This document shows positions 1-64,000 of a stretch of 64,000 bases of DNA, piece by piece. How positions within the stretch are numbered: position 1 is the stretch's first letter; each line of letters starts with the position of its first letter. The notes under the pieces are model-generated. The model was not told the origin of the DNA. It worked only from the letters and a program-made list of their open reading frames with translations, and ran no database searches. This DNA comes from a virus. Made by a program: the position numbers and the translations under genes. Location of the stretch: positions 5,633 to 69,632 of IMG/VR virus record IMGVR_UViG_3300035438_001811; one strand, 5' to 3'.

Positions 1-174
1 TTGGTTTAGGCACATATTCTATATAAACGAATTTACAGCGATTCTAGCATCAACGCGCCCCTTGATGGCGATATCGCTAGATTACTGATATTAAAAAGTG
101 ATAAAATATTAATGGCGATCGCGTATTCCACTACCGACCGCCGATCAACCTTATACTTAACAACGCAGGTCAAT

Positions 175-1002
175 ATGACAAGTTTAACTCAATTTGCATT
201 CAATTCTCAACAGGTTCGCATCGTTTCAATTAATAACGAGCCTTGGTTTGTAGCTACAGATGTATGTGAGATTTTAGATATAAGGAATGTTAGCAAAGCT
301 TGCAACCCTCTCAAAGATCGCGAAAAGCAAGTTTTGAACTTGTACGAGATGGGTATAACTTCAAGTGATGATCCAGACACCACAAGGCTTTTAGCAGTTT
401 CCGAATCTGGCTTGTATCGCTTGACCATGAAGTCTCGTAAACCTCAAGCCGAACCTTTTCAGGATTGGGTATGTGAAGAGATTTTGCCCACAATCCGCAA
501 GACTGGCAAATATGAAATTGCTCCTACTCAACCCGCAATCCCTCAAACCTTATCAGAGGCTTTGCGGTTCGCCGCCGATCTTGAGGATCAGAAACAAAAG
601 CTCTTAGAAGCTAACCAAACATTGCAAGATGAGATCCAAGTTTTGGAGCCGAAAGCGATCATCTATGACACCGTGATGGATTCTGACACATGGCTCGATA
701 TTCGAGAGCTTCACAAGTGCCTTGCAATTCCCAAATATAGAGAGAAGGATTTCCGCGCTTTCCTATGTCACAAAGATGTCAAGATTTTGAGTAAGGAAAC
801 CAGTCAACCTTATAGCACTTGGATTCATGGCGGATTGGCTAAACTAACGCCTGTGACTCTACCGACTGGCAACATTTACCATAAACCCGTATTTAGCTGG
901 AAGGGATGCGAGAAAATAATCAATGCTTTGCGAGGTCATGGCGTGATCATGAGTAATCACCAAATCGATCTGAATCTTGGGTTTAAGGTTGTTAAGAGTT
1001 AA
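175..1002 (+). CDS. Phage antirepressor: Bro-N domain plus ANT/KilAC-like C-terminal domain
   Basis: Bro-N motifs (EPWFVATDVC, VSESGLYRL, FQDWVCEEILPTIRKTGKY). Start placed at ATG 175 because AGGTCAATATGACAAGTTTA is shared with the paralog starting at 63788. Confidence 0.85.
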   Translation: MTSLTQFAFNSQQVRIVSINNEPWFVATDVCEILDIRNVSKACNPLKDREKQVLNLYEMGITSSDDPDTTRLLAVSESGLYRLTMKSRKPQAEPFQDWVCEEILPTIRKTGKYEIAPTQPAIPQTLSEALRFAADLEDQKQKLLEANQTLQDEIQVLEPKAIIYDTVMDSDTWLDIRELHKCLAIPKYREKDFRAFLCHKDVKILSKETSQPYSTWIHGGLAKLTPVTLPTGNIYHKPVFSWKGCEKIINALRGHGVIMSNHQIDLNLGFKVVKS

Positions 1003-1327
1003 GCCCAAAAATGGATGTGGTTAAGCTGATTATCCACATCCATTTAATTTTATTTGACCACCAAGCCGCAGACAATTTACCCTTAGCGATATTCTTAGCG
1101 TGACGGGTTTTAAAGTCTTTGCGTTGCTGAGTAACCGATTCGGGTTCGCCTTTTTTATATTTACCTGCTGTATCCGCACCTTGTTCACCAAATCTGATCA
1201 ACTTAACTTTGTCGCCTTCTTTTGCAACAACTACATGGGACTTAGTAGGATGCTTAGGAGTGCGCTTTGGTTTGTTATAGCCTTCTACTCCAGCTTTAGC
1301 AAGGCGAGGATCTTTCTTAGCTGCCAT
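992..1327 (-). CDS. Conserved basic phage hypothetical protein
   Basis: KDPRL..GV.GYNKPKRTP.HPTKSHVVVAKEG..IRFG.QG resembles a widespread aquatic phage family; function unknown. Confidence 0.6.
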   Translation of the reverse strand: MAAKKDPRLAKAGVEGYNKPKRTPKHPTKSHVVVAKEGDKVKLIRFGEQGADTAGKYKKGEPESVTQQRKDFKTRHAKNIAKGKLSAAWWSNKIKWMWIISLTTSIFGLNS

Positions 1328-1376
1328 AATTTTGTGAGTGTAATTTTGCTAATAGTTTACCAAAAGTGAAATACTT

Positions 1377-2087
1377 TTACTCCACCCATTCCCATTTCAT
1401 TCCAGCACTTTTACCGCCTCTAGCGATCGCTTGAGATATACAACGATGTGCAACAAAATTAGCCCTAGCAGCTTCCTTTACGCCAGAATAAACTCTAATA
1501 CCATCAGGGGCGTAACAACGCACAGCACGGCGAAAACCTCTAGTTGATGGCTCTGAGTTTTTGACTTGCTGTACTAAGTTTTCATCTTCTAGAAGCCAGA
1601 ACAAGTTATCACGATCGCAGTTAGCAAAATGCGAGGGATTATTCAGGACTAAGGCGATCGCGTCTTTACGTTTAACTGCGTTCTGATTGTGGGCAATTTT
1701 GCGGAATTGTAATTTGCCGCTGCGAACAAATAAGCGTATTCTGTCCAATGGTACGCCTAACCCTCTCGAAAGTTCGTACACAGTAAAATTATCTTCAGTG
1801 CATTTGCGGCTTAAGGGGGAATTAGATGTCATGCGATGGATTTGAACTTCTATCGCAGTATCTGTCCGTTCTGGGTAGCCTTGTTTTTTAGACCATTTCT
1901 TAAAGGATTTAACCAATACAGGAAAAGGTAAAACACCAAGATTATTTTCAAGATATTCGATCTCTTCTTGTTTCCATGCTGATCCGCCTTTTTTCTCCGT
2001 AGAAAACTTTGCTGCACATGATCTAGTACAGCAAAGCCGTTTTGTTTTGGCTTCAAATTCTTTCTTGCAAAATATACAATTTTTCAT
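1377..2087 (-). CDS. DNA-binding protein with N-terminal Cys cluster and C-terminal NUMOD1-like motif
   Basis: CxxC..CC...C at N-terminus; C-terminal VYSGVKEAARA..ISQAI..GKSAGMKWEW. Confidence 0.55.
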   Translation of the reverse strand: MKNCIFCKKEFEAKTKRLCCTRSCAAKFSTEKKGGSAWKQEEIEYLENNLGVLPFPVLVKSFKKWSKKQGYPERTDTAIEVQIHRMTSNSPLSRKCTEDNFTVYELSRGLGVPLDRIRLFVRSGKLQFRKIAHNQNAVKRKDAIALVLNNPSHFANCDRDNLFWLLEDENLVQQVKNSEPSTRGFRRAVRCYAPDGIRVYSGVKEAARANFVAHRCISQAIARGGKSAGMKWEWVE

Positions 2088-2438
2088 AGTTACTGTCTGC
2101 CATATCTTACTCTGATACTTTTACAACATAGCTAACCAAATCTAGCAAGCGATTACCACGCTTAGCAGCTTACGCTCTTGATTTGATTAGGAGATACCTT
2201 TAAGAAAGTTGCGATTTGTGCAGTGGTGTTTGCGGTAGTCATTTGCTTGCCTTCGTTTGCTTTACCTCTTAAATATAGCAGTATAGTACTAGAGTGTCTA
2301 GTGGTTTGTAATATTTGTTTACAATTATAGATAAGCAGCAAAAAAAGCGATCGCCATCCATCTGAAACTCAGGACAGCGATCGCATTCAAGACAAATAAG
2401 TAAAGGAGTAAACACGACCAAGCGGATCTACCCTGTGA

Positions 2439-2725
2439 TTATCGCATATTTCGCAATCTCTCAATCAAAATCAAATTACGAGCATTCTCAAAATTCACAC
2501 GCCGCCTATTATCTCGCACTTCACGCGATTCCGTTTGTTTCTCCACAGGCTTTTGCTCTTGCACTGCGATGATTTGCTGAACACCTGTACCAGCTAAGTG
2601 ATTGAGATTGTAGACAACGCCGCGCCATTCGATAAAGTTAGCTGGATAGTTAATCGGCTCGTTTGCGATCACGGGGGGGATGGGATGGCAAAAAGTAGTA
2701 GGGGGAGTAGTAGGTATTTTTTCAT
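2439..2725 (-). pseudogene. Small secreted protein frameshifted in a poly-G/C tract
   Basis: ATG 2725 encodes signal peptide MKKYLLLPLLLFAIPSPP, then TGA. The G7 run at 2673-2679 puts it out of frame with ORF 2439-2672. Confidence 0.6.
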
Positions 2726-2778
2726 GGGTTTATGATAAATTAATTAAGCAATGTTTTTTTAGATATTGCATACAATTA

Positions 2779-2876
2779 TCGAGAGTAGCGAAGTGGTATC
2801 GCAGCCGTACTGTAGGGTAAAACCGACCAGTGTACATATTAGGCGGATGACGTAGGTTCGATTCCTACCTCTTGAA
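2779..2876 (+). tRNA. tRNA-like RNA with enlarged anticodon arm (possible tRNA-Tyr(GTA) with ~25-nt insertion)
   Basis: Acceptor TCGAGAG/CTCTTGA, D arm GCGA-AGTGGTA-TCGC, T arm GTAGG-TTCGATT-CCTAC; 98 nt in total. Confidence 0.7.
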
Positions 2877-3287
2877 TTATGCATTCACTCCTTTGAAAGC
2901 TCCGATTACAAATTGAAAATTACTAGGCACAAACGGATGCGCCATCGGTACAGCGCGCAAAAGTCCAACACGCTTACCGCCCAAATCTAACTCACAGCGC
3001 ACATTATTAAACGACGCGAAATTAGCGGGTAAACATTTGGGAGCTTGAATCCAGATTTTGATCGGTGTTTCCTCTACACTAGCGCCGATCGTTTCAAGTA
3101 GTTGAGGATTGCTTTCACGCACTGCCCAGCCCTCTATCATCGTTGTATCGCTGTCAATAATCGGATTGCCTAGCGCGTTAACCGTGCCTGTATCTACGCT
3201 ATTCCGTACCCAAAACGTGCAGTTAAATTGGTAACTACCATCGGTGTTTTTGGGCGCAAATGGGGGGATGAGGTTAGGGAGTGGCAT
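2877..3287 (-). CDS. Putative head-tail joining/closure protein
   Basis: Size, the motif VNALGNPI and position next to a virion morphogenesis gene; inference only. Confidence 0.4.
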   Translation of the reverse strand: MPLPNLIPPFAPKNTDGSYQFNCTFWVRNSVDTGTVNALGNPIIDSDTTMIEGWAVRESNPQLLETIGASVEETPIKIWIQAPKCLPANFASFNNVRCELDLGGKRVGLLRAVPMAHPFVPSNFQFVIGAFKGVNA

Positions 3288-3471
3288 GATATCTCTCTTT
3301 CTTAAATCTTGGAGGCTCGTAGCTTTCGCACAAATTCCGATACCGTTCAGCAGGTGTTGTTAGGTGCGCTAATTCTGGAAAAGTTGAGGGATGACGACTC
3401 ATAAATTTAGACTGAGTGTCTCGCAAATGATTGTAAAACTCTAACTGATCAGGTGTCATTTTACCCATATG

Positions 3472-3888
3472 TTACTTACCCTTCAAATGCTTGCTTAACT
3501 CAATTTTAGCACGTTCTTTCGTCTCTGGACTCATCCCCAAAAACCGCCTAGCCTCATTCGCGTATGCAAAGTACTTTTTAGCGTCTCCCACAACGCTGAT
3601 CCGATAGCTCCGACCATCGCTCGATATTACGCTGATACCCTTACGCATCGCATCAGTACGACGCAAAATCGTAAGGAATGCCCCGATCATCTTCTTATGG
3701 GCAATGTACTTACTAGAGAGTGTTTTCCATGCCGCGCCCGTATCAGGATCGCCACCCTCACGGATGATGTTGTCCTGTAGTGCAACCACATGATCCGCGC
3801 TGACAGTCTTTATCACAGGCTCTATGTTTTGCAGCTTGGATAGGAGCTTAGCGGCGATCGGTGTGTTGGGTTGGGTGAATTTGAGCAT
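3472..3888 (-). CDS. Phage virion morphogenesis / tail completion protein (Mu gpG / P2 gpS-like)
   Basis: GGDPDTGAAWKTLS..Y...K...ILRRTDAMR..I and C-terminal RRFLGMS. Confidence 0.7.
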   Translation of the reverse strand: MLKFTQPNTPIAAKLLSKLQNIEPVIKTVSADHVVALQDNIIREGGDPDTGAAWKTLSSKYIAHKKMIGAFLTILRRTDAMRKGISVISSDGRSYRISVVGDAKKYFAYANEARRFLGMSPETKERAKIELSKHLKGK

Positions 3889-4193
3889 GATGGCAACAAA
3901 AAAGCGCTTACGGGTATTGTAAGCGCTTTTTGCTTTGGGCTACAGGACTTGTACGAGCAGCCCTGTTTTTATATGCTTAATAATATTCGATTCCATCAGA
4001 TTTCCATCCCAGTCAAAAACGTTCCATCCGTCGCCAGTCAGCTCTTTAAGCTGGTTGTTTAATGGGTTAGCTGTCGTTGCTATTACGGTAATCATTTTAG
4101 GTGCAGAGTTTGCGGTTTCCATCGTGTTACTTTCTTTTGTTTACTAAATCCATGAGAGGGGCGCTACTCCCTCTCGTTTGCGCGGGGTGGTGG

Positions 4194-4397
4194 TTATCTG
4201 TTGGACTTTTTTGCTTCTAGCTCGTTTTGTTTAGCAATCAATGGAGTTTGAAACTGGCAAGATTTCATGAAATAAGTTTTATTCCCCATCTTGCCTCTTA
4301 GTTCCCATTCTTTTTTACTTTCGTTGTAGCAAACAATATAGTTGGCGGTTTCAGTTGACTCGGTAAGTTTTTTTAGTCTTTCTTGTGTAGTAGTCAT
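4194..4397 (-). CDS. Hypothetical cassette gene
   Basis: ORF directly downstream of promoter 4435-4464. Confidence 0.55.
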   Translation of the reverse strand: MTTTQERLKKLTESTETANYIVCYNESKKEWELRGKMGNKTYFMKSCQFQTPLIAKQNELEAKKSNR

Positions 4398-4434
4398 CGC
4401 CTTGCCGTTCCGTTGCTTTATTTGGTATATATGT

Positions 4435-4464
4435 AATATAGCACCACTACAAAACATCTGTCAA
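4435..4464 (-). promoter_or_regulatory. Sigma70-type promoter TTGACA-N18-TATATT
   Basis: Near-consensus boxes; spacer shares TAGTGRTG with the promoters at 5359 and 6388. Confidence 0.75.
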
Positions 4465-4469
4465 TACAT

Positions 4470-4751
4470 TCACTTAACTTTTTTCTTCCTACTCTTCTTG
4501 GGCTTATTCCTTTGCGTTTCGCGGTACTTTTCAGGATTATTCTCACGATACCGCTTGTCAATTTCGGCTCTAGTCATAGCGCGATCGCCAATCGCAGGAC
4601 GACCAACGGGGCGATCGCTGTCATTGCAGACGTAGTTGGGTTTATGCCGTCTGCACCTGTACTCACGTGCCCCTGACGGCAGGGTTTGGTTAAACGTGGT
4701 AAATGCTCCGCACGTTTCACAGATTGGATTTAGTGGATTAGGTACTGGCAT
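4470..4751 (-). CDS. InsA-like Zn-ribbon plus basic helix protein (paralog family A)
   Basis: CxxC...PSGAREYRC..DSDRP.GRP.IGD.AMT.AE...RYR; paralogs at 5421 and 30824. Confidence 0.7.
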   Translation of the reverse strand: MPVPNPLNPICETCGAFTTFNQTLPSGAREYRCRRHKPNYVCNDSDRPVGRPAIGDRAMTRAEIDKRYRENNPEKYRETQRNKPKKSRKKKVK

Positions 4752-5358
4752 AGCTAAAGCGACTCCGCAAACTCTCTAATGGCGATTGCATTGCTTTTGA
4801 TAAATTCTTTTAATAATGCAATTTCGGATATTGATGAAATCGAATGCCGACCAGTCGCCACATTAACTGGAAACGATGGCATCCATACGCACTCAAACCA
4901 GCAGACAGTGCCATCAATCATCCCTAGCCCAACGTTAGCAATAAATTTACTGTTTTCCTTATAGGCGCTTTGGATTGCTACTTTTACTTTAGGATCGTCG
5001 CCAATCATCGATTCATTATTCTTCATTTTTATCTACCTCTCACTCTACGAGCCGTTGTCATTTCGCCACCTGTGATAAGTGGCTTAGCATTCTGCACTTC
5101 ATCAAAATAGCTAATGCAGTCACCATCTTCAAAGTCTACAGTCACGGTCACAATCTCTGTGAAGTAGAACTCAAAGCCATCTGCTTGGCTGCCTGAGTAC
5201 TCAAAACTTTTGACATTGGGAGATAAGCTTCTAGCCAGTGCGATCGCCGCTTTCTTGTCAGCTAGATCGGGGTGAGTTTCTGAGTCCCATGCGTGGTTAA
5301 AGTAGCAGTTAATTTGTGTTTGCATTGTCGTTTACTCCTTTGTTTTGTCTATATGAGT

Positions 5359-5388
5359 AATATACCATCACTAGACGAAAGGTGTCAA
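5359..5388 (-). promoter_or_regulatory. Sigma70-type promoter TTGACA-N18-TATATT
   Basis: Upstream of an AAGGAG RBS and ORF 5029-5325. Confidence 0.8.
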
Positions 5389-5420
5389 GATATTCGTAAT
5401 ATTTGTTTACAATTAGCTAT

Positions 5421-5690
5421 TTATCCTTTAGTTTTTGGCTTATACCCATGCACTTCCTTATATTTTTCAGGATGTGCCAAGCGATACCGCAAATCATACT
5501 CAGCTTGGCTCATAGGCTCAGTACCTATCGTTTGACCGCCACGTTTGCGATCGCTGTCAGTCATGGTTACGGTTTTCCCTTCAGGTGTGAGACAACCACG
5601 CCTACAGCGATATTGTCGCGCCCCTGATGGTTTTTCACCGTTAAAGCACATCGGTTTATGGCAGTAGGGGCAGTCTGGACGGTTACTCAT
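5421..5690 (-). CDS. InsA-like Zn-ribbon plus basic helix protein (paralog family A)
   Basis: CPYC...NGEKPSGARQYRC...TDSDR...IG.EPMSQAE...RYR. Confidence 0.7.
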   Translation of the reverse strand: MSNRPDCPYCHKPMCFNGEKPSGARQYRCRRGCLTPEGKTVTMTDSDRKRGGQTIGTEPMSQAEYDLRYRLAHPEKYKEVHGYKPKTKG

Positions 5691-5975
5691 GGTTTAGTAA
5701 TTCCTTTAACTCGCTTACTGTTTCCAATGCGTGCCAAATACCTTCAGACTGCCATGAGTACTCGTACCCCTGATCAGTCATGCGTACAGATAAAATGTCG
5801 TCTTCCCACAAATCAAAAATGTACTCTTCGCCGATCTTGCCATCAACCTTATCAGGGTATAGCTCGGCATAGCGTTGTAGGAACGCTTGGATCATGAATA
5901 ATTTTTGCATCGTCGTTACCTTTGTGAATGTTGATTGAGAGAGGGGCGGTTAAGCCCCTATGATGTGTGTGGTGT

Positions 5976-6350
5976 TTAAGAAACTTTTGAAGCCATTCTC
6001 GCTCTAGTCTGCGCCGCTGCGATTTTATTCCTTGCTTTTCTCGCTTTTTCGCCTCTTGATTTTTCGATCTGCTTTTCCATTTTTTCTCTACCAATCATTC
6101 GCAGGGACTCACGAACCATTGGGCATTGTGTTTTTGCCCATGTCGTCTCTTTGACTCTCAAAGGTTCTACACCTGACGCATACTCATCATAAGAGTTGTA
6201 TTCTCTAATTTCAGTAATTCTTCGGCGATATCCATCTCTTGCAGAATCGCGGTTATCCTCTTCAGCCATAATCCACATTTTGAAAAATTCAAAATTATCA
6301 GAACCAAGGAATACTGATCCGTTGTTTAACATTGCTACTGTGTAAGTCAT
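5976..6350 (-). CDS. Hypothetical cassette gene
   Basis: AAGGAG RBS and promoter 6388-6417 upstream. Confidence 0.6.
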   Translation of the reverse strand: MTYTVAMLNNGSVFLGSDNFEFFKMWIMAEEDNRDSARDGYRRRITEIREYNSYDEYASGVEPLRVKETTWAKTQCPMVRESLRMIGREKMEKQIEKSRGEKARKARNKIAAAQTRARMASKVS

Positions 6351-6387
6351 TGCCTTGTCGCTCCTTTGTTGCTTGCTTTCTGTACTA

Positions 6388-6417
6388 AAGATATCATCAC
6401 TAAACGAAAGATGTCAA
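6388..6417 (-). promoter_or_regulatory. Sigma70-type promoter TTGACA-N18-TATCTT
   Basis: Spacer TCTTTCGTTTAGTGATGA is nearly identical to that at 5359-5388. Confidence 0.75.
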
Positions 6418-6451
6418 CAGGGTAAGCAAACTATTTACATTTCGTTACAAA

Positions 6452-6964
6452 CTACAAATAACCCGCATAATCAAACTCAAAAATAATGCTATCCAGTAGC
6501 GGCGCTTGTTCTGGCTTTGTCGATGGCGGTGGTAATTGCTTGTATAGACTCAATAGCTTGGATACTTTCGCCGCTGCTAGTGACAAACCCTCTGATAGAT
6601 TTTCTTCAGTAATCGCAGTCAAACCAGCAACCGATCTAAAAGCATTGATTTGCGCCAAAGTAAAATTGTCGATATTGCCATGATCCTTAAGCAATACCCA
6701 TGACTTAGCCCGAAAATCTACTTCTGAGTTAAGCATAGGTGCGAAGCTATCAAGTACCCTATGTCGATAAATCACGATCTCAACGCCTTGATACAGTACT
6801 GGACTGCCGTTAATTATTGAGGGGAATGAAAGTCCAGCGTCTTCCAGTGCGGGATCTGGCAGCATTAAAATACTTGGCTGCACTGTCGCCCCGAAATAGC
6901 GAATACCAAGCAGATCGGGAATAGCAGCGAGTATGGCTGTTCTGATTTCAAGCGGTGTTTTCAC
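6452..6964 (-). CDS. Hypothetical, possible tail terminator-like structural protein
   Basis: 170-aa ORF on the same strand as the other head-tail genes; function is inference. Confidence 0.35.
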   Translation of the reverse strand: MKTPLEIRTAILAAIPDLLGIRYFGATVQPSILMLPDPALEDAGLSFPSIINGSPVLYQGVEIVIYRHRVLDSFAPMLNSEVDFRAKSWVLLKDHGNIDNFTLAQINAFRSVAGLTAITEENLSEGLSLAAAKVSKLLSLYKQLPPPSTKPEQAPLLDSIIFEFDYAGYL

Positions 6965-7543
6965 GATGGCAACCGATAAAGCTTTGTGCTAATATTGTAA
7001 ACGCGATCGCTCCTAAGCCTGAGATTTACGCACCGTGTAGATTGTTGATGGCAGTGGATAAAGCGATCGCATTAACCGAGAGTAGCAAAGTGGTAATGCA
7101 CCCAGAGTTGATCTGGGGAGTCAGTAGGTTCAACCATGCTCTGTCTTGTTTACTCCTACTTTTAATCTTCATCAGCTTCAAATACTCCCTACCATCAGGA
7201 TATGCTCGTTGATCTGGGATGACTTTTTTGTATTCATTTGATTTGCCTCTTTTTGTATTCAATACAATCACTAAGCCAAGCTTTTGATGATGACAACAAC
7301 GCCTTTTTTAATTTTATTGTTGGTTCAACCCCTTGTTCTTTTAATTGTTGAATAGCATTTTTAACAATAGAATATTTATGGCTAGACGTTAACCCGTTTA
7401 TCGAGGCTTGGCTTTCAGCAAGTTTAATCAACTTGTTTATTTCCCTCTTCTTTAAAGCTTTTTTAACTTCAACCTTCTTTAAGCAACTAAACATGATTAT
7501 CGAAATACCTTCTTTTAAGCACTACGGAATTATTTATCGTTAT

Positions 7544-7645
7544 ACTGTACCTTTACCAAGTATCGCGTTACATTCACAGCATTCATAATCTTTGCGCCCT
7601 TTAACCATCCGCATGGTTTTGCATCTGCAAGCGCCTTTTAGCGGT
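7544..7645. repeat. ~100-bp near-identical copy of 11537-11638 (5' part of ORF 11248-11649)
   Basis: AAGTATCGCGTTACATTCACAGCATTCATAATCTTTGCGCCCTTT occurs at both loci. Confidence 0.9.
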
Positions 7646-7711
7646 GTGGAGAAGTGGCATCTCGTGGGTCTCATAATCCCAAGAACACTGGTTCGATTCC
7701 AGTCACCGCCA
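7640..7711 (+). tRNA. tRNA-Met(CAT) (CAU anticodon; Met or Ile2 identity not resolved)
   Basis: Cloverleaf: GCGGTG/CACCGC acceptor, loop CTCATAA, T arm ACTGG-TTCGATT-CCAGT; A1:C72 mismatch; no encoded CCA. Confidence 0.85.
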
Positions 7712-7713
7712 TA

Positions 7714-8307
7714 TTAAGCCACACAATGCGCGATCGCTTTCTGAGTCTTGGCTAACTCCTTCTTAAGCTTATCCACTTTCTTAGTCCCAGCCTTTGACCA
7801 CTTAAGCTCGGCAACAATATCAGCAATCCTAGCGGCGCGATGTTCGCCAAGTGTGGCGATGAGTGAGGCTTTGTCGATTAAGTATGGTTCATAACCCCAT
7901 CGCATTACGACGCTGCTATATAGCGATGATTGAGCCATTAAATCAATCGTAATCACAATAGTATCCGCAAAAACAGGTTCAGGCGCTTTGCATTGCGAGT
8001 AAACAAAATGAAATAAATCCTGATTGCCGTCATCAAATTTTTGTCCAAAGTACTGAGATAAGCTATCAATCAAGCCATCTCTCACAGGCTTAAATGCGAT
8101 CGCTAAGCCGTCATCATCCATTGGTCTATTAGCAGCCGCAAAGCGATGGAAGTGAATGCGTAACTGTGATTTAGTATCCCAATCAAAAGCAGACTCAATC
8201 GCGCCGCCTTGCTTAAGTGATTGCTTTTCTTTAAGGTGTAGTATCCAGTTGCCACGCCCGTTACTTGTGTTTTTGGGCGGTTCATCAATGATGTATTGGA
8301 TTAGCAT
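7714..8307 (-). CDS. rusA: RusA-like Holliday junction resolvase
   Basis: R.MDDDGL...FKPVRDGL...FDD catalytic pattern. Confidence 0.65.
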   Translation of the reverse strand: MLIQYIIDEPPKNTSNGRGNWILHLKEKQSLKQGGAIESAFDWDTKSQLRIHFHRFAAANRPMDDDGLAIAFKPVRDGLIDSLSQYFGQKFDDGNQDLFHFVYSQCKAPEPVFADTIVITIDLMAQSSLYSSVVMRWGYEPYLIDKASLIATLGEHRAARIADIVAELKWSKAGTKKVDKLKKELAKTQKAIAHCVA

Positions 8308-8830
8308 TCAAGTATCCTGCGTATTCAGTTACAGTCATTGCATTAGTCATAGTCTTAAAACTCGCAATCATCATATTTGGGGCGGCGCAAATCTTGAATC
8401 TTTTGCTTTACCTCATAGAACCAAATCAGTAAGCGTTGCCAGATAGTAAGGTCAGGGTCAGGTGCTTTAACCTTTACGCAATCATCAGCATTGACATAAT
8501 TACCGCCCTCTAGTTCATCCAAGAACAAGAGCGTTTTGCCATAGCCATAAAAGCAATCAGCGCCATACAGTTCGGCTTCTGTCGTGCATTCAGAGCAGTG
8601 GTATACATTGCCCTTGTATAGGTAATATTCGTTAGTGTTATTCATTGTATGAACTCGCTTTGTCTAAAAACTTTTTTAAATCGTTTAGCGCGGATTCTGG
8701 AGTAGTTCCGTTGTCTCGCCAATTTAGTAATACTTTGATTGGGGCGCGTGTCACTTGACTTATTGTCAAAAGACTTAGCCCCCATTCATCGGCTAAGTCC
8801 CAAAACTCTTCATGTACTTCTGTCAACTTG

Positions 8831-9046
8831 TTAGTGTCGTTGCTCATGATTTCTCTTACTCCTACTTTCAATCTTCTTCAATCTCAAATACTCCCTACCG
8901 TCATCAGTCTTAAGCCAGCAAGCTTGACATATATCTCGCTGCTTGGAATAGACTCGTTTACCGCATAGAGGGCAAATACGCCGCTCTATGTGTGCTGTGC
9001 GTTTGGCGTAGTATTTGCGATCATATTCATTGCTGTTTTTAGTCAT
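8831..9046 (-). CDS. Zn-finger protein (paralog family B)
   Basis: CPLC...ICQACWLKTDDGREYLRLK; paralog at 30050 and fragment near 7150-7200. Confidence 0.7.
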   Translation of the reverse strand: MTKNSNEYDRKYYAKRTAHIERRICPLCGKRVYSKQRDICQACWLKTDDGREYLRLKKIESRSKRNHEQRH

Positions 9047-10116
9047 TAAGCAACCTTAGAAAAATTGTCGTCATAGCCAAGATTTCTCATAATCGCTATG
9101 GTAAGTCCCATAGATCCTTTAGCTGTAGTTCTATTGTTAATCCAGAACAAAGCGTCATTGCCAAAAGAACTGAAGATAGTTGCGAGTTCTTCATCAGTCA
9201 AGCGTCTTGTTTCATATTTTAGAAAACCAGTAGCTAATTTGTTAGCCCATTCAATTTGTGCTGGTGTTCCTTCAGTGATTGATAAAAATTTTAATCTTGG
9301 AAACTTAGCTGCTAATTTATCGCTTTTCATTGCTTTTGCCTTTGTTTTACTTGTCTTGATCCAAGTATATAGATCATTAGCTACCTTGTCAACTACTTTA
9401 TACAAGATTATTTAATCAAGTTCAACCTTTTTCAGTCTCTACGCTTTCAACCGTATTAAGATGTTGGCAACGAGGGCAATACACTTTAGTACCTATAGGC
9501 GTTTTAATGTCAGCGCAAGTCCACCACTTCCTACAACGATTGCAGCAGAAATGATATAGATACTCAAGTGATACTTTCATATTGCTCCTACAAGGTTTTT
9601 TATTTGCACATTTTGATTAGGTACGATTTTATCTAATCTGCGGATAGTTGCAACGTCTCCTACTAATTCTTCTATAATCCATACACCGCCTTTAAGTGCG
9701 GGAGTAACTACAGTATGTAGCCATACAACGCGATCACCTATTTTCATGTAAACCTTATTTGACGGTAATAAATATGAGTAATCAAACTACGGTAAAAATG
9801 TCTGATGAAATTGACTTTTATTTTAGGGAGGAATTAGAAAGGCTTGGCTTTACTATGGATGGTAATGATGAAAATCAATTTTTTGCTTTGTGCCTAAATT
9901 ACTGCATTTATGCCCAAATAAAAGATGATCATGTCTCTTTGTCTTTGAAATATAAAAAGCCCTTAGCTTGGTTTCGGTTGACTAGGTGGGAACAACTCAC
10001 GCCTGCGGTTAAGTCCATGTTAGAAATGGTGATAAATAGTATTTAAACCATAAACACAGCAAAGCGATCGCCTATGACAGCGATCTGATGAGTGAGGGAT
10101 GAAAAGTAATCTCTAC

Positions 10117-11118
10117 TTAAGCTTGCAATACCGCAGGGGCGCAATGCTGAGATTTTCGGGTAGCCTTGCTAATACGTCGTCTCAATCCAGTGCATCCTAG
10201 TAGCTGCTTAGCGTCTTCTTCAAGGTTATAGATATTAGTGTGGACTTGGTACAATTCGCGATCGCCTTTAAAACGCAAATAATGCTTTTCGCCTAAATTA
10301 TGTTCTAGCCAAAATTCAGGAGTTCTTATTGCATCGTTGCTTGGGTAGCAAATTTGTACACACTCAATAGATGGTAAGTCCTTAATTGCCTTAAGGTGCT
10401 TTCTAATCGTTTGAGGTGTCCGATTAACTAAATTAGCTATAGTCTCTTGAGAAACGCCATAAGGCACGAATTGACGGTTAACCAGTAAAAACCTAGTTCC
10501 AAGTACCTTTCTAAAAGCCTTGATGCCTGATGCTTTCTCTACCTTTTCTTTAGGGAGATTGCGATCGCTTAGAATTGACACGTTTTTAAAAATCTTGGAT
10601 GGTTTAACTACCCGTCTGGTTATTTTCTTTCCTTGGTTTAATTCATTCTCCTCCTTGGTTTTGCGTAAAGCTCCTTGCTGTGCATTGCGTTGCTTTTGAG
10701 CAGCAGTGGCTCTAATGTTATGCGTCCGAATATTATCAAGCTCAGTAGCTTTCTCTTCGTGTATAGCGCCTAAATTAGATATACCAAGCTCAGAGCAAAG
10801 CTTAGTTAAAGCAGAATAGACAAGCCTCACACAATTACCTTTAATCTCAAGCATCCAGAAAACACCTAACTTTAGAGCTAAGCGTAAATTCTTTTTAATT
10901 GTGGATTCTTTGCGCTTTAAGGTAGTTGCGATCGTCGGGATGTCTAAAACTACAATGCCAGCACCTTTCCCTTTTTCTCCAGACTTGCCACGCTTTACAA
11001 ATGACTGCCTATCATAAGAGCGCACAAACAAATACAGCAATTTAACCAAGTGAGGTAATTTATCACTTTGGCTAAATGCTGTGTATATTGTCGTGTAGTT
11101 ATGGTAAGATTGTGTCAT
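10117..11118 (-). CDS. Basic HTH-containing protein, possibly replication-related
   Basis: Two HTH-like segments (IPTIATTLKRKESTIKKNL; SQETIANLVNRTPQTIRKHL). Confidence 0.5.
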   Translation of the reverse strand: MTQSYHNYTTIYTAFSQSDKLPHLVKLLYLFVRSYDRQSFVKRGKSGEKGKGAGIVVLDIPTIATTLKRKESTIKKNLRLALKLGVFWMLEIKGNCVRLVYSALTKLCSELGISNLGAIHEEKATELDNIRTHNIRATAAQKQRNAQQGALRKTKEENELNQGKKITRRVVKPSKIFKNVSILSDRNLPKEKVEKASGIKAFRKVLGTRFLLVNRQFVPYGVSQETIANLVNRTPQTIRKHLKAIKDLPSIECVQICYPSNDAIRTPEFWLEHNLGEKHYLRFKGDRELYQVHTNIYNLEEDAKQLLGCTGLRRRISKATRKSQHCAPAVLQA

Positions 11119-11214
11119 TCGACTGCGGTAACAGTTGGATATCCTGCGCTTTTACAAGTAAGTTACTTAATGCCTGAGAACATTAAATAACCAGCAGTGA
11201 AGTTATATTAACAT

Positions 11215-11246
11215 AAAAAAGCCCGATCAAATGATCGGGCTTTTTT
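11215..11246. terminator. Bidirectional intrinsic terminator
   Basis: AAAAAAGCCCGATCA-AA-TGATCGGGCTTTTTT; near-twin at 17732-17761. Confidence 0.85.
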
Positions 11247-11247
11247 A

Positions 11248-11649
11248 TTAAGCAGCTACCAGCTCAGCTTTTATCTGTTGCAATGATTGCTTAAATTCTC
11301 CGTAGGCATACGGCTCAAAGTTTTTGATCGCAGCGCTGACTAGATCTAAATCACCAATTTTAAAAGCTTGCTGCAATTCGTTGTATGCGATCGCCTCATT
11401 GAGATCGCCATGGTTGAATGGGGTTAAATTAAAATCTGGGTAATCAGCTATTAATTGTTCCCATCGGTTTAAGCAATCTTCACAGGTGCGAAATTCTAAA
11501 CTTGAGTTACCCCAAATTCCTTGTACGAATTGATGCACTGTACCTTTGCTAAGTATCGCGTTACATTCACAGCATTCATAATCTTTGCGCCCTTTGACCA
11601 TCCGCATAGTTTTACATCTGCAAGCGCCTGTTAGTGGTTGTTTTCTCAT
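11248..11649 (-). CDS. Cys-rich Zn-binding hypothetical phage protein
   Basis: RKDYECCEC...I.KG...W...RTCEDC. Confidence 0.6.
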   Translation of the reverse strand: MRKQPLTGACRCKTMRMVKGRKDYECCECNAILSKGTVHQFVQGIWGNSSLEFRTCEDCLNRWEQLIADYPDFNLTPFNHGDLNEAIAYNELQQAFKIGDLDLVSAAIKNFEPYAYGEFKQSLQQIKAELVAA

Positions 11650-11719
11650 TGTTTAACTCCTTTGCTTGTATGAGATTTTACCACTCAGGAAAAGATGAAA
11701 ACAATCTGTCGCAAGTATT

Positions 11720-12286
11720 TTATAAAGAAGCTTTTAACTCCTTAAGTTCTTTCCTTAGCCTAGCGTTTTCAGCTTTAAGCCCGTTGCGCTCAGCTTTGCG
11801 ATTGCCATTACGTTCTTGTCTAATTGCAGTCTTAGCGGCTTTCTTGGCTATCAAGTGAAAAGTATTATCCTTGGTTTTCTTGTCTACCATCTTTTTTAAA
11901 TCTGAAGCATCCGCAACGATCGCAACGATTTGAGGTTTCTTGATTTCACGAATATTCAGCGCCGCCCGAACTTTGGTAATGAGTAGATCTGGATGCTTAA
12001 CCTGTGCATTGGTGAATCGCAAAACGATAAAGCCATAGCTCTCTAAATTCTTGGTGCGCTTTGCGTCTTTGGTTTTTTGGTTGCGAGATGAATGGTAACC
12101 GCCATCAATTTCAATTAGTACCTTTGTGCCAGCAATCCTAAGATCGGGATAGTAACCATATAAGCATTGGTTATGAATTACTGAAAAGCCGTGATCTTCC
12201 AGAATCTTCTTAGCTTTAAATTCTGATGAAGTTTTGGGCGGTTCCCATTTAGGATCGTATGATTCCCGTGGTTTAGTTCGTGTCAT
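11720..12286 (-). CDS. DUF559/Vsr-like PD-(D/E)xK endonuclease
   Basis: YYPDL...VLIEIDGGYH...DAKRT..LESYGFIVLRFTN. Confidence 0.85.
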   Translation of the reverse strand: MTRTKPRESYDPKWEPPKTSSEFKAKKILEDHGFSVIHNQCLYGYYPDLRIAGTKVLIEIDGGYHSSRNQKTKDAKRTKNLESYGFIVLRFTNAQVKHPDLLITKVRAALNIREIKKPQIVAIVADASDLKKMVDKKTKDNTFHLIAKKAAKTAIRQERNGNRKAERNGLKAENARLRKELKELKASL

Positions 12287-12393
12287 AATTAAATTGTTGC
12301 CTAGTAATAGTAGGTAGCAGTGCTTAGGGTGATTTGTCGTGATTTCACTTTAAGCACACTAATATTTTATCAGTTTTTAGCCCCTCAAGATTA

Positions 12394-12441
12394 AAAAGTA
12401 AAGCCCCCTCTACTGATTTCGGTAGAGGGGGCTTTACTTTT
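12394..12441. terminator. Long intrinsic terminator hairpin
   Basis: AAAAGTAAAGCCCCCTCTAC / GTAGAGGGGGCTTTACTTTT. Confidence 0.9.
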
Positions 12442-13395
12442 ATGCTTTATTTCATTAATCCGTAAGTACAGATATCCTTTCGAGATAGCCTCTCACAGGA
12501 CAGTAGCGAACTGTCAAAGCTTGATTTATTTTATTATCAATCTATTTTGCATATACTGCAATAATAAAAGTGCAAAACCACATAGAACCACTGCCATGAA
12601 GATGAAACCGCCCAAGCCAAAAGGTAAGCCTAAGCCTAAGCCTTATAAGTAAGCAAAAGAGAGAGCGATCAATGCGATCGCTCTCTCTTTTTTGTTTGTT
12701 GGATGTTTACTTAATCAATCGCGATAGATTGCGGTACGATTTCTACCCCCCATTTACCGCCTACTGGATAAATCCTAGCTCCTTTGTTTTTAGCGAAAGC
12801 TAATTTTAAAGCTTGATCTTGAGTTGGTGCGTTGACAGACTCACGCCATCCGTATACGTCATTAACGGTGTATTCCCAATATTTTGTTTGTGTCATGATT
12901 GCTTACCTGATTGAGTTATACAAATCGATTGCAGCGTGAAAATCATAAAGCACATTAGAGCCGCTTTTGACTTCTAGTAAATCGCCACGATTGCGATCGC
13001 AAACCACAAAATACACATCCTTGGTAATTGGATTGGCGACCATCCATAAACGCTTTGTGCTAGCACTTGCCAGCATTGTCGCTGCTTGAAATTCTTGGAA
13101 ATCTTGTACTGAGATTTGATGTGATGTCATGATTGCTTACTCTCGTAATATTTAATAAATAGGCAATGCGTCTTTAGCTGCTTAGTGGTTAATCTTCGGA
13201 AACATAAAGACGACCGTAGCCATTCTTCCTGTAGTTAGCAGCTACAAAATCAGTAGCAGCTTCGTAGGTTTTGAAAATAGTAACCACTTCGCTTTTATGT
13301 GCGGGGTTGACGTTTGATTCTTGTTCACGGACTGAGTATGTAGCGGTCATTTGTTTAGCTCCTTTGCTTATCTGTATATACATTACTACTCATTA

Positions 13396-13503
13396 AATGA
13401 TTAGTCAATATACCAATGATTAGTATTATCAGTACTTTTAGTCATTTTATATAAGTAAAAGCTAGTCAATAAATGACTAGTAGGTAGTATGATAATGATT
13501 AGT
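13396..13503. promoter_or_regulatory. Divergent promoter region with repeated AATGAYTAGT operator-like sites
   Basis: Copies at 13396, 13415, 13472 and 13494, between ORF 13189-13350 (-) and the XRE gene (+). Confidence 0.65.
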
Positions 13504-13517
13504 TACTCAAGAGGGTT

Positions 13518-13718
13518 ATGAAATTAGATCTTAAAAGTTTACGCAGGAAGCAATCGTTAACTCAAAAACAGCTAGCAGAGCTTTGCAATACTTCGACTCA
13601 GAAGATATCAAGGCTTGAGCAAGATCGGTTTGAGTATTTAGAGCGTGATTTGATTGACGCTCTATGTGCAGTGCTTTACTGCAAGGTTGGTGATTTGATT
13701 AAGGTGGAAAGAATATGA
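13518..13718 (+). CDS. XRE/Cro-C1 HTH transcriptional regulator
   Basis: LRRKQSLTQKQLAELCNTSTQKISRLE. Confidence 0.9.
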   Translation: MKLDLKSLRRKQSLTQKQLAELCNTSTQKISRLEQDRFEYLERDLIDALCAVLYCKVGDLIKVERI

Positions 13719-14242
13719 CGCTAGTTGATTGGGAAATTGAAAAGCTTTGCAGTCGTGGCGTTATTGTGCCTTTTGACAAAGCAATGCTTAACCCACAATC
13801 CCTCGATGTGCGGATAGGCTACACGCTCAAAACTGAAAATAACTGGCTTAAGCGATGGTTGACAGGTCAAGAGTTTACGACTCATGACTTGACCAAATAC
13901 TCAGAATCAAACCCGTTTTGGGTATCGCCACTAAGCTTTATACTGACCTGCACTTATGAGACGTTTAACATGCCGCCTAATTACTCAGCGGAATTTAGGC
14001 TTAAGTCAAGTAGAGGGCGATCAGGATGGGGTCATGTACTTGCTGTTTGGATTGATGGTGGATTTAATAATTCAAAGCTGACTTTGGAGTTGCTTAATCA
14101 TCGTCTTTGGGCTTGGCAACCTATCTATCCACTTATGAGGATCGGACAGATTGTTTTTGCTGAGACGGCTTGTCCTAGGCATGATTACTCAAAGACTGGA
14201 CGGTATAACGGTGATTTAGATACAACGGAGAGTAAAGGATAA
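13715..14242 (+). CDS. dcd: dCTP deaminase / trimeric dUTPase family
   Basis: LNPQSLDVRIG, LKSSRGRSG, WIDGGF, LTLEL, MRIGQIVF, Y...GRY. Confidence 0.9.
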   Translation: MTLVDWEIEKLCSRGVIVPFDKAMLNPQSLDVRIGYTLKTENNWLKRWLTGQEFTTHDLTKYSESNPFWVSPLSFILTCTYETFNMPPNYSAEFRLKSSRGRSGWGHVLAVWIDGGFNNSKLTLELLNHRLWAWQPIYPLMRIGQIVFAETACPRHDYSKTGRYNGDLDTTESKG

Positions 14243-14416
14243 TGACTAAAAACATTAACGATTACAACTCAATTCCGCCTACTGAATACCGCAAATTCCT
14301 AGATGAGATTGCGAGGCAGATTAAATATGCTAATAGTTTGCGTTGTCCAGACAGTGAGCGCCTCCCAATTTTGCGGGGTGCTTTGAAGATTTTGCTAAGT
14401 AATGCTGGTGAAACTA

Positions 14417-14668
14417 ATGAACTTTGAGCAAAAACTAGATGCTGTACTAGATTCAATTCGCAAAATGTTGCTTGATAAAAACCGCAAATATGGCAACTCA
14501 GCACTAAGCCCAATTCGTGTATTTAGCAAAGCTGAACCATTGGAGCAAATCGCGGTAAGGATGGATGACAAGCTTTCTCGCATCAAGAGCGCTCAAGGTG
14601 ACGATCTAGAAGATGCAAAACTTGATTTAATTGGATATTTAATATTAGAGGCGATCGCAAAATTATGA
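14417..14668 (+). CDS. DUF1599-like nucleotide-modification-associated protein
   Basis: KNRKYGNS...IAVRMDDKLSRI...D..LDLIGYLIL. Confidence 0.7.
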   Translation: MNFEQKLDAVLDSIRKMLLDKNRKYGNSALSPIRVFSKAEPLEQIAVRMDDKLSRIKSAQGDDLEDAKLDLIGYLILEAIAKL

Positions 14669-14952
14669 CTAATGAAGAAATTAACCTCGCAGTTGCAGCA
14701 ATCGCGGGATGCACAGATATTGAAATTCCAAATTATGCCGAGAGCTTGGATGCGATTGTCAAGGTGTTTGATCGTTTGGATTTAGATTGGAATATAGGTA
14801 AGGATTGTGATGCTTACAGCCTTGTTAACGAAGGGTACGATCATCGTAATGCATTTGGGGAAACACCCGCACTCGCGCTTTGTAATCTGCTATTAAAAAT
14901 AAACCCCACTCCGATCGCGCCGCCTCAGGTTGCGATTATTGATGATGATTGA
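14665..14952 (+). CDS. Phage ABA-sandwich-like protein
   Basis: EINLAVA...PNYAESLDA...GETPALALC. Confidence 0.55.
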   Translation: MTNEEINLAVAAIAGCTDIEIPNYAESLDAIVKVFDRLDLDWNIGKDCDAYSLVNEGYDHRNAFGETPALALCNLLLKINPTPIAPPQVAIIDDD

Positions 14953-14963
14953 GAGCATGATTA

Positions 14964-15443
14964 ATGCAAGAAATTGAACGAGCCAAACTCATCGGCTTTT
15001 TCGATGCCCATCGCGGCTCTTACTCCCTCCGCTACATCGAAATATGTACTCAAATCAATACGAGCGCATTGCGCTTACTCCTTCAAAGCCAACAGATGAT
15101 CATGGGTAACTGGCTACTTCAAACAGGCGCAACTTTGTATTCCTATTGGAGCGCAAACGTAACCAGAATCGAAGAAGGATTTATTGCTGATGCTTTACTC
15201 AAGTTTGCTGAATCGCCATACCTAGGCGGTCAATCTGGGACAGGGTGCGGACTATGCTCTATGCAATTCTGGTTTGAGACTGCGGACGGCGATCGCGGTG
15301 AGTTTATGCAGATTACTCCACACGCTCAAAAGTTAAGCGATCGCGCCTCTGAATCTCATGCAAGATATAAGCAATATCTTGAAGATTACAAAGGCTTTCT
15401 CGCGGATTCTAAGAGCGATATTAGGAGTTTGCTAAATGGATAA
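14964..15443 (+). pseudogene. csf2: N-terminally truncated type IV Csf2 (Cas7-group RAMP)-like remnant
   Basis: SQQM....LLQTGATL followed by the RAMP glycine loop YLGGQSGTGCG; much shorter than full Csf2. Confidence 0.6.
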
Positions 15444-16266
15444 TATTGGCTTAGCGTATCAAATCGAAAATTTGATTGGTGACAGTTTTAGCAACATTGT
15501 TTATTTTATTAAAGTAGATGAATGGCTTGTGAAAATTGGCAGCGCTTCAAATTTTGCTAATTTTGAGAAGAGGTTTGAAGAGTGTTCAAGATGGGTTGCT
15601 AAACCTGAATTGATAGGGTTTGTTTACTGTGATCGCAAAGCAGAAAAATTGATTCACAACCTTTTAACTTCTTTTCGGGTTCAATCAAAAGGAAGGGAAA
15701 TTTTTACGTTAGAGCATGACGTAAAAAGATATATATCCAAATGGTGTGACAATCAATTTAGCGTAAGTAGCTGGTGTACTTACAATAGTTCTTGGTCTTT
15801 TCAAAAACATCTGGAGTATTTAGATGAATTAATGAAAGATGCTCAAAACGAAAATCAGAAAAACTTTTTGAATGCTACCAAAGAGAATGCAAATAAAAAG
15901 GCATTAGAGCAAATTGGATTGCATGAGTTCCTAGACTTTGTTTTATCTGGCAACACATGGCACATTGTTGAAGAGAATGGCGCTATTAATGGCACGCCCG
16001 AAGTGATCACTTTTGCTCAGAAACTCAAAGATTTGCGAAAAGGCGGCGAATTGACAGAGCTTGGTATTCATTTAACCTGTGGGTATGAGTCAAACTTAAC
16101 TTCATACATTGGAGCCATGCTGACATGGCTTGGCTTAGCTAGAACATCTAAGCAAAAAACCATCAATAAAAAACGGGTGCGAATATATCAACTGCATCAG
16201 CAAGAAGAACAAGAAGAATACGGCAATGAAGACGCTTTTAACTGGGATGTATTAACACCATGCTAA
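15436..16266 (+). CDS. GIY-YIG (T5orf172/MUG113-like) nuclease-domain protein
   Basis: VYFI....VKIG....EKR....EKLIH..L..FR....REIF. Confidence 0.7.
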   Translation: MDNIGLAYQIENLIGDSFSNIVYFIKVDEWLVKIGSASNFANFEKRFEECSRWVAKPELIGFVYCDRKAEKLIHNLLTSFRVQSKGREIFTLEHDVKRYISKWCDNQFSVSSWCTYNSSWSFQKHLEYLDELMKDAQNENQKNFLNATKENANKKALEQIGLHEFLDFVLSGNTWHIVEENGAINGTPEVITFAQKLKDLRKGGELTELGIHLTCGYESNLTSYIGAMLTWLGLARTSKQKTINKKRVRIYQLHQQEEQEEYGNEDAFNWDVLTPC

Positions 16267-16718
16267 CCAATCTCCAAATAATTGCACACATGGCAACGCC
16301 GCTTGTTGCCTATGATGATTGGTCGCCTAGCTTTGATGCTCTGATTGAGTATCAGTTGCTAGATCGATTAGGGTTAATCACGCCTAACCCAACGGCGGCT
16401 GACGCTGAAAAGAATTTACCCTTGATCTTTGGTGAGATGCCGATCGCCCGAAAGATGCTAAATGGTGAATGGTATTGGGCGGTAAGCTCTCCTCATTACA
16501 TTGAAAATCATCAGCAAATTTCGCAATATGTAAAGCGCTGGGATAAGCAAGAATTACACCTTGATTTAAAAGGGAAACGTGGCAAGTTTAGTGGTAGTGA
16601 AGGGCATTTTAAAGCCTATAAATTGCCTAAATACAACCGTGAAATGCAGTCTATACACTTAAATTGTAAAGAAATATTACAAAGTACTAGGCAGTATAGT
16701 ACTAGCCTGTTATATTAG
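16260..16718 (+). pseudogene. csf3: C-terminally truncated type IV Csf3 (Cas5-group)-like remnant
   Basis: LQIIAHMATPL...FDAL...MP.....GEWYWAVSS...KRWD...G.FKAY..P. The C-terminal glycine loop is absent and the ORF runs into a promoter at ~16660. Confidence 0.65.
16688..16716 (+). promoter_or_regulatory. Promoter with TAGTACTA palindrome, homologous to 2272-2300 (-)
   Basis: GCAGTATAGTACTAG and downstream CAAGCAAATGACTACCGCAA are shared with the ~2230-2326 locus. Confidence 0.7.
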
Positions 16719-16745
16719 GTACATACCAAACAAGAGGACAAGCAA

Positions 16746-17048
16746 ATGACTACCGCAACAGCAATCAACCCAAGAACCGCGCTAAAAAACGAAATCTGCT
16801 TTACTTTTCAATCGCAGTTTCAAATCAAGCGCGAAACCTTACCCGCCGTGCTTGAAGCGATTAAAAAAATTTCTAACTCAGCAGATATGTGGATTTGCGC
16901 TGGTAAGTATTTTTCGACCAGCGAAATGAAAAAAGCCGCTTGCGGTTTTGCTCGTCAGTTCAAAGATCTTGAATCCCCCAAAAAAGCTAAAAAGATTGAC
17001 GAAGCAAAGATTGCTTTGGATACTTGGTTTGGCACAGATTTGTATTAA
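16746..17048 (+). CDS. Hypothetical cassette gene
   Basis: Follows the promoter and a GAGG RBS. Confidence 0.6.
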   Translation: MTTATAINPRTALKNEICFTFQSQFQIKRETLPAVLEAIKKISNSADMWICAGKYFSTSEMKKAACGFARQFKDLESPKKAKKIDEAKIALDTWFGTDLY

Positions 17049-17417
17049 TCTAATCTCAATTAATCCCTAATAGGGATTCTCGCTAAATTTATCAAGCTCT
17101 TGCGAGATGAGCGCTACCGAAAAGAAAGTTATGAAATGGGTTGCAAATTTTAACGGGCGTTTTAATGAAGGTGTAAAAGCCGTAGATTTTACTGAGTCAG
17201 AAATTCAATCCGCTATGGATTTTGCACAGGAAAAAGATCTTGAGCCAACTTACCAAGATTGTGAGCATTTTTTAAAATCTATCTCTTGCCACATTATTGA
17301 AAAAGAAATGTCTTTTGAAGCTTTCCTTGCATGGATTTTAAAATATGATGATTTAGATCGAATTGAAGGTTGTTTTTCAAGGTATCAAGCGCGTCATTTT
17401 GATGGCGATTTAATTAA

Positions 17418-17705
17418 ATGCTAAATCAATACGAACATTACACTCGCTTTGGCGCTGAGTTTACTTCTAATGGCTACAAAGCCCCAAGGCGATCGCTAAC
17501 AAGTGGTGAGCGTCATGTACTCGCTATTTACAAATTACTCAAAGATGGTAAATGGCATACAGCCTCAGAGGTGATGCAAGTTACAGGCTCTAAATCTAAG
17601 CAGCATACCCGTAATTTTCTACGATCGCTAATGACTCCTTTAGGGCTTGCCAGTGGACAGCAAGGATACTGCATGGTAAATCAAAACTCGATATTAGTTG
17701 TATAA
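17418..17705 (+). CDS. Winged-HTH hypothetical protein
   Basis: IYKLLKDGKWHTASEV... Confidence 0.5.
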   Translation: MLNQYEHYTRFGAEFTSNGYKAPRRSLTSGERHVLAIYKLLKDGKWHTASEVMQVTGSKSKQHTRNFLRSLMTPLGLASGQQGYCMVNQNSILVV

Positions 17706-18032
17706 TTTGCCTACTTTTTTGTAATAGCCACAAAAAAGCCGATCATTTGATCGGCTTTTTTATTACATATCGATAATTAGGGAGCTAGCCCATATCTCAT
17801 AGGTATAAGTTAGCCATTTAGTTTCTCCTTAAATAATCTCGATTACTATGATTCGGGCGCGGCTCTTGCTGTGATTTGGTTAGAGTTGCCCTCATGCCTT
17901 CATCGATAAACCAATAGATCACCCTTGTTCTTTCGCCTCTACCCTTTGCGTGATCTGGCATAAGCTTAATTAGCTCTGCAAGCTTGCTAGGGGTGATGAC
18001 AATTTTTATCTCTATTGATTTATCATCCATGC

Positions 18033-18563
18033 TTATTCACCAATTAGACGGGCGATCACTTTGTTGGCAACGCGAAGATCGCTTTTAAGTTTGGTCACTT
18101 CTTCAAGTAAACAATCAAATTCTTTTTTAGGATTATGTATCAGCTCTCTAATCTTGAATAACGCATCGTTATAGCTCATATCTTTGTCGCCAAACAAGAC
18201 TTGTATTTTCTGCCAAAACATATCTAACGTTTGATGCTCGGTTGTGTATACATAGTTTTGGCTTTGCTGCAAACGCTCAATCTCTGAGATCGCATCATCA
18301 GGATTGCCAAGCGCCGCCATAACTTGATCTCGAAATGTCATAGCGCCAGTCGCTTTATCCACCAAAGTATTTAGGCGATTATCTTCATGGATTTGCAATG
18401 AGTCTAAAACGTATCGCAACGACTTGATCGCCAGTTCATCTGGCACTGTTGCGACATCTACTCCAGTGTTTTCATAAAGTAAATTCTTTACTTGATCGCG
18501 AAACAAAAAAGCTTGCTGCACATCGTCTTTTACTTTATAAAAACTTGTCTTATTTTCACTCAT
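18033..18563 (-). CDS. Hypothetical coiled-coil protein
   Basis: 176-aa ORF with internal repeat F.DQV...L. Confidence 0.5.
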   Translation of the reverse strand: MSENKTSFYKVKDDVQQAFLFRDQVKNLLYENTGVDVATVPDELAIKSLRYVLDSLQIHEDNRLNTLVDKATGAMTFRDQVMAALGNPDDAISEIERLQQSQNYVYTTEHQTLDMFWQKIQVLFGDKDMSYNDALFKIRELIHNPKKEFDCLLEEVTKLKSDLRVANKVIARLIGE

Positions 18564-18664
18564 AAAACTTAAGTCCGTAGTTAGTCCGTGTTCAGTCCGT
18601 ACTCAATATTATAGCCATTTATTGATGCGATTCTAGGGGATAAAGTATCTAGGATTAAATCATC

Positions 18665-19444
18665 ATGGGTGAGAAACTCACGACATTTGAGACGGGTAAC
18701 GGCGCTAAGGTTGAGATCGTGCCTTTAGGTAAAGGCGATACCGATTACCCTAAGCGCATTACGATTACCGTTACCACGGCTGCTATTAAGAATGCCACTT
18801 CTGTCGCAGTATCTTATAGCGTTGCAACTTCTGGACAAACAATTAAAATCCCTGCTGGAACTTGCCTACCATTTACCGATCCTCTGACTGGAAACGTAGT
18901 TAGCGCAACGGTTACAACTGCTGTTAGTACGGCGCTTTCAACAGGAAGCGGTCCATATACAGCGACTGGCTCGATTTCATTAGATGCGAATCATCTAGCA
19001 ATCCCAATCAACAGCACTAGCTCTAACTTTATTCCCCTTGGAGCAAGAAGCACTGCTACTGGTACAGTAACGCTTTCTGATGAGCAGTTACGTACCTTTG
19101 ATAGTACCCTGTTCGATCAAGGTCAAATCGTTAGCGGCGCGGGTGAATTTAGCTGCGATGGGGCTTTTAGTTCTATCGATGCTGGACTAACTACTGTTGC
19201 GAACTTAACGATCGGCGCTACTGCGATCGATGGAACAACTGTAATATCGACTCCAGGGAGTTACATGTGGGTCGTTGTCACTACTCCTCCCCCTGCTACT
19301 GGCTACACTTCAGGACTGGTTCGCCGTGGTATCTGCTATTGCACAGACCAGACTATTGACGTACAGGCTGGCGCAATTTCCAAGCAAAGCCTACCTTTCA
19401 AGGTTAATGGCACTGTATACACAGATCCCGCTGTTGTCACCTAA
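18665..19444 (+). CDS. Major tail tube protein (putative)
   Basis: Thr/Ser/Gly-rich; C-terminal S.PFKVNG; lies upstream of chaperone and tape measure genes. Confidence 0.7.
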   Translation: MGEKLTTFETGNGAKVEIVPLGKGDTDYPKRITITVTTAAIKNATSVAVSYSVATSGQTIKIPAGTCLPFTDPLTGNVVSATVTTAVSTALSTGSGPYTATGSISLDANHLAIPINSTSSNFIPLGARSTATGTVTLSDEQLRTFDSTLFDQGQIVSGAGEFSCDGAFSSIDAGLTTVANLTIGATAIDGTTVISTPGSYMWVVVTTPPPATGYTSGLVRRGICYCTDQTIDVQAGAISKQSLPFKVNGTVYTDPAVVT

Positions 19445-19649
19445 TGCATGAATATCTAATCTCTCCTAAAGCCTACGCAATAAGCTGCACCATAAACGGC
19501 AAGCAGCTTATTGCCGAAATGCTTTATCTGAAAGAAGAGTTTATGCAAGATACGAGAGTGGATCTATACAGTGGCGATCGCGTTTTGGTTGCCACTGTAT
19601 TAATCCCTAAAATAGACATTAATACACATCAAAATATCACTTTGCAAAT

Positions 19650-20398
19650 ATGCTAATTTTTGAGATTGAGCAAAAGCCTACCTTTAAATCTAAAACCGTT
19701 TTTGGTGTTGAAATCCCATTGCTAGGGGAACTAACTGTTAATGAAACGATCGCAGTCGATAAGGCGATCGCTACCGACCTTAGCTCAACCAGTGCCAATA
19801 CTGAATGGAAAATCGTTCAGGTATCTGCATGGTTATCAGTGCGATTATCTGTAAGCCGTGAAGAAATTACAGCGCAACTCAAAAAATCAATGCCTTTGAT
19901 CGAGGCGCTATGGTTAACTTTTGTCTCAGAACGTGAGGGCATTACAGAAAGCTATGAACTCGATGAACCAGTGACGGAGGGAAAGGAAGACGATCCAACC
20001 GTACCGTTAAAGACATCGAAGAAGAGTGGAATCAAATCTACCTCAAACTCACATCAAGTTGCTTTGCTCCAAAATTCAGAGATGGATTTGGACAGCAACG
20101 AATAAGCGTAATCAGATCGCATCTTGCTTATATCAATGAGCAAGAGTTACAGCGATCGGCTGAGCTAGAGGTTATTGCGGCGCGAAATACGTTGGCTACT
20201 GGTGATTTTAAAGACCGTGAGAAAGCTTTCCGATCTTTGACACCATCATTGCAGGCATTGCGGAGAATGCAAGCCAAAAAGCAGATGAGCGTTAGGTTTG
20301 CTAAGAAATTTGCGAAGCTATTTAAGGAAGGCAAAATACCGAATTGGGTAGTTGAAATTTGCGATTACGAGACGATTGAATTATTAGCGGGTGATTGA
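19650..20398 (+). CDS. Tail assembly chaperone gpG (19650-20105) and -1 frameshift product gpGT (to 20398)
   Basis: Lambda-type slippery site G GGA AAG at 19979-19985; the -1 frame is open from there through ORF 20192-20398. Confidence 0.85.
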
Positions 20399-20399
20399 T

Positions 20400-23300
20400 A
20401 TGGCTGATGAGAATTATGCAATTAGAGTTAGTTTTGATGGCATCGACAAGGCGATCGGTGACATCAAATTACTGCAATCTGCGATCGGCAATATCAAATT
20501 ACCTGCACTTAATATCGATTTAAGTAAATTTACTGGCATTGAAAAAACTCAGATTGCATCCGTCGCAAGAGTAGAAGCTGCTCAAATTGCGTCACAAGCT
20601 AAAGTTGACGCAGCTAGATTAACAGGAGCTTCAAAAGTCTCAGCGTTAGAAGTTGGCGCGATCGCTAAATTAGAGTCGGCTCAAATAGCAGCTAACGCTA
20701 AAGTTTTAGCTGCTAAAGATGGCAATGCTACCAAAGTCGTTAACGCTGAAATAGCAGCGCAATCTAGATTAGAAGCTGCGAGAATAGCATCTGCTACAAA
20801 AATCAGTAATGCAGAAATATCAACGATCGCCAAATTAGAAGCCGCTAGGATTGCATCTGCCACTAAGGTTAGTGCTGTAGAAGCCTCAACAATTGCAAAG
20901 CTAGAAGCGGCTCAAATAGCTTCCAATGCCAAGATTGAAGCATTGCGATTAAATTTGTCAGCAAAAGCGATCGCTAATGAAGTGGCAGCAGTTACTAAGA
21001 TTGAATCAATAAAGATTGCTAGCGATGCAAAATTAGCTGCAAATAAAGACTCTAATGCTGTTAAATTGCGTACTGCGGAACTAAGTAATGAAAGTAAAAT
21101 CGAAGCTGCTAAACTTGCCACAACTGCCAAAATAACGGCTGCTGACAGTGCGGCAATCGCAAAATTAGAAGCGGCGGAATTAGCTTCTAATGCCAAGATT
21201 GAAGCTGCTAAAATTGCATCTGCTACTAAACTGGAAATAGCAGAAAAAGCAAGATTAGATAGGCAAAGAAAAGAGTCAGAAGCGCTAGCAAGAACAGAGT
21301 CAGCAAGAGCAGCTAAAGCGATCTCTGACGCTGAAAAATCATCAACAAAACCACAATCAAAAAGCAATTCTGATGCAGTAATTGCTCAACTAGAAAAACA
21401 AAAAGCTGCTAGCACTGTACGAGTATCTGATGGCGCTGACAAAGAATCCGCCCGAATTGCACAAGAAACACTTAGATATAAGCAGCAAATTGCCGCGATT
21501 GACGCAAAGATTTTCAACCCTGCGGATATTGCTAACGCTAAAGCTCTAGCGAGTGAAATTAATAAACTCAATCTTGACAAAATCAAGAAAGGATTTGACG
21601 ATGCGAGTCCTGTAACTTTTAATCAGTTCATTGGCGCTACTACTGAGAAAGCGCGAGATTTAGCTGAGCAACTACAAAATACATCACAGACATTAGAACG
21701 GATTGGAACTACTTTTAACCAAGTTTCTAGCGCTGCGAATCAGGCATTTTTAGGCTTTGATACTGCCAAAACTAAAGTAGCGACATTATCTACTCAATCC
21801 AACGCTTTTGCTAATACAGCTATCAAGCTATCAAAGGATTTAAACAATCAAGTAACCAGCACCGAAATATTAACAGCACAATATGAAATTCTATCTAGTG
21901 GATTTATTAATGCTGCTGATGCATCAGAGATTGCCAGAGTATCGGTATTAGGTGCTAAAGCTGGTTTTACTGACACAGCTACGGTAGCTGATGCAACTAC
22001 CTCAATTTTGAATGCCTATGGTTTAGCTGCTAGCGATGCTGCTAATGTGGTAGACCAATTAGCAGTTGTGCAGGATAAAGGTAAAACAACGATCGGGCTA
22101 TTTGCTGGTCAGCTTGGTAAAGTTGCGCCAATTGCTGCAAGTGCGGGCGTAACACTAAACGAGTTAAACGCTGCCATAGCAAGCGTTACGATTAAAGGCG
22201 TTAAAACCGAGACTGCGGTTAGTGGTATTAGACAGGCGATTGTCAACTTGGTCAAGCCCACGCAATCCGCACAAAAAGTGTTGGAGGCTATTGGGATCAC
22301 TAACGCTGCTACAACGCTTAAAACTGAAGGATTAACAGGTGTACTCAATCGATTAAAAGCGGCTGGCTTAAACACCAGTAGTCAGCTATCTAAAATCTTT
22401 ACAGATATTGATGGTTTAACTGCTGTTGTCCCTTTACTTAACGACGACCTTAAGAACTTTAATGCAAATCTAGTAGCTGTTGGCAATGCATCAGGAAAAG
22501 CACAGCAAGGCTTTGATATTGTCGCTAAATCTGCTGAAGGTCAAATTACAGCAGCAATCAACAAAATCAATGAAGCTTTAGTCAATTTAGGGCGCGGCGC
22601 ACAGGTAGCTTTTGCGCCATTAGTAGCGGCTGTAGGCGCGGCTGTTGACGTATTCAACCAATTACCCGCACCATTGCAAACAGTTATAGGCGGCGTTATT
22701 GGATTAGTTGGAGGTGTCGCCACATTGGGCGCGGCTCTCACTGCGATCGGCGCGGCTGCCCCTGCTTTTATTGGTGGACTAAAATTATTTGGCATTCAGG
22801 CGGCGGCTTCTACCGTGGCGACTACAGGGCTAGCCACTGCTAACACCGTAACCGCCACATCGTTTGTAGGCTTAGGAGTAGCAACCAAAGCGGCGGCGGC
22901 TGGGTTTGTGACGTTCGCAACTACAGCTACTACCACAGTGACAGGCGCTTTGGTATCTGTTGGAGCATTGTTAGCTAAAGGCACGATTCTGGCTGGTACT
23001 TTTGCTGTGGTTGCTGTTAAAGCTATTGCGTCTATAGTTGTGGCTATGGCTCCATTAGTGGCAACTTTAGGGGTTGTCTATTTAGCCTTTGAATCTGTCC
23101 GAAATACAGCTAACTTATTTGGCGAAATTAACAGCAATAAAGCTGAGGATGCATTCGACAAAATTCTAAACAAAAGTACGGCTGTAGATGCGAAATTAAA
23201 ACAAGCGACTGCTACTTCACAATCGTTTACCGATAAGCTAGCAGGTGGATTTGATAAGGTAGAGAATCCAATACAAGGGGCGGCGCTTGCAATCACCAAT

Positions 23301-25316
23301 TTAAGCAATGCTTTAATCGGTGCTGAGTCAGGGGCTTCTAAATTTGGTTCGCAATTTGGCTTTATTACTCAACAACAATTAGAGGCGCAAAAGACTGCGA
23401 TCGCTTATAGTAACGCGATTACAACACTTAGCTCTGGTTTTCAGCCAGCCGTCAATCTTATCGGTAAATATGGCACTGGCATTGACTTTGAACGTCGCGC
23501 AACTCAGTTGTCAATTAAAGAAAACAAGGAATACCAAAAACAACTAGCTGCTACCAGCGAACGATTAAAGCAAGAAGTATCCGATCTAGAGGCTATCGGT
23601 AAGCAGAAAGGAGTAGACCAAGCTGCTAACAAATTAGAGATTGATTCTCGGAAAACATTGATCGCCCAATCGGATCAAAAAATTGCTGTACTCAAAAAGG
23701 AAGAGGAAGCGGTTAAGGCTGTATCTGATGCTGAAAGGGATAGAGCTAAACAGCTACGAGAAAACCAAAACCAAGACGCAGAAAAATCAATCAAGCGCTC
23801 CTTTGACGATGGCAAAACCAAGCGCGATCGCGAAAATGCTGATGCTATCAAGGCTATCGAAGAGAAAAACGCACTCGCAAAAGGTGAGCTAGATCGCAGA
23901 CAAGCGCTAGAAACTGAAGCGCTGAAGGAAAAGCAAACCCTAGCTCTACAAGACAAGCAAAGGGCATTTGATGATACTCAGAACGCCAAAAAGCTACAAC
24001 TTGAAGATGCTCTTGATGCTAAGAAGCGGGCGAATGAGGAGAAACTCAACGCACTCAAACAGGCATTTGACGATAAGCAAAACGCGCTTAAAGAACAGAG
24101 AGCAGAGAAACAACGTAAGGACGATGAGGCATTTGCAGCGCAACGCGCTCAACGTGACAAACAAGCAAGTGAGGCTCTATCAGGTGCTAAGCAGCTAATC
24201 AGTAATGAGGGTGCGATCGCCACTGCTAAACCAGAAGATCGCGCCAAGATTGCGGCGCAAATCGAAGAAGAAGAACGCATTAGAGCACAAGCTGCTACTC
24301 AAGGCGTAGCTGGTGGTACTGAATCCCAAGAACAATTAGTAGCTAAGGCTAAGCAAATCGCCCAAATATCTGCGATTGCCAACGGTGAGGAACAGAAAAA
24401 AGTAGAGTTTGCTATTGCTGAACTTGATAAAGCGAACAAAGCTAAGCAAGCTGAAATTGATAAGGCTGAAGTTGCAAAGCGCACTGAAGAAAAACAAGCT
24501 AGTGACAAAGTTTTTGAAGCTGAACAAAATGCTGCTAAGCTTGCCTTTGATGCTGAGCAAAACACTGCCAAGCTTAACTTTGAAAACACTGTTCTCAAAC
24601 CTGAAAAGCAAAAGATCGAAGCTGAATTACAAGCGAGTAAATTAGCCTTTGAGCGTGGCGAACTTGCAGCGCTGAAAACACAACAAGCAGCCGATGAGAG
24701 GGCTTTAAAACTTCAGCAAACTAACGAGGACTTAGCAGCTAAGAAAGCTGCTGATGCTGAGTTAGAGACGATTAAGCTCGCTCAAAAAGAGAAAGAACTA
24801 GCACTTGATCGCGCCTTTGAGGATCAGAAAATTGAACGTGAGAGAGCATTTAAGGAATCTCAGAGAGCCTTAGATAAAGCATCTGCCATAGAGATTCAAC
24901 AAATCCTTGGTAAGTCTGCACAGCAAATTATCAGCGCTCTCACGTTAGCTAAAGGTGATTCTAAGTTTGGGGCTGTAGCTGGTATTGGCACTAGTCCTAA
25001 AGGAGATGCTAAAGCTCTAAATAATCAGGATGAAGTAAATAGGGCGGCGTTAGGAGCTAGCACTTTACCTAAGTTTGCGCGTGGCGTTACAAACTTTGTC
25101 GGGGGTGCGGCATTGGTTGGGGAAAAAGGTGCTGAGCTGGTGACATTGCCTAGAGGCTCTAACGTGCTACCAGCAAACCAAACCAAGAACGTGCTTAATA
25201 ATTCGGGCGGCAATAAAACCTATAACGTAAATGTAACCACTGGCAGTGGTAATGCTACAGAGATCGCTTTACAGATACAGAGAGAGATGGCACGATCGGC
25301 GGCGCTGAGTATGTAG
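20400..25316 (+). CDS. Tail tape measure protein (TP901-like core)
   Basis: ~1640 aa, Ala-rich; GKTTI..FA..LG.VAPIAA..GV...EL.AAI core; C-terminal FA.G.....G.ALVGE.G.ELV..P.G. Confidence 0.95.
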   Translation: MADENYAIRVSFDGIDKAIGDIKLLQSAIGNIKLPALNIDLSKFTGIEKTQIASVARVEAAQIASQAKVDAARLTGASKVSALEVGAIAKLESAQIAANAKVLAAKDGNATKVVNAEIAAQSRLEAARIASATKISNAEISTIAKLEAARIASATKVSAVEASTIAKLEAAQIASNAKIEALRLNLSAKAIANEVAAVTKIESIKIASDAKLAANKDSNAVKLRTAELSNESKIEAAKLATTAKITAADSAAIAKLEAAELASNAKIEAAKIASATKLEIAEKARLDRQRKESEALARTESARAAKAISDAEKSSTKPQSKSNSDAVIAQLEKQKAASTVRVSDGADKESARIAQETLRYKQQIAAIDAKIFNPADIANAKALASEINKLNLDKIKKGFDDASPVTFNQFIGATTEKARDLAEQLQNTSQTLERIGTTFNQVSSAANQAFLGFDTAKTKVATLSTQSNAFANTAIKLSKDLNNQVTSTEILTAQYEILSSGFINAADASEIARVSVLGAKAGFTDTATVADATTSILNAYGLAASDAANVVDQLAVVQDKGKTTIGLFAGQLGKVAPIAASAGVTLNELNAAIASVTIKGVKTETAVSGIRQAIVNLVKPTQSAQKVLEAIGITNAATTLKTEGLTGVLNRLKAAGLNTSSQLSKIFTDIDGLTAVVPLLNDDLKNFNANLVAVGNASGKAQQGFDIVAKSAEGQITAAINKINEALVNLGRGAQVAFAPLVAAVGAAVDVFNQLPAPLQTVIGGVIGLVGGVATLGAALTAIGAAAPAFIGGLKLFGIQAAASTVATTGLATANTVTATSFVGLGVATKAAAAGFVTFATTATTTVTGALVSVGALLAKGTILAGTFAVVAVKAIASIVVAMAPLVATLGVVYLAFESVRNTANLFGEINSNKAEDAFDKILNKSTAVDAKLKQATATSQSFTDKLAGGFDKVENPIQGAALAITNLSNALIGAESGASKFGSQFGFITQQQLEAQKTAIAYSNAITTLSSGFQPAVNLIGKYGTGIDFERRATQLSIKENKEYQKQLAATSERLKQEVSDLEAIGKQKGVDQAANKLEIDSRKTLIAQSDQKIAVLKKEEEAVKAVSDAERDRAKQLRENQNQDAEKSIKRSFDDGKTKRDRENADAIKAIEEKNALAKGELDRRQALETEALKEKQTLALQDKQRAFDDTQNAKKLQLEDALDAKKRANEEKLNALKQAFDDKQNALKEQRAEKQRKDDEAFAAQRAQRDKQASEALSGAKQLISNEGAIATAKPEDRAKIAAQIEEEERIRAQAATQGVAGGTESQEQLVAKAKQIAQISAIANGEEQKKVEFAIAELDKANKAKQAEIDKAEVAKRTEEKQASDKVFEAEQNAAKLAFDAEQNTAKLNFENTVLKPEKQKIEAELQASKLAFERGELAALKTQQAADERALKLQQTNEDLAAKKAADAELETIKLAQKEKELALDRAFEDQKIERERAFKESQRALDKASAIEIQQILGKSAQQIISALTLAKGDSKFGAVAGIGTSPKGDAKALNNQDEVNRAALGASTLPKFARGVTNFVGGAALVGEKGAELVTLPRGSNVLPANQTKNVLNNSGGNKTYNVNVTTGSGNATEIALQIQREMARSAALSM

Positions 25317-25345
25317 AATAACTAAAAGTTTGGATTAAGCGATCG

Positions 25346-25555
25346 TTATTCATTCTCTACCCAAACAATAATTTTAGATGGCTGAATCTTGTAGGCATCG
25401 CAGATTTTAGCGATTGAGCCTGTAGATGGTATATGCCAAGGGTTACGCGCTAACTCATAGCCAGTTGTACCGCTTATCCCCGTTTCTTTGACGAACTGAT
25501 AAGCGGTTATTTTTCTTTCTTCCAGAAATTCTTTAACTATATTTCTTAAAGCCAT
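25346..25555 (-). CDS. Cro/C1-type HTH regulator divergent from the type V effector
   Basis: ITAYQFVKETGISGTTGYEL...PS...IAKICDAY.IQP. Confidence 0.85.
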   Translation of the reverse strand: MALRNIVKEFLEERKITAYQFVKETGISGTTGYELARNPWHIPSTGSIAKICDAYKIQPSKIIVWVENE

Positions 25556-25583
25556 ATCACAATTAAAAGCTTGTATTAAAAGC

Positions 25584-25613
25584 TTGTCAATAGTATCAAT
25601 ACTATGATACTAT
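25584..25613 (+). promoter_or_regulatory. Effector promoter TTGTCA-N18-TACTAT with palindromic operator ATAGTAT-CA-ATACTAT
   Basis: Palindrome at 25590-25605 sits between -35 and -10; ATG is 6 nt after the -10 box, suggesting a leaderless mRNA. Confidence 0.7.
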
Positions 25614-25619
25614 CAGTAT

Positions 25620-27296
25620 ATGACTAGCAATGAAGCCACTACTAAAAAGATAGCTGAATTTAAGTTGTCTCCCACGATTGAGCAAAGCGCACAAATTGAT
25701 ATGTGGCTTACTCAACTTAAATGGGTATGGAATGTTGGTTTAAGTCTGCTTGAGGAAGATCAGCAACGTTATTGGAGGGCAAAACAAGAATGGGCAGAGT
25801 ATAGTCCTGAAGTATGGCAATGGCGAAAATCATGCAAAATCGACGGGATTGAGTATGTAAATCCTGATAATCAATACGGGCTTTGCTGTGCTTACTATCC
25901 TGATAAATGCGACATCCGCAAACATCGGGATATTGAAGAGCCATTTAAGCACGTTAAAAATTATCGCTTTATCGCTAATATGCGATGTCCTGATTTTTTG
26001 CACCCTATCGATAGCGAATCACGGCGATCTGTTGTGGATAACCTAATTGATGCATGGACTCAGTACCGCAAGGGGAAAAAAGGCAGACCACGTTACAAAA
26101 AGAAAGCTGATAAATTAGAAAGCTTTTCTAACGGCAATGGTCGGATATACGTTAATATTTCGCCCTTGGGTAATGACAATGCATTAATTGACTATCCAAA
26201 GCTAGGGTCAATCAAATGCAAGGGATTCTACCGTCGCTATGCTGGTAATCATACAATTGTACGCATCGTCAAAAAGGCTGACGGCTATTATGTGCAATTC
26301 ACTAGCACGGTAGACGTAAAGCCCGTTAAACCAGCAAAAAAGCAAGAAGTAGGCTTAGATTTTGGTGTAGTCGCTCCTATTGCTGATAGTGATGGAAGAT
26401 TGCATAAATCAAAACGCTATGCCAAATTGCAAGCTAAGAAATTAGCTCGTATTCAGCGCTCTATCTCACGCTCAAAAGATGGCTCTAACCGTCTAAAAGC
26501 TAAACGCTCTAAACTAGCTAAAGTGCATCTTAAAATCGCTAGGCAACGCGATCGCTTTATTCATAAGCTCACATCCAAGTATGTGAGTGAATATCAAAGC
26601 ATTGCCATTGAGGATACCAAGGTTAAAAATATGGTACGCGCACCAAAGGCGAAAGCTGGTGAAAATGGCGCGTTTCTACCTAATGGCGCGGCTGCAAAAG
26701 CTGGCTTAAATAAAGCGCTTCTTGATGTGGCGATCGGCAAAACAAAAACGATGCTAGAGACTAAATCTAAAGCATCAGAAAGAATATTTGTGAAAGTACC
26801 CGCACCGCACACTTCTCAAGGTTGCTCTCAGTGTGGCTACTATTCCGAAGAGTTTCGACCATCTCAAGCTGTTTTTAAATGCTTGAATTGTGGTCATGGT
26901 GACAACGCAGATAGCAACGCCTCAACCGTTATCCGTAATGTTGCTTTTAAAGGCTTGGTTTTGAAACCATACCCCGCTTCATCGGGGGAATTTAAGGGCG
27001 TGGATCATGCAACGCATGGGAAGAAGCGCCAACCGAGTAAGACTCGCAAGAGTAAGAAAGGATCGGTAGGAGAAACATCTACCGCAATCAACCGCGAAAG
27101 CGGGGCTGTAAATAGTCTAACCACTCGCGCAAACCCTGAAAACCAATCACCACAAGACTTTGAGCTATGGCAAGATTTAAAATCACTATCTAAAGCCAAC
27201 TCTAAATTGCAATCTCGTAAGCGATCCGCGCAAATCGATCCTAATATTGGCGCTCAGCTTGGTTTTTGGGATCTGTCTGGTGAAGCTTCTGGTTAA
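25620..27296 (+). CDS. tnpB: CRISPR-associated TnpB-like RuvC nuclease (type V-U / Cas12f-like effector)
   Basis: RuvC-I VGLDFG, RuvC-II IAIEDT, Zn ribbon CSQC..CLNC, RuvC-III NADSNA; directly adjacent CRISPR array; no tnpA. Confidence 0.9.
   Translation: MTSNEATTKKIAEFKLSPTIEQSAQIDMWLTQLKWVWNVGLSLLEEDQQRYWRAKQEWAEYSPEVWQWRKSCKIDGIEYVNPDNQYGLCCAYYPDKCDIRKHRDIEEPFKHVKNYRFIANMRCPDFLHPIDSESRRSVVDNLIDAWTQYRKGKKGRPRYKKKADKLESFSNGNGRIYVNISPLGNDNALIDYPKLGSIKCKGFYRRYAGNHTIVRIVKKADGYYVQFTSTVDVKPVKPAKKQEVGLDFGVVAPIADSDGRLHKSKRYAKLQAKKLARIQRSISRSKDGSNRLKAKRSKLAKVHLKIARQRDRFIHKLTSKYVSEYQSIAIEDTKVKNMVRAPKAKAGENGAFLPNGAAAKAGLNKALLDVAIGKTKTMLETKSKASERIFVKVPAPHTSQGCSQCGYYSEEFRPSQAVFKCLNCGHGDNADSNASTVIRNVAFKGLVLKPYPASSGEFKGVDHATHGKKRQPSKTRKSKKGSVGETSTAINRESGAVNSLTTRANPENQSPQDFELWQDLKSLSKANSKLQSRKRSAQIDPNIGAQLGFWDLSGEASG
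26968..27094 (+). ncRNA. Putative omegaRNA-derived tracrRNA overlapping the effector ORF (boundaries approximate)
   Basis: IS200/605-like omegaRNA motif GGAATTTAAGGGCGTGGA..GAAGCGCC; hairpins CATGC/GCATG and CGGTAG/CTACCG; anti-repeat CAATCAACCG at 27085-27094. Confidence 0.55.
27095..27278 (+). promoter_or_regulatory. Cyanobacterial-type CRISPR leader within the ORF tail
   Basis: AGCGGGG followed by two spaced CGCGCAAA motifs (CTCGCGCAAACCCTGAAAACC; GATCCGCGCAAATCGATCC) before repeat 1. Confidence 0.55.
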
Positions 27297-27750
27297 GCGA
27301 TCGGCTGATTGGAAGCGCAAAGCGCCCGCAAAGCTTTTTAAATGGCTAACCAGTGGGTGAAGCTTCTGGTTAAGCGATCGGCTGATTGGAAGGGATATCA
27401 GAGTCAGAGAGAGAGGCATTAGTCCAAGGTGAAGCTTCTGGTTAAGCGATCGGCTGATTGGAAGTTTGATGGTATCCCGATCCCTGATGTGAATAGCAGG
27501 TGAAGCTTCTGGTTAAGCGATCGGCTGATTGGAAGAGACCGACATCGACAATATACTATTGAGAGAATTAGGTGAAGCTTCTGGTTAAGCGATCGGCTGA
27601 TTGGAAGGCAGAAAGCATCATAGAGCCATTGCCAATCATTGAGGTGAAGCTTCTGGTTAAGCGATCGGCTGATTGGAAGTGAATATTCATAAAATCCATT
27701 GGAGCTTTTAGACGGTGAAACTAGTGGTTAAGCGATCGGCTGATTGGAAG
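27279..27750 (+). CRISPR. CRISPR array: 7 repeats of 37 bp (GGTGAAGCTTCTGGTTAAGCGATCGGCTGATTGGAAG) and 6 spacers of 34-40 bp
   Basis: Repeats start at 27279, 27356, 27428, 27499, 27571, 27643 and 27714; the last is degenerate (GGTGAAACTAGTGG...). Confidence 0.98.
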
Positions 27751-27836
27751 ACCAAATGCGGCGCAAAGACAAGATGATTGATGCATTGCTAGAGGCGATC
27801 GCAAAGATGAAGTGATATCTAAACGATTGATTAAAC

Positions 27837-27886
27837 GCAACAAAAAGACCATTTTCCTGTCATCGGGAAAATGGTCTTTTTGTTGC
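27837..27886. terminator. Long inverted-repeat terminator downstream of the array
   Basis: GCAACAAAAAGACCATTTTCC / GGAAAATGGTCTTTTTGTTGC. Confidence 0.9.
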
Positions 27887-28085
27887 AAGGGGTGACTCAC
27901 CGCTAAGGAATAGGGTTTAACCTTGCATGGCTATTTTAGCTTAATCCCCATTCAACCGATGTTCCAACTCAGGATAATATTCCCGAATCAAGCGCTTGGT
28001 TAATGCGCTCGTATCGATGGGGAACGGGTTGTGTACTTTGGGCTTTGGGCTTGCCCTTGGTAGCACCTTGGTGATATCGAATTGC

Positions 28086-28532
28086 TCATTTTCCATATGC
28101 TCTTCTCAATTCAGGCAACAAATTGATCGCAGTTTCGTAAGCCATTTGCACCTCACGAAATTTGTTAGGATCGCCGCCCGTATCAGGGTGATGTAATTTC
28201 GCCTGTTTGCGGTAAGCAGATTTAATTTCCCTCTCACTATTTGGGAACTTATCCAAGCCCAAAACAGCAAGAACAGAATCAATCCCTTTATCCCAGAAAG
28301 TCTCAACGCTACCCGTCATATTTTCAACTGGCAACGCCTCGACGAATTGCCAAATTGTGAATGTTGCACCATGCAAACCGTAGCCTCTGATTTTCCAAGC
28401 TCGGTAAGTCACATAGAACTTTGTACCACCCTCAGACGGGCATACGTTATCAATATCCATAGGCGAAACATCGAGCATTTTAGCGGCGCGGCGGCGCAAT
28501 TCGTCGAATGAGAATTTGATTTTGATAGACAT
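28086..28532 (-). CDS. J-domain (DnaJ-like) protein
   Basis: VLGL......EIKSAYRKQAKLHHPDTGGDPNKFREVQMAYE. Confidence 0.9.
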   Translation of the reverse strand: MSIKIKFSFDELRRRAAKMLDVSPMDIDNVCPSEGGTKFYVTYRAWKIRGYGLHGATFTIWQFVEALPVENMTGSVETFWDKGIDSVLAVLGLDKFPNSEREIKSAYRKQAKLHHPDTGGDPNKFREVQMAYETAINLLPELRRAYGK

Positions 28533-28536
28533 TGGT

Positions 28537-29172
28537 TTACCCGTTAATTTTGCAAGCTTTAGCTGAAGAAAACCAAACTGAATCAGAATATTTTGCAGCT
28601 TCTGAGACTGAAGCAATAAAAACAGATGCATGGTAATCACCATAGCCAAGATTTATTGTGGTTTCAAGATCGTCTGCTGTAACAATTTCAGCCCAATCAC
28701 AAAAATCCGCAAAGTGCCTGACATACCCGATAGTTGTTTCGATGTCAAATTGTGCATGGGACTTGTCCTCATGACTAAAGCTCAAATAGGTAAGCTCATC
28801 AACAGCACTAAGGAATGCGTCAACTACAGCGTCTTTAGCCAGTTTCAGGACTTGGTAATCATCCTTAGTTAGCTCTAATTGGCAGACAGGGATAGGGAAT
28901 CTATAGAGCTTGTCACCAATAATACAAACTTTAATTTCAAGCCCAGAGATGTTATTTGTGAGTTGATATTCCTGAACTTGATCCCGAAACTCATGATAAC
29001 AGCCAACCTCAAATAATCTTTGCGCTCCCAAAATAGAGCCTAGTGGTGTTTGCTTTGCGATTTCTTCGGCATTATCAGGCATAGGGAATGTGCGCTCACC
29101 ATTGACGCAAGCCATTCTCTCTATTTCTAGAATTTTAGTTAGCTCTTCAGTTGTATAAACTTTGTCAAACAT
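28537..29172 (-). CDS. Hypothetical protein
   Basis: 211-aa ORF in an operon with the J-domain gene. Confidence 0.6.
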   Translation of the reverse strand: MFDKVYTTEELTKILEIERMACVNGERTFPMPDNAEEIAKQTPLGSILGAQRLFEVGCYHEFRDQVQEYQLTNNISGLEIKVCIIGDKLYRFPIPVCQLELTKDDYQVLKLAKDAVVDAFLSAVDELTYLSFSHEDKSHAQFDIETTIGYVRHFADFCDWAEIVTADDLETTINLGYGDYHASVFIASVSEAAKYSDSVWFSSAKACKING

Positions 29173-29184
29173 CTTTTTTTTCTC

Positions 29185-29982
29185 CTACACCTTCACAACT
29201 TTATAGCCAAGATTGAGATCGATCTGATGACCATCCATGATCACACCATGACCTCGCAATGCCTTGATAATGCGTTCGCAACCTTTCCAACTAAACACGG
29301 GCTTCTGATATACCGCGCCATTAGGCAATGTCACAGGCGTTAGTTTTGCAAAGCCACGTTGCACAAAATCCGCATAGGGTTGATTAGTATCCTTGCTAAG
29401 AATCTTGACATCTTGACTGCAAAGAAACTTTCTAAAATCCTTCTCTTTATATTTGGGAATTGCGAGACATTTAAACAACTCACGCACATCTAGCCAAGTC
29501 TCGGAGTCCATGACGGTATCATACACATCGGCTTTAGGTTGCAAGACTTTGATCTCTTCTTTGAGCGCTTCCTTAGCTTCTATCTCAGAAGCCAAAAGCC
29601 TCAATGCCTCAGAAAATGTTTGAGGTAGTGCGGGTTGCGATGGAACTAACTCGACTTTACCAGTCGTCATGAGTTCATCAGTCCAAATATCTACTTGTAC
29701 CGCAAACTCATCACTACACCATTGAGCAAAACGGATCGCTACTTTAGGGTGTCCCCATGTGCCTTGATTTTGTGAGTCGCCACCTTGAATGACTTGCACC
29801 AAGTCCGTTATCTTGATCTGGATAACGCTTTCAAGAGCTTTTAAATAAGACTTTGTGGACTTGAGGTTATTCCAATGACCAAACAATTTACCACTGGCTT
29901 GCGCCATATCGGTTAACGAAACATAGCGATCGCTGCGAATACGGATAGCGCGATCATTCCAATTCTTGATAAGATTAGACAT
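29185..29982 (-). CDS. KilA-N domain antirepressor with ANT-like C-terminus
   Basis: YVSLTDMA...GTWGHPKVAIRFAQWCS..FAVQV; C-terminus highly similar to ORF 175-1002. Confidence 0.9.
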   Translation of the reverse strand: MSNLIKNWNDRAIRIRSDRYVSLTDMAQASGKLFGHWNNLKSTKSYLKALESVIQIKITDLVQVIQGGDSQNQGTWGHPKVAIRFAQWCSDEFAVQVDIWTDELMTTGKVELVPSQPALPQTFSEALRLLASEIEAKEALKEEIKVLQPKADVYDTVMDSETWLDVRELFKCLAIPKYKEKDFRKFLCSQDVKILSKDTNQPYADFVQRGFAKLTPVTLPNGAVYQKPVFSWKGCERIIKALRGHGVIMDGHQIDLNLGYKVVKV

Positions 29983-30049
29983 TGCTGTTGCACTGGTGTT
30001 TAGTGGATAGGGGCTTGGATGCTGTCAACATCGCGAAGCCACAAATATT

Positions 30050-30280
30050 TTAGCATTTTTCAGCTTTTAACTTAGCTCTTGACTCCGCTTGCTTCAGTCG
30101 CATGTATAGCTTGCCATCATCCGTTTTAAGCCAACATGCGCGGCAAATAGTGAGAGGTGAATCTGATCTGAGTTGGCGATCGCATTGCGTACAGTAGTAG
30201 CGTGGCTTGTCTGCTGTACGCTTTAGATATGCGGCGCGATCTATGTCTGCGCGGGTTTTAGTCATTTTTACTTTGCCCAT
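30050..30280 (-). CDS. Zn-finger protein (paralog family B)
   Basis: CTQC...ICRACWLKTDDG. Confidence 0.7.
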   Translation of the reverse strand: MGKVKMTKTRADIDRAAYLKRTADKPRYYCTQCDRQLRSDSPLTICRACWLKTDDGKLYMRLKQAESRAKLKAEKC

Positions 30281-30823
30281 GCAAAAGTTTTTGATTGATT
30301 TCTACATATTCCAACTCAGAAATAAATTCTGGGTTGTCGGTTTTATACTCAGGAATTAATTTGGTTAATTCCGTAATAGCATCACACCAATGCTGATCGC
30401 TAGAACAAGGGGCGCAATCTGCTTTTATTCTCATTAAAAGCAGATTGTTTAAAACTTTAAGCAGAGATTTGTGCATATTTAGCGCTCTTTGCGATTTCAG
30501 TAATTAGTAAATTAGCTGCGGGGCTGCAATCAGTAATTTTTAGTAGTCTTTTCAAAGCTCTATAAGTTCTAGCTACAACCTTGCCAGACTCATCGCGAAA
30601 ACTTCTACCTACTCCAATGAGCTTGCTGTCTGGGGTGAAAGAGAATGCTGTTAATGTTTCGTCATGCTCTTGAGGTGTAGCACCAGTAGATACATAAATG
30701 AAATGACCGTTTTTTTGGAAGCGATATTCAACCTGTAATGTTTTCATTGTCTTTTGCCTTGCTTGTTTAACTCAATGATCTATTATTGATCGAATATCCC
30801 TAGTTGTCAACTACTATTTACAA

Positions 30824-31180
30824 CTAATTTAAATTAGCTTTCAACTTAGCTCTATACCTACGACTGCGCTCAAATTGCGTCAAAGGTTCATCACCCAATA
30901 GGGGACGATGCGCGGGGCGATCGCCATCGGTACAAGTAAAGCCACATTTACAGCGATATTGCACTGCTCCTGATTTGGCTTGTTTACCATTGCGTCTTAA
31001 ATACAAGAGGTTAGCTAAAACCCGGATTGCGTATTTAAGGTTTACAGGCATCAGCATCACAGCGATCGCCCAACACTTGATACAGAAATGGCGATCGCTA
31101 TGATAGGGATTTGCGGGGTTAGGTTTAGGCATAAAATTATGACAATTATTCAAATCAAGACTATGACTCAAACAGAACAA
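30824..31180 (-). CDS. InsA-like Zn-ribbon plus basic helix protein (paralog family A)
   Basis: MPKPNP.NP...RNGKQAKSGAVQYRC...TDGDRP..RP.LGDEPLTQ.ER.RRYR. Confidence 0.65.
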   Translation of the reverse strand: MFCLSHSLDLNNCHNFMPKPNPANPYHSDRHFCIKCWAIAVMLMPVNLKYAIRVLANLLYLRRNGKQAKSGAVQYRCKCGFTCTDGDRPAHRPLLGDEPLTQFERSRRYRAKLKANLN

Positions 31181-31556
31181 TTAAACGAGCTAATAAATCA
31201 AATAAAAAAGCCAATTCATTATGACTGGCAAGCTAAATATATACCGCGCAAAGGATGGTATATATTTCCTGATACTCCGCGCTCTTACGATGAAAACGGT
31301 GAATATATGGGGTATACACTCACCGAAGCGAAAAAGAGTATTCAGGATTTTTTAAAATAAAGTGAAAAATAATTTTACCCAACAAAAAAGACGACCTCGC
31401 GATCGCCTTGTAATTCTCAAAAAATCATTACAAATCCACAAATCAAAACAATCGGCTTTTCGGTTCTCCTTGGAATCTAGGTCAGTCGAAATTTAACGCA
31501 ATCAAAATGTAGCATAGATTGATGTGCGATAATTAAGCAAAATCCCTTGACTTACA

Positions 31557-32288
31557 ATGGCGATCGGCGATCTCACACTCGTATATTTTGGGCGCTCCTA
31601 TACCTTCACTTTTTCAGGTAGCGCCATAACTCCATCAACTCAAGTTTTTGCAGTTGATGATATCGTGCGCTTTACTACCACAGGCACGTTGCCAACTGGA
31701 CTAGCACTAAATACTAGCTATTATGTGGTCGGTGTAGGCGCAACGATTACCGTGTCAGCTACACAGGGGGGGAGCGCAATAAGCTTAAGCGGGGGCAGTG
31801 GTACGCACTCGATCCGCGTTGTGATGTCTGTTGTATTTCGCAGGTTCATCGAAGACAGACCGCCACGGGAAAGCTCTCGACTTTCAGGTAATGGGAGTTT
31901 TAGCGTAAATGGTGCTTTCCAGATTTCAGGTATTAGCTTTGAAGATCCACAAACGTACAATATTCAAAGCAAAGTATCGATTGCTGATCATCTCAAGCTG
32001 AAAGCGATGTGGTCAACTGCTGACAAGATGCGTCGCGAATTGCAGACAGTAACAGGATCGCCATATATGGAACTTACTGATGAGATTACTCTGTACTTTG
32101 AAGAGGGCAAAACATCAGCGACTAAAACCAGATCATCCGTAGGTACTGTTACTCAACAAAACGGCGGTGTTAATTACTATCCAAAACTTCAAGTCTATAT
32201 GCCTACAGAGCCTACTTTTGGAGTCGATACGGGTGTAGGTAACGTTACCGCGATTGTTGAGTTGCAGGAAACGGGGGTTAAAATATGA
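31557..32288 (+). CDS. Tail (distal tail-like) protein
   Basis: Contains the virion-type insert GTLPTGL..NTSYYV; first gene of the post-tape-measure tail block. Confidence 0.6.
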   Translation: MAIGDLTLVYFGRSYTFTFSGSAITPSTQVFAVDDIVRFTTTGTLPTGLALNTSYYVVGVGATITVSATQGGSAISLSGGSGTHSIRVVMSVVFRRFIEDRPPRESSRLSGNGSFSVNGAFQISGISFEDPQTYNIQSKVSIADHLKLKAMWSTADKMRRELQTVTGSPYMELTDEITLYFEEGKTSATKTRSSVGTVTQQNGGVNYYPKLQVYMPTEPTFGVDTGVGNVTAIVELQETGVKI

Positions 32289-34333
32289 CCGTCAATCTAA
32301 GCTCTAGACCATTTTCTCTCACGATTAACGGCATTGACCGTACAGGTAATGTCAAGGGGACTGGAATTTCATTAACTCAAAATGAATTAGGCTCTGAGGG
32401 TGTATTTGTCACGGGTGAGATTGAGCTACAAGCCAACTACAACGAGGTAACACAATTTACTTATCTCGCATCACCTTCTATTGGGGCTAATTGGGCGCGT
32501 GGTGCATCAGTAATTTATCAAATCGCCAACGATTCAGGCACATTAGTTAATCATCCTTTTTCTGGAGGGGCGCTCTATATCCTCAAAGAACCAGCGCCGC
32601 CCGATGCAAATTTTAGAATTAAGATTCAGGTTGGGGATCAAGCAGTTTTAAGAAATTACCGCACAGCAGACACAGACCCAAGTGCAGTAGTAGCAGGGGT
32701 TAGCACAGCTAGAAATACTGTGATTGAGCGATATTTAGCTGCTAGCGGCGCATCATATAGTATTAGCTCTATTCCCTATCCTTTCTCTTTCCCACAGCCA
32801 AAAACTGAAGGAAATAGCCTTATCAGTGTAGCGGCGCAAATGGCGCGATCGGCTGGGCATATTTTATACACTAATGCCGCTGGAACAATAATCAACAAGG
32901 CGATTAACCTGGCTGCTACTGCGATCGCTACTTACAGAATCAGTGAAGATGAGCAGCTTTTCGATCAAGTAGATAGCAGTGGTGTTGAAACACCTGTGGA
33001 TCAACTGGTAATCGCTGGAATATCTACAACAATCGATACAAGTTCTTACCCTAAAACCAATGTAGCAACAAGTTTTAGTAATGTTTTAAATGTTGAAGGT
33101 GCGCTAGGTTTAGTAAATTATCGATTTATTTCAAAGCGAACTACGATCACTGATTACGGATGGGATGGCTCTCAAGAAAGAATCGTTTCTTATGTTGAAG
33201 CGACTACTCTTTATACAAGCCATCTCAGTTTATTAAAAAATAATCAATCTGCTTTTTTATTGCCGTCGATTGAGACTGAAACGATTAAACGTTATGACTC
33301 AAAAAATCGATTGATTTATGAGAAAGAAGAAACAGACTCATTTCTAACAATCAGCCAACTCTTTACGATTACCAGCGGCGCTTTTGGCGTTAACTTTAGA
33401 GTAAACCCGAAGCCTGAATTTACAACTACAAGACTAAATGCACAGGATATTATAACCACTTATTCTTATGACGATATCACTGATATTTTAGTCAGCAAAA
33501 GAACTGAAACACAGAATTATATTGTTTCGGGTAATCAGGATTTTGTATATACGAGATTGGCAAAAGTTGAATCTTGGAATAATGGTTTTTATAATGTTGA
33601 AAATTTCTTTCAGCAAAATAGTATCGTCCTTAATTTTGGCTCTTTAGCTACCAGACAAGCCAGATTTGATCTTACTGAGGGGGAATGGGTTAGCAGTGGC
33701 GGATCAAGCACTTACAGCACAGATGGCAGTACAAAAGCACCCGCTACAACTTACCGCAAACCTTTTGAGCCAATAGAGACACAAATCACAGCGACATTAA
33801 AGGCGACACCATTCGCAGGGCAAAGCTTTTACTCGCGATCGCGCCCTGTTGACGTGCCATACCTTGAGAGCCAATTACAAGCCACTGAATACGGTAACAC
33901 CTATCTTGCTTTACTCTATGGCAGAAAACAAGGCTTTGTATTTGGAACTGCAATTAGCAATACCCTGATTGCATCGCTTACACCATTATCAAGAATCGAT
34001 ATCTTGTGGCGCGGTGTGCGGTATCGATGCCTTACCGATGGCGCATCTTGGTCACACGATCAGACTCAATGCGCGATCGGTATGAGGTTAATCGTAATTA
34101 GCACTGCTCTTGAATCCGATCCGCCCGAAACGGTTTATCCTGTGGTAGTTGCTAGCCCATTGATAGAGGCTCTATTTGAGCAAATATCAGAGCTAGAATG
34201 CACGATTATTCAGGATCAGTATATTGGTTCTGTGATTGAGCAAGCTTCTGCCGTCGATTGCTTTATTGTTTCGGGGATCTTAATCGAATCCTTGATAGAG
34301 CAAGAATCTGAAGTCGAATGTACTATTACCTAA
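32285..34333 (+). CDS. Tail tip / baseplate hub-like protein
   Basis: 682 aa, Ser/Thr-rich, in the tail operon. Confidence 0.6.
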   Translation: MTVNLSSRPFSLTINGIDRTGNVKGTGISLTQNELGSEGVFVTGEIELQANYNEVTQFTYLASPSIGANWARGASVIYQIANDSGTLVNHPFSGGALYILKEPAPPDANFRIKIQVGDQAVLRNYRTADTDPSAVVAGVSTARNTVIERYLAASGASYSISSIPYPFSFPQPKTEGNSLISVAAQMARSAGHILYTNAAGTIINKAINLAATAIATYRISEDEQLFDQVDSSGVETPVDQLVIAGISTTIDTSSYPKTNVATSFSNVLNVEGALGLVNYRFISKRTTITDYGWDGSQERIVSYVEATTLYTSHLSLLKNNQSAFLLPSIETETIKRYDSKNRLIYEKEETDSFLTISQLFTITSGAFGVNFRVNPKPEFTTTRLNAQDIITTYSYDDITDILVSKRTETQNYIVSGNQDFVYTRLAKVESWNNGFYNVENFFQQNSIVLNFGSLATRQARFDLTEGEWVSSGGSSTYSTDGSTKAPATTYRKPFEPIETQITATLKATPFAGQSFYSRSRPVDVPYLESQLQATEYGNTYLALLYGRKQGFVFGTAISNTLIASLTPLSRIDILWRGVRYRCLTDGASWSHDQTQCAIGMRLIVISTALESDPPETVYPVVVASPLIEALFEQISELECTIIQDQYIGSVIEQASAVDCFIVSGILIESLIEQESEVECTIT

Positions 34334-34343
34334 AACAGAAAAA

Positions 34344-34724
34344 ATGGCATTATCAACTTATAGAAGAGATCTAACTCTTAACGATATTAAATCAGCTAAC
34401 AAATATATCGCTTTTTACTCTAGTGATCCTGGTCGGGCTGGGACAAGTGGAACAGATATCACGACATCTGTCACCTCAGCCCGAAAACTGATCGCCCCTT
34501 CAGATTGGGGATCTGTCACGTCATCAGGTGACGCTAGGCAAATTGCTAACTCAGCATCTCTATCTTTAGGTAATGCCCCAAGTACGATCACGGTAACCCA
34601 TATTGCTATATGGACAGCATCATCAGGTGGCAACTGTGAAGCAACTGGCGTTTGTTCCTTTACTACTACATCGGGCGTAGCGTCAACGATTGGAATCGGG
34701 CTAATTATAATTAGGATGTTGTAA
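34344..34724 (+). CDS. Minor tail/virion protein
   Basis: YIAFYSSDPG...TVTHIAIW..A.SGGN, a common virion-domain pattern. Confidence 0.6.
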   Translation: MALSTYRRDLTLNDIKSANKYIAFYSSDPGRAGTSGTDITTSVTSARKLIAPSDWGSVTSSGDARQIANSASLSLGNAPSTITVTHIAIWTASSGGNCEATGVCSFTTTSGVASTIGIGLIIIRML

Positions 34725-34726
34725 TT

Positions 34727-35668
34727 ATGAGTGTCAACGATCGCTTAAACGATTTGCTAAATGCCAATCAAAATAAACGATTGGCTGAGGAAAAAGCGCG
34801 GGAAAATCGGCGCGATAATCCTAAAATTTTGCGCCACACCACTTACCAAGGCGATCGCAAAATCCAGCAATTAGGCGACGATATTATCGAGAACGGTGTT
34901 GTACTCAACAATCAAGCTGTTGAGATTGGTGATGTGATGCTACCTCTAGCCAAAGGCAATGTATTGCGGCGTGTGGATAATACGAACGGCGGTGCTTTGC
35001 TTGGCAGTGCTTACCGCAAAGCGAAAGAAGAAGATCTTGATGTCAATGGTAATCAATTCAGCGGATCTGGTGTTCCTAAAATCCCTACTGGAAGCAGTGG
35101 CGTGGGCAATGGTGGAGGCGGGGGGAAAGTACCAACTAAAAGCCCTGCCCCTTCTGGTTGTGTACAGCCACCTCCTTCCTGCGTTTGGAGTGCAGATCCT
35201 ACGCCGCCTAGCGGATGGCAGAGTTACGGTAGTGTTACCCTTGAAAGTGGCACTACTTTAAATTTATATTGCTTAGCTGGAACCTCAGTCCCTGATAATT
35301 TAGGCTGTGATTTTTTGAATGCCGAAAAATGGCGATGTGCGGGAACTTCGTGCGCCCCTGATCCTAATGGTACTTATAGCTCACAAGCTGCTTGCGAAGC
35401 CGCAAGAGTAAGACTTTATACTGTTTCCCGATCTGGTACAGGGGCAGCAGATTGCGCGGGTGAAGGGATCGATATCCCAGAAGATCGGATACCCCAAGAT
35501 GCGCCTTCGCCATGGACACCGCCTTACAGTTCTTCGATCAAGGCTGGATCTACAGTACCGTGTGGCACATCTCAATGGGATGTTTTTGATGCTAACGGAT
35601 TAATTTTTACGACAAGCGGTCGATATACTTTTTACAATATTATTGACGCAGGTTTTAGATGCCCTTAG
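34727..35668 (+). CDS. Putative tail fibre/receptor-binding protein with Cys/Pro/Gly-rich C-terminus
   Basis: Gly linker, then C..C.PDPNGTYSSQAAC motif; tail operon. Confidence 0.5.
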   Translation: MSVNDRLNDLLNANQNKRLAEEKARENRRDNPKILRHTTYQGDRKIQQLGDDIIENGVVLNNQAVEIGDVMLPLAKGNVLRRVDNTNGGALLGSAYRKAKEEDLDVNGNQFSGSGVPKIPTGSSGVGNGGGGGKVPTKSPAPSGCVQPPPSCVWSADPTPPSGWQSYGSVTLESGTTLNLYCLAGTSVPDNLGCDFLNAEKWRCAGTSCAPDPNGTYSSQAACEAARVRLYTVSRSGTGAADCAGEGIDIPEDRIPQDAPSPWTPPYSSSIKAGSTVPCGTSQWDVFDANGLIFTTSGRYTFYNIIDAGFRCP

Positions 35669-35957
35669 ATACTTTGAGACTGCAATTAGAAACAAATGCA
35701 ACCCGTCGCTTATCCCTAGAAAAGCAGCAGGATAACAGCGTTGTTGTCTGCGAGGTGACTGGATACGATATCAAAACAGCCTCATACACAGCTAAAGCCC
35801 CTGATGGCTCGTTAAGGTATTTTAGATTTATTGGTAATGCAACACTGCCAATCGGATCGCAAGTATCGGTAGTGCTACCAGATAAAGGGCTTATTGGATG
35901 GGTTGATACTAAGGCAAGATAACAAAAAAGCGGCAATTAGCGCCGCTTTTTTGCTGA

Positions 35958-36113
35958 TTATTTTTTCTCAACCCCTTTACCCAAAATACCCATCCCCATA
36001 ATGCTTAGTCCAAAAGCGACAGACGCATATTCAGGATAGATATTCTTTGAGATCGCTAGCTCGGATGCACCAGCGACAACACCCAAAACAGTTAGCCATT
36101 GTGTGTTATTCAT
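35958..36113 (-). CDS. Small two-TM holin-like protein (51 aa, below the ORF track cutoff)
   Basis: MNNTQWLTVLGVVAGASELA...VAFGLSIMGMGILGKGVEKK. Confidence 0.5.
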   Translation of the reverse strand: MNNTQWLTVLGVVAGASELAISKNIYPEYASVAFGLSIMGMGILGKGVEKK

Positions 36114-36191
36114 AATCTTTAGATTCAGTAATTACGCCTCTATTTTAGTTAATAATGCGATAATCAGCGTGATGCTTTCCCTAACGTCGCA

Positions 36192-36881
36192 ATGTCAAGA
36201 TTTTATATCGCTGTAGCCCCTGCTACACAGTCGCAATCTACGCCAAATAGCGGAGCTAACTCTAATAGTAATGACGTTCCTATTGTTGGCTTAGGTGGTG
36301 CAGGTGTGGTTATTTCCCTTGTAAGTATTTTGATAGGGAAATGGATGCCTTGGGGAGAGATTGCCAAGCAGTTTGCAGAGGTAAGAACTAGCAAAGTATT
36401 GCAAGCTGAAAACCGCAAAGGACAAGAATTAGAAGCGGAAATTGATATTAATCAAGGGTTAGCCGATACGGTTTCCCAGATTGCAAAGCACAGCGCAGAT
36501 TCCTCAGAATTTGTAATCAAAGACTTATTGCATTTAGTAGGCGATGCAATCCAATCCTCAACAGCAAATGCTCACTCTACACAGGCATTATCACGGGCAA
36601 GCGAATCGCAGGTACAGGCGACGGAAGATTTAATTAAAGCCACAGCCCATAATAGCGAAGCTTTAAAAGCTTTGAAGGAAGCGATCGCCAGTATCCCGAA
36701 AGAGACAGCTTCAGTGATTGAAGTTTACGCTGCTGAATTTCGAGTGGCGTTGGACTTATTGGATGATCGCCTTGATAGGATTGAGAAAAATCAAAAGCTC
36801 TTCTCAACTCAGGTCAAAGAAGAATTTGCATCTGCTTTTTTGGAGTTGAGAAGAGCTTTAAAAGCTAAAGAGACTGGCTAG
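36192..36881 (+). CDS. Membrane-anchored coiled-coil protein
   Basis: TM segment IVGLGGAGVVISLVSILIG followed by helical repeats. Confidence 0.55.
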   Translation: MSRFYIAVAPATQSQSTPNSGANSNSNDVPIVGLGGAGVVISLVSILIGKWMPWGEIAKQFAEVRTSKVLQAENRKGQELEAEIDINQGLADTVSQIAKHSADSSEFVIKDLLHLVGDAIQSSTANAHSTQALSRASESQVQATEDLIKATAHNSEALKALKEAIASIPKETASVIEVYAAEFRVALDLLDDRLDRIEKNQKLFSTQVKEEFASAFLELRRALKAKETG

Positions 36882-37517
36882 GATCGAGCCTACAAATCTG
36901 CTCATAAATTACGCGCTTAATCAAATAAATAGCGCCGTTTCGCTTATCCTGCGGCGTTTCCTCTAACGCTTGTTGCGTCATTTTATTTTGCTGCAATTTT
37001 ATAAACTTTAGAATTACTGATAGGATTGTAAATCCCGCAGGAAACCAGAGCCGCGTCTCTCCCTTCAATCTGGACTTTGGAGTAAATGATTCGATCTCTG
37101 TCTCCATGACCTGCATGATACCTGCATGATCCGCTCTTGTTCTTTGAGCTTGGCTTGTCGCCTAGCACAAGCCTCATTTACTCCATCCAACATGGATTTA
37201 TAGCTGTCGCACTCATTCAAAGCTTGAGTGAGGCTGTTTTGCAAAGCGTCACGCTCAAAAACGGGATCAAGGATCGGCAATATAAACTCGGCTTGTTTAT
37301 ATGTTGCCCATGCAAAAAAGTCAGATTGCCAATTAAGATTTTCCTGTAAAACACCATCAATACAAAGACCGTCATCGGAATAGTGAATCAAATGGAACGT
37401 CGTGAGATCGTCACTATTAGTTAGCCATACAGCAAGCTTTTGCCCAAATCGCATTAACTTATCGGCTAGTACTGCGTCATCATTTCTTTGGAAATATTTA
37501 TCCACTATATTTATCAT
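36865..37517 (-). pseudogene. Hypothetical gene split by an 11-bp tandem duplication
   Basis: ACCTGCATGAT occurs twice at 37109-37130; removing one copy fuses ORFs 37065-37517 and 36865-37116. Confidence 0.75.
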
Positions 37518-37858
37518 CCATAATCTGTTTGTATCTGATTCGGTCTAGATCTTCCTTGTCCACCGCATAGCATCGATCTAGCCACGCGATCTTAACCTCT
37601 CTCAATCTGCGATCGCGGTATTCGATCTGCGAGTCCACAAATCTCGCATACCAGCGGAATAAGAATGCAAAGACGATTAGGGCGATCGAGATTAGGATTA
37701 AATCTGTCATAGCAGCTCCAAATAGTATCGGTCAGTCTTTTTGTCGTAGTAATAATGGCTAGTTTTTGGCGTTATTACTATGTTTTGCGGGTTTGGTATT
37801 TCCTGTAAGCGGAGATAAAGCTTTAATGCTAGTGCGGGTGTTATTGGGGTTTCTGTCG

Positions 37859-38353
37859 TCATCTTCTGCACATTGTTCTTTTTCTAAATTGCCAAGGCAT
37901 TTCCGCATACTGCGAGGGATGCCCCCATCTGCCAAGCCTATGAGCTTTTGCCCTGTTTTGAGCCTTGGTGTACTGCTCTTGTATATCAGCAGTCAAGTAT
38001 CGCGGGTCAATCACTGCATAGCCAGCTTTTAGCATTGCTAGATTGATGTTTTTAAAGTTGTGGTATACAGTGCCAATCATGTCGCGATCGTAGCTTTTAT
38101 GCTTGGATGTGGGAACGATGGCAACCCTAGAACCTGTCGGCAAAATTCTATTTAGATATTGAGTCGCTTCTTTCCCTCCAGCTTGTCTAGATTCGTTGGC
38201 ATCAATTACAGCATATCTAACTTTGAATTTCTTACCGATGAGTGGCTTCACCCATGAGGTGTCACCATCGCAATGTTTGATTATTTTGTATGGCGATCGC
38301 CAGTAGTAGAAGTAGCAATATATGAGGATTGAGATCAAGATTAGATAGATCAT
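37859..38353 (-). CDS. Membrane-anchored thermonuclease (SNase family)
   Basis: DGDT, VRYAVIDANE, YDR..G.V, INLAMLKAGYA, A.A..LG.W. Confidence 0.9.
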   Translation of the reverse strand: MIYLILISILIYCYFYYWRSPYKIIKHCDGDTSWVKPLIGKKFKVRYAVIDANESRQAGGKEATQYLNRILPTGSRVAIVPTSKHKSYDRDMIGTVYHNFKNINLAMLKAGYAVIDPRYLTADIQEQYTKAQNRAKAHRLGRWGHPSQYAEMPWQFRKRTMCRR

Positions 38354-39540
38354 TGCTTTTTAAATCTCCCTAAAACCGTTTGTGTATATTCTTTGATCGA
38401 AGGATAATCACCGTCCCCATACTTTTGAGGAGTAGGATTATCGTACAAAGTAGGATCGCCGCTATACCACATAGACGCTACTTTGCGGATTTGCTGATCC
38501 GTATTTGACGCTGTTTTTGCTGTGATTTCCAAATACTCAGTCAGCTTGCAATCAATAATTTTGACTTGCTTGTCTTTGGACTCAATAAATTCCTTTTCGG
38601 TTAGCGGTTTACCTAAACACTGAGTAGACCACTCTTTTATATTTTCAGGCATCACTTGACCATATCCAAGGGCATTACTGTGCGGATTAATAGCGCTTGG
38701 ATTGTGGTTTGATTCTTGCCCTGCGATCGCGTTGCGTAAGCGCTCTACGATTGGTTTATTATTAGTGCTAGTTTCATACCATTTACCCTGTAGAGTGCTA
38801 ATTACAAAGCCTCTAGGAGGATCTATCCATTGACCATTTTGCTTTATACCAAAATGTAAATGAGGGGCAGTACTAGCGCCCGTATTACCAGTTTTTGCGA
38901 TCATTGCACCGATAGGATGGCGACCTGAATAGCAAGCCTCCAAGTGGAATAGGGCTATTTCGTATTCTGGCAATAATGGCGAAGTTACCCAAGCTGCAAT
39001 CCCTTCGGGTGGATTGCCGATATTTAAGGGGCAAGCTACATCGACGTATCCTTCGCTAAAGGCAAGATTAGGACTAGGCTTACCGATTGCATATAGGGGC
39101 GTTCCTACAGGTGTATTTAAGTCCACGCCTTTATGATCGGTAGAACATTCGGCGCATGGCTTATCACGTAATCCGAAAGCAGATGTAACTTCCCATTGCA
39201 ATACCTTTTCACCAACTTTTAAAGGGGCATTAAAGTCTTTATCAGTTGCATCGATTTTGAGATTGGTTTCGAGCGATGACTTATCAAATACTGGTAAATT
39301 TAAAGCTCTCCATCCCCATTCTGCAAAGCTGTTAAATGGCTGGATAACTACAAAAGAAAGTAAAACACCTGAAACTATAAGCCTTGCAGCGTTATTTATT
39401 TGTAGTTGTCTTTCCGCCTGTGATAAGACTTGGTGCTGATACTCTGGTAGGCATATCTCGATCAGCGATTCCATCTGTTTCTTTGGATGTGCGCTTTTTA
39501 GTGTTGGTGAGCGATTGTGGTGCTGATTGGCTAAAGTCAT
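38350..39540 (-). CDS. Cell-wall hydrolase: TM, M23 peptidase and lytic-transglycosylase-like domains
   Basis: HKGVDL..PVGTP, KTGNTGASTAPHLHF; AIAGQES...A.N..S.ALGYGQVMP. Confidence 0.9.
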   Translation of the reverse strand: MTLANQHHNRSPTLKSAHPKKQMESLIEICLPEYQHQVLSQAERQLQINNAARLIVSGVLLSFVVIQPFNSFAEWGWRALNLPVFDKSSLETNLKIDATDKDFNAPLKVGEKVLQWEVTSAFGLRDKPCAECSTDHKGVDLNTPVGTPLYAIGKPSPNLAFSEGYVDVACPLNIGNPPEGIAAWVTSPLLPEYEIALFHLEACYSGRHPIGAMIAKTGNTGASTAPHLHFGIKQNGQWIDPPRGFVISTLQGKWYETSTNNKPIVERLRNAIAGQESNHNPSAINPHSNALGYGQVMPENIKEWSTQCLGKPLTEKEFIESKDKQVKIIDCKLTEYLEITAKTASNTDQQIRKVASMWYSGDPTLYDNPTPQKYGDGDYPSIKEYTQTVLGRFKKQ

Positions 39541-39904
39541 AATCTAAAGTCTTATTAAATTTAAGGTTTAATTCTTTTCCTGATTCAGTAACCCATTTAA
39601 ACCCTGTGGCGGTTTGACAGTAAGAGTTACCTAGCAATGCGGCGATCGCATCAGGATCGGTTAGTTGTCTTAAAGTTCTAATCTGATTAAGGGTAACTGG
39701 CTTTGTCTGCGAGGGTTTTGTGAGACAGCCTTTGTCGTTACCTTTTAATATCTCTGCAAATTGTGGCGGCGTGATATTTGGGAGTGCGTTTCTAATGTCG
39801 CTGGTATCGGCTAACGTCATGTAGCCTTGCTTCGATAAGTCAGCAATGATCGCCACAACGGATAGGGATAATATTAATGTTGTGGCGATCGCTGATTTAC
39901 GCAT
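39392..39904 (-). CDS. Exported hypothetical protein
   Basis: N-terminal signal/TM segment. Confidence 0.55.
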   Translation of the reverse strand: MRKSAIATTLILSLSVVAIIADLSKQGYMTLADTSDIRNALPNITPPQFAEILKGNDKGCLTKPSQTKPVTLNQIRTLRQLTDPDAIAALLGNSYCQTATGFKWVTESGKELNLKFNKTLDYDFSQSAPQSLTNTKKRTSKETDGIADRDMPTRVSAPSLITGGKTTTNK

Positions 39905-39909
39905 GAGGT

Positions 39910-40377
39910 TTAGTTATCCACAAATACGACTTTAGCCTTGGGAACTAGATCGGGGCGGCGCTCGGCATTCTCAGTATTCGCTTTGATTTGGCGCTCTTGA
40001 ACCGCTTCTAAGGAAGTTCCAGCAAAGCCGCGAACTCCTACGACGGTATTGTTGATTAGAGCGTTAAACTCTCCGCCAGCTTCTTTTTCTGTCAAGATTT
40101 TAGGGTTATTTCTAAACGCTGCAACAGGTGTCACAAACACCAATGGACGGAATATAAACCAAACCACAATACAAAAAAGAGAGAAGCTGAAAGGATAAAA
40201 CCATAGCAGCTTAAAGCCAGATTTAAACCAAACCCAAATACCAGATCGAGTATTGCAATTGACTGCATACACAGGGCGATCGCTGGTAGTTCCTACTTCT
40301 AGTTTTCCGTCCATATCAGGATCGAGATCGCGCATGTTTGTAGCGCGATTTTCGTAACGTGTCATTTGTCCTTTCAT
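39910..40377 (-). CDS. Membrane protein
   Basis: Central aromatic TM segment. Confidence 0.6.
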   Translation of the reverse strand: MKGQMTRYENRATNMRDLDPDMDGKLEVGTTSDRPVYAVNCNTRSGIWVWFKSGFKLLWFYPFSFSLFCIVVWFIFRPLVFVTPVAAFRNNPKILTEKEAGGEFNALINNTVVGVRGFAGTSLEAVQERQIKANTENAERRPDLVPKAKVVFVDN

Positions 40378-41537
40378 TATGCAGATCTCCTTAATGGGAT
40401 AACGTTGTCTAGGATTGGCTCATCAATTGGAGCCTGATTAGGTTTAGTGATTTGCGGAATAATTTCAAGTCTTGCGCCTTTACCGTGTTCTTGAACTAAA
40501 GCAAAGCGACAGCCTGATTTATAAAGTTGATCGGCTTCTGCGTGAAGCTCTGCACGATCGCTAAACGGATAATGCTTCTCATTGCTAAGTACCTTTAAAG
40601 CAGCTTTACCAACAGAAACCCGAACGAGTTGATCGAAGTCTGTAGGAGATAAGCCGACTTCACCAGATACAGGCGATTGACCTAATAGAATCACATAGCA
40701 TCGAAGCTCAGCGCCAACCTTAATCAGCTTGCGAAGCAATGAAAGAGCTTTATTTTTATACTCCTCATAAATCCAATCCCACTCATCAATAATGAAAAAG
40801 ATTGGGGATGCTTCACTTGGTACAAAATTGGGGTCTTGCTGCCTTGAAATCATTTCTTTGCAGAATAATTCAAGCGCTTGCAAGGCTTTATCAATGGATG
40901 AGCAGAAAGGGATGATCGACCAGCTTGGTTGTGCTACTAAGTACTTAGGATCTATCAAAAGATACTCAGCATCGGTAACACCTAACGAATCAATAATTTG
41001 ACCCATTACATACTCAGCTAAAGTCGTTTTACCCGATTGCGTAACTCCATCAAACTTATAATGTTGACGTTTTAAAATATTTGAGCTATCAACAATCATT
41101 TCGTTTATCCAATTGCCTGTTAAATCTCGCATAGGGCGATCGTCAACAGATCGAGGGGCTTTAGCTTGTGTTTGTGGATTAGCACGGTTAACAGCTACAT
41201 TTTTAATACTGTTGTTAATTACTACAGGTTGAGATTGCACTTGTTGAGGCTGTTGAAATACTGCTTGCTGTGCAGGCATCTCTATCAAAGGCTTATCGCT
41301 AAGTTCTTTGACCATGAATCCAAACGATACAAGCGCTGCAAGCCCTGTCACTCCCATCAAAGCAGGATTGTTATAGCTGCGAGAGTTAAGCTCTAGCGCC
41401 TGTTTGTTGATTGCATACTGTTCTAAAACCTGACCTAATTCAGCACGGTTTTGCACTACATAAGGCATAGGATTAGCCAGAATCGCAGTAGCAATGCAGC
41501 TAGAAAAGAAGCTCAGACCATAAGCTAGGGCTTTCAT
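40377..41537 (-). CDS. Membrane-anchored FtsK/HerA-superfamily P-loop ATPase (coupling protein/translocase-like)
   Basis: Walker A GVTQSGKT, IDPK, Walker B FIIDEW, ILLGQSP; two N-terminal hydrophobic segments. Confidence 0.85.
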   Translation of the reverse strand: MKALAYGLSFFSSCIATAILANPMPYVVQNRAELGQVLEQYAINKQALELNSRSYNNPALMGVTGLAALVSFGFMVKELSDKPLIEMPAQQAVFQQPQQVQSQPVVINNSIKNVAVNRANPQTQAKAPRSVDDRPMRDLTGNWINEMIVDSSNILKRQHYKFDGVTQSGKTTLAEYVMGQIIDSLGVTDAEYLLIDPKYLVAQPSWSIIPFCSSIDKALQALELFCKEMISRQQDPNFVPSEASPIFFIIDEWDWIYEEYKNKALSLLRKLIKVGAELRCYVILLGQSPVSGEVGLSPTDFDQLVRVSVGKAALKVLSNEKHYPFSDRAELHAEADQLYKSGCRFALVQEHGKGARLEIIPQITKPNQAPIDEPILDNVIPLRRSA

Positions 41538-42244
41538 TTGGCTTTACCTCCGTACATTTCAGAGGCGATCGCATTGTCGCTTTGCTGTAAAATACTCACT
41601 CGCAATTCCATCTCTTTAATAATCGCGGCGCTCGTAACATTTGGAGTAAATGGCACTGGTTGAGAGCCATCTAAGGCTATACGAGCTGCCTTAATCTCAA
41701 ATAAAGCATGATTAGCTTTAGTCCAATCACGGGAAAGCGCCGCCATTTCATACCGCTTTTGCTGTTCTGGGATAAACACAGAAATAAAACAAGCTTGCTG
41801 ATATGGGGATCTAAAGCAAGCGCTATTTTTGTCAGCAATTTGGCGATTAGCTTCGATCAAAATTGCTTGGCTGCGCTCGTTTAGCATTGCCTGAGTAACT
41901 TCATCTATCTTTAGATCGGTTGCGATCTTGATATCCGAGAGACTGGCTTTGCTGTTTTCCAAGATAACTTGATTAACTTGCTGTGAGCTTGGCGCTACGT
42001 TTTGCAATGGCGCGATTTTGATCGGTGCATCGGTATTAATAGCAGTGCTACGCATAGCTAATGCACCGATGACCAACAAGGCGATCGCGCCCAATCCACC
42101 AAAAATAACGCGAGGATTTACCAACTGATACTGATTACCTTGCCCTTGGTATTGGTAAGGATTGACAGCAACAAGAGGAGCCTCAGTATTTGATTGTGCT
42201 GTGAATTGTTGCTGTTGAATCGTATCAGTGTGGTAATAGTCCAT
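41534..42244 (-). CDS. Single-TM protein
   Basis: VIFGGLGAIALLVIGALAM. Confidence 0.6.
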   Translation of the reverse strand: MDYYHTDTIQQQQFTAQSNTEAPLVAVNPYQYQGQGNQYQLVNPRVIFGGLGAIALLVIGALAMRSTAINTDAPIKIAPLQNVAPSSQQVNQVILENSKASLSDIKIATDLKIDEVTQAMLNERSQAILIEANRQIADKNSACFRSPYQQACFISVFIPEQQKRYEMAALSRDWTKANHALFEIKAARIALDGSQPVPFTPNVTSAAIIKEMELRVSILQQSDNAIASEMYGGKAK

Positions 42245-42598
42245 GGTGTTTACGCCGCCTTGAGTGCTAGCTGTGCTGATTGGGGTAATTGGTTCATCGT
42301 CAAATCGAAAGCCAGCGTTTCTGGCTCGAAGGAACCGAAAAAATCTTCTAACCCTGCGTTAGCATCTGCCAAAATATCGGGCATTGATTGCACTGTTTCC
42401 AGCATGATTTTTTGTGATGCGGTCTTTTTGATTGCTGCCATCATCGGGTTAGAAACAGAGGTAGACAAAGCGCCGATCTGATCTGACGTTTGCTGCTTTA
42501 GTTCATCAGCAGTTAGAGCGACACTTTGTTTGTTGCTTGGCTTGCGAGTCTTTTTAGGCTCGGTTGATTGCCCTTGCTTCATCGCTTCTTTTTCTTGC

Positions 42599-42868
42599 TC
42601 AGTCATTAGATAATTTCTCCATAATATTTGTGTAATTTCTTTTCCCTGCTGAAGCTGTAAAACCTCTAGCTCTTAATGCTTTACCAGCAGCATAAGCGGC
42701 TACTAGTCTTGCTTTTGATTCGGTAAACGGGGCTTTAATACCATGCTGATAAGCACGGTTTTTAAAAGTGCCAAAGGGAATCCCGAAATAATCCGCCCAA
42801 CACCTTAAAGACTGCTCTATTTCAATTGTTTTACCTCCTTTTAAGTAAGTGTCTGATGGGATGTCCAT
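42599..42868 (-). CDS. Putative HTH DNA-binding protein, first gene of the membrane operon
   Basis: SLRCWADYFGIPFGTFKNR. Confidence 0.5.
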   Translation of the reverse strand: MDIPSDTYLKGGKTIEIEQSLRCWADYFGIPFGTFKNRAYQHGIKAPFTESKARLVAAYAAGKALRARGFTASAGKRNYTNIMEKLSND

Positions 42869-42895
42869 TGGATGTCTGATGAGACATTAACAAAA

Positions 42896-42913
42896 TACTA
42901 CAGTGCTGTAGTA
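42896..42913. promoter_or_regulatory. Palindromic operator TACTACAG-TG-CTGTAGTA overlapping a TTGACA-N18-TAGTAT promoter (-)
   Basis: Perfect 8-bp inverted repeat between divergent genes. Confidence 0.7.
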
Positions 42914-42957
42914 AATACTGTCAAGTGTTAATATTAAATTTGTTTCTGAGGAACTAT

Positions 42958-43170
42958 ATGAGTGTGCCGCGATCGTTTAGATTTGATGACGATGTTTATT
43001 TAGCATTGTCTTTTAGCCTTATAGAAAAAAAGAAGGCTGGAGAAAAAATAGATTTTACTCAGCTAGTAAACGAAATCATTAGATCGGCTATGCCCATTAG
43101 TCTGTGGGATGATTTAGCCAAAAGGGTTGAAAACCTAGAAGAAAAAGTACTCAAATTAGAAGAGAAATAA
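42958..43170 (+). CDS. Ribbon-helix-helix-like regulator
   Basis: PRSFRFDDDVY..L......FTQLVNEIIR. Confidence 0.55.
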   Translation: MSVPRSFRFDDDVYLALSFSLIEKKKAGEKIDFTQLVNEIIRSAMPISLWDDLAKRVENLEEKVLKLEEK

Positions 43171-43415
43171 ATGCCCCTAGCCTACGAATTAACCGAATAC
43201 CAAGTGCAGCAAACATATCCCGAATTGCTGGCAAATACTCATGATGTGCGATCGCTAAAAGGTTGCCACAATTGCAGATTTAATAATTGGCGGTTATGCA
43301 CCAAAGTGCCGCCACGGGATAGCGCTAGTTTCTACACTGCTAATGATTGCCACGATTGGCAAAACAAAAGTGCTTAAAATAAAAAAAGCTAGTAGATATT
43401 CTCTACCAGCTTTTT

Positions 43416-43916
43416 TTATTTCTGCTTAAACGGTCTACCACGTTTTACAGTACCGTCACCGCTTCGGCTTTTCTTACAATGCTTGCAAATCCATTGCTGG
43501 ATGCCTTTGCGTTTGCCGTTGCGTAGCCAATGATGATCGCACTCAGTAAACTCAAAGAACTCAATCTTAAAATTAAGCTTTTGACTGTAAGGCGCGATTA
43601 CACGATCATCATCACACTTAAATAGATCGTTACTTGCCGATGGCGCTATCCCATCGCGGTAACTAACCGTTATATGCGGGTTAGTCTTATGAGGGATATT
43701 GTCAGGCATCAGTACAGCGATCGCTTGGATATCTTTGTTCCAGAGATTTGCGATCGCTGTTGCTTCAAACTCAGTATTGATCAGGTGCTGATACTGAGTT
43801 TTGTCCACATCATAAAACAGGGTTATATGGTGTGGAGTGCCGTTCGGGAATATTGGCAGTACTGCGATCGGCTGTTGCAGTACTGCCCAGAGGATCCCGC
43901 GCATTACCAGCGCCAT
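43416..43916 (-). CDS. 2H phosphoesterase fused to Zn ribbon and AT-hook
   Basis: Two HxT motifs (HHITL, PHITV); C-terminal RNGK..G.QQW.CKHC and KRGRP. Confidence 0.7.
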   Translation of the reverse strand: MALVMRGILWAVLQQPIAVLPIFPNGTPHHITLFYDVDKTQYQHLINTEFEATAIANLWNKDIQAIAVLMPDNIPHKTNPHITVSYRDGIAPSASNDLFKCDDDRVIAPYSQKLNFKIEFFEFTECDHHWLRNGKRKGIQQWICKHCKKSRSGDGTVKRGRPFKQK

Positions 43917-44544
43917 CCGTCAGTGCCGTTTGGCTTACTGCACAAACGGTACTGAATAGCGGATTGTTTTTGCTTTTGAAGTATTTCCCATTCTTCAAAA
44001 GAATGAAGCGAAAGCAACTCCTCTAGAGTTATTTCAGTGTATCGATACACTTTATACGCATTCCACCATTCAGGGGTAATCCTCAAAGACAAATCTCTTC
44101 TCTCAGGATCTTTTTCCATTCCGCAATCCCATGATTGCCACAAGAAGAAGCCTTTTGGAGCTTCTTCTGGTTTTACATAAAGGTCGTTAGCTGGTTTCAC
44201 GATCGCATGAGAAAGCCCTTGACCATGAAAATTATCACCCTTGAGCAAAGGGTGGACTCCTGATTGAGTCGCTTCAGACTCCTGGTGTTTCTTGCCGTAT
44301 CGGTCAGAACGAATCCATTCCAACGGAACAATTGTTCCGTTTTCCAAGGTTACAGACAAGTTTTTGTAACTTGTCTCTTTTTGATCAAAAGTAACTTCGG
44401 TTACAATGTAGCCGTCAACCTGAAGGTTGTTATTATTTGTGGGAACAGTTTGAATCCCTACAACTATTTTTTTCTTGAGAATGGGTTTAGTAGTCATTGT
44501 CTTTACGCCTCCCAGCGCTTTGTTAACTTCCTTATGTAAATCAC

Positions 44545-44593
44545 TATATCAAGCATTTAATTATTTTGTCAAGCATTTAATTAAAATAGTTTT
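44545..44593. repeat. 49-bp promoter duplication (second copy 45271-45319) with internal TCAAGCATTTAATTA repeat
   Basis: Identical sequence at both sites; TTGACA-N18-TATART on the - strand. Confidence 0.9.
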
Positions 44594-45595
44594 CGCTCAA
44601 TAAAAAAGGCGATCGCTGTGGAGTGTGCGATCGCCTTTAAGGATTGAGTTAAATGCGTTGAGGTTTCCATGCTCCCTCAGACTTTTGAAAAAACTGTTGC
44701 GCTTCTTCAAAAGTCTTGAACTCTTCGCGAGTATAGGACTCTTCGCCGAGTTCATAGGACTCAACCATTACATACCATTCCATAATGCTCCTTTCTTGCT
44801 GCCACACCCAGCGATAAAGATGTGTGGAATGCGATCGCCCAGACTTGCACATGGGCGTAAGCGTTGCCAAGGGGCTTACTTAGCGATCGCGATAGAAACA
44901 TTTTGTATCGACTTTTGATAACTCGATATGGTTGCCTCTTGATCCCAGAGGAGTTTCTCCTCACCTTCATACTCGAAGGTGTAGGATGCAACCACTTCCA
45001 CGGGGGGGAGTGAAAACACTGTGTATCGACTCCATGACGGTAAAGGGATTTCTATCGCCCCTTCGGGTAGGGTGACTGCCACAGAGTGGCGTTCTTTCTC
45101 TTTCAAGAAACGGGCTTCCCCTACAAAGGTTGCCATCTTTGGCAACCCTTCGGCGATCGCCTCTGGAGTAGGATCGACAAAATTAAAGTCCAACAAATCT
45201 TCCAACGTTTCAAAAGATGCGAATACTGTAGTCATTTGTTTTGCGCCTCCAAGCGCTTTTGTTATTTCCTTATATCAAGCATTTAATTATTTTGTCAAGC
45301 ATTTAATTAAAATAGTTTTGCTCGTCTAACGACTCGCTTCGCGCCACGCATAAAAACAAAAATCGCAACGCCTGAAACCATTGATTTCTCGTTGCGATTT
45401 TTGTTGTGTTTTGCTGGTTTGTTGGTTGGCGCGATGCGCTGCTTTATTTCAAATACTCTCTATGCATAGTTGGATATTTATCCGCTGGTACAAGCTCCAT
45501 CACGAACTCCTTCCACGGGCGCGATCGGTATCGCTCAATGATCGGCGTTGGTGCGATCACTAACTCTTGCTTTGGTGCTGATTTTCTAGCCATTG

Positions 45596-45847
45596 TTACC
45601 ACCTAAAAATAAAAGCTTGTACACGATAGATCATCCGATCAAACCACGAAGACTCCATCGGATAAGCCTTGTCTTCAAAATGCTCTGAGAGTAGAAGCAG
45701 CAAGTCGAATATCTTCTCCTCTTCTGGTGTGCGATTCTCAATATTCCACAGCCTCTCAATGTGCGCTAGGTTTACGTCATTTTGCTCATCGTTGGTGATG
45801 ACTTGAGGCTGTATTTCTGCTAGCAATTCGCTGTAGGTTTTAGTCAT
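45596..45847 (-). CDS. HigA-like antitoxin N-terminal domain, no HTH and no cognate toxin
   Basis: Y.ELL....PQVI.NDEQN...L..IE.L....RTPEE....DLL..L.E.FE...YP. Confidence 0.65.
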   Translation of the reverse strand: MTKTYSELLAEIQPQVITNDEQNDVNLAHIERLWNIENRTPEEEKIFDLLLLLSEHFEDKAYPMESSWFDRMIYRVQAFIFRW

Positions 45848-46291
45848 AATCACACCTCCAACAATTCTTTACTTTCTGGCAATGCGATCGCGCTATCAGG
45901 TGCGCTGATATGAAACCATTCACCATATCGTGAGTGGTGCGCTTTCCCGTCGCGTTGTAGCTTAGGTTTGTTGATGTTGAATTTACCGCCCTTGTTAAAA
46001 TCTGGGTACAACTTTGTAATTCCATAGGGCATAGTTTGCGAAATGCAAATCACTTCCATCGCGGTGGTTTTGACCACTACGCACGGCTCATAGAAGATTC
46101 GTGAGTATTGGCAATCTGGAACGGGTTGACGGTTCAGAGAAGCAAGAAACTGATTAACAAACTCCTTGTCAAATGAGTCTAGATCGCCAAACAGTGCAAG
46201 TGTTTCCGCAACGGTGCGATCTAGATCGGGCGTGTGCCAGAAATAACGGGCGCGATACAAGTGAGTGAGGTTTTCTACTTGGTGCATGTGG

Positions 46292-47131
46292 TTAAGCCCT
46301 CTTCATCGGTACAATTTTAGATGAGTCAAAGTTGAATCTATACTGTTTATTCTTGGGAATAACTTGATGCTCTCTCAAGATATCGAGAATGCGATCTAAA
46401 CCCTTCCAAGAAAACACGGGAGAAAATCGCATCACACCGTCAAAGCATTGACCATCACGAAGCTTTGCTAGTCCCTCATTAACCCAAGGCGCGTAAGGGC
46501 AATTAGTGCCATCATTAGGACGCTTAAACAATACTTTCTCTTGACGCAAAATGTCATAGAGCTTACGCACTGAAAACTTAGGAATTGCAAGCTGTTTAAC
46601 AATTTGCTCACCTGTTAGCCATCCATCGGAGTCCATCACAAGATCGTAACGTTCGGCTTTTGGTTCCAAGATTTCTACTTCAGTTTGTAGGACTTGATTA
46701 GCACCTAGAAGAAGTTGGTTCTCTTTTTCTTTCTCTGCAAGTTTCTCTTCCAAATCAGCAGCAAGACGTAAAGCCTCTGCTCTTGTTTGTGGAATTGCGA
46801 ATTGTTTGATAACTTCCTTGGCTTTAGAGAAAGACTCAACAAGATCTAGTTTGCAATCAATTACAGTTTCAGTATTTTTACTGAATGTCATAATCGTACT
46901 TGCTTGATCTTCAGTTAGGTATGCATGAGATACTTCTTCGCGAGTGCCGCCTTTAGGCATTTGGACGTTAGAGATTTCAAATCTTATACATCCAAACCTT
47001 TGCTCTACCTTGGTTTGATATTTGCGAATCGTTTTAATAAAACTCTTGTGATCAATATCAAGACGATCAGCAATCAAACGAGAATCTACAACAAAAACTC
47101 CATCAACTTCTATTACAGTCAGCTTACTCAT
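46292..47131 (-). CDS. Rha-family regulator with ANT/KilAC-like C-terminus
   Basis: VVDSRLIA..L...HK....IRKY, YLTEDQA...MTF..NT.....K..LV..F; IPQT..EALRLAADL. Confidence 0.85.
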   Translation of the reverse strand: MSKLTVIEVDGVFVVDSRLIADRLDIDHKSFIKTIRKYQTKVEQRFGCIRFEISNVQMPKGGTREEVSHAYLTEDQASTIMTFSKNTETVIDCKLDLVESFSKAKEVIKQFAIPQTRAEALRLAADLEEKLAEKEKENQLLLGANQVLQTEVEILEPKAERYDLVMDSDGWLTGEQIVKQLAIPKFSVRKLYDILRQEKVLFKRPNDGTNCPYAPWVNEGLAKLRDGQCFDGVMRFSPVFSWKGLDRILDILREHQVIPKNKQYRFNFDSSKIVPMKRA

Positions 47132-48713
47132 TAGTTGCAGCCTCGCCAGATTTTAAAATTGCGTCATACATTTCAGCGTTATCTACAATGCGATGGAAAG
47201 TCACAGCAAGACTTTCTTTGCCCCGCTTCAACCTCTTCAATGTTTCCAAATCTTCTAACTGTATAGACAATGTTTTACGAGCGCCACGAATAATTTGTTT
47301 AGTTTCAATAGCCATGTATGCCTTACTAATCAGTACATTTATAAGGTATCATACTTTGAGTAAAAAAGAATATTTATTTTAATGTTTTATTTTGAGTTAT
47401 TCGTGCTATTGTATTTACAGTTAAGAAAACACAAGCAACAAGGCAACGCATCATGATTTCTCAAAAAGTAATCGCAACCGCACAGCAGCACGGGTTTAAG
47501 TTTTTCGTTAATGGGTTTGGTCATCGCAAGCTAGCCGAAATCACCGATCTAAGCGGCAAGCACATTAGCTGGACTAGCAACACTAGCAAAGCGGCGTTAA
47601 CTGCCATCAACGCTCTAATCGCACAGCGCAAACTAGACGCTAAAAGCGATGAAGCGATCGCCGATGAAGCGATCGAAGTTATTGCCGATCTGCTGCCCCC
47701 TGTCGCAGATATCGATCCGACAGTAGCTGAGCAAGCTTATCTAGAGTTGCTACCCGTTGACCAATGGGAGCTAGATCGTAAAGAGCGTATCGCAGCTCAA
47801 GGTGCATACACAGCCGATGATTTTCAATCCACCTATTCGCCACGCGATAACTTTGGTGATGACGCTTTTGTGTTTAGCGCTCGTTACGGTTGCGGCGCTC
47901 TCATTTAACCGATGCCCTGAGCATGGCGAAAACTGCTCGACTCGCAAAAAAAAAGAAGAAGAGCTTACGGAGATAGAAACATGAGTCCATACGACCATTT
48001 ACACCAACAGCTAATCTACATGCTGTGTATTGCATTCTTGTCACCCATTGCGGCGGCGATCATTATTAACTCTAGTCACAGGTAAAATCATGACCGAACA
48101 TCAGAAAACACAGCTTCGAGAATTACTCTTAGATGCAATTGATGCACATAAGAAATTGCAAGAAGCAAAGCAGAATTTAGAACAAGCAAGAGCGCGATTT
48201 GGCTATGCAAAAATGTATTGCGATGAGCCTAGACTGATTAATGTAGATGGTGAAGTTTGGAGTGTGACAGTTCCATTCCCTTACTTTGATCATGACGATG
48301 AGCAAGGTGTTATTACTGTTGAATCTTTAGGCGCATGCCTTTAACCGTCACCGCCCCTACAGCGCTTTGTAGACTGGCTGTCCGTCGCATTCTTATCGCC
48401 TATCCTTTTGGCGATCGCTATTAATATTAATCCGCATAGGTGAAACAAATGAAAAAACTAGAACTAATCAGTAAGCTTAAAGCTTTATCAGATACTAATA
48501 TAGATCCCGAAATCGCACATACTGAAGCTGATAAATTGCTGATTGAATTTATTGCTGATCCTGAAATCCAAGAAGCATTTGACGGTATCACTAAGTATTA
48601 CAGTTAAACACCATCCGCCCCTACAGCGCTTTGTAGGTTTTGCACCGTAGCGAGCTGCGAGTAAAAAACAGCTAAATCAAACGAAATAAAAGACAGAAAC
48701 AAAACATTACATT

Positions 48714-49748
48714 ATGGCTATTCAATTTTCACTAAAAACAATGCCCTTTGCTGCCAATCTTCTTACCCAAGATGAGTGGACACAGGTAGGCTATGCAGAG
48801 CTATCAGCATGTGCTGAAATTACCGCTGGAGATTATTCCGAGATCTTCTATGCTATTCTCGCAATCCTTTGCGGTGCTAACAACAATAAGTACTCAATGA
48901 ATGAGCTTTTTTCTGAGATTTTCTCAGTTCGCAGCTCGGCAACTGACACCGATCGCCGCTTGGTTGAAGACATCTATGGTGGGCGAATCAAGAAAAAAGA
49001 TGATGAGTTGCTTTTAATCTTTGGTAATCGTCAATTCCCAATCGTTCAAGATGGTGAAAACTTGATTTGCGGTAATATTACAGGTCGCCTTACTTCCACT
49101 CCCAAGAAAGACGTAAACGACAGACAGTATTACGTCCTAGAATGGTCGCCCAAAGCCACTTACGAAGACAAATCTTTTCGATACATTATCCCTGTAGCGA
49201 TCGCTAAGGTTGACGACAAGTTCCCATCAATGGATTTAGATCGACTTGACGACATTGCCGAGAAAAATAATCTCATTGATTGGGTTGAAGCCGTTGGAGC
49301 TGGTGGAAGTTTCTTCAAGGCTTACCAGCTTTTCGAGGGGACTGGTATTCAATCTTTTAAGGTTGTAGATGTATCTGTCACACCTAGCAATAAAGAGGGC
49401 TTTAAGGATAATGTGCTGTTTACTCTTGAAGATGGGCGCAAGGTCAACGCAAACAGCAATGCTCAAACCTATTTTATTGAATTGAGCGAAGCCGATCGTA
49501 AAGCCGCGATCCCTTGCATGTGGACTATCAATAAATATGAAGACAAAAAATGCTCTTCATCTATTGAGTCTTTAGGTAAGAAGATCGGTTCTACCAAGAT
49601 TCCTTCTTTTGCTAATTTGATTGGCGGCTCTACTGCTGATTTTGAAAAGTTGGAAGCAGCACAAACTAGAGTAGCTGTAGCACCAGTTGCAGTGATCGAA
49701 CCTAGTAAGAGTGCTAATACTGTTACCGATCAAGACATCCCTTTTTAG
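48714..49748 (+). CDS. Putative ssDNA-binding/recombination protein
   Basis: Acidic SSB-type C-terminal tail DQDIPF; upstream of the replication genes. Confidence 0.4.
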   Translation: MAIQFSLKTMPFAANLLTQDEWTQVGYAELSACAEITAGDYSEIFYAILAILCGANNNKYSMNELFSEIFSVRSSATDTDRRLVEDIYGGRIKKKDDELLLIFGNRQFPIVQDGENLICGNITGRLTSTPKKDVNDRQYYVLEWSPKATYEDKSFRYIIPVAIAKVDDKFPSMDLDRLDDIAEKNNLIDWVEAVGAGGSFFKAYQLFEGTGIQSFKVVDVSVTPSNKEGFKDNVLFTLEDGRKVNANSNAQTYFIELSEADRKAAIPCMWTINKYEDKKCSSSIESLGKKIGSTKIPSFANLIGGSTADFEKLEAAQTRVAVAPVAVIEPSKSANTVTDQDIPF

Positions 49749-51634
49749 CCCGTCAATTGTCGCAAAGTAGCGGCGCGATTGACATTAATCAAGCCATCTC
49801 ACGCGATGAAAATCTGCATTTTGATGGCTTAAACGACGAAGAATTTGACATTCCCTTCTAGCTACTAACCCACACTCACAGGCGGCGCAATGCCGCCTTG
49901 ATATTACAAAAACATGAAAGCATTATCATGCAACGATTAAACGGTATTGAGAGGGTGTAGACATGGAAGAAAAACCAAAAAAGCAATTCAAGCTCATCCG
50001 CACCATCCGCAAGGTAGAAGACGTAACCAAGCTGACAGCACGACTTGACGTACTACGTCTCATGATGGAACGCCATCAAAACAGCAATCCCGATTACGAT
50101 TATGCGATCGTAGACGAACAAGGCAACCCCGCAGAACTAGCCGATTTCCTGCAATCGGAGCTAGCTCATCCTGTGGCTAAGGCTAAGCGGGCGAAAGTGG
50201 AGAAAGCAGAACAGTACAAAAAGGAAGTAGTTAAGAGGTTGAGGCAATGTTGATAAAAGTATCCGTTACCGCCGCACACATCGCCGCCGCAAAGTACCCT
50301 AGTAAGTCACCATTAGCTCTTGCCCTGCGAGAGATGGGGTATACCGATACCCACGTCACTCAACATTTTGCATATATCGGCAACAAAGTTTATGCATTGC
50401 CAGAATCAGCGATCGCATCAGAGCGTTGTTTTGATTTCCTTACTAAAGGCGGATCATCGCAGGGTAAGATTGCTGAAAATATTTTTGCTTATGAATGCGA
50501 GTTGGTGGAGTTGGTTCAGTGAGTAAAAAAACATTTAGAGCTAGCTTTGCGGGTTCGCTACCCGCTTTAATTATGACTAAATCACGCAACATCGGACGAG
50601 GCGGCGCTCGTAAAGGAGCGGGGCGTAAGCCCAAATATACGGACTTACAAAAGTTTGTAGCGCTGTACAAATCATTTGGGATTGAGTGCATCGTGAATAA
50701 AGAAAAAGACAATAATTCTTTTATTGCCTTTGTAGGAGCAAATCCTAATCAAGACAATTGCTTTGATACAGTAAGCAGTAAATTTCGATCGGATACAATC
50801 CGCGATCCAAGCATGGAAGATCTTGCAGAAAGTCTTCCAGCTTATAGCCAAATACATTTTGATGCCGACGGCAAATTTATCCTTCAAGAGTTTCTAATTC
50901 CATAAAAATCAGCACCGCCCCATGACAAGCGATCGCTGACAACCCGAAAACTGCATTACCAACATTAAATCATGAAAAACATTATCATCGCATTCGCATT
51001 GTTCGCTATCCAATCCCCTGCAATCGCTGCAACAATTCTCACACCACCAGTAACGAGCGAACCATGCACGACTATTCAGCTACCCAGTGGCGGTACTATG
51101 TGCGCTCCTAAGCTTTCACAACGCCGTAATGCAGCGCCCAAAATGGTAAAACTTGGTGACACAATCAGAACTCAGTATGAGACCGACGCAAAACGCCTAT
51201 GCCACTCATGGGGCGGCACTCATCTGATCGCACTGCCAGACGAAGAAAAAGCATGGGATTGTTTCAAGGAGGCAAAATGATTGACCACACCCGCCTATAC
51301 GCCCTAACCGATGAAATGGGCTTTGATGCTAACAACCCAGCGTTAGACGCAAAAGCTCTTAGAGCTAGATTGAGGCATTATCGAAGCAGGATCAACCGTG
51401 AACTGGCGGCGATCGTTGTTGCTAATACTAGGATTGAGTAAAATAAAATCAACTTCACATTTCCCAGCCGTCGCACCCGTGACGGCTTTTTTGTGCGGAT
51501 TATCCGCAGCTAATTGCTGATTATCCACATCACACATAGAGAATTATCTATGCTTTGCGGAGTTGGGATTATGGATTTGATGTTATTTTGTGGTTTATAT
51601 ATCCTATAATCATATAAAGCTATAAAGGATTAAC

Positions 51635-51790
51635 ATGAAAAACGAAACTGAATGGCAGCAATTTAATGCTCGCATCCCCAAAGATTTGCATACTAACGCC
51701 AAGATTGCCTCTGCACTTTTAGGTAAGTCAATGGCTGATATGTTGGTTGAAGCTCTTGAGAAAGCGATCGCTGATGCAGGAGTTAAATAA
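51635..51790 (+). CDS. Arc/RHH-like small regulator (51 aa)
   Basis: QQFNARIPKDLH..AKIASALLGKSMADM..EAL. Confidence 0.65.
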   Translation: MKNETEWQQFNARIPKDLHTNAKIASALLGKSMADMLVEALEKAIADAGVK

Positions 51791-52780
51791 ATGAGTAAGA
51801 TGACTTGGTTTAAATTTCACTCTGAGTTTAGGAATGATCCTAAAATTAAACGACTCCCAATCACCGAGCGCTATGCATTTATTGTTTTGCTATGCCTTGC
51901 AAGTGAATCCGAAACACGAGGGATTATTACAGGGCTTGACGATGACGATATTGCATTTGAACTTGAGATGCAAGTTGAAGACTGGAAAACCCTCAAAGCA
52001 AAATTCAGGGTTAAAGGATTTCTGGATTTCACGCAAGAAGAAATTTTAATCCGAAATTGGGACAAAAGACAGTACGACAAACCGAGCGATCATCCTGAAG
52101 CAACAAAACAGCGCAAACGCTTACAGCGACAGCGTGAGAAGCTATCAAAGACTCAAGATGTCACGCCAATGTCACGCGATGTCACGCCAATGTCACGCGC
52201 TAGAGTAGATCAGAGTAGATCAGATCAGAGTAGATCAGATCAAGAAAAAGATGATTTTTTTTCGCATGATGATTCAGGTGAAGATTTAGAGGATTCAGAA
52301 AATTCATCCCCTGAACAAAAACCAGATCCCCTCTCGGATTTAAGTAAACCTGAAGATCCTAAGACCCCCCCCATAGCCCCCCCCGCGCCGCGAAATTATG
52401 CTCAAGAGATGACCGATCGCTTTAGTAACAAAACAAATCGGTTTGCCCCAAAGGGTTTAGACTTGCAAGGTTTTGCTAATTGGCATTTAGGCGGTAAGCG
52501 TAATAACTGGCATTTAGATTTGATTGCTGTTGCCAAAGTCCACCTTAAGAAACACGAAAAGCCCTTTGGTGATGGTGACGCAATTAATTTTATTAACGCA
52601 ATTTGCTTTAAAGAAGACTGGGCAAAATTTGAACTTTTTGCGGATCAAGCTACAGTCCGTCACCAAAAAGAACAATCCCAACAACATCGATCGCAACAGC
52701 AGCCTGCCCCGATCGCAGTGCAAGAACTAACCGCAACAGCCCCCCCCGCACACATTAGAGAGAGATTTAAGACAGCATGA
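51791..52780 (+). CDS. Phage replication initiator (replisome organizer / lambda O-like)
   Basis: WFKFH.EF.NDPKI, LLCLASE, I.NWDKRQ; internal repeats; precedes dnaB. Confidence 0.85.
   Translation: MSKMTWFKFHSEFRNDPKIKRLPITERYAFIVLLCLASESETRGIITGLDDDDIAFELEMQVEDWKTLKAKFRVKGFLDFTQEEILIRNWDKRQYDKPSDHPEATKQRKRLQRQREKLSKTQDVTPMSRDVTPMSRARVDQSRSDQSRSDQEKDDFFSHDDSGEDLEDSENSSPEQKPDPLSDLSKPEDPKTPPIAPPAPRNYAQEMTDRFSNKTNRFAPKGLDLQGFANWHLGGKRNNWHLDLIAVAKVHLKKHEKPFGDGDAINFINAICFKEDWAKFELFADQATVRHQKEQSQQHRSQQQPAPIAVQELTATAPPAHIRERFKTA
52157..52241 (+). repeat. Iteron-like repeats (4x ATGTCACGC; AGATC/AGAGT run), probable origin
   Basis: GATGTCACGCCAATGTCACGC twice, then AGAGTAGATC repeats, inside the initiator gene. 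Confidence 0.75.
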
Positions 52781-54132
52781 ACGATTTAAGTACGCCCGAT
52801 CTGCTATGTTCTAACGTTTCAGAAATCAACGTAATCGCTACTTTTTTGCAGGGTGAAGGCTGGTTACCCCCCCTCTCTGCTGTACTCATACCTGAGATGT
52901 TTTTCAACCACCTTCACGGCGCTATTTTTGGCATGGCTTTAAAATTGCATCAACAAGGTTGTCAAATAACACCCGAAATCGTCGCTCAAGAGCTAGAAAC
53001 TAAAAGCCAAATGAGTGGCGCTGCTATTTTTGATTATCGTGGCAAAATTTACGAGATCATGGAGAGCACATTGCCAACACCTAGTTGTTTGGAGTATGCC
53101 TATCTAATCCGAGATAAATATAAATCTCGCAAGTATCGCGACTTCTGCAAACAAGCGGCTGGACTATTTCAAGAATTGCCAATCGATGAAGCTAAAGAAA
53201 AGTTTGAATCAGGACTTGTAGAGCTATCCAAGATTAACTCTAGCGATCATACAGTCCCTCTCTCTAAACCGATGGCTGATGTGTTTACTGATTTAATGGA
53301 AGTCTACGATCGTAAGCAAGCGGGATTAATGCATGAGGTGCTTTTACCTACTGGCATACGAGACTTTGATGCTTTGATCGGCGGTGGTTTTGGTGAAGAG
53401 CAATTCATTACAATTCTTGCTGACACAGGGATCGGCAAAACTACCGTACTCAGAAAAATCATCAAAACGGCTGCTTCTTTGGGAGTTCCTACCCTTGAGT
53501 TTAGTATTGAAATGAGCGCAGAAAGTATGTCCCAAAAGATTTACTCAGACTTGGCTCAAATCCCTACAACCGCTTTGCGAAATGGCGCGATCCGTGATGA
53601 CCAATGGGAAAAACTAGCACAGGCTAGAGAATCTTATATTGATCTCCCTTCGCTGATTAACGACCAAGTTCGCAACATTGAAGATATTATTTCTATCTCA
53701 AGAAATTACTATGCAAAGTATGGAAAAATTGGCATTATTGCGATCGATTATTTGCAGTTAATCGAATCGACTAGGAAGGAGTTACAGTACGACGATCGCC
53801 GCCGATTTGTCTATGCTTGCAATGAATTGAACGCACTCAAGAAAGAGTTGAAAACTCGCATTATTTTACTATCGCAGATTGGGCGCAACGTAAAGGATAG
53901 AGCAGATAAGCGCCCAACTCTTCATGATGCTGCTGAATCTGGAAGGATTGAGCAAACGAGCGATATTTTGATATCAGCTTTTAGGGATGAACACTACAAT
54001 TCTGACAGTACAGACAAAGGGATTATGGAGCTATCAATACTAAAGGGGCGATCAGTCCCTAGAGGCACGGTTAAGGTTTTGTTTGATGGTCAATACTCAA
54101 CTATTCAGGATCTAAAATATGGATCTTTCTAA
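52777..54132 (+). CDS. dnaB: Replicative DNA helicase
   Basis: ADTGIGKT, FSIEMS, IDYLQL, LSQ..R, RP.L.D..ESG.IEQ.SD, K.R. Confidence 0.95.
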   Translation: MNDLSTPDLLCSNVSEINVIATFLQGEGWLPPLSAVLIPEMFFNHLHGAIFGMALKLHQQGCQITPEIVAQELETKSQMSGAAIFDYRGKIYEIMESTLPTPSCLEYAYLIRDKYKSRKYRDFCKQAAGLFQELPIDEAKEKFESGLVELSKINSSDHTVPLSKPMADVFTDLMEVYDRKQAGLMHEVLLPTGIRDFDALIGGGFGEEQFITILADTGIGKTTVLRKIIKTAASLGVPTLEFSIEMSAESMSQKIYSDLAQIPTTALRNGAIRDDQWEKLAQARESYIDLPSLINDQVRNIEDIISISRNYYAKYGKIGIIAIDYLQLIESTRKELQYDDRRRFVYACNELNALKKELKTRIILLSQIGRNVKDRADKRPTLHDAAESGRIEQTSDILISAFRDEHYNSDSTDKGIMELSILKGRSVPRGTVKVLFDGQYSTIQDLKYGSF

Positions 54133-54558
54133 ATTTGATACAGATTACACTCAATACATCACATCAGTAAAAACAGAATTGGAAGCGATCGCCGCTTACA
54201 TTGGCAAGGATGAAGCCCAAAAAATCTTGACAATAGCACTGCAAGAAATAGGCGAAATATCCCCGCCTGTAGTGACTACAACTGCCATGATTAAAGATCC
54301 TTACGACTATATTTTATTAGCTGGAAAGCTGGTAGAAAAGCGTAAAACCCTAGTAAATCAGCGCAAAGATTTAGACAACGAACTCAAAGAAAATCTAACT
54401 TTACTTGAAGCAAAACTAGGGGAAATACCAGTAAGAGAACGCCTTGCAGCTTGGCTTTCTAAATACAGGTTGAGAACTGGCTCTGAGGTTGAAACTGTTT
54501 CTCAAATTGCAGATATCTCAACCATTGAAAAATTAATTAGCTCTTTGAAATCTTTACT

Positions 54559-55719
54559 ATGAATAAATTACCCATTTGCATCCCCTCAATCCCCTCCCCC
54601 GACACCAGCCCTGAAATATGGCGACAAGTTGCGCCAATCTTAAGTGCGATCGCAGCGCATGAGCAAAGACGCAAGCTCAAAGACGATCGCGCTATTGCCA
54701 CTAATGCTCTGTTTGTTGCTCAGTATTTAGCGCTCAGAAATCAATGGTCGAGCCTCTGGAAGTCGTTATTAGATCGCAAAGTTTTACATATTGGAGATGC
54801 GCCAAAACTACAACCGCCAAAAGCTAGACCTGAACCAGAGTTAGAGGTAATTGCAGCTCCACCGCCAAAACCAAAAAGCGATTGCCCAACTAAGCCACCT
54901 AAGAATGTTGTAGCGAAAGCACCAAAAAAGAAAAAGCCCCGTAAACGAGTACGAGGTCAAAGATTAACCGATCGTAAATCACCAACGTATCTGTATACTT
55001 TTGCGTGCCTAAAGCCTTGCTTAAGTGGTTTGCTATCAGTAATCACCCTATACAGCTTTTTTGCCTACATCGCGCCGCTATGCCCTCGCGTAAAGATACC
55101 AATCGCGGATCGCCCTGATGGACAAAGGATTAAAGCTTTGCTGGCATATAAAACTAGGGGCGGTGAATATTCCAGCTTAAAAGTGTATTTGCCATCGCTC
55201 AAAAAGCGGTACAGAATGCACCCTGATGTGCAAAAGCTTCTACTGGATTGGAGTAATCCAAAGCGAACCCGCACCAGAAAAAAAATCGAATCAGATAAAA
55301 AGAAGGGAGTCGCTAAACGGATTATCTCAAAGGAGCAAATTAACTCAGTGCTTACCGATAAATGGCAAGATGCGGTAACGATTGCCTACAAATTGAACGA
55401 GCTGCTAGGTGAAAACATTGAGCTAAGGAGATTATCTAAACTGCTCTACAATCGTTCCGTATCAGGTGAAATCTATCGCTACAATCGCGATCATCATGAG
55501 ATTTCTTTCTTCTCAAAGGTACAGGCTACTGAATTTGAGAACGAATGGATGACGCTAGAGATGGCTTATCAGATTGCGATATCGCGAGGATGTCCATTTG
55601 CTAGGAATACATTTAGGAAGACGCATAAATTCGATTACAGCGCTTATGGGTTAGAGTTTCGCAAAGCCGCCCCTGATAACGAGTGCAGTCTACTGCGGTA
55701 TCGCGATATCCAGCTATAG
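54559..55719 (+). CDS. Basic hypothetical protein
   Basis: 386 aa, Pro/Lys-rich. Confidence 0.5.
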   Translation: MNKLPICIPSIPSPDTSPEIWRQVAPILSAIAAHEQRRKLKDDRAIATNALFVAQYLALRNQWSSLWKSLLDRKVLHIGDAPKLQPPKARPEPELEVIAAPPPKPKSDCPTKPPKNVVAKAPKKKKPRKRVRGQRLTDRKSPTYLYTFACLKPCLSGLLSVITLYSFFAYIAPLCPRVKIPIADRPDGQRIKALLAYKTRGGEYSSLKVYLPSLKKRYRMHPDVQKLLLDWSNPKRTRTRKKIESDKKKGVAKRIISKEQINSVLTDKWQDAVTIAYKLNELLGENIELRRLSKLLYNRSVSGEIYRYNRDHHEISFFSKVQATEFENEWMTLEMAYQIAISRGCPFARNTFRKTHKFDYSAYGLEFRKAAPDNECSLLRYRDIQL

Positions 55720-56045
55720 ATTTTAGTCTATGTTTTGTGCGGATGTTGTGGTGAATGATTATGATTAGGGTATTGTATTTAGTGTGAAACGTGTATATAC
55801 TGTATTAAATTATTTGGAGAGGTATGAGTAATTTATTTTTTTATGAGTATGAACTGCAACAAAAAAACAGCCCAACGAGCAGCAGCATAATCGTGAGTGG
55901 ACTAGTCAATCCCCCGATTATGAATCCTGGTGACGCGGAATACATACTACTACTACTAGCGATTGGGAGCGATATTGTCAACAGAAAAGGATATTCGCTA
56001 GACGAGTTTAATCAAGGTCGTTTGCTAAGTATTGTGAAGGTGTAA

Positions 56046-56327
56046 ATGATTGCAGAATACAAACCCCTAACCAAGTTTCGTGCTTCTCTAACCTCGCTAT
56101 GCCGTGCTGTACAAGCTGGTAAAAAAGAAGTGATCGTAACATTTCATCAGCAGCCTGTTTTTAAGGTCGTAAAGCTTAAAAATGATGAGATTGAGCCATC
56201 AATACCAGAGAGAAGTTTTGTCCAAATCGTTAGAAACCAATCTGAATTTCTAGACGCAATTGAACTGCATGACGTGGTTATTCTGACTGCGAGAAATAAA
56301 CGATTAGTAAGGTGTGAAAAGATATGA
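56046..56327 (+). CDS. Tandem Phd/YefM-like antitoxin-domain protein
   Basis: LTKFRASL..L...V.....VIVT....PVFKVV, then a second similar unit. Confidence 0.55.
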   Translation: MIAEYKPLTKFRASLTSLCRAVQAGKKEVIVTFHQQPVFKVVKLKNDEIEPSIPERSFVQIVRNQSEFLDAIELHDVVILTARNKRLVRCEKI

Positions 56328-57082
56328 ACGCGCAAATCAGGCAAGATGCGATCGCAGGTACAGAGCAAGCCATTGATAAGCTTGTAGAGTCTATAGGCGA
56401 TCGCATGGCGGTTCACGCAATTAGTAAAGCTGTTGTAAATCGCCAAATTAATCAGGATTTGGCGGCTTTCAGAATGTTAAAGGATGAATGGAAGGAGTTG
56501 AAGGGATTATGATTCAATTTGGCGACTCTAAAAACGATGAACTTAAGGGCGTAAACCTTTTACGCATTGAGATCGGTAGATTAACTTTAGCTATTTGGAG
56601 AGTTCCAGTTTATTCAAAGTTTGAGTTTTACAACGGTAAATACTGCTTCTCAATTCACTGGAGATATTTTTATTTTGGAGTTGACAAACAATATGGTGAT
56701 GAATGAACTATTTGACCGATTCTACTACCCCTACACCGATGAAGGAGACAGCGAGAGCAATCGCAGGGCGCTACAGTCTGCTTTTGAGGAAACAAACCTA
56801 GCTGGAACTTGGCAATTTATCTTGTATTTAGGGTTAGGTATTGAGTCCACAGTCTCTCAAGTATGGCTAACTGAAATAATGTTTTTGAATAATCCTGATA
56901 TACCGCTATGAGTGACTTACCAATTGAAAAGCAGCTAACGCATCACCAATTCTGCGAACAGATTGCAGATATACGCGATCGCAATGTGCTGATTGAGATG
57001 CTGAAGCAATTGCATGTCAAGTACTTGGCAGATCAGGCGGCTTTTGTGCGGATGGCTAAAGGTGAGTTTATAGGAGTAACAA

Positions 57083-57919
57083 ATGACAACGCAAACAAAG
57101 ATTAAACCATTGCAACCGTTCTTGAAGTGGTGTGGCGGCAAGCGTGAATTAGCTGCTTTGCTAGCAGAAATGTACGAGCCATTCCGTAGTACTCACACAT
57201 GGGTAGAGCCATTTTGTGGAGCATTGGGCGCTACGCTTGGGGTAATGCCTGAATATGCTTTACTGAATGATGTTAATCCGTATTTAATTAACTTGTATCG
57301 ACAAGTTAAAGGTAATTTCAATGGATTTGGAATCGATACAAATCTGCAATATGCCACATCCGAAAGCAGCTATTACAAATTAAGAGAACGATTTAATAAT
57401 TTGCGATCGATGACTCTTTACGCAGAAGTTCAGGCAGAGCTAGCCGAATTATTTTATTATCTCAACCGTGTAGGCTATCGGGGACTGTGCCGAACAAATA
57501 GCAGTGGTGGATTTAATGTACCTTTTGGGCATTACAAAAAGCCGATTCTTGATCATGATTTTACTGAGTACCAGAAAGCTTTTGGAACGTGGCAATTTTC
57601 AAGTTTTAGCTATACCGATTTTATCAAGGGCTTTCTTGAAGAGCTAATACCATATTGTTTCTTTTACGCCGATCCCCCCTACGATGACGGGTTTGTAGAT
57701 TATTCAGGCTCATTTACATGGGACGATCAAGTGGATTTAGCTAGCTCCTTAGCCGCGCTAAATTGCCCTGTAGTAGCAAGTAACAAGGCGACTGACAGGA
57801 TTATTGATTTGTATCAAGGTTTAGGCTTTGATGTGCAATTTATTGATATGCGCCGCCGTATTAGCTGCAATGGAGATCGCACTGATGCAAAAGAGATTTT
57901 AGCTACGAGGAATATATGA
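57083..57919 (+). CDS. dam: DNA adenine methyltransferase, Dam (D12) family
   Basis: PFLKWCGGK, EPFCG, LNDVN, YLNR.GY.GL.R.N..G.FNVPFG, DPPY. Confidence 0.95.
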   Translation: MTTQTKIKPLQPFLKWCGGKRELAALLAEMYEPFRSTHTWVEPFCGALGATLGVMPEYALLNDVNPYLINLYRQVKGNFNGFGIDTNLQYATSESSYYKLRERFNNLRSMTLYAEVQAELAELFYYLNRVGYRGLCRTNSSGGFNVPFGHYKKPILDHDFTEYQKAFGTWQFSSFSYTDFIKGFLEELIPYCFFYADPPYDDGFVDYSGSFTWDDQVDLASSLAALNCPVVASNKATDRIIDLYQGLGFDVQFIDMRRRISCNGDRTDAKEILATRNI

Positions 57920-58797
57920 AAACTCCCTGTTCTTATTATGGGGGCAAAAGTCGTATTGCCACCCAGATCGTCCCTCACATCATAGCGATACCTCACACCG
58001 TTTACGTTGAGCCTTTCTTTGGTGGCGGCGCTGTGTTATATGCCAAAGGCAAAATAGATCGCGGTAATAGTAACTATTACCGCGAAGCAATCAATGATCT
58101 AAATAAGCAATTAATCACGTTTTGGCGCGTGGCAAGAGAGCAGCCTGAAGAACTAGCGCGATGGATTGAACTTACGCCATACAGCCAAGAAGAGTATCGT
58201 GAGGCGCGAAAAATCTATAACAATCCATCTGAGTACAGCGATCTAAAAGTTGCTTGGGCTACTTATATTCAATGCAATATGAGTTTCAGTAGAAAGATTG
58301 AGGCGGGGTGGGCGGCAAGTGTAATCGGTAGAAATGAATCAGCAACATGGGTAAACCGCACTGCTAGGTTGCCAGAATGTTTTGAACGATTAAAAGATGT
58401 GCATATAGGCTGTGAAGATGCTCTTGACTTTATTAAGCGTTTCGACAGCAGCCACTCGCTTATCTATGCAGATCCTCCATATCCTGATACTGATCAAGGG
58501 CATTATGGCGGATATACCCTAGACGATTATCAAGCTCTATGCGATGTTCTTGACGCTTGCGAGTCTAGCTATGTACTGAGTAACTACCATCAAGATATCA
58601 CGCCCAAATCAGCGCAAAAGTGCGTAGGGATAGAAGCAGTCATGACTGCCGCAAACGGGCGTACATCGCGCAAAAATGCTGATGACTGCAAACGGATTGA
58701 GAAACTATGGATATGCGATCGCTCTAAAAATATCAGAGCAGACTTACAGGCGATCGCTAAGATGCCATCAAAACAAATTCAGTTAAGCTTTATTTAG
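57916..58797 (+). CDS. Second D12-class N6-adenine methyltransferase
   Basis: YYGGKS, YVEPFFGGG, EAINDL, YADPPY. Confidence 0.9.
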   Translation: MKTPCSYYGGKSRIATQIVPHIIAIPHTVYVEPFFGGGAVLYAKGKIDRGNSNYYREAINDLNKQLITFWRVAREQPEELARWIELTPYSQEEYREARKIYNNPSEYSDLKVAWATYIQCNMSFSRKIEAGWAASVIGRNESATWVNRTARLPECFERLKDVHIGCEDALDFIKRFDSSHSLIYADPPYPDTDQGHYGGYTLDDYQALCDVLDACESSYVLSNYHQDITPKSAQKCVGIEAVMTAANGRTSRKNADDCKRIEKLWICDRSKNIRADLQAIAKMPSKQIQLSFI

Positions 58798-59008
58798 CAA
58801 GCCAAAAGCATCAACGGTAAAGCGTAGTAAACAGGCGGCGCTACTGCTCTAATTGGATAAATGATCGGTGGTATTACCAACGGATTAGTATCACCTATTT
58901 AGCTACGTATCAGGCGGTGGCGCTGCACTAAATATTGCACAATTAAAGTTGGTTGATTGTTGCGCTGAATAATCTGCAATAGAGGCTCTGTGAATTTAAT
59001 TATTTGCG

Positions 59009-59374
59009 TCATGGCGTTGGTACTGAGTCAATTACAGGGATCTCAAGTTGCATTTTAAAATCAGGAGTGCCGCCCGCAATAAGTTGCAAAAAAACATGTC
59101 CCACCCATGTACCAGCCGTCATAGTTGCTGTTTGCACATCAGTAAACTCAAACGTTGCAAGCCCGTTAGATAATTTAGTAATCGTAGGAGCTAGGCTGAT
59201 AGCTGATGTAAATGAAGGGGCGATCGCAAAATAAACGTCGTACAAACTCAGGTTTAAATAGGTAGGGCTGGCTAGAGTACCCGTAGCAAATACGAGCGAA
59301 TCCTTCCAAGGGAACCCAATTAAAATAGGATTATTTGTAAATTTGTTTATTGGGAGAGGAGTACTACAAGGCAT
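59009..59374 (-). CDS. BppU-like virion protein (putative)
   Basis: Beta-rich 121 aa in the structural block. Confidence 0.4.
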   Translation of the reverse strand: MPCSTPLPINKFTNNPILIGFPWKDSLVFATGTLASPTYLNLSLYDVYFAIAPSFTSAISLAPTITKLSNGLATFEFTDVQTATMTAGTWVGHVFLQLIAGGTPDFKMQLEIPVIDSVPTP

Positions 59375-59439
59375 TTTATTAAATTTTTTTTTGGTTTGCT
59401 TTTTAGGTTGCTTAGTGGAGATCGTATTGATAGAAATAT

Positions 59440-59760
59440 TTAGATTATCTCGATCGCAACATCAAAAATTTTGCTAACATTTAAGCCTAACTCAGTTGAT
59501 AAGGAAATCACCAAAGGATAATCTTCCTTAATATCCGTAGCGTACTCCCATTCAATTTGGGCAGCGCGACCTAATGTGGGGATCGCAGCTTCTACACTAT
59601 CCAAAAGATTTAATTGCAGCAGTGCCAGTCGTAATCGCCTTGCGTCAATTGTGCGGATAGGCGCTGGTGATTGATTAGCCGCTATTGCGTTAATCTCGTT
59701 TTGAGTGAGCTGAATAGTTTTTAGCTCACCTGTACTTAAATCGTATTCAAGCCGTTCCAT
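59440..59760 (-). CDS. Tail-fibre assembly-like protein
   Basis: RRLRLALL..NLL..VEAAI......A.IEWEYA pattern typical downstream of fibre genes. Confidence 0.55.
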   Translation of the reverse strand: MERLEYDLSTGELKTIQLTQNEINAIAANQSPAPIRTIDARRLRLALLQLNLLDSVEAAIPTLGRAAQIEWEYATDIKEDYPLVISLSTELGLNVSKIFDVAIEII

Positions 59761-59765
59761 GATTT

Positions 59766-60299
59766 TTATTGGTAAAGAATATTAATTGAGCCAGCATCAA
59801 AAACATCACTACCTGCCACCGTAGTAATGCGAACTCTATCTAATGCCCCTGAGAGCGCAGGAGAAGAGCCACTGCTTACCCATCCTCCTGATGTTATATT
59901 CATGTAATTCAAATTAGAACTTGACACCCAGAGATTGCCGCTGACGAGATTTAGTAAAATCATCCCCGACTGGCTGTTTGCAGCTCCTCCCGTACTGCTG
60001 ACATCAAAGCCAGAGGTAACAACACCTGCTCCAGTCGCCCCAGTCCAGCGTTGAGAAACATAACCCGTATTTGTAATAGAGCCAGACCCTATTTGTATTA
60101 ATAAGGCAGATGACGCATTTGTTGACACACGATTAAACATTATTGTAATTTTATCAACCCAATTGGGAATTCCAGTAAAATCGATAGAAGTCCCTGAGGT
60201 ACTGTTTACCGCAGTTGCTAGGGTTAATGGCTGCGATAGTTTTGCAGGGGTAATAGAGCTATCAGGAATTACAAGCCCACCAAAGATTATTCCACTCAT
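59766..60299 (-). CDS. Fibre/virion protein
   Basis: STSGTSIDFTGIP.W...IT, LDRVRITTV.G.D.FDAGSINI.Y. Confidence 0.7.
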   Translation of the reverse strand: MSGIIFGGLVIPDSSITPAKLSQPLTLATAVNSTSGTSIDFTGIPNWVDKITIMFNRVSTNASSALLIQIGSGSITNTGYVSQRWTGATGAGVVTSGFDVSSTGGAANSQSGMILLNLVSGNLWVSSSNLNYMNITSGGWVSSGSSPALSGALDRVRITTVAGSDVFDAGSINILYQ

Positions 60300-61234
60300 T
60301 ACAAATACCCCACACTAGAAGTTACGTCAGCAGCAGTGCCCAGCGTTAAGGTTGCCTCAGTAGTACTGAAAGCCCACGATACGCCAGTACTACAAGTTCG
60401 ACCAGATGCACCCCAAAAGGTAGAATCAATTATCAGCGCCGAATTAGCGGCTACTGGAAATGATTCGACGGGGACATCGGTGTTTACAGGCGTAGTTGCT
60501 TTGTTGTGGATTTGGAAAAATCTCGTTGCTGCATTTTTGTTATAGCAATACACTTTGTAAACCGCCCCCGCGCTAGCCTTGAGCGTAGCAGCGTTAGCAG
60601 ATCCCAGATTAATAGGGCTATTGGTAAACGCAGGGATCGCCGCTGCGACCAAACTTGTTAGAGAAGCATTTCCAGTTGTTTGATTCGATGCTGTAGATAC
60701 ACCCGCAACGCTTACCTGTGAAGTATTTGCCGCCGCTCTTAAAGCTACTGTAGCTGTACCCGTGACGGCTGCAAGAGCGCTCAATCTGAACTTTGCATGA
60801 CCGATAACTTCAATCTGCCAAATCCCCACAGATGCGCTTGGAATAGTAACACTATTCGCACCTGTGACCATGTTTTTAAATACGGCATTTGCTGGAGTAA
60901 TCCAATTAGTCCCATCGGTGGTGATTTGTGCTGATAGAGCGCCTGTATAAGTTCCAGTTACTTGAATCGTAACTGTACCCTTACTATCAAGGTCTATAGA
61001 TACAGCGGAGCCAGCCGTTGCAACGCCAGCGGGAACTAGATTTTCAGTGGTAATTGTACCTGTTGCAGTCGTGTCAGCAACGCCACCAGAACCGCCGCCA
61101 CTGCTTAGTGATTGCTGTATGTCTAGCAAATCCTCTAACGGTTTTTTGCTAGCCGAAACTTCAGCTAAACTACCAGAGAAATTAGCTTGTATGTAAGCGT
61201 CTAAATTTGTTTGTAAATCAGTTTGTACTGTCAT
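60299..61234 (-). CDS. Fibre/spike-like virion protein
   Basis: Ala/Thr/Gly-rich, beta-rich C-terminus, structural block. Confidence 0.6.
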   Translation of the reverse strand: MTVQTDLQTNLDAYIQANFSGSLAEVSASKKPLEDLLDIQQSLSSGGGSGGVADTTATGTITTENLVPAGVATAGSAVSIDLDSKGTVTIQVTGTYTGALSAQITTDGTNWITPANAVFKNMVTGANSVTIPSASVGIWQIEVIGHAKFRLSALAAVTGTATVALRAAANTSQVSVAGVSTASNQTTGNASLTSLVAAAIPAFTNSPINLGSANAATLKASAGAVYKVYCYNKNAATRFFQIHNKATTPVNTDVPVESFPVAANSALIIDSTFWGASGRTCSTGVSWAFSTTEATLTLGTAADVTSSVGYL

Positions 61235-61474
61235 TTTTATTAAAATAGGCGACCTTGCGATCGCCTATTCCGTTTAGTTATTCAGGTTCTACAGGTGTAG
61301 ATTTTGCTTTTTTCTTTGGTGCGATCACTGCTGGTTCTTCAGTGGCGACAGGTGCTGTAAGATCGTAAATTTCGTATCCTTCAGATTGCCATGATTCCAA
61401 ATCAGAGAGGTACACATCTTTTACGATGTGGCTACCTTTAGCGACGGTGACGGGGTTTTGTGGGTAATTCATGA

Positions 61475-61906
61475 TTACTGAACAGGTACAATCCAAGCGG
61501 ATAGGGTCAAGTTTCCTGGGGAGCCAGTCTTGGTGCAAACCAAGCCGATCGCTTCAGCAGTCGCCAATTTAGCAGCAATTTCAGCGCCGCCAAATACGAT
61601 CTCTAGTTCGCCAGCAGCACCAGCTAATTGAGCAGGGAGAATAGTACCGATTACGGTACTAGAGCCGCCTACGGTAGCAGATACGTCAACAGCGATCGTC
61701 CATTCAGCAGTACCAGCGCTGTAGCTGGTGTATGCCTCAATATCAAAGCACACCTTAAAAGCTTCAATTTTGCGGACAGCAAAGGCTAGTCGAGTTGTGG
61801 AAGTAGTAGCAGATAGCGCCGCTGCTTCAGGGGTGCGAAGGGCTAGCGCTGCGTCGTAAGTACCACGAACGCGCCGATCTGCAATAGTTGAAAAAGTTGT
61901 AGCCAT
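61475..61906 (-). CDS. Capsid decoration/cement protein (putative)
   Basis: Directly follows the major capsid gene; beta-sandwich-like composition. Confidence 0.55.
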   Translation of the reverse strand: MATTFSTIADRRVRGTYDAALALRTPEAAALSATTSTTRLAFAVRKIEAFKVCFDIEAYTSYSAGTAEWTIAVDVSATVGGSSTVIGTILPAQLAGAAGELEIVFGGAEIAAKLATAEAIGLVCTKTGSPGNLTLSAWIVPVQ

Positions 61907-61977
61907 TAGGTTTTTACCTGTTTAAAAATACTTGAAAGCATTGTGAATTATTAATCAGGGGATATCCCCTGATTAAA

Positions 61978-62910
61978 TTAAGCGACAGCAGCGCCAGACT
62001 TGATGTAACGCAAACGAGCAGCAGCCTGACCGTCCTTAATGGCGATCGATTGGTAATGCTCAACACGGGTACGAAATACGGGTTTAGTATCTAGCTCACC
62101 TAAATCGCGAATTTGCATACCGCCATTTTGTAAACCATGTACTCCCATAGTGTCAAACGAAACAACGTAGATAGAAGTGGTTTGAGCTGTACCAGAAGCC
62201 GCCGCCTCAGTGAAGGGCAAGATCTGAGATTTAGAGCCATCTTGATCCAAGACGATGATAGGAAGATCGTTATAAAACGCAATTTTACGACCAAAACTAT
62301 CGAGTTCATAAGTGATGTAACCACCCACAGACGTATTACGAGCAGCGCTAGTCAGCACCCGTCGCATGGTCTTATTCATGATGATGTGAGTAGGATTCGT
62401 AACCTCATCAATGGTTGCATCCAAGCGTTCAAGGCTAAGTACATCACCACCAGAAGTAGCGCCATTGTCGATTAACTGAGTACCAGTCAAGCGCTTACGC
62501 AATCCGTCATAGGCTTTAATATTGGTAGCTGTATCGCCTTGGATAAATTCTTTTGTCCACGCCAAAGCCAATGCCCTTACCTTCATCATTTCGTGCTGAG
62601 AGCGAACACCTACGCCCATTGTGTCGATTACAAATTTATCGACATCTAAGTCACCGCCAAGGATGCTTAAAGTCTCAGTTACAGGGTTAACAACACCAAC
62701 GGACTCGTCATACCCTTCGTTTACACCGCGAAAACCGATACCAGGAAGCGCTTCTTCTCTGTTGTAGCTATATGCATTACCTGCGATATCCACAAAGGGA
62801 ATATTTTCGAGGATTCCGCTAGAGCTAGCGAACTGCTCAATAATTGCCGATTCAAATACTTTGCCTTCATTAAGCGCAATCTTTGCGGCTTCTGTAAGGG
62901 TTAATGCCAT
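61978..62910 (-). CDS. Major capsid protein (HK97 fold)
   Basis: IIEQF..SS.IL..IPF..I.GNAY.YNRE..LP...FR.VNEGY, GGD.DVD.F, TSIY.V, RVE.Y...A......AARL. Confidence 0.9.
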   Translation of the reverse strand: MALTLTEAAKIALNEGKVFESAIIEQFASSSGILENIPFVDIAGNAYSYNREEALPGIGFRGVNEGYDESVGVVNPVTETLSILGGDLDVDKFVIDTMGVGVRSQHEMMKVRALALAWTKEFIQGDTATNIKAYDGLRKRLTGTQLIDNGATSGGDVLSLERLDATIDEVTNPTHIIMNKTMRRVLTSAARNTSVGGYITYELDSFGRKIAFYNDLPIIVLDQDGSKSQILPFTEAAASGTAQTTSIYVVSFDTMGVHGLQNGGMQIRDLGELDTKPVFRTRVEHYQSIAIKDGQAAARLRYIKSGAAVA

Positions 62911-63077
62911 CTTTTTTCTCTTTATATCTAATGATTTGCAATACCTTCTGCTGGCATTGCGCCTCACTAAATCAAAGAGATTCATTGCGAAAATCTTCTA
63001 TTAGTACTAAATAACTTTTGCGAACATTGCGATAAGCAAAAGTTATTGAGTCAGTTGATTACTAAAATAGCACAGAT

Positions 63078-63788
63078 TTAAACTTTTGCCAGTTTCCCGT
63101 ACTTATCTTGCAGATATTTATTGAGATATCGCTCTTCATAAATACCTTCAAGCCAATCAGAGAAAATACCAAGCTCACTGCTTGGATAGCAAGCGATCGT
63201 TACAGGATGAGGGCAATGTGGTAGCTGATAGTGCGCTGACTGCGTAGGCTCTGAGTAGCCAATCTCACGGCGGTATTGTGCATAGCGCCGCCCTACGCTC
63301 GAATCTAACAGATCGAACTTATCAATGGGATAACCAGCTTTTTCAACTTCCAGCAAAAGGTGATTGCATTTTTCGATGACACACCATGATCCTTTTGGCT
63401 TTACCAAATTCTTTCGGATGTCTGCACAGCGATCTGAATAATGGGCGATCGCCTTTTTAGGATTAGCGGTGGTTACTCCATACCCACCAGTTTTGCGGAT
63501 ACTTGGTAAAACGTCAGAAAACACCCATTTCTGAAAAGCTTTTGCACTTGGCAACTTAGATCCAAAAATAAGTTGATAAATGCCAGCCTCTTCTAGAACC
63601 GTTACAGACTGCACTCCGCCAGCCGTTGCCATTTTGGCAACCCCTTTGTTTTCTGTATCTACCTTCTTAGAAATAGTAGACTGAGGATCGGCATACCCTA
63701 AAACTTTCGCAACGTCATTGGCTACTGGCTTACCATCAACAAAGCGGATTTCTTGAGAATCGAAGTTAAAAACTGCTAAACTTGTCAT
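63078..63788 (-). CDS. Bro-N domain antirepressor-like protein
   Basis: VANDVAKVLGY, EAGIYQLIFGSKLPSAKAFQKWVF..VLPSIRKTGGY. Confidence 0.9.
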   Translation of the reverse strand: MTSLAVFNFDSQEIRFVDGKPVANDVAKVLGYADPQSTISKKVDTENKGVAKMATAGGVQSVTVLEEAGIYQLIFGSKLPSAKAFQKWVFSDVLPSIRKTGGYGVTTANPKKAIAHYSDRCADIRKNLVKPKGSWCVIEKCNHLLLEVEKAGYPIDKFDLLDSSVGRRYAQYRREIGYSEPTQSAHYQLPHCPHPVTIACYPSSELGIFSDWLEGIYEERYLNKYLQDKYGKLAKV

Positions 63789-63905
63789 ATTGACCTTTGG
63801 CTAAAAGATAAGGTTGATCACGCCTCGGATGTTTCAGCATCGCGGGGTATTTCTATATTATATCGCAAAACGCTTTACAATAAAGGGATTGATTGAGTTT
63901 TTACT

Positions 63906-64000
63906 TTGAATGTAATCGCAAATATAGAGGGTCTTGAAGTAGGGGCGATCGCGCCTAATAGTATCGTCAATGCCGACTGTCTGGAGGCTATGCAGCTTAT
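63906..64000 (+). CDS. 5' fragment of a probable N6/N4 DNA methyltransferase (runs off the window)
   Basis: NSIVNADCLEAMQL matches the typical N-terminal I..GDCLE.M motif. Confidence 0.5.
   Translation, partial: MNVIANIEGLEVGAIAPNSIVNADCLEAMQL

Follow-up and report, generated by a model that had tools for sequence, protein, structure and literature searches.

What use does a phage make of a TnpB-sized nuclease gene whose reading frame runs into a CRISPR array, and against which DNA is that array directed? The question is raised by a locus (Table 1) in a window of 64,000 nt, positions 5,633 to 69,632 of the virus record IMGVR_UViG_3300035438_001811 (69,632 bp, CheckV completeness about 90%). 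The gene content of the record comprises a tape measure protein, an endolysin-like peptidase, DnaB, a DnaD-like loader and two DNA methyltransferases; the carrier is a tailed freshwater cyanophage of ~70 kb, and Pseudanabaenaceae are its likely host family. The reading that I favour, with a probability of about 0.7, is that of a type V-U2 module by which a cyanophage of Pseudanabaenaceae acts on elements resident in its host. As predicted from sequence, the locus is probably a functional V-U2 system and is likely aimed at such elements.

Table 1. Features of the V-U2 locus, in window coordinates
Feature	Position	Strand	Remarks
HTH gene, 69 aa, Cro/C1-type, divergent; possible regulator	25346..25555	-	Pfam HTH_26, E 5.4e-11
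Promoter-like site, directly 5' of effector ATG	25584..25613	+	TTGTCA-N18-TACTAT with extended TG; consensus match only
Type V-U2 (C2c8-like) Cas12 effector, 558 aa	25620..27296	+	Core aa 1-454, disordered tail aa 455-558; from profiles and fold
Conserved hairpins in ORF tail; 5' part of candidate tracr/omegaRNA-like scaffold	26972..27103	+	DNA near-invariant across lineages that are ~0.55 apart in core synonymous divergence
Helices with compensatory changes	26972-26987, 26997-27030, 27005-27019, 27061-27089	+	
Invariant CCGC-GAAA-GCGG hairpin	27092-27103	+	
Candidate anti-repeat 1, CAATCAACCG	27085..27094	+	9/10 bases complementary to the repeat's CGGCTGATTG
Candidate anti-repeat 2, CCAATCA	27143..27149	+	RNAalifold pairing with TGATTGG, 3' end of the repeat
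QLGFWDL codons (aa 546-552), beta-clamp-binding-type motif	27255..27275	+	One codon 5' of repeat 1
CRISPR array, 7 x 37-nt repeats, 6 spacers	27279..27750	+	Terminal repeat degenerate
Repeat starts	27279, 27356, 27428, 27499, 27571, 27643, 27714	+	Six identical, last with 3 mismatches
Spacers S1, S2, S3	27316-27355, 27393-27427, 27465-27498	+	40, 35, 34 nt
Spacers S4, S5, S6	27536-27570, 27608-27642, 27680-27713	+	35, 35, 34 nt
Perfect hairpin, 21-bp arms, 8-nt loop, 100% complementary; probable bidirectional terminator	27837..27886	.	Inverted repeat

The initial annotation described the unit as flanked by a divergent HTH gene and a strong terminator, and the sequence agrees: a Pfam HTH_26 gene lies on one side, inside a 95%-identical block common to the window and the locus L001 of a related phage, and a 21-bp-arm inverted repeat, a probable terminator, on the other, the latter absent from the output of a simple terminator scan. 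The cas12 gene and the array would be transcribed rightward from the promoter-like site; sites of this kind are no more numerous in the region than in shuffled sequence. Neither cas1, cas2 nor Y1 tnpA (PF01797), none of which had been visible earlier, was found when the search was extended to the whole 69,632-bp record, in which the effector gene is single-copy and the repeat family is restricted to one array. The unit was also said to sit between the tape measure and distal tail genes. The upstream tape measure gene is solid, whereas the downstream 'distal tail' assignment is one weak PHROG match (E 3.7e-5), and genes for a DnaJ-domain protein and KilA-N/ANT form a cluster on the minus strand between the locus and the putative distal tail genes.

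As for the effector, its reading as a 558-aa protein with three RuvC acidic residues and a zinc ribbon stands: D247, E331 and D431 match the RuvC residues of ISDra2 TnpB in a HMMER alignment and, together with the ribbon cysteines C402/C405/C421/C424, are invariant in 13 and in 37/37 aligned homologues. The PADLOC Cas12u2 profile matches with E 6.7e-107 (model 2-442 over residues 10-475), and the best NCBIfam match is V_cas_c2c8 at 303 bits, below the curated 350 cut-off, as is that of the host homologue L004 (299 bits); guided_TnpB scores 192 bits, and Pfam returns OrfB_IS605 and Cas12f1-like_TNB. By profile match the effector is V-U2/C2c8-like, a group placed under Cas12f3 in the 2020 nomenclature (PMC7229846). 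The notion of an unplaced intermediate between TnpB and Cas12 is thus not sustained, for the profiles put the effector in a named, experimentally uncharacterised subtype. The AF2 model has a mean pLDDT of 73.8, with values below 50 in the tail; its best Foldseek matches are the TnpB structures 8iaz and 8h1j (TM 0.72-0.75), and the fold is nearest to TnpB, Cas12p and Cas12f. Strong purifying selection acts on the core (dN/dS 0.09-0.13 in five pairwise comparisons). The N-terminal Trp/Cys-rich stretch, previously regarded as an unusual insert, is real, with C72 and C90 invariant and C89 and C97 near-invariant; it is an insert relative to TnpB only, because the V-U2 profile covers residues 10-475.

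A phylogeny, which had been proposed as a check, answers in part. A FastTree built from 64 of the 128 available sequences recovers the window clade as monophyletic (support 100), a separate lineage on a long stem, but its deep placement has supports of 81-92 only, an actinobacterial TnpB group being sister to it at 81. The five C2c8 proteins that pass the cut-off are not monophyletic in the same tree; of 401 sampled cyanobacterial genomes, 5 score above that cut-off.

The effector stop codon (TAA, 27294-27296) does lie inside repeat 1 (27279-27315) of an array of seven 37-bp repeats, at the coordinates first noted. Judged from related sequences its exact position is incidental, because a 1-nt indel in the relatives L102 and P0006 permits the frame to read on through the repeat into spacer 1. 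The array begins within the last codons of the ORF in 4/4 close loci that retain downstream DNA (L001, L002, L004, L102), and the close homologues are not IS-borne. The window array starts one codon after the conserved C-terminal motif of the protein, on the same strand. L001 and L002, whose cas12 genes are 95% identical in DNA, have no spacers in common, and a metagenome contig joining 27278 to 27643 represents a variant array with S6 only.

Like cyanobacterial V-U2/C2c8 loci, with which it shares its best profile family and its cyanobacterial distribution, the window locus joins a TnpB-sized effector to an adjoining array of 36-38-nt repeats without adaptation genes. It departs from the canonical members in its score below the NCBI cut-off, in its separate, fully supported lineage and in its junction: in loci L107-L110 the array lies 144-818 nt past the stop, whereas the window ORF continues through that interval into repeat 1. 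A closer case in point is the Aphanizomenon phage vB_AphaS-CL131, which carries a V-U2 effector and an array with 10 spacers and a 36-nt repeat, one spacer matching a cyanobacterial chromosome; its authors reported no tracrRNA (PMC6293099, 2018). Both phages bear effector and array without other cas genes; however, the effectors are only 36% identical, the CL131 protein belongs to another subclade, and its ORF stops 255 nt before the array. The earlier picture of a small type V effector, of the size of TnpB, which a phage carries together with an array of its own and without adaptation genes or visible IS hallmarks, is borne out; yet the locus is not a new type, since the profiles give V-U2/C2c8 and a phage-borne V-U2 system was published in 2018. 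What is new here are the spacer targets, the RTY flank, the candidate RNA overlapping the tail and the clamp-like motif. V-U2 is the sole one of the five original V-U groups listed with neither a Cas12 letter name nor a PAM in the table of a 2024 review (PMC11641405), and among 18 papers that mention both V-U2 and Cas12 no title names V-U2. For bench work, the locus and its relatives offer a natural unit of 2.5 kb with natural targets, together with candidates for the PAM (5'-RTY/GTY) and for the scaffold RNA and a likely host family.

Several observations suggest that the tail of the ORF also holds an RNA. At 0.27, synonymous divergence in the tail (aa 445-552) is half the core value of 0.55 (Fisher p 1.6e-5 and 1e-6), and tail dN/dS is ~0.6. 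Double changes occur in 8 predicted pairs, as against 0-1 in slid controls and 15/500 shuffles, the alignment comprising four sequences of two lineages and being the same from which the structure was derived. Candidate anti-repeat 1 is likewise complementary at 9/10 positions to the L004 repeat, as read from the alignment, and forms part of the best duplex of L102; candidate anti-repeat 2 is invariant in 4/4 sequences and hence shows no covariation. Complements of 7-8 nt to the repeat are found 117-215 nt 5' of repeat 1 in L004, L108, L109 and CL131, the last also having an 18-nt region, with ~14 bp possible with the repeat, 149 nt 5' of repeat 1. Taken one by one, the anti-repeat complements (7-10 nt) are no better than shuffles or background, and no Rfam family was matched. 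In the proposed mechanism the last ~330 nt of the ORF would double as a structured, tracr/omegaRNA-like scaffold pairing with the 3' half of each repeat, which would yield guides of repeat-5'/spacer-3' order, as in TnpB and Cas12. If so, a single stretch of DNA would encode both the protein tail and the RNA scaffold and act as the array leader as well, which bears on the transition from TnpB omegaRNA to CRISPR array.

The targets point to the host. Among 71 genomes of Pseudanabaenaceae, 4/6 spacers find matches at 85-97% identity: S1 in six genomes (best 37/40), S3 at 33/34, S4 at 34/35, 33/35 and 32/35, and S6 at 30/34 and 29/34; S2 and S5 have no credible match in that set. The proposal that the system is aimed at competing phages is without support, because no window spacer matched any of 50,697 phage records, while its other half, competing elements, is upheld. 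S1, S3 and S6 fall in one family of plasmid/ICE-like elements encoding a MobA/VirD2 relaxase, FtsK/SpoIIIE and a serine resolvase, which two spacers of the related phage L001 also match. S4 falls in hepT (PF01934), between cas3' (TIGR03158, 385 bits) and cas10d (TIGR03174, 900 bits), that is, within a type I-D cas operon; in G055, the one host genome with many anti-phage spacers, the S4 site is absent from the region examined. The suggested search for a 5' PAM gave a candidate as well: 6/8 independent V-U2 protospacers have a 5'-RTY flank (background 0.075, binomial p 4e-6), four of the eight being GTY. The complex would cut, or at least bind, double-stranded DNA beside 5'-RTY, and during infection the phage would direct it at the relaxase/FtsK/resolvase element and at the host type I-D CRISPR operon, with counter-defence or mobile-element competition as the outcome. 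The spacers could, instead of being selected weapons, reflect bystander uptake of host DNA.

Binding without cleavage, by an RNA-guided silencer resembling Cas12m or Cas12k that represses targets such as plasmid genes or the I-D operon of the host, is unlikely. A gene-regulatory role for V-U2 has been raised from the small size of the effector (PMC6293099), a roadblock at S4, within an operon, would shut off cas10d and the genes that follow it, and imperfect matches of 85-97% might be enough for binding; however, the RuvC triad and zinc ribbon are kept in all 37 aligned relatives, core dN/dS is ~0.1, and structures with target DNA have been solved for TnpB and Cas12f proteins as small as this one or smaller.

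It is quite unlikely that the phage merely carries a captured host chromosomal V-U2 system as a passenger, with spacers that record host-side immunity or random uptake and bring the phage no benefit. A Pseudanabaena chromosome does encode a 77%-identical cas12 gene, the only one in common with the phage, next to a 32-repeat array which likewise targets mobile elements (a multi-copy IS605 TnpB gene and a recombinase gene), and, apart from the window's own record, the repeat of the phage array occurs in only 2 IMG/VR contigs. Yet cas12 is the best-conserved block between the related phages (95% versus 82-91% in the flanks); the repeats are identical; though the spacers of these phages differ, 5/9 full-length ones match the relaxase/FtsK/resolvase family; and the locus is present in 20 lake-water metagenome runs, with at least 85% of the sampled words in each.

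In TnpB, the guide scaffold overlaps the 3' end of the ORF, and targeting needs a 5' adjacent motif. The window locus resembles ISDra2 TnpB (IS200/IS605, PDB 8h1j) in fold and catalytic residues, in a scaffold candidate that overlaps the ORF at its 3' end and in a candidate 5' adjacent motif, and differs from it in having no TnpA, a multi-spacer array in place of a single guide, an N-terminus ~50 aa longer and a tail ~105 aa longer. The reading as a conventional TnpB of the IS200/IS605 type, with an omegaRNA for transposon homing and a downstream tandem repeat due to chance, is effectively refuted, for against the Pfam OrfB_IS605 match, the TnpBs among the best solved structures and the RNA-like element stand the absence of Y1 TnpA from the record, seven regularly spaced repeats of a one-array family, unique spacers with PAM-flanked matches elsewhere and a homologous host locus with 32 repeats.

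For a V-U2 module directed at host-resident elements, spacer uptake probably depends on the type I-D Cas1-Cas2-Cas4 of the host, which would insert new spacers at the ORF-proximal end of the array. Both repeats are 37 nt with similar 3' ends (GATTGGAAG against GATTGAAAC), spacers measure 34-40 nt (V-U2) and 34-39 nt (host I-D), and a GTY flank accompanies 12/17 of the anti-phage host spacers, the published I-D PAMs being GTN and GTH (PMC10212523). The two systems agree in candidate PAM, repeat length and spacer length, as expected of type I-D adaptation in trans. The label 'self-contained' fits the unit in its own effector and array but is doubtful as regards spacer uptake, which probably needs the host machinery. 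Moreover, at least 17 of the 107 spacers of the host type I-D array match this phage, one being directed at the phage's own CRISPR repeat. A contest of CRISPR against CRISPR is possible, though I put it forward tentatively and hold it to be less probable than its negation: a lytic cyanophage with V-U2 would face a host I-D array, anti-repeat spacer included, and borrow I-D adaptation against the I-D operon and the plasmid/ICE-like element, with clamp-motif delivery encoded on the scaffold/leader DNA. [quoted passage not shown] 2013, cited in PMC6293099). Both phages encode CRISPR with spacers matching host-resident DNA tied to defence; ICP1, however, brings its own adaptation genes in a complete class 1 system, as opposed to one class 2 effector for which the host probably provides adaptation, and for the window locus I only infer counter-defence. 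If true, it would be a second example, in a different CRISPR class, of host-resident defence DNA coming under attack by the CRISPR system of a phage.

The motif at the end of the disordered tail may add a further element, in that QLGFWDL is a candidate beta-clamp-binding motif, perhaps tethering the nuclease to the replisome; if so, a nuclease of the Cas12/TnpB type would for the first time be connected with the replisome clamp. QL(G/S)FWDL is present in 13/13 window-clade sequences and Q[LFI]x[LIF][WF] near the C-terminus of 15 more distant relatives, many V-U2/C2c8 members having a C-terminal QLxLW(D); it is absent from the top C2c8 scorer L107 and from three other loci passing the cut-off. 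From the published consensus Q-L-S-L-F/L (PMC3971601) it departs in its F at position 4 and W at position 5. The same paper noted, in 2014, a putative clamp motif at the C-terminus of cyanobacterial IS200/IS605 OrfB; both cases have a QLxL(F/L)-type motif at the C-terminus, within a flexible tail, while that study drew no link to CRISPR or V-U2 and included no binding assay of OrfB. A complex model with the host DnaN scores 0.64, the best of three controls 0.02, and passes a mark reached by 58/80 solved complexes and 2/110 mismatched pairs, a pass that may stem from likeness to solved clamp-peptide complexes known to the model. At least 90% of contacts are common to the runs, with a partner pLDDT of at least 59, and the modelled contacts join effector residues 546-552 to DnaN residues 175-178 and 378-384, in the DnaN cleft.

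The module on this Pseudanabaenaceae phage is a real and probably functional CRISPR-Cas system of the V-U2 type. Its layout had been drawn accurately in the initial annotation, from the ORF with its TAA stop (27294-27296) inside repeat 1 and the seven repeats to the divergent HTH gene and the closing hairpin. Six of the seven repeats are identical and the last carries three changes; the spacers, S1 to S6 in order, measure 40, 35, 34, 35, 35 and 34 nt. Rfam gave two sub-threshold matches, both confined to the terminator hairpin. The source is a single virus record of 69,632 bp, about 90% complete (CheckV), which also codes for an endolysin-like peptidase, a DnaB-like helicase, a DnaD-like loader, two DNA methyltransferases and a dCTP deaminase; cas1, cas2 and a Y1 tnpA are absent from the entire record.

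Features of the V-U2 unit and its immediate surroundings (positions in the window unless given as aa)
Feature	Position	Strand	Remark
Tape measure protein, 1641 aa	20391-25316		directly upstream of the CRISPR unit
HTH_26 gene, 69 aa			upstream of cas12, divergent
cas12 ORF, 558 aa	25620-27296	+	
QLGFWDL motif	aa 546-552		tail end, one codon before repeat 1
Array, seven 37-nt direct repeats	starts 27279, 27356, 27428, 27499, 27571, 27643, 27714		no gap after the ORF
Perfect hairpin, 21-bp arms	27837-27886		closes the unit

Pfam assigns to the effector OrfB_IS605 and a Cas12f1-like TNB domain, the PADLOC Cas12u2 model covers residues 10-475 (E 6.7e-107), and NCBIfam ranks type V C2c8 first, with 303 bits against a cut-off of 350 bits, the general TnpB model scoring 192 bits. 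D247, E331 and D431 align with the catalytic residues of ISDra2 TnpB, and all 37 aligned relatives retain the RuvC triad and the four zinc-ribbon cysteines. The closest solved structures by sequence are TnpBs, namely an AI-designed RNA-guided nuclease (9yyg, E 2e-25), with ISDra2 TnpB next (E 1.5e-20). An AlphaFold2 model built from the 37 relatives (mean pLDDT 73.8) is confident in the core (aa 5-454) and disordered in the tail (aa 455-558); Foldseek places ISFba1 and ISDra2 TnpB on top (target TM 0.72-0.75), followed by Cas12p, LaTranC and Cas12f. Taken together, profiles, structure and invariant residues identify the effector as a TnpB-sized Cas12 of the V-U2/C2c8 kind, catalytically intact as far as its residues tell. 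A FastTree phylogeny of 64 of the 128 available sequences, omitting the fragments P0013-P0016 and 60 TnpB-like rows, recovers a monophyletic window clade (support 100) with a long stem and a TnpB group as its sister (support 81); deep nodes have supports of only 81-92, and the five C2c8 proteins that pass the cut-off are not monophyletic. The effector is filed as a divergent V-U2 lineage rather than as a canonical member.

The initial annotation had presented a phage-borne minimal type V system; such a system is real here, yet not a novelty, since a V-U2 locus with 10 spacers and a 36-nt repeat was published in 2018 for the cyanophage vB_AphaS-CL131, where the effector had been annotated as a TnpB transposase (PMC6293099). 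The CL131 effector is only 36% identical to the present one (tblastn), and the locus is a novel variant of a kind whose carriage by a phage was already reported. The V-U2 subtype itself appears to be uncharacterised in the literature consulted: the table of a 2024 review lists it with neither a PAM nor a Cas12 letter (PMC11641405), and two papers put it under Cas12f3.

Metagenomic homologues number fifteen at 69-93% identity, the next best reaching at most 42%; a metagenome scan added a single full-length relative, and a repeat scan of IMG/VR returned nothing beyond two contigs, L001 and L002. These are related phages with the gene order of the window, their DNA being 95% identical to it in cas12 and 82-91% in the flanks, and their array has 5 repeats and no spacer in common with the window. 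Another relative is chromosomal: in Pseudanabaena sp. FACHB-1998 (contig39, L004) a 582-aa gene, 77% identical, is followed by 32 repeats and adjoins YoeB/YefM and PIN toxin-antitoxin genes, on a contig otherwise occupied by histone deacetylase, Rieske oxygenase, DUF3326 and ABC transporter genes; cas12 is the sole gene that it has in common with the phage.

In each of the four close loci whose sequence continues downstream (L001, L002, L004 and the further relative L102), the array starts within the last codons of the ORF, whereas it lies 144-818 nt past the stop in the canonical C2c8 loci L107-L110 and 255 nt past the annotated effector stop in CL131. That the stop falls inside repeat 1, as first noted, is correct, but its exact position is incidental, because the ORF of L102 and P0006 is frameshifted by a 1-nt indel and runs through repeat 1 into spacer 1. 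In CL131 (MG209611.1, 3892-4148), the frame just 5' of repeat 1 reads ...QLTLW-stop, resembling the C-terminal motif of the family, and P0023, the closest relative of the CL131 effector, is a 515-aa protein with QLTLFDL at its end; the CL131 gene may carry a frameshift or have been called wrongly. In L110 (G275:C209), a C2c8 gene that passes the cut-off ends in ...QLTIWDLLD and is followed by a solo repeat-like ...GGATTGAAAC, an ORF resembling Cas2 (by eye) and an array whose repeat ends in GGGATTGAAAC; arrays or adaptation may be common to V-U2 and a class 1 system in that genome.

Spacer targets were sought in 71 genomes from the family of the Pseudanabaena genome, and matches were re-aligned. 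S1 matched six genomes (best 37/40), S3 one (33/34), S4 three (34/35, 33/35 and 32/35) and S6 two (30/34 and 29/34); S2 and S5 had no credible match among the 71. The targets of S1, S3 and S6 belong to one element family, with a MobA/VirD2 relaxase, an FtsK/SpoIIIE ATPase, a serine resolvase and a protein of 1150-1170 aa, and two of the three full-length spacers of L001 match members of the same family (G035:C75, G022:C2). S4 targets hepT (PF01934), the HepT/MNT pair lying between cas3' (TIGR03158, 385 bits) and cas10d (TIGR03174, 900 bits) in a type I-D operon; in G055, a family genome with anti-phage spacers, the S4 site was not found in the 14 kb upstream of cas6. The spacers had been proposed to aim at competing phages or elements. 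The relaxase/FtsK element and hepT in family genomes bear out the second half of this proposal; as to the first, neither the whole unit nor the array gave a credible BLAST match to 50,697 phage records (a 24-nt match in a Salmonella phage, E = 2, was judged chance), the L004 host array had no phage match either, and no self-target was found within the phage genome. It is well motivated to suppose that the locus would target host-resident elements.

The chromosomal L004 array is directed at a multi-copy IS605 TnpB gene and at a recombinase-like gene. Its spacer 28 (L004 9711-9747), compared with L145-L158, points to an IS605 TnpB gene of 397 aa, present in four copies on one G022 contig and in at least ten further genomes; thus, a TnpB-derived effector appears to police TnpB elements. 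Homology between the sites of phage S1 and of the host spacer H_S8 was considered and rejected, the element proteins having no tblastn match in the H_S8 loci. A member of the relaxase/FtsK family (L173, G022:C2:52000-71999; 1-3400, 8600-17600) sits within a few kb of a CRISPR array whose repeats are of the I-D type, an array visible solely through repeat-derived ORF matches.

Eight independent V-U2 protospacers have the 5' flanks ATC, GTT, GTC, GCT, [A/G]TC, GTC, GTT and ATG, six of which fit RTY (background 0.075, p 4e-6), and the 3' flanks have no pattern, which gives a guide orientation of repeat-5'/spacer-3'. In G055, a type I-D locus (Cas6, Cas4, Cas1d, Cas2) has at least 108 repeats, and 17 of 107 spacers match the phage (at least 80%, full length), three of them perfectly, with GTY at 12 of the 17 protospacers; the published type I-D PAMs are GTN and GTH (PMC10212523). 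The phage V-U2 and host I-D repeats are each 37 nt long, with similar ends, GATTGGAAG and GATTGAAAC. This comparison of spacers, PAM and repeats names the host family, and fits the phage array gaining spacers in trans through the host I-D enzymes. One G055 spacer (L100, G055:C297:40000-54000, at 6888-6921) matches the phage V-U2 repeat (window 27279-27750) over 30-31 nt with 1 mismatch; the host therefore took a spacer from a phage CRISPR array.

The end of the ORF is under double constraint. When the window is compared with L004 or L102, the core has a synonymous divergence of 0.55-0.59 and codons 445-552 one of 0.26-0.27 (Fisher p 1.6e-5 and 1e-6), with dN/dS going up from about 0.1 in the core to about 0.6. 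The tail DNA aligns in near-invariant blocks that form hairpins; RNAalifold gives 89 pairs, 8 of them changed on both sides, from four sequences of two lineages only, against 0-1 in slid controls and at least 8 in 15 of 500 shuffles. Complements to the 3' half of the repeat occur at 27085-27094 and 27143-27149, and comparable ones of 7-8 nt precede repeat 1 by 117-215 nt in L004, L108, L109 and CL131, none significant singly. We read the tail as a candidate tracr/omegaRNA-like scaffold overprinted on coding sequence; the same stretch may double as array leader. Such an overprinted scaffold and the borrowed adaptation are both well-motivated readings. Identification of the anti-repeat by duplex energy was dropped: at -31 kcal/mol, the most favourable windows do not stand out from the genome background, whose minimum is -35, z-scores per locus span -1.9 to +1.5, and energy alone therefore cannot pinpoint a tracrRNA. 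CL131 has an 18-nt anti-repeat-like stretch 149 nt upstream of repeat 1; the published account of its locus reports no tracrRNA (PMC6293099).

In a freshwater metatranscriptome (run X23), a 316-nt contig of a relative (24 mismatches, 18 gap letters) aligns to 26989-27284, so that its cover is confined to the ORF tail and stops where repeat 1 begins, and a 173-nt contig aligns to 26430-26599; the depth of the former is 10.7, against 3.1 for a contig in the ORF body. This is suggestive of a separate scaffold RNA; such contigs, from a single study, are blind to RNA ends, strand and level, and are not counted as evidence.

The motif at the tail end, as QL(G/S)FWDL, is present in 13 of 13 window-clade sequences, and Q[LFI]x[LIF][WF] stands at most 25 residues from the C-terminus in 15 more distant V-U2-like proteins, including the Pantanalinema protein named C2c8. 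The beta-clamp-binding consensus is described as Q-L-S-L-F/L on flexible C-termini, and a putative beta-clamp motif as C-terminal in cyanobacterial IS200/IS605 OrfB (PMC3971601). A complex model of effector residues 510-558 with DnaN of the probable host G055 scored 0.64 (best of 3 controls 0.02), with at least 90% contact agreement between runs and partner pLDDT of at least 59, and brings 546-552 into contact with DnaN 175-178 and 378-384. Of 80 solved complexes 58 pass the mark applied, as do 2 of 110 mismatched pairs, and the pass may reflect resemblance to solved clamp-peptide complexes. The model supports, as a prediction only, binding of the tail to DnaN of the probable host, and a clamp motif is a well-motivated reading. 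No Cas12-clamp link appears in the titles listed for literature naming 'sliding clamp' and 'Cas12'.

The locus recurs in twenty runs labelled lake-water metagenome (at least 85% of sampled words), perhaps from one campaign and one perhaps the source sample. A 10-kb contig of run X20 connects 27278 with 27643, so that the array keeps S6 only, as would be expected from gain or loss at the end next to the ORF. Parts of the array are without cover in runs X1, X6 and X20, from which no reading is drawn.

A minus-strand cluster (28086-31180) separates the CRISPR unit from the next plus-strand genes and comprises several small Zn-ribbon-like ORFs together with genes for a DnaJ-domain protein and a KilA-N/ANT antirepressor; it resembles a moron or anti-defence island. 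The phage has its own FtsK/SpoIIIE-like protein (weak, PHROG E 2.6e-6) beside an M23/endolysin-like peptidase (40377-41537 and 38350-39540, both minus strand), and neither product has a blastp match to the FtsK that the targeted element encodes, which speaks against homology. The sole tRNA in the window is a tRNA-Met (CAT) at 7639-7712 on the plus strand (ARAGORN).

Follow-up and report, generated by a model that had tools for sequence, protein, structure and literature searches.

The window, a 64,000-nucleotide stretch of viral DNA, likely holds a cyanophage-borne, TnpB-derived, type V (V-U2-like) CRISPR system in which the guide scaffold is encoded within the 3′-terminal part of the gene for the effector. 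At the level of aligned sequences, comparison with relatives does show that the RNA of this gene tail is not a product of chance, though the window alone fails to show this. The two contacts that the RNA would make with the CRISPR repeat are likewise shown, by comparison of loci, to co-vary with the repeat across lineages. A sequence-only reading of the same DNA had proposed an omegaRNA split into tracrRNA and crRNA while remaining inside the coding frame. The overprinted RNA and both of its contacts with the repeat are borne out by the comparative evidence, and that the RNA is discrete, required, and acts in trans we infer.

Effector gene and CRISPR array

The effector matches OrfB_IS605 and Cas12f1-like_TNB in Pfam, and its best NCBIfam family is C2c8 (303.4 bits, E 3.2e-90, aa 10–408). 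Since this score lies below the curated cut-off of 350 for NF038192 (V_cas_c2c8), the effector is named V-U2-like, as a sister clade, and not a C2c8 equivalog. No C2c9 (Cas12n) model is among the nine NCBIfam families listed for the effector. Across 43 effector sequences, the catalytic residues D247, E331, and D431 and the zinc-finger residues C402, C405, and C424 are invariant, and C421 is nearly so. The RuvC-III aspartate is residue 431 (GAT, 26910–26912) and the ORF continues to residue 558, in agreement with the sequence-only reading, which had the frame extend past RuvC-III.

An AF2 model built from the 43 sequences has a pLDDT of 85–95 through residue 455 and below 50 for residues 456–558. 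It was used instead of a model from 13 close sequences, which was poor overall (mean pLDDT 42). The best structures found for the model by Foldseek are TnpB entries 8iaz and 8h1j, with a TM-score on target of 0.75–0.76. LaTranC ranks sixth in the same search and is a distant match in sequence (E 4e-6), and the effector of phage CL131 is 36% identical to that of the window.

The CRISPR array starts inside the end of the effector ORF, with repeats beginning at 27279, 27356, 27428, 27499, 27571, 27643, and 27714; the effector stop codon TAA (27294–27296) sits within repeat 1. Seven neighboring ORFs were scanned, and they encode phage or HTH proteins with no transposase among them. The array spacers gave no blastn match against phage records, and no exact match to spacer 4 was found in viral contigs. 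In one RNA run, spacer 4 is matched at 33 of 35 positions by a sequence whose flanks are unrelated, so targets exist for later spacers as well. A consensus scan finds a promoter-like site ahead of the effector ORF (Table 1); such sites are no commoner than in shuffled sequence, so they argue for a promoter only weakly.

Table 1. Features of the locus, in window coordinates
Feature	Positions	Strand	Details
Promoter-like site, TTGTCA / 16/18 nt spacer / TACTAT	25584–25613	+	Consensus scan, upstream of effector ORF
Effector ORF, 558 aa, TnpB-like, type V-U2 (C2c8)-related	25620–27296	+	RuvC D247/E331/D431; zinc finger C402/C405/C421/C424
Hairpin H1, CCCCG/CGGGG, loop CUUCAU	26972–26987	+	Loop 26977–26980 (CUUC) against repeat nt 34–37 (GAAG); putative pseudoknot, R:AR1 equivalent
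H2 outer stem, GGCGU (26997–27001)/GCGCC (27026–27030)	26997–27030	+	Encloses H3; compensatory changes in both helices
H3, UCAUGC-AAC-GCAUGG	27005–27019	+	Inside H2
H4, ACUC-GCAA-GAGU, GNRA loop	27042–27053	+	Unchanged in close relatives; compensated variation in distant set
H5, CGGUAGG-AGAAACA-UCUACCG	27064–27084	+	U-A to G-C swap in L003, L004, L006
Anti-repeat CAAUCAACCG	27085–27094	+	Pairs with repeat nt 24–33 (CGGCUGAUUG); putative stem 4 / R:AR2 equivalent
H6, CCGC-GAAA-GCGG, GNRA loop	27092–27103	+	Shares 3 nt with anti-repeat end
Variable in-frame mid-tail	27104–27254	+	Holds ELWQDLK and RKRSAQ segments; 69-nt insertion after 27116 in L003/L004 and RNA run X23
Conserved C-terminal motif, QLGFWDL codons	27255–27275	+	Consensus QLxLW[DN]; comparison of relatives
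CRISPR array, seven 37-nt repeats GGTGAAGCTTCTGGTTAAGCGATCGGCTGATTGGAAG	27279–27750	+	Last repeat degenerate
Terminator-like hairpin and T run, 3′ of array	27843–27885	+	Sequence; Rfam matches there sub-threshold only

Structure of the tail RNA in the window

The DNA of residues ~451–495 corresponds to a plus-strand RNA of six hairpins (26972–27103), in which a conserved single-stranded linker, GGAAUUUAAG, precedes H2. Hairpins equivalent to H5 occur in CL131, L019, L025, L080, and L017. Every sequence feature that the sequence-only reading had named is found at or near the place it had given: the GGCG/CGCC pairing is the outer stem of H2, the CATGC-AAC-GCATG and CGGTAG..CTACCG hairpins are H3 and H5, and GCTTC (26976–26980) lies in the loop of H1. 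Its bounds for the structured segment need a small change, as the core reaches slightly past the end that it had set.

Taken by itself, the window offers little that stands out. Minimum free energies are nothing exceptional against shuffles (z −1.33 for 26960–27100 and −0.58 for 26960–27315), a measure that is blind to the pseudoknot. When the region is folded in cis, repeat 1 pairs with itself rather than with the anti-repeat, and a scan for pairing between the repeat and its neighborhood is dominated by the array itself. The anti-repeat 10-mer, with at most one mismatch allowed, has five occurrences in the window when the array is set aside and is not above chance, the shuffles (whole window with the array) giving 3.65. 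Rfam has no family in 26900–27300 (24000–29000 scanned, E up to 10), and promoter and terminator prediction around the tail RNA found none.

Two other candidate pairings were rejected. The cis fold pairs GCUUCAUC with GGUGAAGC at the repeat's 5′ end; the repeat of L003/L004 carries a G>A change there and the partner is unchanged. A second CCAATCA, at 27139–27145, was considered as the main anti-repeat, but P0003, P0004, and P0010 vary in this segment or lack it.

Covariation among relatives

Relatives of the locus at the DNA level are few. A first genome scan for them found none, a metagenome scan found one full-length relative (L006), and an exact 20-nt motif matched only two IMG/VR contigs that were already known. 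Between the window and L006 (78% amino acid identity), 16 of 139 nucleotides differ, and 13 of the 16 differences fall in stems, where pairing is always kept. These stem changes consist of six double changes and one A-U to G-U change. Two of them are synonymous, and most change the encoded residue (P>S, G>E, G>D, H>R, A>S, H>S, V>G, T>P). The comparison of close relatives comprises three distinct sequences only; among them 98.9% of cells are paired, and 6 of 31 pairs are doubly changed, with 0–1 in slid controls.

The wider family extends the pattern. A covariance model, R1, has plus-strand matches over the effector ORF's 3′ terminus in 12 of 13 distant V-U2-like loci, L025 being the one missed. 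Over the 12 loci, 96.4% of 225 cells are paired (slid controls 36–49%), and 25 of the 31 pairs are doubly changed (slid controls 2–8), a count that uses an alignment fitted to the covariance model. A wider search with the model gave 13 matches, two of which (L009 and L045) lie away from effector 3′ ends. Chance, or co-variation imposed by the protein in a low-complexity tail, would fit the unexceptional folding energies and the small number of distinct close DNA sequences. Such an origin is disfavored by the shuffle and slide controls and by the matches at the homologous place in nearly all of the V-U2-like loci, which leave it with almost no probability.

A further alternative is that the hairpins are DNA relics of an IS200/IS605 right end, read as single-stranded DNA by the TnpA transposase, with no RNA involved. 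The ends of IS200/IS605 elements bear DNA hairpins, and the effector is TnpB-derived. However, the conserved G-U pairs (U27001-G27026, U27005-G27019, and cells in H1 and H3) would be C·A on the other strand, both contacts co-vary with CRISPR repeats, and the neighboring ORFs scanned hold no transposase. A DNA relic is consequently regarded as extremely improbable, and a folded RNA remains the preferred reading of the hairpins.

Two contacts with the CRISPR repeat

The first contact is made by the anti-repeat, which lies directly 3′ of hairpin 5. In the window its 10-mer, CAATCAACCG, complements CGGCTGATTG (repeat nt 24–33) at 9 of 10 positions, as the sequence-only reading had it, in a short duplex of 6 bp, an A·C mismatch, and 3 bp. 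In each of the seven other loci compared, the anti-repeat changes along with the repeat of that lineage. At the same place and in the same register, complementarity is 9/10 in the window, 7 bp in L006, 9/9 in L019, and 16/18 in CL131; elsewhere it amounts to 8 bp in L025 (one G-U), 7 bp in L080, and 8 bp in L017. An alignment of six loci has pairing in 81.3% of its 48 cells, with the L025 row misaligned, and slid controls give 8–40%.

The second contact joins the loop of hairpin 1 to the end of the repeat. The first four bases of the loop complement the last four bases of the repeat, which adjoin the spacer. For H1 together with the loop-to-repeat-end pairs, 72 of 72 cells are paired in a plain MAFFT alignment of eight loci (slid controls 37–62%). 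The combinations of loop and repeat end seen in these loci are CUUC/GAAG, CUUG/CAAG, CUUU/AAAG, and GUUU/AAAC. One position is CG in three loci, GC in three, and UA in two, and another is CG in seven and GC in one. The sequence-only reading had suggested that GCTTC could pair with the terminal GAAG, and the co-variation of CUUC (26977–26980) with the terminal bases of the repeat upholds this.

These contacts bear on whether the system might use a crRNA alone, with a self-hairpin of the repeat as in Cas12a, Cas12j, and Cas12m and a tail RNA serving mRNA stability or autoregulation. The window repeat does fold on itself (−10 kcal/mol, nt 8–17 with 28–37, z −1.67), using the same 3′ bases that pair with the anti-repeat, and the L019 repeat reaches a z of −2.42. 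V-U2 is also recorded without a tracrRNA in the available parts of two sources (PMC11641405, table; PMC6293099). The self-fold is not family-wide, however, with z values of +0.29, −0.26, and +1.12 in CL131, L025, and L080, and L006 loses three of the pairs of the window repeat. A crRNA-only system would also leave unexplained why the H1 loop and the segment after H5 follow the repeat's 3′-terminal 14 nt from lineage to lineage. We consider it unlikely, and a tail RNA that pairs with the repeat remains the favored explanation.

Transcription of the locus

Metatranscriptome runs from two studies cover the tail. Run X20 contains a 316-nt contig on 26989–27284 at a depth of 10.7, where the sole other piece of the gene has a depth of 3.1, and run X23 contains a 327-nt contig on 26973–27230 at a depth of 8.9, with the rest of the gene uncovered. 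The contigs suggest that a transcript extends to about 27230–27284; neither RNA ends nor strand can be read from them, and some DNA may be present in RNA libraries.

The same contigs, running from ~26973/26989 to 27230/27284 and thus up to repeat 1, could be read as part of an unsplit omegaRNA, in which ~26972 through repeat 1 and spacer 1 would form the sole guide in cis and the other units would be passengers. Only a few bases also lie between the end of the ORF and the first guide, as in TnpB (PMC10097598). Several observations oppose such a guide. Relatives keep arrays of 4–14 identical repeats with differing spacers, the first spacer differs even among 92%-identical relatives, and in the window the final repeat is degenerate, as happens where an array is oldest. 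Between the anti-repeat and repeat 1 lie ~200 nt whose length varies, and the RNA-run match to spacer 4 gives a later unit a target. An unsplit guide is therefore very improbable, and a separate tracrRNA and crRNA are preferred.

The tail peptide

Residues 456–558 are predicted to be disordered, and their reading frame is nonetheless open. Translation of the conserved C-terminal QLxLW[DN] motif would be what keeps the tail in frame, and the segment would then be truly dual-coding. The leucine codons of the motif vary by lineage (CTT, CTA, and TTG). The sequence-only reading had described a low-complexity tail. The prediction of disorder agrees with it; the conserved frame and motif mean that the tail is not mere read-through. 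In CL131, the tail has TGA where L019 has CGA, followed by a frameshift, and its hairpins and 18-nt anti-repeat are kept. Read from this phage sequence, the tail peptide apparently can be lost while its DNA stays.

The motif resembles the bacterial sliding-clamp-binding motif QL[SD]LF. The tail could then be under dual selection, as a tracrRNA and as a flexible tether, conserved in its C-terminal motif alone, that would dock the nuclease on the host replication clamp. A complex prediction of the last 40 aa of the L019 tail with DnaN from the same genome gave a score of 0.15, which is neutral either way. The tail RNA of the Microcystis V-U2 effectors may, in addition, be tuned to I-D/III-like repeat 3′ ends, reading a pre-existing array of host type. 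The tether and the Microcystis proposal share a single estimate, under which they are doubtful.

Proposed mechanism

The locus would be expressed as a single operon transcript that starts at the promoter-like site, spans both ORF and array, and stops at the terminator-like hairpin. This transcript would yield a stable tail RNA acting as tracrRNA, on which a crRNA, the repeat-spacer unit, would dock by means of the final 14 nt of its repeat. Docking would recreate, out of two molecules, the arrangement of guide, pseudoknot, and stem seen in a TnpB omegaRNA. The TnpB-like core (aa 1–455) would bind this scaffold and cut DNA that matches the ~35-nt spacer beside a 5′ motif. The tail peptide (aa 456–558) would remain disordered, held in frame through the translated QLxLW[DN] motif.

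Relation to known systems

The system has precedents in the tail-encoded tracrRNA of Cas12n, in the overlap of TnpB omegaRNA with the CTD, and in TranC, as far as the available parts of the sources describe them. In Cas12n (type V-U4), the tracrRNA is reported to lie within a C-terminal tail that is unstructured and that the effector can do without (10.64898/2026.03.27.714800; PMC11641405). The present system resembles it in its miniature TnpB-like effector, in the drop of model confidence right after RuvC-III, in the tracrRNA apparently lying in the tail DNA, and in the array that follows. It differs in that the protein family is C2c8-like (V-U2) and not C2c9, and chain 9j09, identified as Cas12n in 10.64898/2026.03.27.714800, aligns to the effector over aa 264–438 only. 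Here there are also ~200 nt more of in-frame tail before the array, ending in QLxLW[DN].

The closest fold is that of ISDra2 TnpB, which shares a scaffold overlapping the 3′ end of the ORF, a disordered CTD, a pseudoknot, and a guide-proximal stem (PMC10097598). In the ISDra2 omegaRNA, the pseudoknot joins the stem-1 loop to nt −5 to −3, and stem 4 joins the tracr-like and crRNA-like strands. The contact topology proposed here matches this pseudoknot/stem-4 (R:AR1/R:AR2) layout, as given in the available part of PMC10097598. In contrast to ISDra2 TnpB, the crRNA-like part is detached, being a 37-nt unit repeated seven times and lying ~200 nt from the anti-repeat. The present protein also has a larger core (455 aa) with a 100-aa tail, its RNA has no Rfam match, and no transposase accompanies it among the neighboring ORFs scanned.

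TranC (transposon-CRISPR intermediate; LaTranC) is a CRISPR-associated TnpB-like nuclease whose omegaRNA is functionally split into tracrRNA and crRNA (PMC13565253; 10.64898/2026.03.27.714800, in the parts available). The CRISPR-linked TnpB-like nuclease is common to both systems, as the split omegaRNA probably is, whereas LaTranC is distant in sequence. A phage-borne V-U2 system has already been published from cyanophage vB_AphaS-CL131, for which the available sections of the report give no tracrRNA (PMC6293099). V-U2 (C2c8), known from cyanobacteria as well as from CL131, is the best family match, and the gene-then-array layout is common to both. The difference is that CL131 was published without a tracrRNA in those sections, and the comparison made here supports a tail-embedded one that is visible in CL131 too. 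Of the original groups V-U1 to V-U5, V-U2 alone has no Cas12 name, no size, and no PAM entered in the available part of PMC11641405. No paper in the literature searched describes a V-U2 tracrRNA, and the TranC study may already cover V-U2.

Significance

The two contacts, together with a tracr core of ~130 nt and a repeat handle of 14 nt, would constitute a testable guide design for this compact nuclease, whose core measures ~455 aa. The locus and its relatives would provide a clean case of selection on RNA structure overriding the conservation of amino acids. The split of an omegaRNA into tracrRNA and crRNA would be kept in living lineages, within a coding frame and on a phage. These lineages would form a natural series for how TnpB guides turned into CRISPR guides.

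Locus and effector

The effector gene lies in a 69.6-kb IMG/VR virus record, downstream of a 1641-aa minor-tail/tape-measure-like ORF and upstream of genes for DnaJ-domain and KilA-N/ANT proteins. Its product contains the Pfam domains OrfB_IS605 and Cas12f1-like_TNB, and among NCBIfam families it scores highest against C2c8, the type V-U2 protein (303 bits, E 3e-90, short of the curated cut-off of 350 bits). Among solved structures, its sequence is closest to those of an AI-designed RNA-guided nuclease (9yyg) and of ISDra2 TnpB. The effector stop codon, TAA, falls within repeat 1 of the CRISPR array. V-U2 systems on phages have a published precedent in Aphanizomenon phage CL131, whose effector is 36% identical to that of the window; no tracrRNA was found in that study (PMC6293099).

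Within 25346-25619, the 64-nt gap between the HTH gene and the effector contains the palindrome ATAGTATCAATACTAT and two copies of the direct repeat AAAAGCTTGT, which may form an operator governing the CRISPR operon. A 749-nt contig of metatranscriptome run X23 (depth 13.6) agrees with spacer 4 (27536-27570) at 33 of its 35 bases and has unrelated sequence on either side; it likely carries a protospacer in a co-occurring element. The T-rich 5' flank of this protospacer, on the spacer-sense strand, suggests a candidate PAM/TAM. No exact match to spacer 4 was found in viral contigs, and the array had no match among phage records. In two relatives with 92% identical effectors (L003 4729-5035; L004 3690-3996), the array has just five repeats, several mutated, and one spacing of 49 nt against the usual ~72, and appears to be decaying.

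Features of the effector locus (window coordinates)
Feature	Position	Strand	Description
Cro/C1-type HTH gene	25346-25555	-	upstream of effector, divergent
Effector ORF	25620-27296	+	558 aa
H1	26972-26987	+	CCCCG-CUUCAU-CGGGG, RNA folding
H2	26997-27001 / 27026-27030	+	GGCGU/GCGCC, RNA folding
H3	27005-27019	+	UCAUGC-AAC-GCAUGG, nested in H2, RNA folding
H4	27042-27053	+	ACUC-GCAA-GAGU, RNA folding
H5	27064-27084	+	CGGUAGG-AGAAACA-UCUACCG, RNA folding
Anti-repeat	27085-27094	+	CAAUCAACCG
H6	27092-27103	+	CCGC-GAAA-GCGG, RNA folding
C-terminal motif codons	27255-27275	+	QLxLW[DN] type
CRISPR array	27279-27750		seven 37-nt repeats, spacing 71-77 nt, last degenerate
Terminator-like hairpin	27843-27885		3' of array

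A conserved RNA structure within the tail-coding DNA

All motifs named in the sequence-only reading are found in the window. Taken alone, their fold and anti-repeat match are not beyond chance: fold energy compared with shuffles gave z of -1.33 and -0.58 in two folds, and 10-mers with at most one mismatch to the repeat complement occur at five sites outside the array, with 3.65 in shuffles of the whole window, array included.

The tail stays in frame in all close relatives (69-93% identity) despite several indels; L003/L004 carry an in-frame 69-nt insertion after 27116. The DNA was compared with L003/L004 (92% amino acid identity) and L006 (78%). Between the window and L006, 16 differences fall in 26968-27106 (139 nt), 13 of them in stems, and pairing is preserved in all 13. 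Across this close set, 98.9% of the cells for 31 pairs are paired and six pairs have changed on both sides, a count reached by 1 of 500 shuffles, while slid registers gave 0-1 double-changed pairs. The stem changes are mostly non-synonymous (P>S with G>E; H>R, A>S, H>S; V>G with T>P), two being synonymous. The same co-variation is visible in 13 protein sequences, with P..G in five and S/F..E in eight, and a second amino acid pair is V..T in three, G..P in nine, and R..L in one.

A covariance model built from the three close sequences and run on 86 loci (516 kb) gave 13 matches at E<1. Eleven of them fall at the 3' end of a V-U2-like effector ORF, all on the + strand; the other two (L009, L045) lie elsewhere and are probably false. 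Limited to 13 V-U2-like sources, the model matches all except one from Chroococcus (L025). In the fitted 12-locus alignment, pairing holds in 96.4% of 225 cells, and both sides have changed in 25 of the 31 pairs, a count biased by fitting to the model, with the bias bounded by slid registers (36-49% paired, 2-8 double-changed pairs). Hairpins acting at the DNA level, as in transposons, are disfavoured because G-U pairs are conserved.

Contacts with the CRISPR repeat

In every lineage read, the segment directly 3' of H5 complements, in the same register, the part of the repeat ending 4 nt before the spacer. These pairings were read by eye for each locus. A six-locus MAFFT alignment (with L025 misaligned) has 81.3% of 48 anti-repeat:repeat cells paired and four pairs double-changed, with 8-40% paired in slid registers. 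The first four bases of the H1 loop are complementary to the repeat's last four, and H1 together with this contact is paired in 72 of 72 cells of an unfitted eight-locus alignment (slid registers, 37-62%). Between them, the two contacts take up the repeat's final 14 nt, gap-free.

Predicted pairing of the tail RNA with the repeat, by locus
Locus	Anti-repeat : repeat	Pairing	H1 loop / repeat end
Window	CAAUCAACCG : CGGCUGAUUG	9/10	CUUC / GAAG
L003 (close relative)			CUUC / GAAG
L006 (close relative)	CAAUCAA : UUGAUUG	7 bp	CUUC / GAAG
L019 (Dolichospermum circinale)	CAAUUAACC : GGUUAAUUG	9/9	CUUG / CAAG
CL131 (L002)	18-nt anti-repeat, 4480-4497	16/18	CUUG / CAAG
L025 (Chroococcus)	CAACAUUA : UGAUGUUG	8 bp, one G-U	CUUG / CAAG
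L080 (Xenococcaceae)	CAAUCCC : GGGAUUG	7 bp	CUUU / AAAG
L017 (Microcystis)	CAAUCCCU : AGGGAUUG	8 bp	GUUU / AAAC

A crRNA-only mechanism without a tracrRNA is possible for the window repeat, which folds on itself (-10 kcal/mol). This self-fold is not conserved family-wide, and such a mechanism fails to explain the co-variation with the repeat.

Microcystis-type V-U2 loci (L017 3931-4380; L015, L022, L018, L021) adjoin long arrays of the repeat GTTCCAATTAATCTTAAACCCTATTAGGGATTGAAAC, the first one or two repeats being variant; this repeat resembles type I-D/III repeats. The anti-repeat CAAUCCCU and H1 loop GUUU of their tail RNA fit its 3' end, and additional CGCAAUCC copies lie closer to the array. 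The effector may read a pre-existing array type. L018 and L021 are contigs binned as a Crocinitomicaceae MAG, yet carry V-U2 loci and arrays of cyanobacterial type, which may reflect mis-binning or a mobile element.

The protein tail

In an AF2 model (43-sequence alignment), pLDDT is 85-95 through residue 455 and below 50 over 456-558, the drop occurring at the first H1 codon. The core is nearest in structure comparison to ISFba1 and ISDra2 TnpB, then to Cas12p, LaTranC, and Cas12f.

The tail is more than simple read-through. A QLxLW/F[DN] C-terminus is present in 10 of 15 distant family members and 13 of 13 close ones, and is absent from eight typical TnpBs inspected (371-484 aa). L019 (4216-4233) and L025 (4209-4232) likewise terminate in a QLxLW[DN]-type motif. 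Its Leu codons vary among lineages, an indication that the peptide is under selection. The motif, at the extreme end of the disordered tail across the V-U2-like family, resembles the sliding-clamp-binding motif. In CL131 (L002 4390-4642), the effector ORF is halted by TGA (CGA in L019), and the homologous tail runs on in the same frame and then, after a frameshift, in another, ending ...TQLTLW*. The RNA elements are retained in this broken tail, and therefore loss of the peptide is compatible with retention of the DNA.

Expression

Nineteen lake-water DNA runs each contain at least half of the words sampled from the stretch. Metatranscriptome run X20 gave a 316-nt contig over 26989-27284 (depth 10.7), the sole other piece on the gene having depth 3.1. 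In X23, from another study, the gene is covered only by a 327-nt contig over 26973-27230 (depth 8.9). These contigs, which give neither ends nor strand, hint weakly at a stable RNA from the tail.

The 11-nt string GATCCGCGCAA is identical at window 27228-27238, L006 2302-2312, and L019 4190-4200, where the proteins are just ~35% identical. It lies 40-55 nt 5' of the first repeat, with GGCGCAA retained in L025 and L017, and could be a leader, promoter, or processing element.

Relation to omegaRNA

In the published structure (PMC10097598), the omegaRNA of ISDra2 TnpB has a pseudoknot of the stem-1 loop with nt -5 to -3 beside the guide, and a stem 4 whose UUUA loop connects tracrRNA-like and crRNA-like strands; these are the counterparts of Cas12f R:AR1 and R:AR2, respectively. 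The TnpB CTD is described there as disordered, dispensable, and overlapping the omegaRNA. The tail RNA has the same topology but is open where the UUUA loop would sit, with ~200 nt of variable tail between the anti-repeat and repeat 1 and the crRNA-like part multiplied into an array. A purely cis-acting omegaRNA is unlikely because arrays are maintained in the loci.

For Cas12n, a tracrRNA is reported to lie within the unstructured tail of the effector (10.64898/2026.03.27.714800; PMC11641405), and omegaRNA splitting is the published TranC model, according to papers that cite it. For V-U2, the literature searched yielded only statements of tracrRNA absence or of an uncharacterised system (PMC6293099; PMC11641405). 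The ISDra2-like topology, opened at the loop, agrees with the proposal of the sequence-only reading that an omegaRNA has split here into a tracrRNA and a crRNA.

Follow-up and report, generated by a model that had tools for sequence, protein, structure and literature searches.

Where the spacers of type V-U and other Cas1-less CRISPR arrays come from is an open question; that the I-D machinery loads arrays of another type has been argued to date only for transposon (V-K) arrays, on the likeness of repeats and motifs. In the stretch of DNA analysed here (the window, 64,000 nucleotides) an effector gene of a phage runs directly into a CRISPR array. An earlier note on the window had proposed that a host-type leader lies inside the effector reading frame and that spacers are acquired there by the Cas1-Cas2 of the host. 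The window is part of a phage record of 69,632 bp (~70 kb) that is estimated to be ~90% complete. A literature search, which covered the cited papers at the level of their text, found no paper describing this locus.

The effector gene, its array and the host

The gene and the array are laid out as follows.

25620–27296, + strand: TnpB/Cas12-like effector gene, 558 amino acids, best family match type V-U2 C2c8
27279–27750, + strand: CRISPR array with seven repeats (37 nt each) and six spacers
27279, 27356, 27428, 27499, 27571, 27643 and 27714, + strand: starts of the repeats, 37 nt each
27316–27355, 27393–27427, 27465–27498, 27536–27570, 27608–27642 and 27680–27713, + strand: spacers 1 to 6
27837–27886, no strand assigned: perfect 21-bp inverted repeat with T/A runs, terminator-like, downstream of the array

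The effector sequence contains the three RuvC acidic motifs and has Pfam matches to OrfB_IS605 and Cas12f1-like TNB. Its best NCBIfam match is V_cas_c2c8 at 303.4 bits, under the curated cut-off of 350, and because of this shortfall we file it as V-U2-like; its guided_TnpB score is 192.5 bits, above the cut-off of 100, and it also matches TnpB and Cas12n (9j09) structures in the PDB. The layout is that of V-U2 loci, a TnpB-size RuvC protein with a same-strand array downstream and without adaptation genes. The same effector-then-array order is found in two 92%-identical phages (L008 and L009), in G434, which has the only chromosomal homologue among 71 host-family genomes, and in cyanophage vB_AphaS-CL131 (Sulcius et al. 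2018, PMC6293099), whose V-U2 locus includes the closest effector relative from an isolated phage (35.9% identity). The CL131 array likewise lies downstream on the same strand and has a similar 3' repeat motif; its ORF, however, stops about 255 nt before the array and its leader is intergenic, whereas the window ORF ends 18 nt inside repeat 1, its TAA stop codon forming positions 16–18 of that repeat. The text of the CL131 paper reports no likeness to host repeats and does not discuss leaders. Chromosomal TnpB-like genes beside class 1 arrays (L067–L070) were set aside as too distant (31–41% identity) to inform the leader.

The items that the earlier note had described (AGCGGGG, two copies of CGCGCAAA, 37-nt repeats, 34–40-nt spacers and a degenerate distal repeat) are all present in the sequence. 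The six spacers are 40, 35, 34, 35, 35 and 34 nt long; repeats 1 to 6 are identical, and repeat 7 (27714–27750) is degenerate in its 5' half. A scan of 185,579 genomes with the phage repeat found no array and four single matches, and of the two inspected (L013 and L015, leaving L012 and L014) one proved to be a host spacer and the other to lie within a gene. The repeat probe GGTTANNNGATCNNNTGATTGGAAG matches only L008 and L009 in IMG/VR; in metagenome contigs it gave six single matches and no further arrays, two of these matches (L033 and L037) being host spacers and the other four unrelated by eye.

The phage host was identified through spacers as a Pseudanabaena represented by a metagenome-assembled genome (G001) with a type I-D array. 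Sixty-seven of the 261 I-D spacers of this genome match the phage, 11 of them over their full length at 100%, and spacers 6 to 11 counted from the leader end all match it. Its operon encodes a Cas3-like protein, Cas6, Cas4, Cas1d (TIGR04093, 428.9 bits against a cut-off of 385) and Cas2; behind it come a leader of 266 nt and then the array, which has 263 repeats. The phage has no such module: Cas1 (PF01867), Cas2 (PF09827) and Cas4 (PF01930) have no match anywhere in the 69,632-bp record, so that the lack of adaptation genes noted earlier for the window extends to the whole record. Nor were integrase, serine recombinase or lysogeny genes found in the phage, and spacer insertion would thus need lytic growth.

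Leader boxes upstream of repeat 1

Three elements upstream of the array bear on its leader.

27092–27103, + strand: CCGC-GAAA-GCGG tetraloop hairpin carrying AGCGGGG (27099–27105), invariant in three loci
27125–27140, + strand: leader box 1 (TCGCGCAAACCCTGAA), whose CGCGCAA starts 153 nt before repeat 1
27225–27235, + strand: leader box 2 (TCCGCGCAAAT), whose CGCGCAA starts 52 nt before repeat 1

The two copies of CGCGCAAA lie in these boxes, at 27126–27133 and 27227–27234. Both TCGCGCAA boxes of the host-family I-D leaders, at -153 and -52, are present in the phage: CGCGC[AG]A occurs exactly 153 and 52 nt before repeat 1 in 15 of 22 such leaders, and CGCGCAA occurs at exactly these distances in the window, L008 and G434. 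Box 2 corresponds to motif I of I-D leaders (about -50); this motif, about 50 bp upstream, increases acquisition by Cas1-Cas2 on their own (Kieper, Almendros & Brouns 2019, PMC6607411). In that study cyanobacterial I-D leaders have this short motif ~50 bp before repeat 1 and more conserved motifs 100–210 bp upstream; like the phage locus, the systems have 37-bp repeats, spacers of about 35 bp and a GTN PAM. The published distal I-D motif TTGGC at -194 to -212 (PMC6607411) was not seen by eye in the window. Unlike known I-D leaders, the phage leader has no adjacent cas4-cas1-cas2, lies inside an ORF and has no overall homology to them. In host leaders box 2 is also immediately preceded by a conserved -10-like element, TAYAAT.

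Could the likeness to host leaders be accidental? The short motifs taken singly are not enriched in the window (CGCGCAAA 8 against 4.2 expected, AGCGGGG 5 against 3.7), and nothing in the phage is matched significantly by an nhmmer profile of the 22 host leaders (best E=1); BLAST of the phage leader region against G001 returned only a host spacer. Outside the two boxes identity falls to background level in the phage leader, also in the 45 nt nearest the repeat and in the distal block. The single-motif counts and the lack of a profile match would fit a coincidence, but coincidence does not readily put two 7-mers precisely at the host distances in each of three diverged loci. The window contains the spaced pair CGCGCAA-N94-CGCGCAA once and none of 100 shuffles contains it, and when 46 conserved host (offset, 7-mer) pairs were scanned over 138,834 anchor positions in the phage genome, two separate matches were obtained at only 2 anchors, one of which is repeat 1 with 5 matching k-mers. 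(An initial control using the union of all host 7-mers was too loose, with at least two matches at 1.2% of anchors.) Identity to the host consensus is 50/117 at conserved positions and 26/98 at other positions. We consider chance a negligible explanation, and on these comparisons a putative host-type I-D leader before the phage array is strongly supported. This part of the earlier proposal stands for the boxes, at their host offsets of 153 and 52 and with repeat 1 singled out by the scan, and not for the leader as a whole (nhmmer E at least 1). AGCGGGG, which had been taken as a further host leader motif, is dropped from it: 0 of the 22 host leaders contain it and it is not above chance in the window. 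L008 and L009 carry an extra in-frame stretch between AGCGGGG and box 1 (66–69 nt, read by eye), and the distance from AGCGGGG to the array is for that reason not conserved.

The array itself resembles the host arrays in dimensions: the repeats are 37 nt in both, and the spacers are 34–40 nt in the phage and mostly 34–37 nt in the host. The repeat sequence resembles the host's much less. The alignment of phage to host I-D repeat that the earlier note had called for gives identity at only 16 of 37 positions (counted by eye), mostly at the 3' end, which is not the near-identity to the host repeat by which virus-borne mini-arrays are recognised.

The protospacers add a further likeness. Among the 67 protospacers of the host I-D array the PAM is GTC in 24, GTT in 13 and GTG in 4. 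The protospacers of phage spacers 1, 3, 4 and 6 have ATC, GTT, GTC and GCT, and those of the G434 array have GTC/ATC (spacer 8) and GTC (spacer 28); G434 spacer 13 was left out, having partial-spacer matches to a repeated element. The phage spacer PAM matches the host I-D PAM on the base of these four window and two G434 protospacers, and the GTN preference could instead reflect a requirement of the effector itself. The phage guides match mobile-element and toxin genes in host-family genomes, HepT among them. Spacer 1 has 85–95% matches in G453 and G431, for which a weak match in G001 (19–28 nt, in a kinase-like ORF) was dropped. No convincing protospacer was found for spacer 2 or spacer 5 (the best for spacer 5 is a 15-nt match), and their exact 24-mers have 0 matches in IMG/VR. 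A protospacer search of the phage collection gave nothing useful (one 24-nt Salmonella phage match, E=2).

The C-terminal tail and a possible guide scaffold

The putative leader is also the end of the effector reading frame, where two features are relevant.

26955–27296, + strand: C-terminal ORF tail over the leader, codons 446–558, frame open
27064–27084, + strand: hairpin CGGTAG...CTACCG, one compensatory double change in relatives

In the window, L008 and G434 alike, no stop codon interrupts the frame before repeat 1, and only 30 of 20,000 shuffles of the tail are free of stop codons. Between the window and G434 the tail has 28, 22 and 24 changes at codon positions 1, 2 and 3 (7 synonymous and 44 non-synonymous codons), compared with 65, 39 and 160 changes (131 synonymous and 73 non-synonymous) in the effector body. 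The tail is constrained at the nucleotide level and not at the protein level; its amino acids show no sign of selection. The earlier note had this DNA read in three ways, as protein, guide scaffold and leader. Of these readings, the one as leader is supported and the one as protein is weak, given a frame that stays open with no constraint at the amino-acid level; the one as scaffold is taken up here.

Constraint of this kind would suit an RNA. In relatives the hairpin at 27064–27084 reads CGGGAG...CTCCCG, a compensatory change (pair columns 49–63, GC in two sequences and UA in one), and in each of the three loci TGATTGG in the repeat can pair with a complementary CCAATCA beside box 1. There is also a precedent: according to the text of a recent preprint (bioRxiv 10.64898/2026.03.27.714800), the tracrRNA of Cas12n (V-U4) is encoded in an unstructured, dispensable C-terminal tail, and the omega-RNA of TnpB overlaps the 3' end of its ORF, the guide being cut from its own mRNA. 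The window shares with Cas12n, as described there, a small TnpB-like effector, a 3' coding tail constrained as nucleic acid and an array directly downstream, and, as noted above, its effector matches the structures of both proteins. It differs from that description in having no convincing anti-repeat, and in a tail that has adaptation-type boxes and runs into repeat 1. It might then be argued that the tail mainly encodes a tracrRNA- or omega-RNA-like scaffold, that the boxes are RNA elements and that their likeness to leaders has nothing to do with adaptation. The fold of the leader/tail region, however, is no better than that of shuffles (z -0.36), nor are the best repeat/anti-repeat duplexes, and an RNA scaffold explains neither the exact host leader DNA offsets of the boxes nor the I-D PAM. 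No Rfam family matches in the tail region. We judge a scaffold as the main content of the tail to be improbable; an early reading of this sort, with an omega-RNA/tracrRNA scaffold only and chance motifs, was dropped after the host leader comparison. A guide-scaffold role of the tail is only suggested, by the single compensatory hairpin change and the analogy with Cas12n. The two roles are not exclusive, and a scaffold at 27020–27150 may coexist with a leader at 27125–27278.

Proposed loading of the phage array in trans

We favour the reading, to which we assign a probability of roughly 0.6, that 27125–27278 (the ~155 bp before repeat 1) is a working host-kind I-D leader inside a dispensable effector tail, and that the host Cas1d-Cas2 loads spacers there in trans. 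During infection of Pseudanabaena, Cas1d-Cas2 (with Cas4) would bind both boxes (-153 and -52), and prespacers some 35 nt long with a GTN flank would be inserted at the junction of leader and repeat 1, with duplication of repeat 1 at each insertion. With the effector stop codon inside repeat 1, each insertion would leave the gene intact, and the phage nuclease would take up new guides against mobile-element and toxin genes of host-family genomes. Binding of the boxes by the host adaptation complex and insertion on the phage DNA are what we infer; the analysis itself shows the box geometry, the agreement in PAM and in repeat and spacer length, the lack of adaptation genes, the link to the host, and a tail constrained at the nucleotide rather than the protein level. 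Two outcomes had been set beforehand as telling against the core claim, dissimilarity to host leaders and a phage-borne cas1 or cas2; the boxes lie at the host offsets and neither gene is in the record.

The principal alternative is that the boxes were inherited from an ancestral I-D-derived array and kept for, e.g., regulator binding or control of the array promoter, the phage array being a passive copy whose spacers were loaded only in chromosomal V-U2 loci or gained by recombination. G434 is such a locus: it has the same boxes and a far longer array, of 32 identical repeats and a truncated terminal repeat. The phage lacks lysogeny genes, the -10-like element beside box 2 in host leaders puts the boxes within a promoter region, and the L008 array, in which the repeats are heterogeneous and one spacer measures 12 nt, looks decayed; its repeats 1 and 2 differ, so it shows no recent gain. 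However, the 5' halves of the phage and G434 repeats differ, which means that neither array is a simple copy of the other, and the G434 assembly, which may be incomplete, has no match to Cas1 or to an I-D leader, which makes the chromosomal site no better placed for loading. The identity of window repeats 1 to 6 is as after serial duplication of repeat 1, the 92%-identical phages have wholly different spacer sets, and the I-D motif at about -50 has been shown to act on acquisition (PMC6607411). We consider passive copying unlikely, though a good deal less so than the other alternatives. Compared for spacer gain at the leader end, the three known arrays have no spacer in common. Lake-water metagenomes contain the phage (24 runs with 0.39–0.73 of sampled phage words); contigs from runs X1, X6, X22 and X24 break in repeat 1 and gave only isolated spacer units.

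Trans-acquisition by the host Cas1d-Cas2 is in our view the best explanation of the locus. The identical repeats 1 to 6 with a degenerate terminal repeat and the wholly different L008/L009 spacer sets speak for it; counted against it are the lack of overall leader homology, the 16/37 repeat identity, the Cas1-less G434 assembly, the lack of an integrase and the state of the L008 array.

Related proposals exist. Hsieh & Peters (2021, bioRxiv 10.1101/2021.02.06.429022) propose, in the text of their preprint, that the arrays of V-K (Cas12k CAST) and possibly V-U2 are loaded in trans by I-D adaptation, and describe there a V-U2 array that shares a near-identical spacer with a V-K array. The V-K systems described resemble the window in having a cyanobacterial type V array without adaptation genes, 37-bp repeats, a GTN PAM and a leader motif common to I-D. 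The window differs from them in three respects: a phage carries the array, the RuvC motifs required for cleavage are present in the effector, and the leader lies partly within the effector ORF; unlike in the text of that study, the offsets are compared here with leaders of the actual host. Virus mini-CRISPR arrays with host-like leaders (Medvedeva et al. 2019, PMC6858448) and the array of cyanophage N-1 (Chenard et al. 2016, PMC4916379) are, as their texts describe them, similar in lacking cas1 and cas2, in the proposed insertion of spacers by host adaptation and in targeting rival mobile elements. According to the same texts they copy the host repeat and rely on host effectors, whereas the window array has its own class 2 effector and the divergent repeat, and has kept only the two leader boxes.

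In its fullest form, which we hold tentatively and at somewhat less than even odds, the proposal is that a lytic cyanophage would write its own class 2 array by means of the host class 1 I-D Cas1d-Cas2-Cas4, with a two-box leader compressed into a translated but meaningless tail and a stop codon in repeat 1; its guides would be directed against rival mobile elements and a HepT toxin gene of the host lineage, and the host would in turn hold spacers from the phage repeats and effector gene.

The locus provides a testable pair, a phage leader of two boxes at host offsets and a host with a Cas1d module and dozens of reciprocal spacers, and for adaptation assays it sets out a minimal leader, with boxes at -153 and -52. 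An open reading frame, a possible guide scaffold and a leader overlap in it in three layers, and it documents a two-way CRISPR conflict between phage and host.

The phage CRISPR locus and its host

The full IMG/VR virus record, of which the window covers positions 5633-69632, is 69,632 bp long, with an estimated completeness of about 90%. No tyrosine or serine recombinases were found in it, and the phage shows no lysogeny genes. Its CRISPR locus follows the tape-measure gene directly and has the following features:

20391-25316, tape-measure gene (PhageMin_Tail)
25620-27296, effector ORF of 558 aa (Pfam OrfB_IS605 and a Cas12f1-like TNB domain)
27279, 27356, 27428, 27499, 27571, 27643 and 27714, starts of seven 37-nt repeats, 1-6 identical and 7 differing in its 5' half
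27837-27886, perfect 21-bp hairpin downstream of the array

The top NCBIfam match of the effector is the type V-U2 protein C2c8 (303.4 bits, below the curated cut-off of 350); it passes the NCBIfam guided_TnpB model (192.5 bits, cut-off 100), and its sequence matches solved structures of TnpB and of Cas12n (9j09). When aligned to a TnpB-like chain, its translation displays the three RuvC acidic motifs GLDFG, IAIEDT and GDNAD, which we read, by analogy with TnpB, as the catalytic positions. The effector TAA stop codon occupies positions 16-18 of repeat 1, and the array spacers are 40, 35, 34, 35, 35 and 34 nt long. The loop-proximal part of the downstream hairpin (27845-27875) is common to other contigs in two metagenome runs, with unrelated flanks on both sides, and so this terminator-like element may be a repeated or mobile one. 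Window 27751-28513, with this hairpin and the greater part of a DnaJ-domain gene (28086-28649, minus strand), is absent from two related phages, L008 and L009 (compare L008 6031-6060), in which the array directly abuts the neighbouring gene. Elsewhere in the window, 7639-7712 is a normal tRNA-Met, and 2779-2876, a 98-nt Rfam tRNA match of 46.6 bits without an ARAGORN call, may represent a tRNA interrupted by an insertion or intron.

A scan of one genome per species (185,579 species) with a tolerant form of the phage repeat found no array of this repeat and four single matches. One of these, in a Pseudanabaena sp. MAG (G001, locus L015), is a spacer within a host array, in which 30 of 31 positions match the phage repeat. 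The G001 type I-D locus contains, in order, a Cas3-like helicase, Cas6, Cas4, Cas1d (TIGR04093, 428.9 bits, cut-off 385), Cas2, a 266-nt leader and a 263-repeat array (37-nt repeats). Of the 261 spacers in this array, 67 have phage matches (E<=0.001), 11 of them full-length at 100%. Spacers 6-11 from the leader end are all among the 67, and several spacers target the effector gene or the phage repeats; a second G001 array with a different repeat has phage matches for 7 of 56 spacers. Two metagenome contigs (L033 and L037), with two different host repeats, likewise have spacers directed at a variant of the phage repeat. Because host arrays carry spacers derived from this repeat or its variant, the phage's multi-copy CRISPR repeat is itself a target of host immunity. 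G001 has no effector homologue, and nothing in it is similar to window 26950-27800 except the one spacer. We note that phage-repeat-derived spacers sit in host arrays of at least two repeat types (L015 6887-6920, which is G001:C297:46889-46919; L028 5753-5773; L033; L037).

Leader boxes and host I-D leaders

The earlier note had described a host-type CRISPR leader inside the effector ORF and taken it to suggest spacer acquisition by host Cas1-Cas2. Its motifs were found where it had placed them, AGCGGGG at 27099-27105 and CGCGCAAA at 27126-27133 and 27227-27234. Neither is enriched singly in the window (AGCGGGG, 5 versus 3.7 expected; CGCGCAAA, 8 versus 4.2 expected); the spaced box pair occurs there once, and in 0 of 100 shuffles. 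None of the 22 host leaders whose first repeat could be located contains AGCGGGG, which is therefore not a host leader motif.

Of the 71 family genomes, 29 conserve the I-D leader of G001, and Cas1d is likewise above cut-off in 29. Alignment of 21 full-length host leaders revealed strongly conserved blocks near -155 (TTCGCGCAAGT), from about -55 (TTCGCGCAAATGCACCTTGAAAACC) and at the leader/repeat junction (AAGCGCGGGCG), as well as a TAYAAT-like element near -65. In 15 of the 22 host leaders, the two copies of CGCGC[AG]A begin exactly 153 nt (box 1) and 52 nt (box 2) upstream of repeat 1; the others have a single box or a pair displaced by 1-2 nt. CGCGCAA is present at exactly 153 and 52 in three loci: the window, L008 (effector 92% identical; array region letter-for-letter the same as that of L009), and a chromosomal homologue in the family genome G434 (protein 80% identical, gene-plus-leader region 77% identical in nucleotides).

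With both anchored ungapped at repeat 1, window and host consensus have the same letter at 50 of the 117 positions that are at least 90% conserved and at 26 of the remaining 98, and the agreement is limited to TCGCGCAA..C.TGAA (box 1) and T.CGCGCAAAT (box 2). As a control, 46 (offset, 7-mer) pairs, each shared by half or more of the 22 host leaders, were slid along both strands of the phage genome; two separate matches occurred at only 2 of 138,834 anchors, one of which is repeat 1, with five matching k-mers. An earlier, looser form of the control lacked discrimination and was set aside. A profile HMM of the 22 leaders gave no significant match to the phage (best E=1), its top-ranked matches being on box 1, and the leader of the other G001 array has no such boxes by eye. 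Both preset tests came out as the earlier note expected: likeness to host leaders was found, with the boxes at the host offsets (153 and 52), and there are no cas1 or cas2 genes elsewhere on the phage, the whole record having zero matches to Cas1, Cas2 and Cas4. The phage leader itself is very probably of the host type.

The open tail of the effector gene

The C-terminal 113 codons of the effector overlie the leader. In all three loci, in-frame indels notwithstanding, this frame is open as far as the stop at positions 16-18 of the repeat, and the other frames are closed. Only 30 of 20,000 shuffles of the 113-codon tail are stop-free, and its two other frames contain 5 and 11 stops. Between the window and G434, changes by codon position number 28/22/24 in the tail (7 synonymous and 44 non-synonymous codons) and 65/39/160 in the gene body (131 synonymous, 73 non-synonymous). 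The tail is thus held open, yet its changes, spread evenly over codon positions unlike those of the gene body, mark it as constrained at the nucleic-acid level, in stretches to which both boxes belong. A hairpin at 27064-27084 preserves its pairing through a double change, a GNRA hairpin at 27092-27103 is invariant, and TGATTGG of the repeat pairs with a conserved CCAATCA that adjoins box 1. The fold of the tail region is no better than that of shuffles (z -0.36), and no anti-repeat better than shuffles was found. According to a preprint, the Cas12n tracrRNA lies in an unstructured, dispensable C-terminal tail, and TnpB itself cuts its guide out of its own mRNA (bioRxiv 10.64898/2026.03.27.714800). 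Given these precedents and the tail hairpins, 27020-27150 is a plausible candidate for a guide scaffold.

Two other arrangements were observed. In cyanophage CL131 (L011 3893-4147) the effector ORF ends some 255 nt short of the array, and the intergenic leader has GCGACCCTCGGAAAC about 57 nt before repeat 1, similar to the class 1 leader element ACCTTGAAAA. It also has a candidate anti-repeat roughly 168 nt upstream, with a duplex of -25.4 kcal/mol against a mean of -20.7 and a best value of -28.4 for shuffles. In L067 2039-4700 (G205:C209, oriented) a TnpB-like gene (41% identity) immediately precedes cas2 and a long array of class 1 type, with a lone degenerate copy of the repeat of that array directly after the TnpB-like ORF.

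Proposed spacer acquisition in trans, and spacer targets

Protospacers of the host I-D array (n=67) have the 5' flanks GTC (24), GTT (13), GTG (4), ATT (3) and ATC (3), and this array selects a 5' GTN PAM. A search of the phage leader plus array against the 71 family genomes located protospacers for four of the six phage spacers, in unique sequence without flanking repeats:

Spacer 1, 95% in G453 and 85% in G431, 5' flank ATC
Spacer 3, 97%, flank GTT
Spacer 4, 97% in three genomes, flank GTC
Spacer 6, 89-92%, flank GCT

The chance of GTY at a random site is 1/32, and that of at least two in four is about 0.006. Among the 29 loci examined, G434 array spacer 8 has flanks GTC/ATC and spacer 28 has GTC; spacer 13 was dropped from the PAM set as its matches are partial. 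The 37-nt repeat length and the spacer lengths are alike in phage and host. By manual count the phage and host I-D repeats have 16 of 37 positions in common, 7 of them within the last 9, and the G434 repeat and junction (GGCG|GATGCAA) are nearer to those of the host (GGCG|GATTCAA) than are those of the phage.

An I-D leader motif at -50 is known to promote acquisition with Cas1-Cas2 alone (PMC6607411). I-D loading has been proposed for V-K and perhaps V-U2 arrays (bioRxiv 10.1101/2021.02.06.429022), and host loading for viral mini-arrays with host-like leaders (PMC6858448). The host I-D adaptation module is indicated by box geometry, by the PAM and by the lengths of repeats and spacers alike, and we put the probability that this module acquires spacers in trans onto the phage array at about 0.6. 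No direct sign of insertion into the phage DNA emerged: the three known arrays (window, L008 and G434) have no spacers in common, repeats 1 and 2 of L008 differ, and metagenome contigs break off within arrays and so give no array order. The G434 homologue, the only chromosomal one among the 71 family genomes, lies among ordinary chromosomal genes (L091 6263-10330, G434:C33) and has 32 perfectly identical repeats and a truncated terminal one; the G434 assembly has no match to Cas1 or the I-D leader.

V-U2 loci on cyanophages, for which the CL131 locus is a precedent (PMC6293099), cross-type adaptation hypotheses and viral mini-arrays are all known kinds. The new combination is a phage-borne class 2 effector and array that keep only two boxes of a host class 1 leader, at exact offsets, inside the open but protein-neutral tail of the effector, whose stop codon is in repeat 1; a literature search, with figures and supplements of the cited papers outside its reach, found no description of it.

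The target of spacer 4 is a HepT-like RNase gene (PF01934, 73.6 bits), and that of spacer 3 encodes a protein of 1170 aa (weak phage-replication match). Two genes 2.5 kb apart, on one island of a host-family genome (L092 3900-14900, G431:C1), are the targets of spacers 1 and 6. This island, with its FtsK/SpoIIIE protein, serine recombinase, Tn3 transposase and type I restriction R subunit, resembles a mobile element that has integrated. G434 spacers 8 and 28 target an integrase and a multi-copy TnpB. Judged by the targets matched, these arrays thus target other mobile elements as well as a toxin gene of the host lineage.

Follow-up and report, generated by a model that had tools for sequence, protein, structure and literature searches.

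A conserved operon of freshwater tailed phages encodes a membrane-anchored ATPase and a wall hydrolase and resembles plasmid DNA-transfer machinery

The window (the whole stretch of DNA analysed, 64,000 nucleotides) is part of a viral record that represents a complete tailed-phage genome of about 69.5 kb, circularly closing via a 99-nt terminal overlap. Because this overlap closes the record, no gene is hidden in an absent part. It encodes TerL and a portal, by which this phage packages its DNA, as well as a capsid protein of the HK97 type and a tape measure. Adjoining the tail-fibre genes is a minus-strand operon with a divergent gene at its head, and the following features were identified.

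42925..43170, plus strand: divergent small regulator candidate, 81 aa from GTG; likely start ATG at 42958
42895..42924, minus strand: operon promoter candidate, sigma-70-like, TTGACA-18-TAGTAT (consensus match only, 10/12)
42896..42913, no strand: candidate operator read from the sequence, perfect 8+2+8 palindrome TACTACAG-nn-CTGTAGTA
42599..42868, minus strand: o89, basic cytoplasmic protein, 89 aa, pI 9.7; variable slot (ORF, hydropathy)
42250..42606, minus strand: o118, acidic 118-aa protein without a TM segment; variable slot (ORF, hydropathy)
41534..42244, minus strand: o236, bitopic membrane protein (hydropathy, AlphaFold model)
40377..41537, minus strand: FtsK/TcpA/HerA-fold P-loop ATPase, 386 aa, membrane-anchored (family, profile and fold searches)
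39910..40377, minus strand: o155, membrane protein, hydrophobic stretch at about 56-87 (hydropathy)
39392..39904, minus strand: o170, exported or signal-anchored, N-terminal hydrophobic segment, two Cys (hydropathy)
38350..39540, minus strand: two-domain peptidoglycan hydrolase, M23 endopeptidase plus SLT-type transglycosylase, membrane-anchored (Pfam)
37859..38353, minus strand: SNase-family nuclease, accessory, weaker N-terminal hydrophobic segment (Pfam SNase, 5.4e-12)
37707..37871, minus strand: o54, small protein (ORF; no Pfam match)
37498..37710, minus strand: o70, N-terminal TM segment, highly charged C-terminus (hydropathy; no Pfam match)
37065..37517, minus strand: o150, acidic cytoplasmic protein, final operon gene, sharing 20 nt with o70

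A tightly packed minus-strand operon had been described in an earlier, sequence-only reading of this DNA. It is longer than was claimed, comprising 11 translationally coupled ORFs from 42868 down to 37065, the last of which (o150) lay outside the operon as first delimited. In that direction, the junctions between successive ORFs are -8, +5, -4, -1, +5, -149, -4, -13, -4, and -20 nt, including a 4-nt overlap of the o236 stop with the ATPase start and a 1-nt overlap of the ATPase stop with the o155 start. The palindrome proposed as an operator is single in the window, even at up to two mismatches (any match was found in 1 of 100 shuffles), and it is exact in three of the six related loci with an upstream intergenic region (L006, L011, and L014). 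It lies between the hexamers, within the spacer, of the best promoter-like site on the minus strand; the site is a consensus match only, and the region contains fewer such sites than its shuffles (8 versus a mean of 15). The divergent gene was also confirmed, but not its assignment to the RHH fold. In the 81-aa protein, an RHH-like pattern at the N-terminus is combined with a coiled coil at the C-terminus. The pattern (PR-x-IR-x-D-x-DIY, PRSIRIDDDIY-type) is conserved in its homologues (alignment A7), which occupy the same divergent position in L004 (a weak match), L006, L011, and L014. It matched no Pfam, PHROG or NCBIfam family, and coiled coils were the sole PDB matches of a profile built from five homologues; the RHH label therefore comes down to the conserved N-terminal pattern. 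Overall, these features suggest that the module is under the control of its own operator, promoter, and divergent putative regulator.

The module is conserved and separately regulated in a family of freshwater tailed phages. Related loci were retrieved via the ATPase, which is therefore present in all of them by construction. A core of o236-ATPase-o155-o170-hydrolase is retained in every assessable related locus: o236 is upstream of the ATPase in 8/8 and o155 downstream in 7/7, while o170 is present in 6/6 and the hydrolase in 5/5. Co-conservation does not extend to the SNase, which was found in one of four assessable loci (present in L011; absent from L005, L006, and L012). Among the other genes, o118 is present in L005, L006, L011, and L016, o54 and o89 in L005, L006, and L011, o150 in L005 and L006, and o70 in L005 and L006 only; unrelated pairs of approximately 105 aa take the place of o89 in L004, L012, and L014. 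Relatives have exchanged the ATPase core and the two leading genes of the operon, with the interfaces retained.

The ATPase is TM-anchored and FtsK/HerA-like, as had been proposed. TM1 and TM2 flank a conserved outer loop; a disordered linker then leads to the RecA-like core, after which comes a conserved C-terminal tail (DNVIPLRR-type). In its AlphaFold model (mean pLDDT 77), the hydrophobic helices span residues 2-21 and 58-81. The Q-rich linker, at 85-136, is disordered, and the core is modelled with confidence at 140-360. Such anchoring is typical of the family: of 132 relatives that reach 350 aa, 104 carry a hydrophobic segment at the N-terminus. Compared with solved folds, the core is closest to TcpA (VIA Z 16.6, rmsd 3.5, 210 residues aligned), with lower scores for FtsK (15.4), EssC and EccC (14.7-14.3, with domains down to 12.9; Foldseek E 2.8e-7), HerA (13.9), STIV2 B204 (12.9), and VirB4/TrwK (12.4). 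Foldseek concurs in placing TcpA, FtsK, EccC, and HerA closest, and the viral fold matches include A32-like packaging ATPases and, among the top three, a Nodularia phage protein. The fold separates DNA pumps from type VII secretion ATPases by a narrow margin (Z 16.6 versus 14.7). Similarly, the family profile matched FtsK (8e-5) and TcpA (2e-3) among PDB sequences. Pfam FtsK_SpoIIIE was matched by 19 of 84 scanned relatives (E<=1e-3), Pox_A32 by three, and T4SS coupling-protein families by none. Of the suggested kinships with TraB, TcpA, and VirD4, a TcpA/FtsK fold was thus recovered, but neither a match to a T4SS coupling-protein family nor a TraB-type C-terminal domain: no C-terminal DNA-recognition domain was seen in the model, where the chain continues past the core for only about 25 residues, all disordered. 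The outer loop and the C-terminal tail are the most conserved parts and are retained even in relatives whose P-loop core was swapped for another, which points to fixed partners of the ATPase.

The neighbouring proteins o236, o155, and o170 are TM or exported proteins as first read, and so is o70. In o236, a Q-rich N-terminus precedes a single TM segment (~46-64), and the outer domain is all-helical; its 50 homologues are all at least 44% identical, with C143 and C152 invariant. A VirB8-like identity for o236 was considered and rejected. Its AlphaFold model consists entirely of helices, with pLDDT exceeding 85 across residues 110-190, and no PDB fold was matched (best E 1.1). No family or Atlas lead was obtained for o155; o170 has no family match and no lipobox Cys was seen near its N-terminus. 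No polytopic channel protein was found in the operon by hydropathy. The basic o89, with no family or PDB match, is possibly a DNA-binding adaptor, and neither o118 (at significance) nor o150 matched a family. In shape only, o70 is holin- or spanin-like.

The TM-anchored hydrolase combines the two activities first assigned to it, as Peptidase_M23 (1.7e-9) and SLT (5.3e-5) both score over the Pfam cut-offs and HxxxD, HxH, and E-S motifs are visible in the translation. Its longest ORF shares 149 nt with o170 and its true start is therefore uncertain; the hydrophobic segment, beginning near residue 51, is downstream of this overlap. In six frames of the whole 69.6-kb record, the hydrolase is the sole match to Peptidase_M23 (PF01551), and Phage_lysozyme, Amidase_2, Amidase_3, Glyco_hydro_19, and Peptidase_M15_4 gave none; a Pfam scan of 44 window ORFs showed no further wall hydrolase. 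As the sole recognisable peptidoglycan hydrolase of a complete genome, it may be the lysis enzyme. In a lysis or egress cassette it would act as a signal-anchor endolysin, with the ATPase separate or regulatory, which is consistent with the endolysin families among its PHROG matches and with the adjoining tail-fibre genes, a common site for lysis genes. Such a cassette is nevertheless somewhat unlikely. Known lysis cassettes have no membrane ATPase, whereas here the ATPase is translationally coupled to its operon neighbours and retained by every related locus, and the operon has its own putative operator-controlled promoter facing a regulator rather than lying within a late operon. An equally doubtful elaboration would have o155, o70, and a 51-aa ORF at 35958-36113 as holins and the bitopic coiled-coil o236 and o229 as spanin-like proteins; however, o170 lacks the lipobox cysteine expected of an outer spanin, and L012 lacks o54, o70, and o150. 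An unrecognised endolysin may also lie among the many ORFs without family matches.

The SNase match is real, although the hydrophobic segment said to anchor the nuclease is weaker. Its predicted export or anchoring, and its gain and loss among close relatives in the manner of a conflict gene, would fit superinfection exclusion or inter-element conflict, in which the ATPase and its partners block or expel incoming DNA at the envelope and an optional periplasmic SNase degrades it. The swapping of the ATPase core and first two genes with retained interfaces is a type of diversification common in conflict systems, and weak similarities point the same way: PADLOC models mad8 (2.2e-6, ATPase) and SNc (2.4e-4, nuclease), and a PD-(D/E)XK-like C-terminus in the related CL131 gp108 (1.5e-4, below cut-off). 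However, the PADLOC matches reflect generic P-loop and nuclease similarity, the architecture is absent from known defence systems, and the wall hydrolase is left unexplained. Additionally, integrase, resolvase, and ParB had no match in the record and no partition or lysogeny genes were seen, so that a long-term resident state benefiting from exclusion is not evident. Exclusion is therefore unlikely, and the phage-plasmid lifestyle once suggested for this virus finds no support.

The closest folds, FtsK and TcpA, also invite a role in segregation in the FtsK/SpoIIIE manner, with a septal ATPase pumping replicating phage (or plasmid) DNA into daughter or specialised cells. In filamentous cyanobacteria, both phages and large plasmids carry members of the ATPase family, and one study states that FtsK/SpoIIIE genes in Bacillus phages are linked to phage genome segregation into spores (PMC8597652). 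This role is very unlikely, since it needs neither an exported protein nor a wall hydrolase, the ATPase lacks a gamma-like DNA-recognition domain, and partition and lysogeny genes were not found in the record. Type VII-like export of o89, o118, or the hydrolase by a single-domain FtsK-like ATPase is suggested by the EccC and EssC fold matches and by the small helical proteins encoded directly upstream, but is highly improbable, as the phage protein has one ATPase domain where EssC and EccC carry two to three in tandem, neither WXG100 nor any other type VII family was matched, the sole NCBIfam EccCb match scored 15 bits where the cut-off is 347, and the exported proteins bear their own N-terminal hydrophobic signals.

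In its sequence features, the module resembles plasmid DNA-transfer machinery, and we tentatively interpret it as a TraB/Spd- or Tcp-like DNA-translocating envelope complex. It would be a phage-encoded cell-envelope machine under repressor control, with a ring of the inner-membrane-anchored ATPase as motor. The motor, translationally coupled to o236 (helical domain toward the periplasm) and o155 as probable partners, would be followed by exported o170 and by the membrane-tethered M23+SLT hydrolase, which may open the wall locally. The cargo would be dsDNA, presumably the phage's own genome, which would pass through both the cytoplasmic membrane and the wall with no virion involved, on the model of TraB/Spd in Streptomyces or Tcp in clostridia. 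Substrate recognition could come from the variable cytoplasmic o89 and o118 together with the conserved ATPase tail, and the SNase would be an optional add-on. Of the transfer module as originally conceived, the anatomy stands (ATPase, coupled membrane proteins, anchored hydrolase, own operator), but not the SNase as a member or the phage-plasmid lifestyle. Relaxase (PF03432) and VirB4 (PF03135) had no match in a six-frame search, in agreement with the earlier reading. Counting against DNA transfer are the lack of a DNA-recognition domain, of Relaxase/VirB4, and of a polytopic channel, and an o236 that is not VirB8-like. The host would be a diderm, probably a cyanobacterium. If it is filamentous, the module parts could suffice, because the filament septum has no outer membrane. 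Microcystis is unicellular, and the best capsid match (a Microcystis phage, 52%) and the match of a Cas12-like gene to a Microcystis plasmid would count against this filamentous-host part of the DNA-transfer reading.

The anticipated link to cyanobacterial elements was found: in the collections searched, ATPases related to this one were confined to plasmids of Nostocales and to phages that infect filamentous cyanobacteria. There, a sister module consists of small TM proteins followed in one operon by an ATPase with N-terminal TM segments, without a hydrolase. It is carried by Aphanizomenon phage CL131 (gp108), Leptolyngbya phage Lbo402-yong5 (annotated 'DNA translocase coupling protein'), and 15 Nostocales plasmids, 14 of Nostoc and one of Halotia (513-aa hypothetical proteins in Nostoc). 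The cores are homologous (26-30% identity over 53-61%), but these ATPases are longer (493-641 aa) with C-terminal extensions, that of gp108 being the weakly PD-(D/E)XK-like one, and have other partner genes and no adjoining hydrolase. The terms gp108, ATPase, and plasmid are absent from the paper on vB_AphaS-CL131. Among packaging ATPases, the minimal FtsK/HerA types of membrane-containing viruses (STIV2 B204 and poxvirus A32) have a similarly small core of approximately 220 aa, but are soluble and dock on the capsid vertex, whereas the phage ATPase is membrane-anchored.

Among transfer systems, TcpA likewise bears TM helices at its N-terminus ahead of an FtsK-like domain, and the tcp locus also encodes wall hydrolases. 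The Tcp system additionally requires a VirB4-like ATPase, VirB6- and VirB8-like proteins, and a relaxase, none of which was found in the phage module. TcpA of Clostridium perfringens pCW3 (PDB 6o1x and related) is the best structural match, at only 14% identity. TdtA of Thermus thermophilus ICEth1 is a ring-forming ATPase at the cytoplasmic membrane that exports donor DNA without a classical T4SS and is encoded on a mobile element alongside nucleases (PMC5365140). By description, this parallels a membrane ATPase with a nuclease on a mobile element; however, the NurA-like and restriction nucleases of the TdtA operon are needed for transfer, whereas the phage SNase is dispensable across relatives, and ICEth1 has a recombinase, whereas none was found in the phage.

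Compared with Streptomyces TraB/Spd of pSVH1 (PMC4447253), no sequence similarity was found between the phage module and Spd proteins. TraB has about 770 aa with a C-terminal clt-recognition domain, whereas the phage ATPase stops about 25 residues past its core; the phage module also includes an enzymatic M23+SLT hydrolase, and it resides in a tailed phage that would infect a diderm, probably a cyanobacterium. The likenesses are one FtsK-like membrane-associated ATPase in each and no relaxase or VirB4 in either. The pSVH1 spd genes are likewise translationally coupled, encode diverse membrane and wall-binding proteins, and are repressor-controlled, which corresponds to a coupled operon of diverse small membrane or wall-interacting proteins under putative repressor control via upstream repeats. 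Finally, SpdB2 homologues on actinophages have been proposed there to aid phage DNA spread (PMC4447253), and here too it is a phage that carries the module.

Eleven ORFs lie on the minus strand from 42868 to 37065: o89, o118, o236, the ATPase gene, o155, o170, the wall hydrolase gene, the SNase gene, o54, o70 and o150. Successive junctions along this series measure -8, +5, -4, -1, +5, -149, -4, -13, -4 and -20 nt, spacings that indicate a single tightly coupled operon, as the sequence-only reading had described; it runs 433 nt past the lower limit set there, the extra part being the 150-aa o150. The region is laid out as follows.

42896-42913: perfect palindrome (8+2+8), upstream of the operon
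42868-37065, minus strand: the operon
40377-41537, minus strand: ATPase gene (386 aa)
39392-39540: overlap of the longest hydrolase ORF with the 3' end of o170
36192-36881, plus strand: single-TM protein of 229 aa that looks like a long coiled coil, kept in related loci L005, L006 and L011
35958-36113, minus strand: 51-aa ORF with two hydrophobic stretches, holin-like in shape

The last two genes lie in the stretch that separates the tail-fibre genes from the operon's distal end. GC content is flat at about 0.42 over the window, and the idea that the module is a compositional island was dropped.

The palindrome falls in the spacer of TTGACA-18-TAGTAT, the top-ranked promoter-like site on the region's minus strand. 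It occurs once in the window, even with up to two mismatches allowed, and any match was seen in 1 of 100 shuffles. Because it is identical in three related loci whose divergent regulators are only 40-51% identical, there is good evidence for the palindrome as a candidate operator, the role first given to it. The divergent 81-aa gene keeps its position among related loci, and its conserved N-terminal pattern, followed by a coiled coil, is compatible with a ribbon-helix-helix strand. The gene had been put down as ribbon-helix-helix; its orientation and N-terminal pattern agree, but family and PDB searches did not confirm the fold. PDB sequence searches with o89 and the regulator gave nothing useful.

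Sequence searches alone place the ATPase weakly. In Pfam it matches AAA_22 alone, under the cut-off, and it matches a PHROG 'FtsK/SpoIIIE-like' family at 2.6e-6; its relative P0070 clears the FtsK_SpoIIIE cut-off (28.5 bits vs 24). A single-sequence PDB search returned only a designed repeat protein, and the RecA entries that topped the profile search of the PDB were disregarded as multi-domain fusion constructs. In 24 sequences the Walker A/B residues G164, G169, K170 and E252 are invariant, and T171 and W253 nearly so; D251 is invariant in the type-1 ATPase alignment. The AlphaFold model, built on the 24-sequence alignment (mean pLDDT 77), has TM helices at residues 2-21 and 58-81 joined by a short outer loop, a disordered linker rich in Q (85-136), a RecA-like core predicted with confidence (140-360, pLDDT about 90) that carries both Walker motifs, and a disordered tail. 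C-terminal of the core are only residues 361-386, disordered except for a short conserved tail, and Pfam found no DNA-binding family in the protein.

Foldseek placed the core among EccC, FtsK, TcpA and HerA (E 2.8e-7 to 2.7e-6), and VIA-align matched it to the same group with Z of 16.6-13.9 over about 205-213 residues.

Structural matches of the ATPase core (VIA-align)
TcpA, coupling protein of pCW3: Z 16.6, rmsd 3.5, 210 residues aligned
FtsK: Z 15.4
EssC and EccC: Z 14.7-14.3
HerA: Z 13.9
STIV2 B204: Z 12.9
VirB4/TrwK: Z 12.4

FtsK, TcpA, EccC and HerA are the closest solved structures to the predicted fold. The modelled helices and fold agree with the TM-anchored FtsK/HerA-type ATPase originally proposed, and TcpA, which had been named for comparison, came out on top. 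A profile search of 1.84 billion representatives retrieved 968 relatives at E<=1e-3, of which 208 reach E<=1e-10. In a Pfam scan of 84 sequences (the window ATPase and 83 of the 150 matches listed), FtsK_SpoIIIE was matched by 19 (E<=1e-3), AAA_22 by 34, DUF87 by four, Pox_A32 by three, AAA_10 by two, and a T4SS coupling-protein family by none. Most of the best-scoring relatives have an N-terminal hydrophobic anchor; among the matches listed, such a segment is present in 104 of the 132 relatives of at least 350 aa. Fold, family matches and anchors together therefore place the ATPase in a large, unnamed, membrane-anchored branch near FtsK/SpoIIIE. Three distant relatives had no close relatives in viral contigs.

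Comparison with homologues P0036-P0066 reveals that the ATPase gene is a mosaic. The 73 closer homologues are nearly invariant in their N-terminal membrane part and in their last dozen residues (of DNVIPL-x-RR type), and between these parts sits one of two different versions of the P-loop core, L005 and L006 having the other one. Invariant ends around an exchanged core suggest that the outer loop and C-terminal tail may be fixed contact points. Complex prediction for ATPase residues 1-90 with o236 residues 40-236 scored 0.00, which is no verdict either way.

The ATPase itself served to retrieve the nine related loci, so its presence in them is by construction; the other genes were counted only where flanks exist.

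Operon genes present in assessable related loci
o236: 8/8
o155: 7/7
o170: 6/6
hydrolase: 5/5
o54: 3/4
o70 and o150: 2/4
SNase: 1/4

These counts define a core of o236-ATPase-o155-o170-hydrolase, to which the nuclease is accessory. Co-conservation, put forward at the outset as a test of the module, thus holds for the three TM or exported proteins and the hydrolase and fails for the SNase, which had been listed as a TM-anchored component and whose family match is solid (5.4e-12). In L005 and L006, o54 directly follows the hydrolase gene, though the flanking genes are 92-100% identical to those of the window. In place of o89 and o118, L004, L012 and L014 encode unrelated pairs, about 105 aa each.

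The membrane proteins of the operon are translationally coupled and had no family match in database searches. Hydrophobic segments are present in o236, o155 and o170, as expected of the three TM or exported proteins first noted. A single TM segment in o236 is followed by an outer domain with two invariant cysteines; its model contains helices only and had no PDB fold match in Foldseek, so it is not a VirB8 analogue. A VirB8/TcpC-like assignment fitted in size and topology but was rejected, the model being all-helical and not NTF2-like. Relatives of o155 and o170 were not detected outside this phage group, and Atlas searches with o236 and o155 gave nothing usable.

The carrier is a genuine tailed phage with a complete genome. 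Its large terminase, portal, scaffold, HK97-type major head protein and a tape measure of 1641 aa were recognised in PHROG and Pfam searches, as were tail-fibre-related proteins, DnaB, two D12 methyltransferases, a dCTP deaminase and several Bro/Ant/KilAC regulators. The 69,632-bp record, of which the window covers 5633-69632, is labelled linear and 90% complete; its final 99 nt (69534-69632; window 63902-64000) repeat nt 21-119, so the assembly is in effect complete at about 69.5 kb and either circular or terminally redundant. Six-frame searches of the whole record found no Relaxase (PF03432) or VirB4 (PF03135), in line with what had been seen by eye, and no tyrosine integrase, resolvase or ParB_N, the partition family covered; Pfam scans of 44 window ORFs likewise gave no relaxase family or VirB4. 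These absences leave the phage-plasmid lifestyle that had been suggested without support. Other features of the genome include:

25620-27886: miniature type V CRISPR-Cas-like locus, encoding a 558-aa OrfB_IS605/Cas12f-TNB protein with 36.5% identity over 78% of its length to a Microcystis plasmid 'c2c8 type V CRISPR-associated protein'
27279-27750: 37-nt repeat, seven copies spaced at 71-77 nt, directly after the 558-aa gene
27837-27886: perfect 21-nt hairpin, after the repeats
112-1002, 29185-29982, 46292-47131 and 63078-63788: four Bro-N/Ant/KilAC/Rha-type regulators, coexisting with no recognisable integrase, resolvase or ParB
7639-7712: tRNA-Met (ARAGORN)
2779-2876: second tRNA-like match (Rfam, not ARAGORN)
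57083-58797: two adjacent D12-class N6-adenine methyltransferase genes
11720-12286: DUF559/REase-like protein

For the capsid the best match comes from a Microcystis phage (52%), and the Cas12-like gene matches a Microcystis plasmid. The TnpB region had no blastn match on plasmids, and the terminase search gave no clue to the host. A scan of genome contigs returned one weak match, to Lachnospiraceae, and blastn of the module region against phages returned none. Runs with this stretch are lake-water metagenomes and one freshwater metatranscriptome that holds a small share; among the 23 DNA runs listed, 22 were flagged as possible sources of the window DNA. Four short contigs in the metatranscriptome, 90-99% alike, cover portions of the hydrolase gene, of o118/o89 and of a tail-fibre gene; they show neither expression timing nor certain transcription.

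Sister ATPases occur on plasmids and in other phages. In tblastn searches the ATPase matched 15 of 72,556 plasmids (14 Nostoc, one Halotia) and, among 50,697 phage records, only that of Aphanizomenon phage CL131. The CL131 protein, gp108, in turn retrieved Leptolyngbya phage Lbo402-yong5, whose gene carries the annotation 'DNA translocase coupling protein'. All three top viral fold matches are full-length; one is a Nodularia phage protein, and another an unnamed protein of 641 aa, the length of gp108. The sister ATPases are longer than that of the window (493-641 aa) and are preceded by a protein of 95-99 aa, which has two or three TM segments, and by other small proteins; no hydrolase adjoins them, and on plasmid pNPUN02 the flanks of the sister ATPase contain no recognisable transfer genes. 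Nine plasmid records match the hydrolase, none in common with the 15 of the ATPase. All named hosts of the sister elements are filamentous cyanobacteria, in a small sample of sister proteins at 26-30% identity. A second gene common to this phage and CL131 adjoins the module at 43416-43916 (L007 2062-2412) and encodes a 166-aa protein 42% identical to gp125. Literature searches found no description of this ATPase family in cyanophages or of the module, and none of the terms gp108, ATPase, endolysin, lysis and plasmid appears in the CL131 paper, supplementary files aside.

The motor of the proposed apparatus would be the membrane-anchored FtsK/TcpA-type ATPase, coupled to membrane proteins with periplasmic domains; its other parts would be an exported protein, a wall hydrolase with a membrane tether, cytoplasmic proteins that are small and variable, and a repressor-operator pair of its own. 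By analogy, such a set would match the plan of a DNA-transfer apparatus driven by one ATPase. The ATPase itself probably, if by a slim measure, translocates DNA, whatever the direction or purpose. A transfer or spreading module, as first envisaged, is partly supported and still the best single reading of the parts, though it can be proposed only tentatively, in the form of a TraB/Spd- or Tcp-like apparatus: the ATPase lacks a DNA-recognition domain, no other T4SS hallmark came up among the families searched, type VII secretion ATPases trail only narrowly in fold score, and the capsid and Cas12-like matches lead to Microcystis, which is unicellular.

The main rival is that the hydrolase is the phage endolysin. 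The 396-aa protein scores over the Pfam cut-offs for both Peptidase_M23 and SLT, shows HxxxD, HxH and E-S motifs in translation, and has a TM segment near residue 51, which agrees with the TM-anchored M23 and transglycosylase noted from the start. Its start is uncertain, since the longest ORF covers the o170 3' end by 149 nt; distant relatives align there in both reading frames, and the overlap may be either a true long one or the product of a later hydrolase start. Peptidase_M23 matches at this gene only in six frames of the whole record, Phage_lysozyme, Amidase_2, Amidase_3, Glyco_hydro_19 and Peptidase_M15_4 match nowhere in the complete genome, and Pfam scans of the 44 window ORFs found no second wall hydrolase. 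As the sole recognisable wall hydrolase, encoded in a module that adjoins tail-fibre genes, it is a possible endolysin. However, no known lysis cassette includes a membrane ATPase, the operon is under its own operator, and a lipoprotein spanin is absent, no operon protein having a lipobox cysteine after a signal segment in its translation. A lysis role is a less likely alternative that still deserves weight, and would reduce the finding to a lysis region of unusual make-up whose ATPase is unexplained. An exclusion or conflict system is an improbable role for the module, septal segregation is more doubtful still for its FtsK-like ATPase, and protein export is the least credible.

If the module moves DNA, it would give a tailed phage a virion-independent route of spread, and would be a candidate for an undescribed DNA-transfer system of filamentous cyanobacteria, whose plasmids carry the sister ATPase. 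The boldest form, in which a tailed cyanophage uses a TraB/Spd-like apparatus to pump its own dsDNA genome into neighbouring filament cells via the septal wall, without virions or outer-membrane crossing, is a long shot; if true, similar pumps on Nostocales plasmids would be a previously unrecognised cyanobacterial DNA-transfer system. Even with another function, a family of 968 cluster representatives (E<=0.001) awaits characterisation.

Among known systems, Type VII EssC/EccC proteins have two or three tandem FtsK-like domains, whereas the window ATPase has a single core; its EccCb NCBIfam match is 15 bits against a cut-off of 347, and Pfam found no WXG100 protein among the scanned operon ORFs. 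Like Type IV secretion and Tcp-type systems, the module has a peptidoglycan hydrolase (M23 and SLT behind a TM anchor); unlike them, it has no VirB4 match and no VirB8/TcpC-like protein. In Streptomyces TraB a C-terminal winged-helix domain reads clt repeats; nothing comparable follows the ATPase core here, which weakens the comparison with TraB drawn initially. The closest functional models would be Streptomyces TraB/Spd and Thermus TdtA. Passages of PMC4447253 describe coupled, diverse, wall-binding TraB/Spd membrane proteins under a repressor, Spd proteins too diverse for recognition by sequence, and Spd homologues already noted on actinophages; in PMC5365140, TdtA is a membrane ring ATPase on a mobile element that pushes DNA out of the cell.
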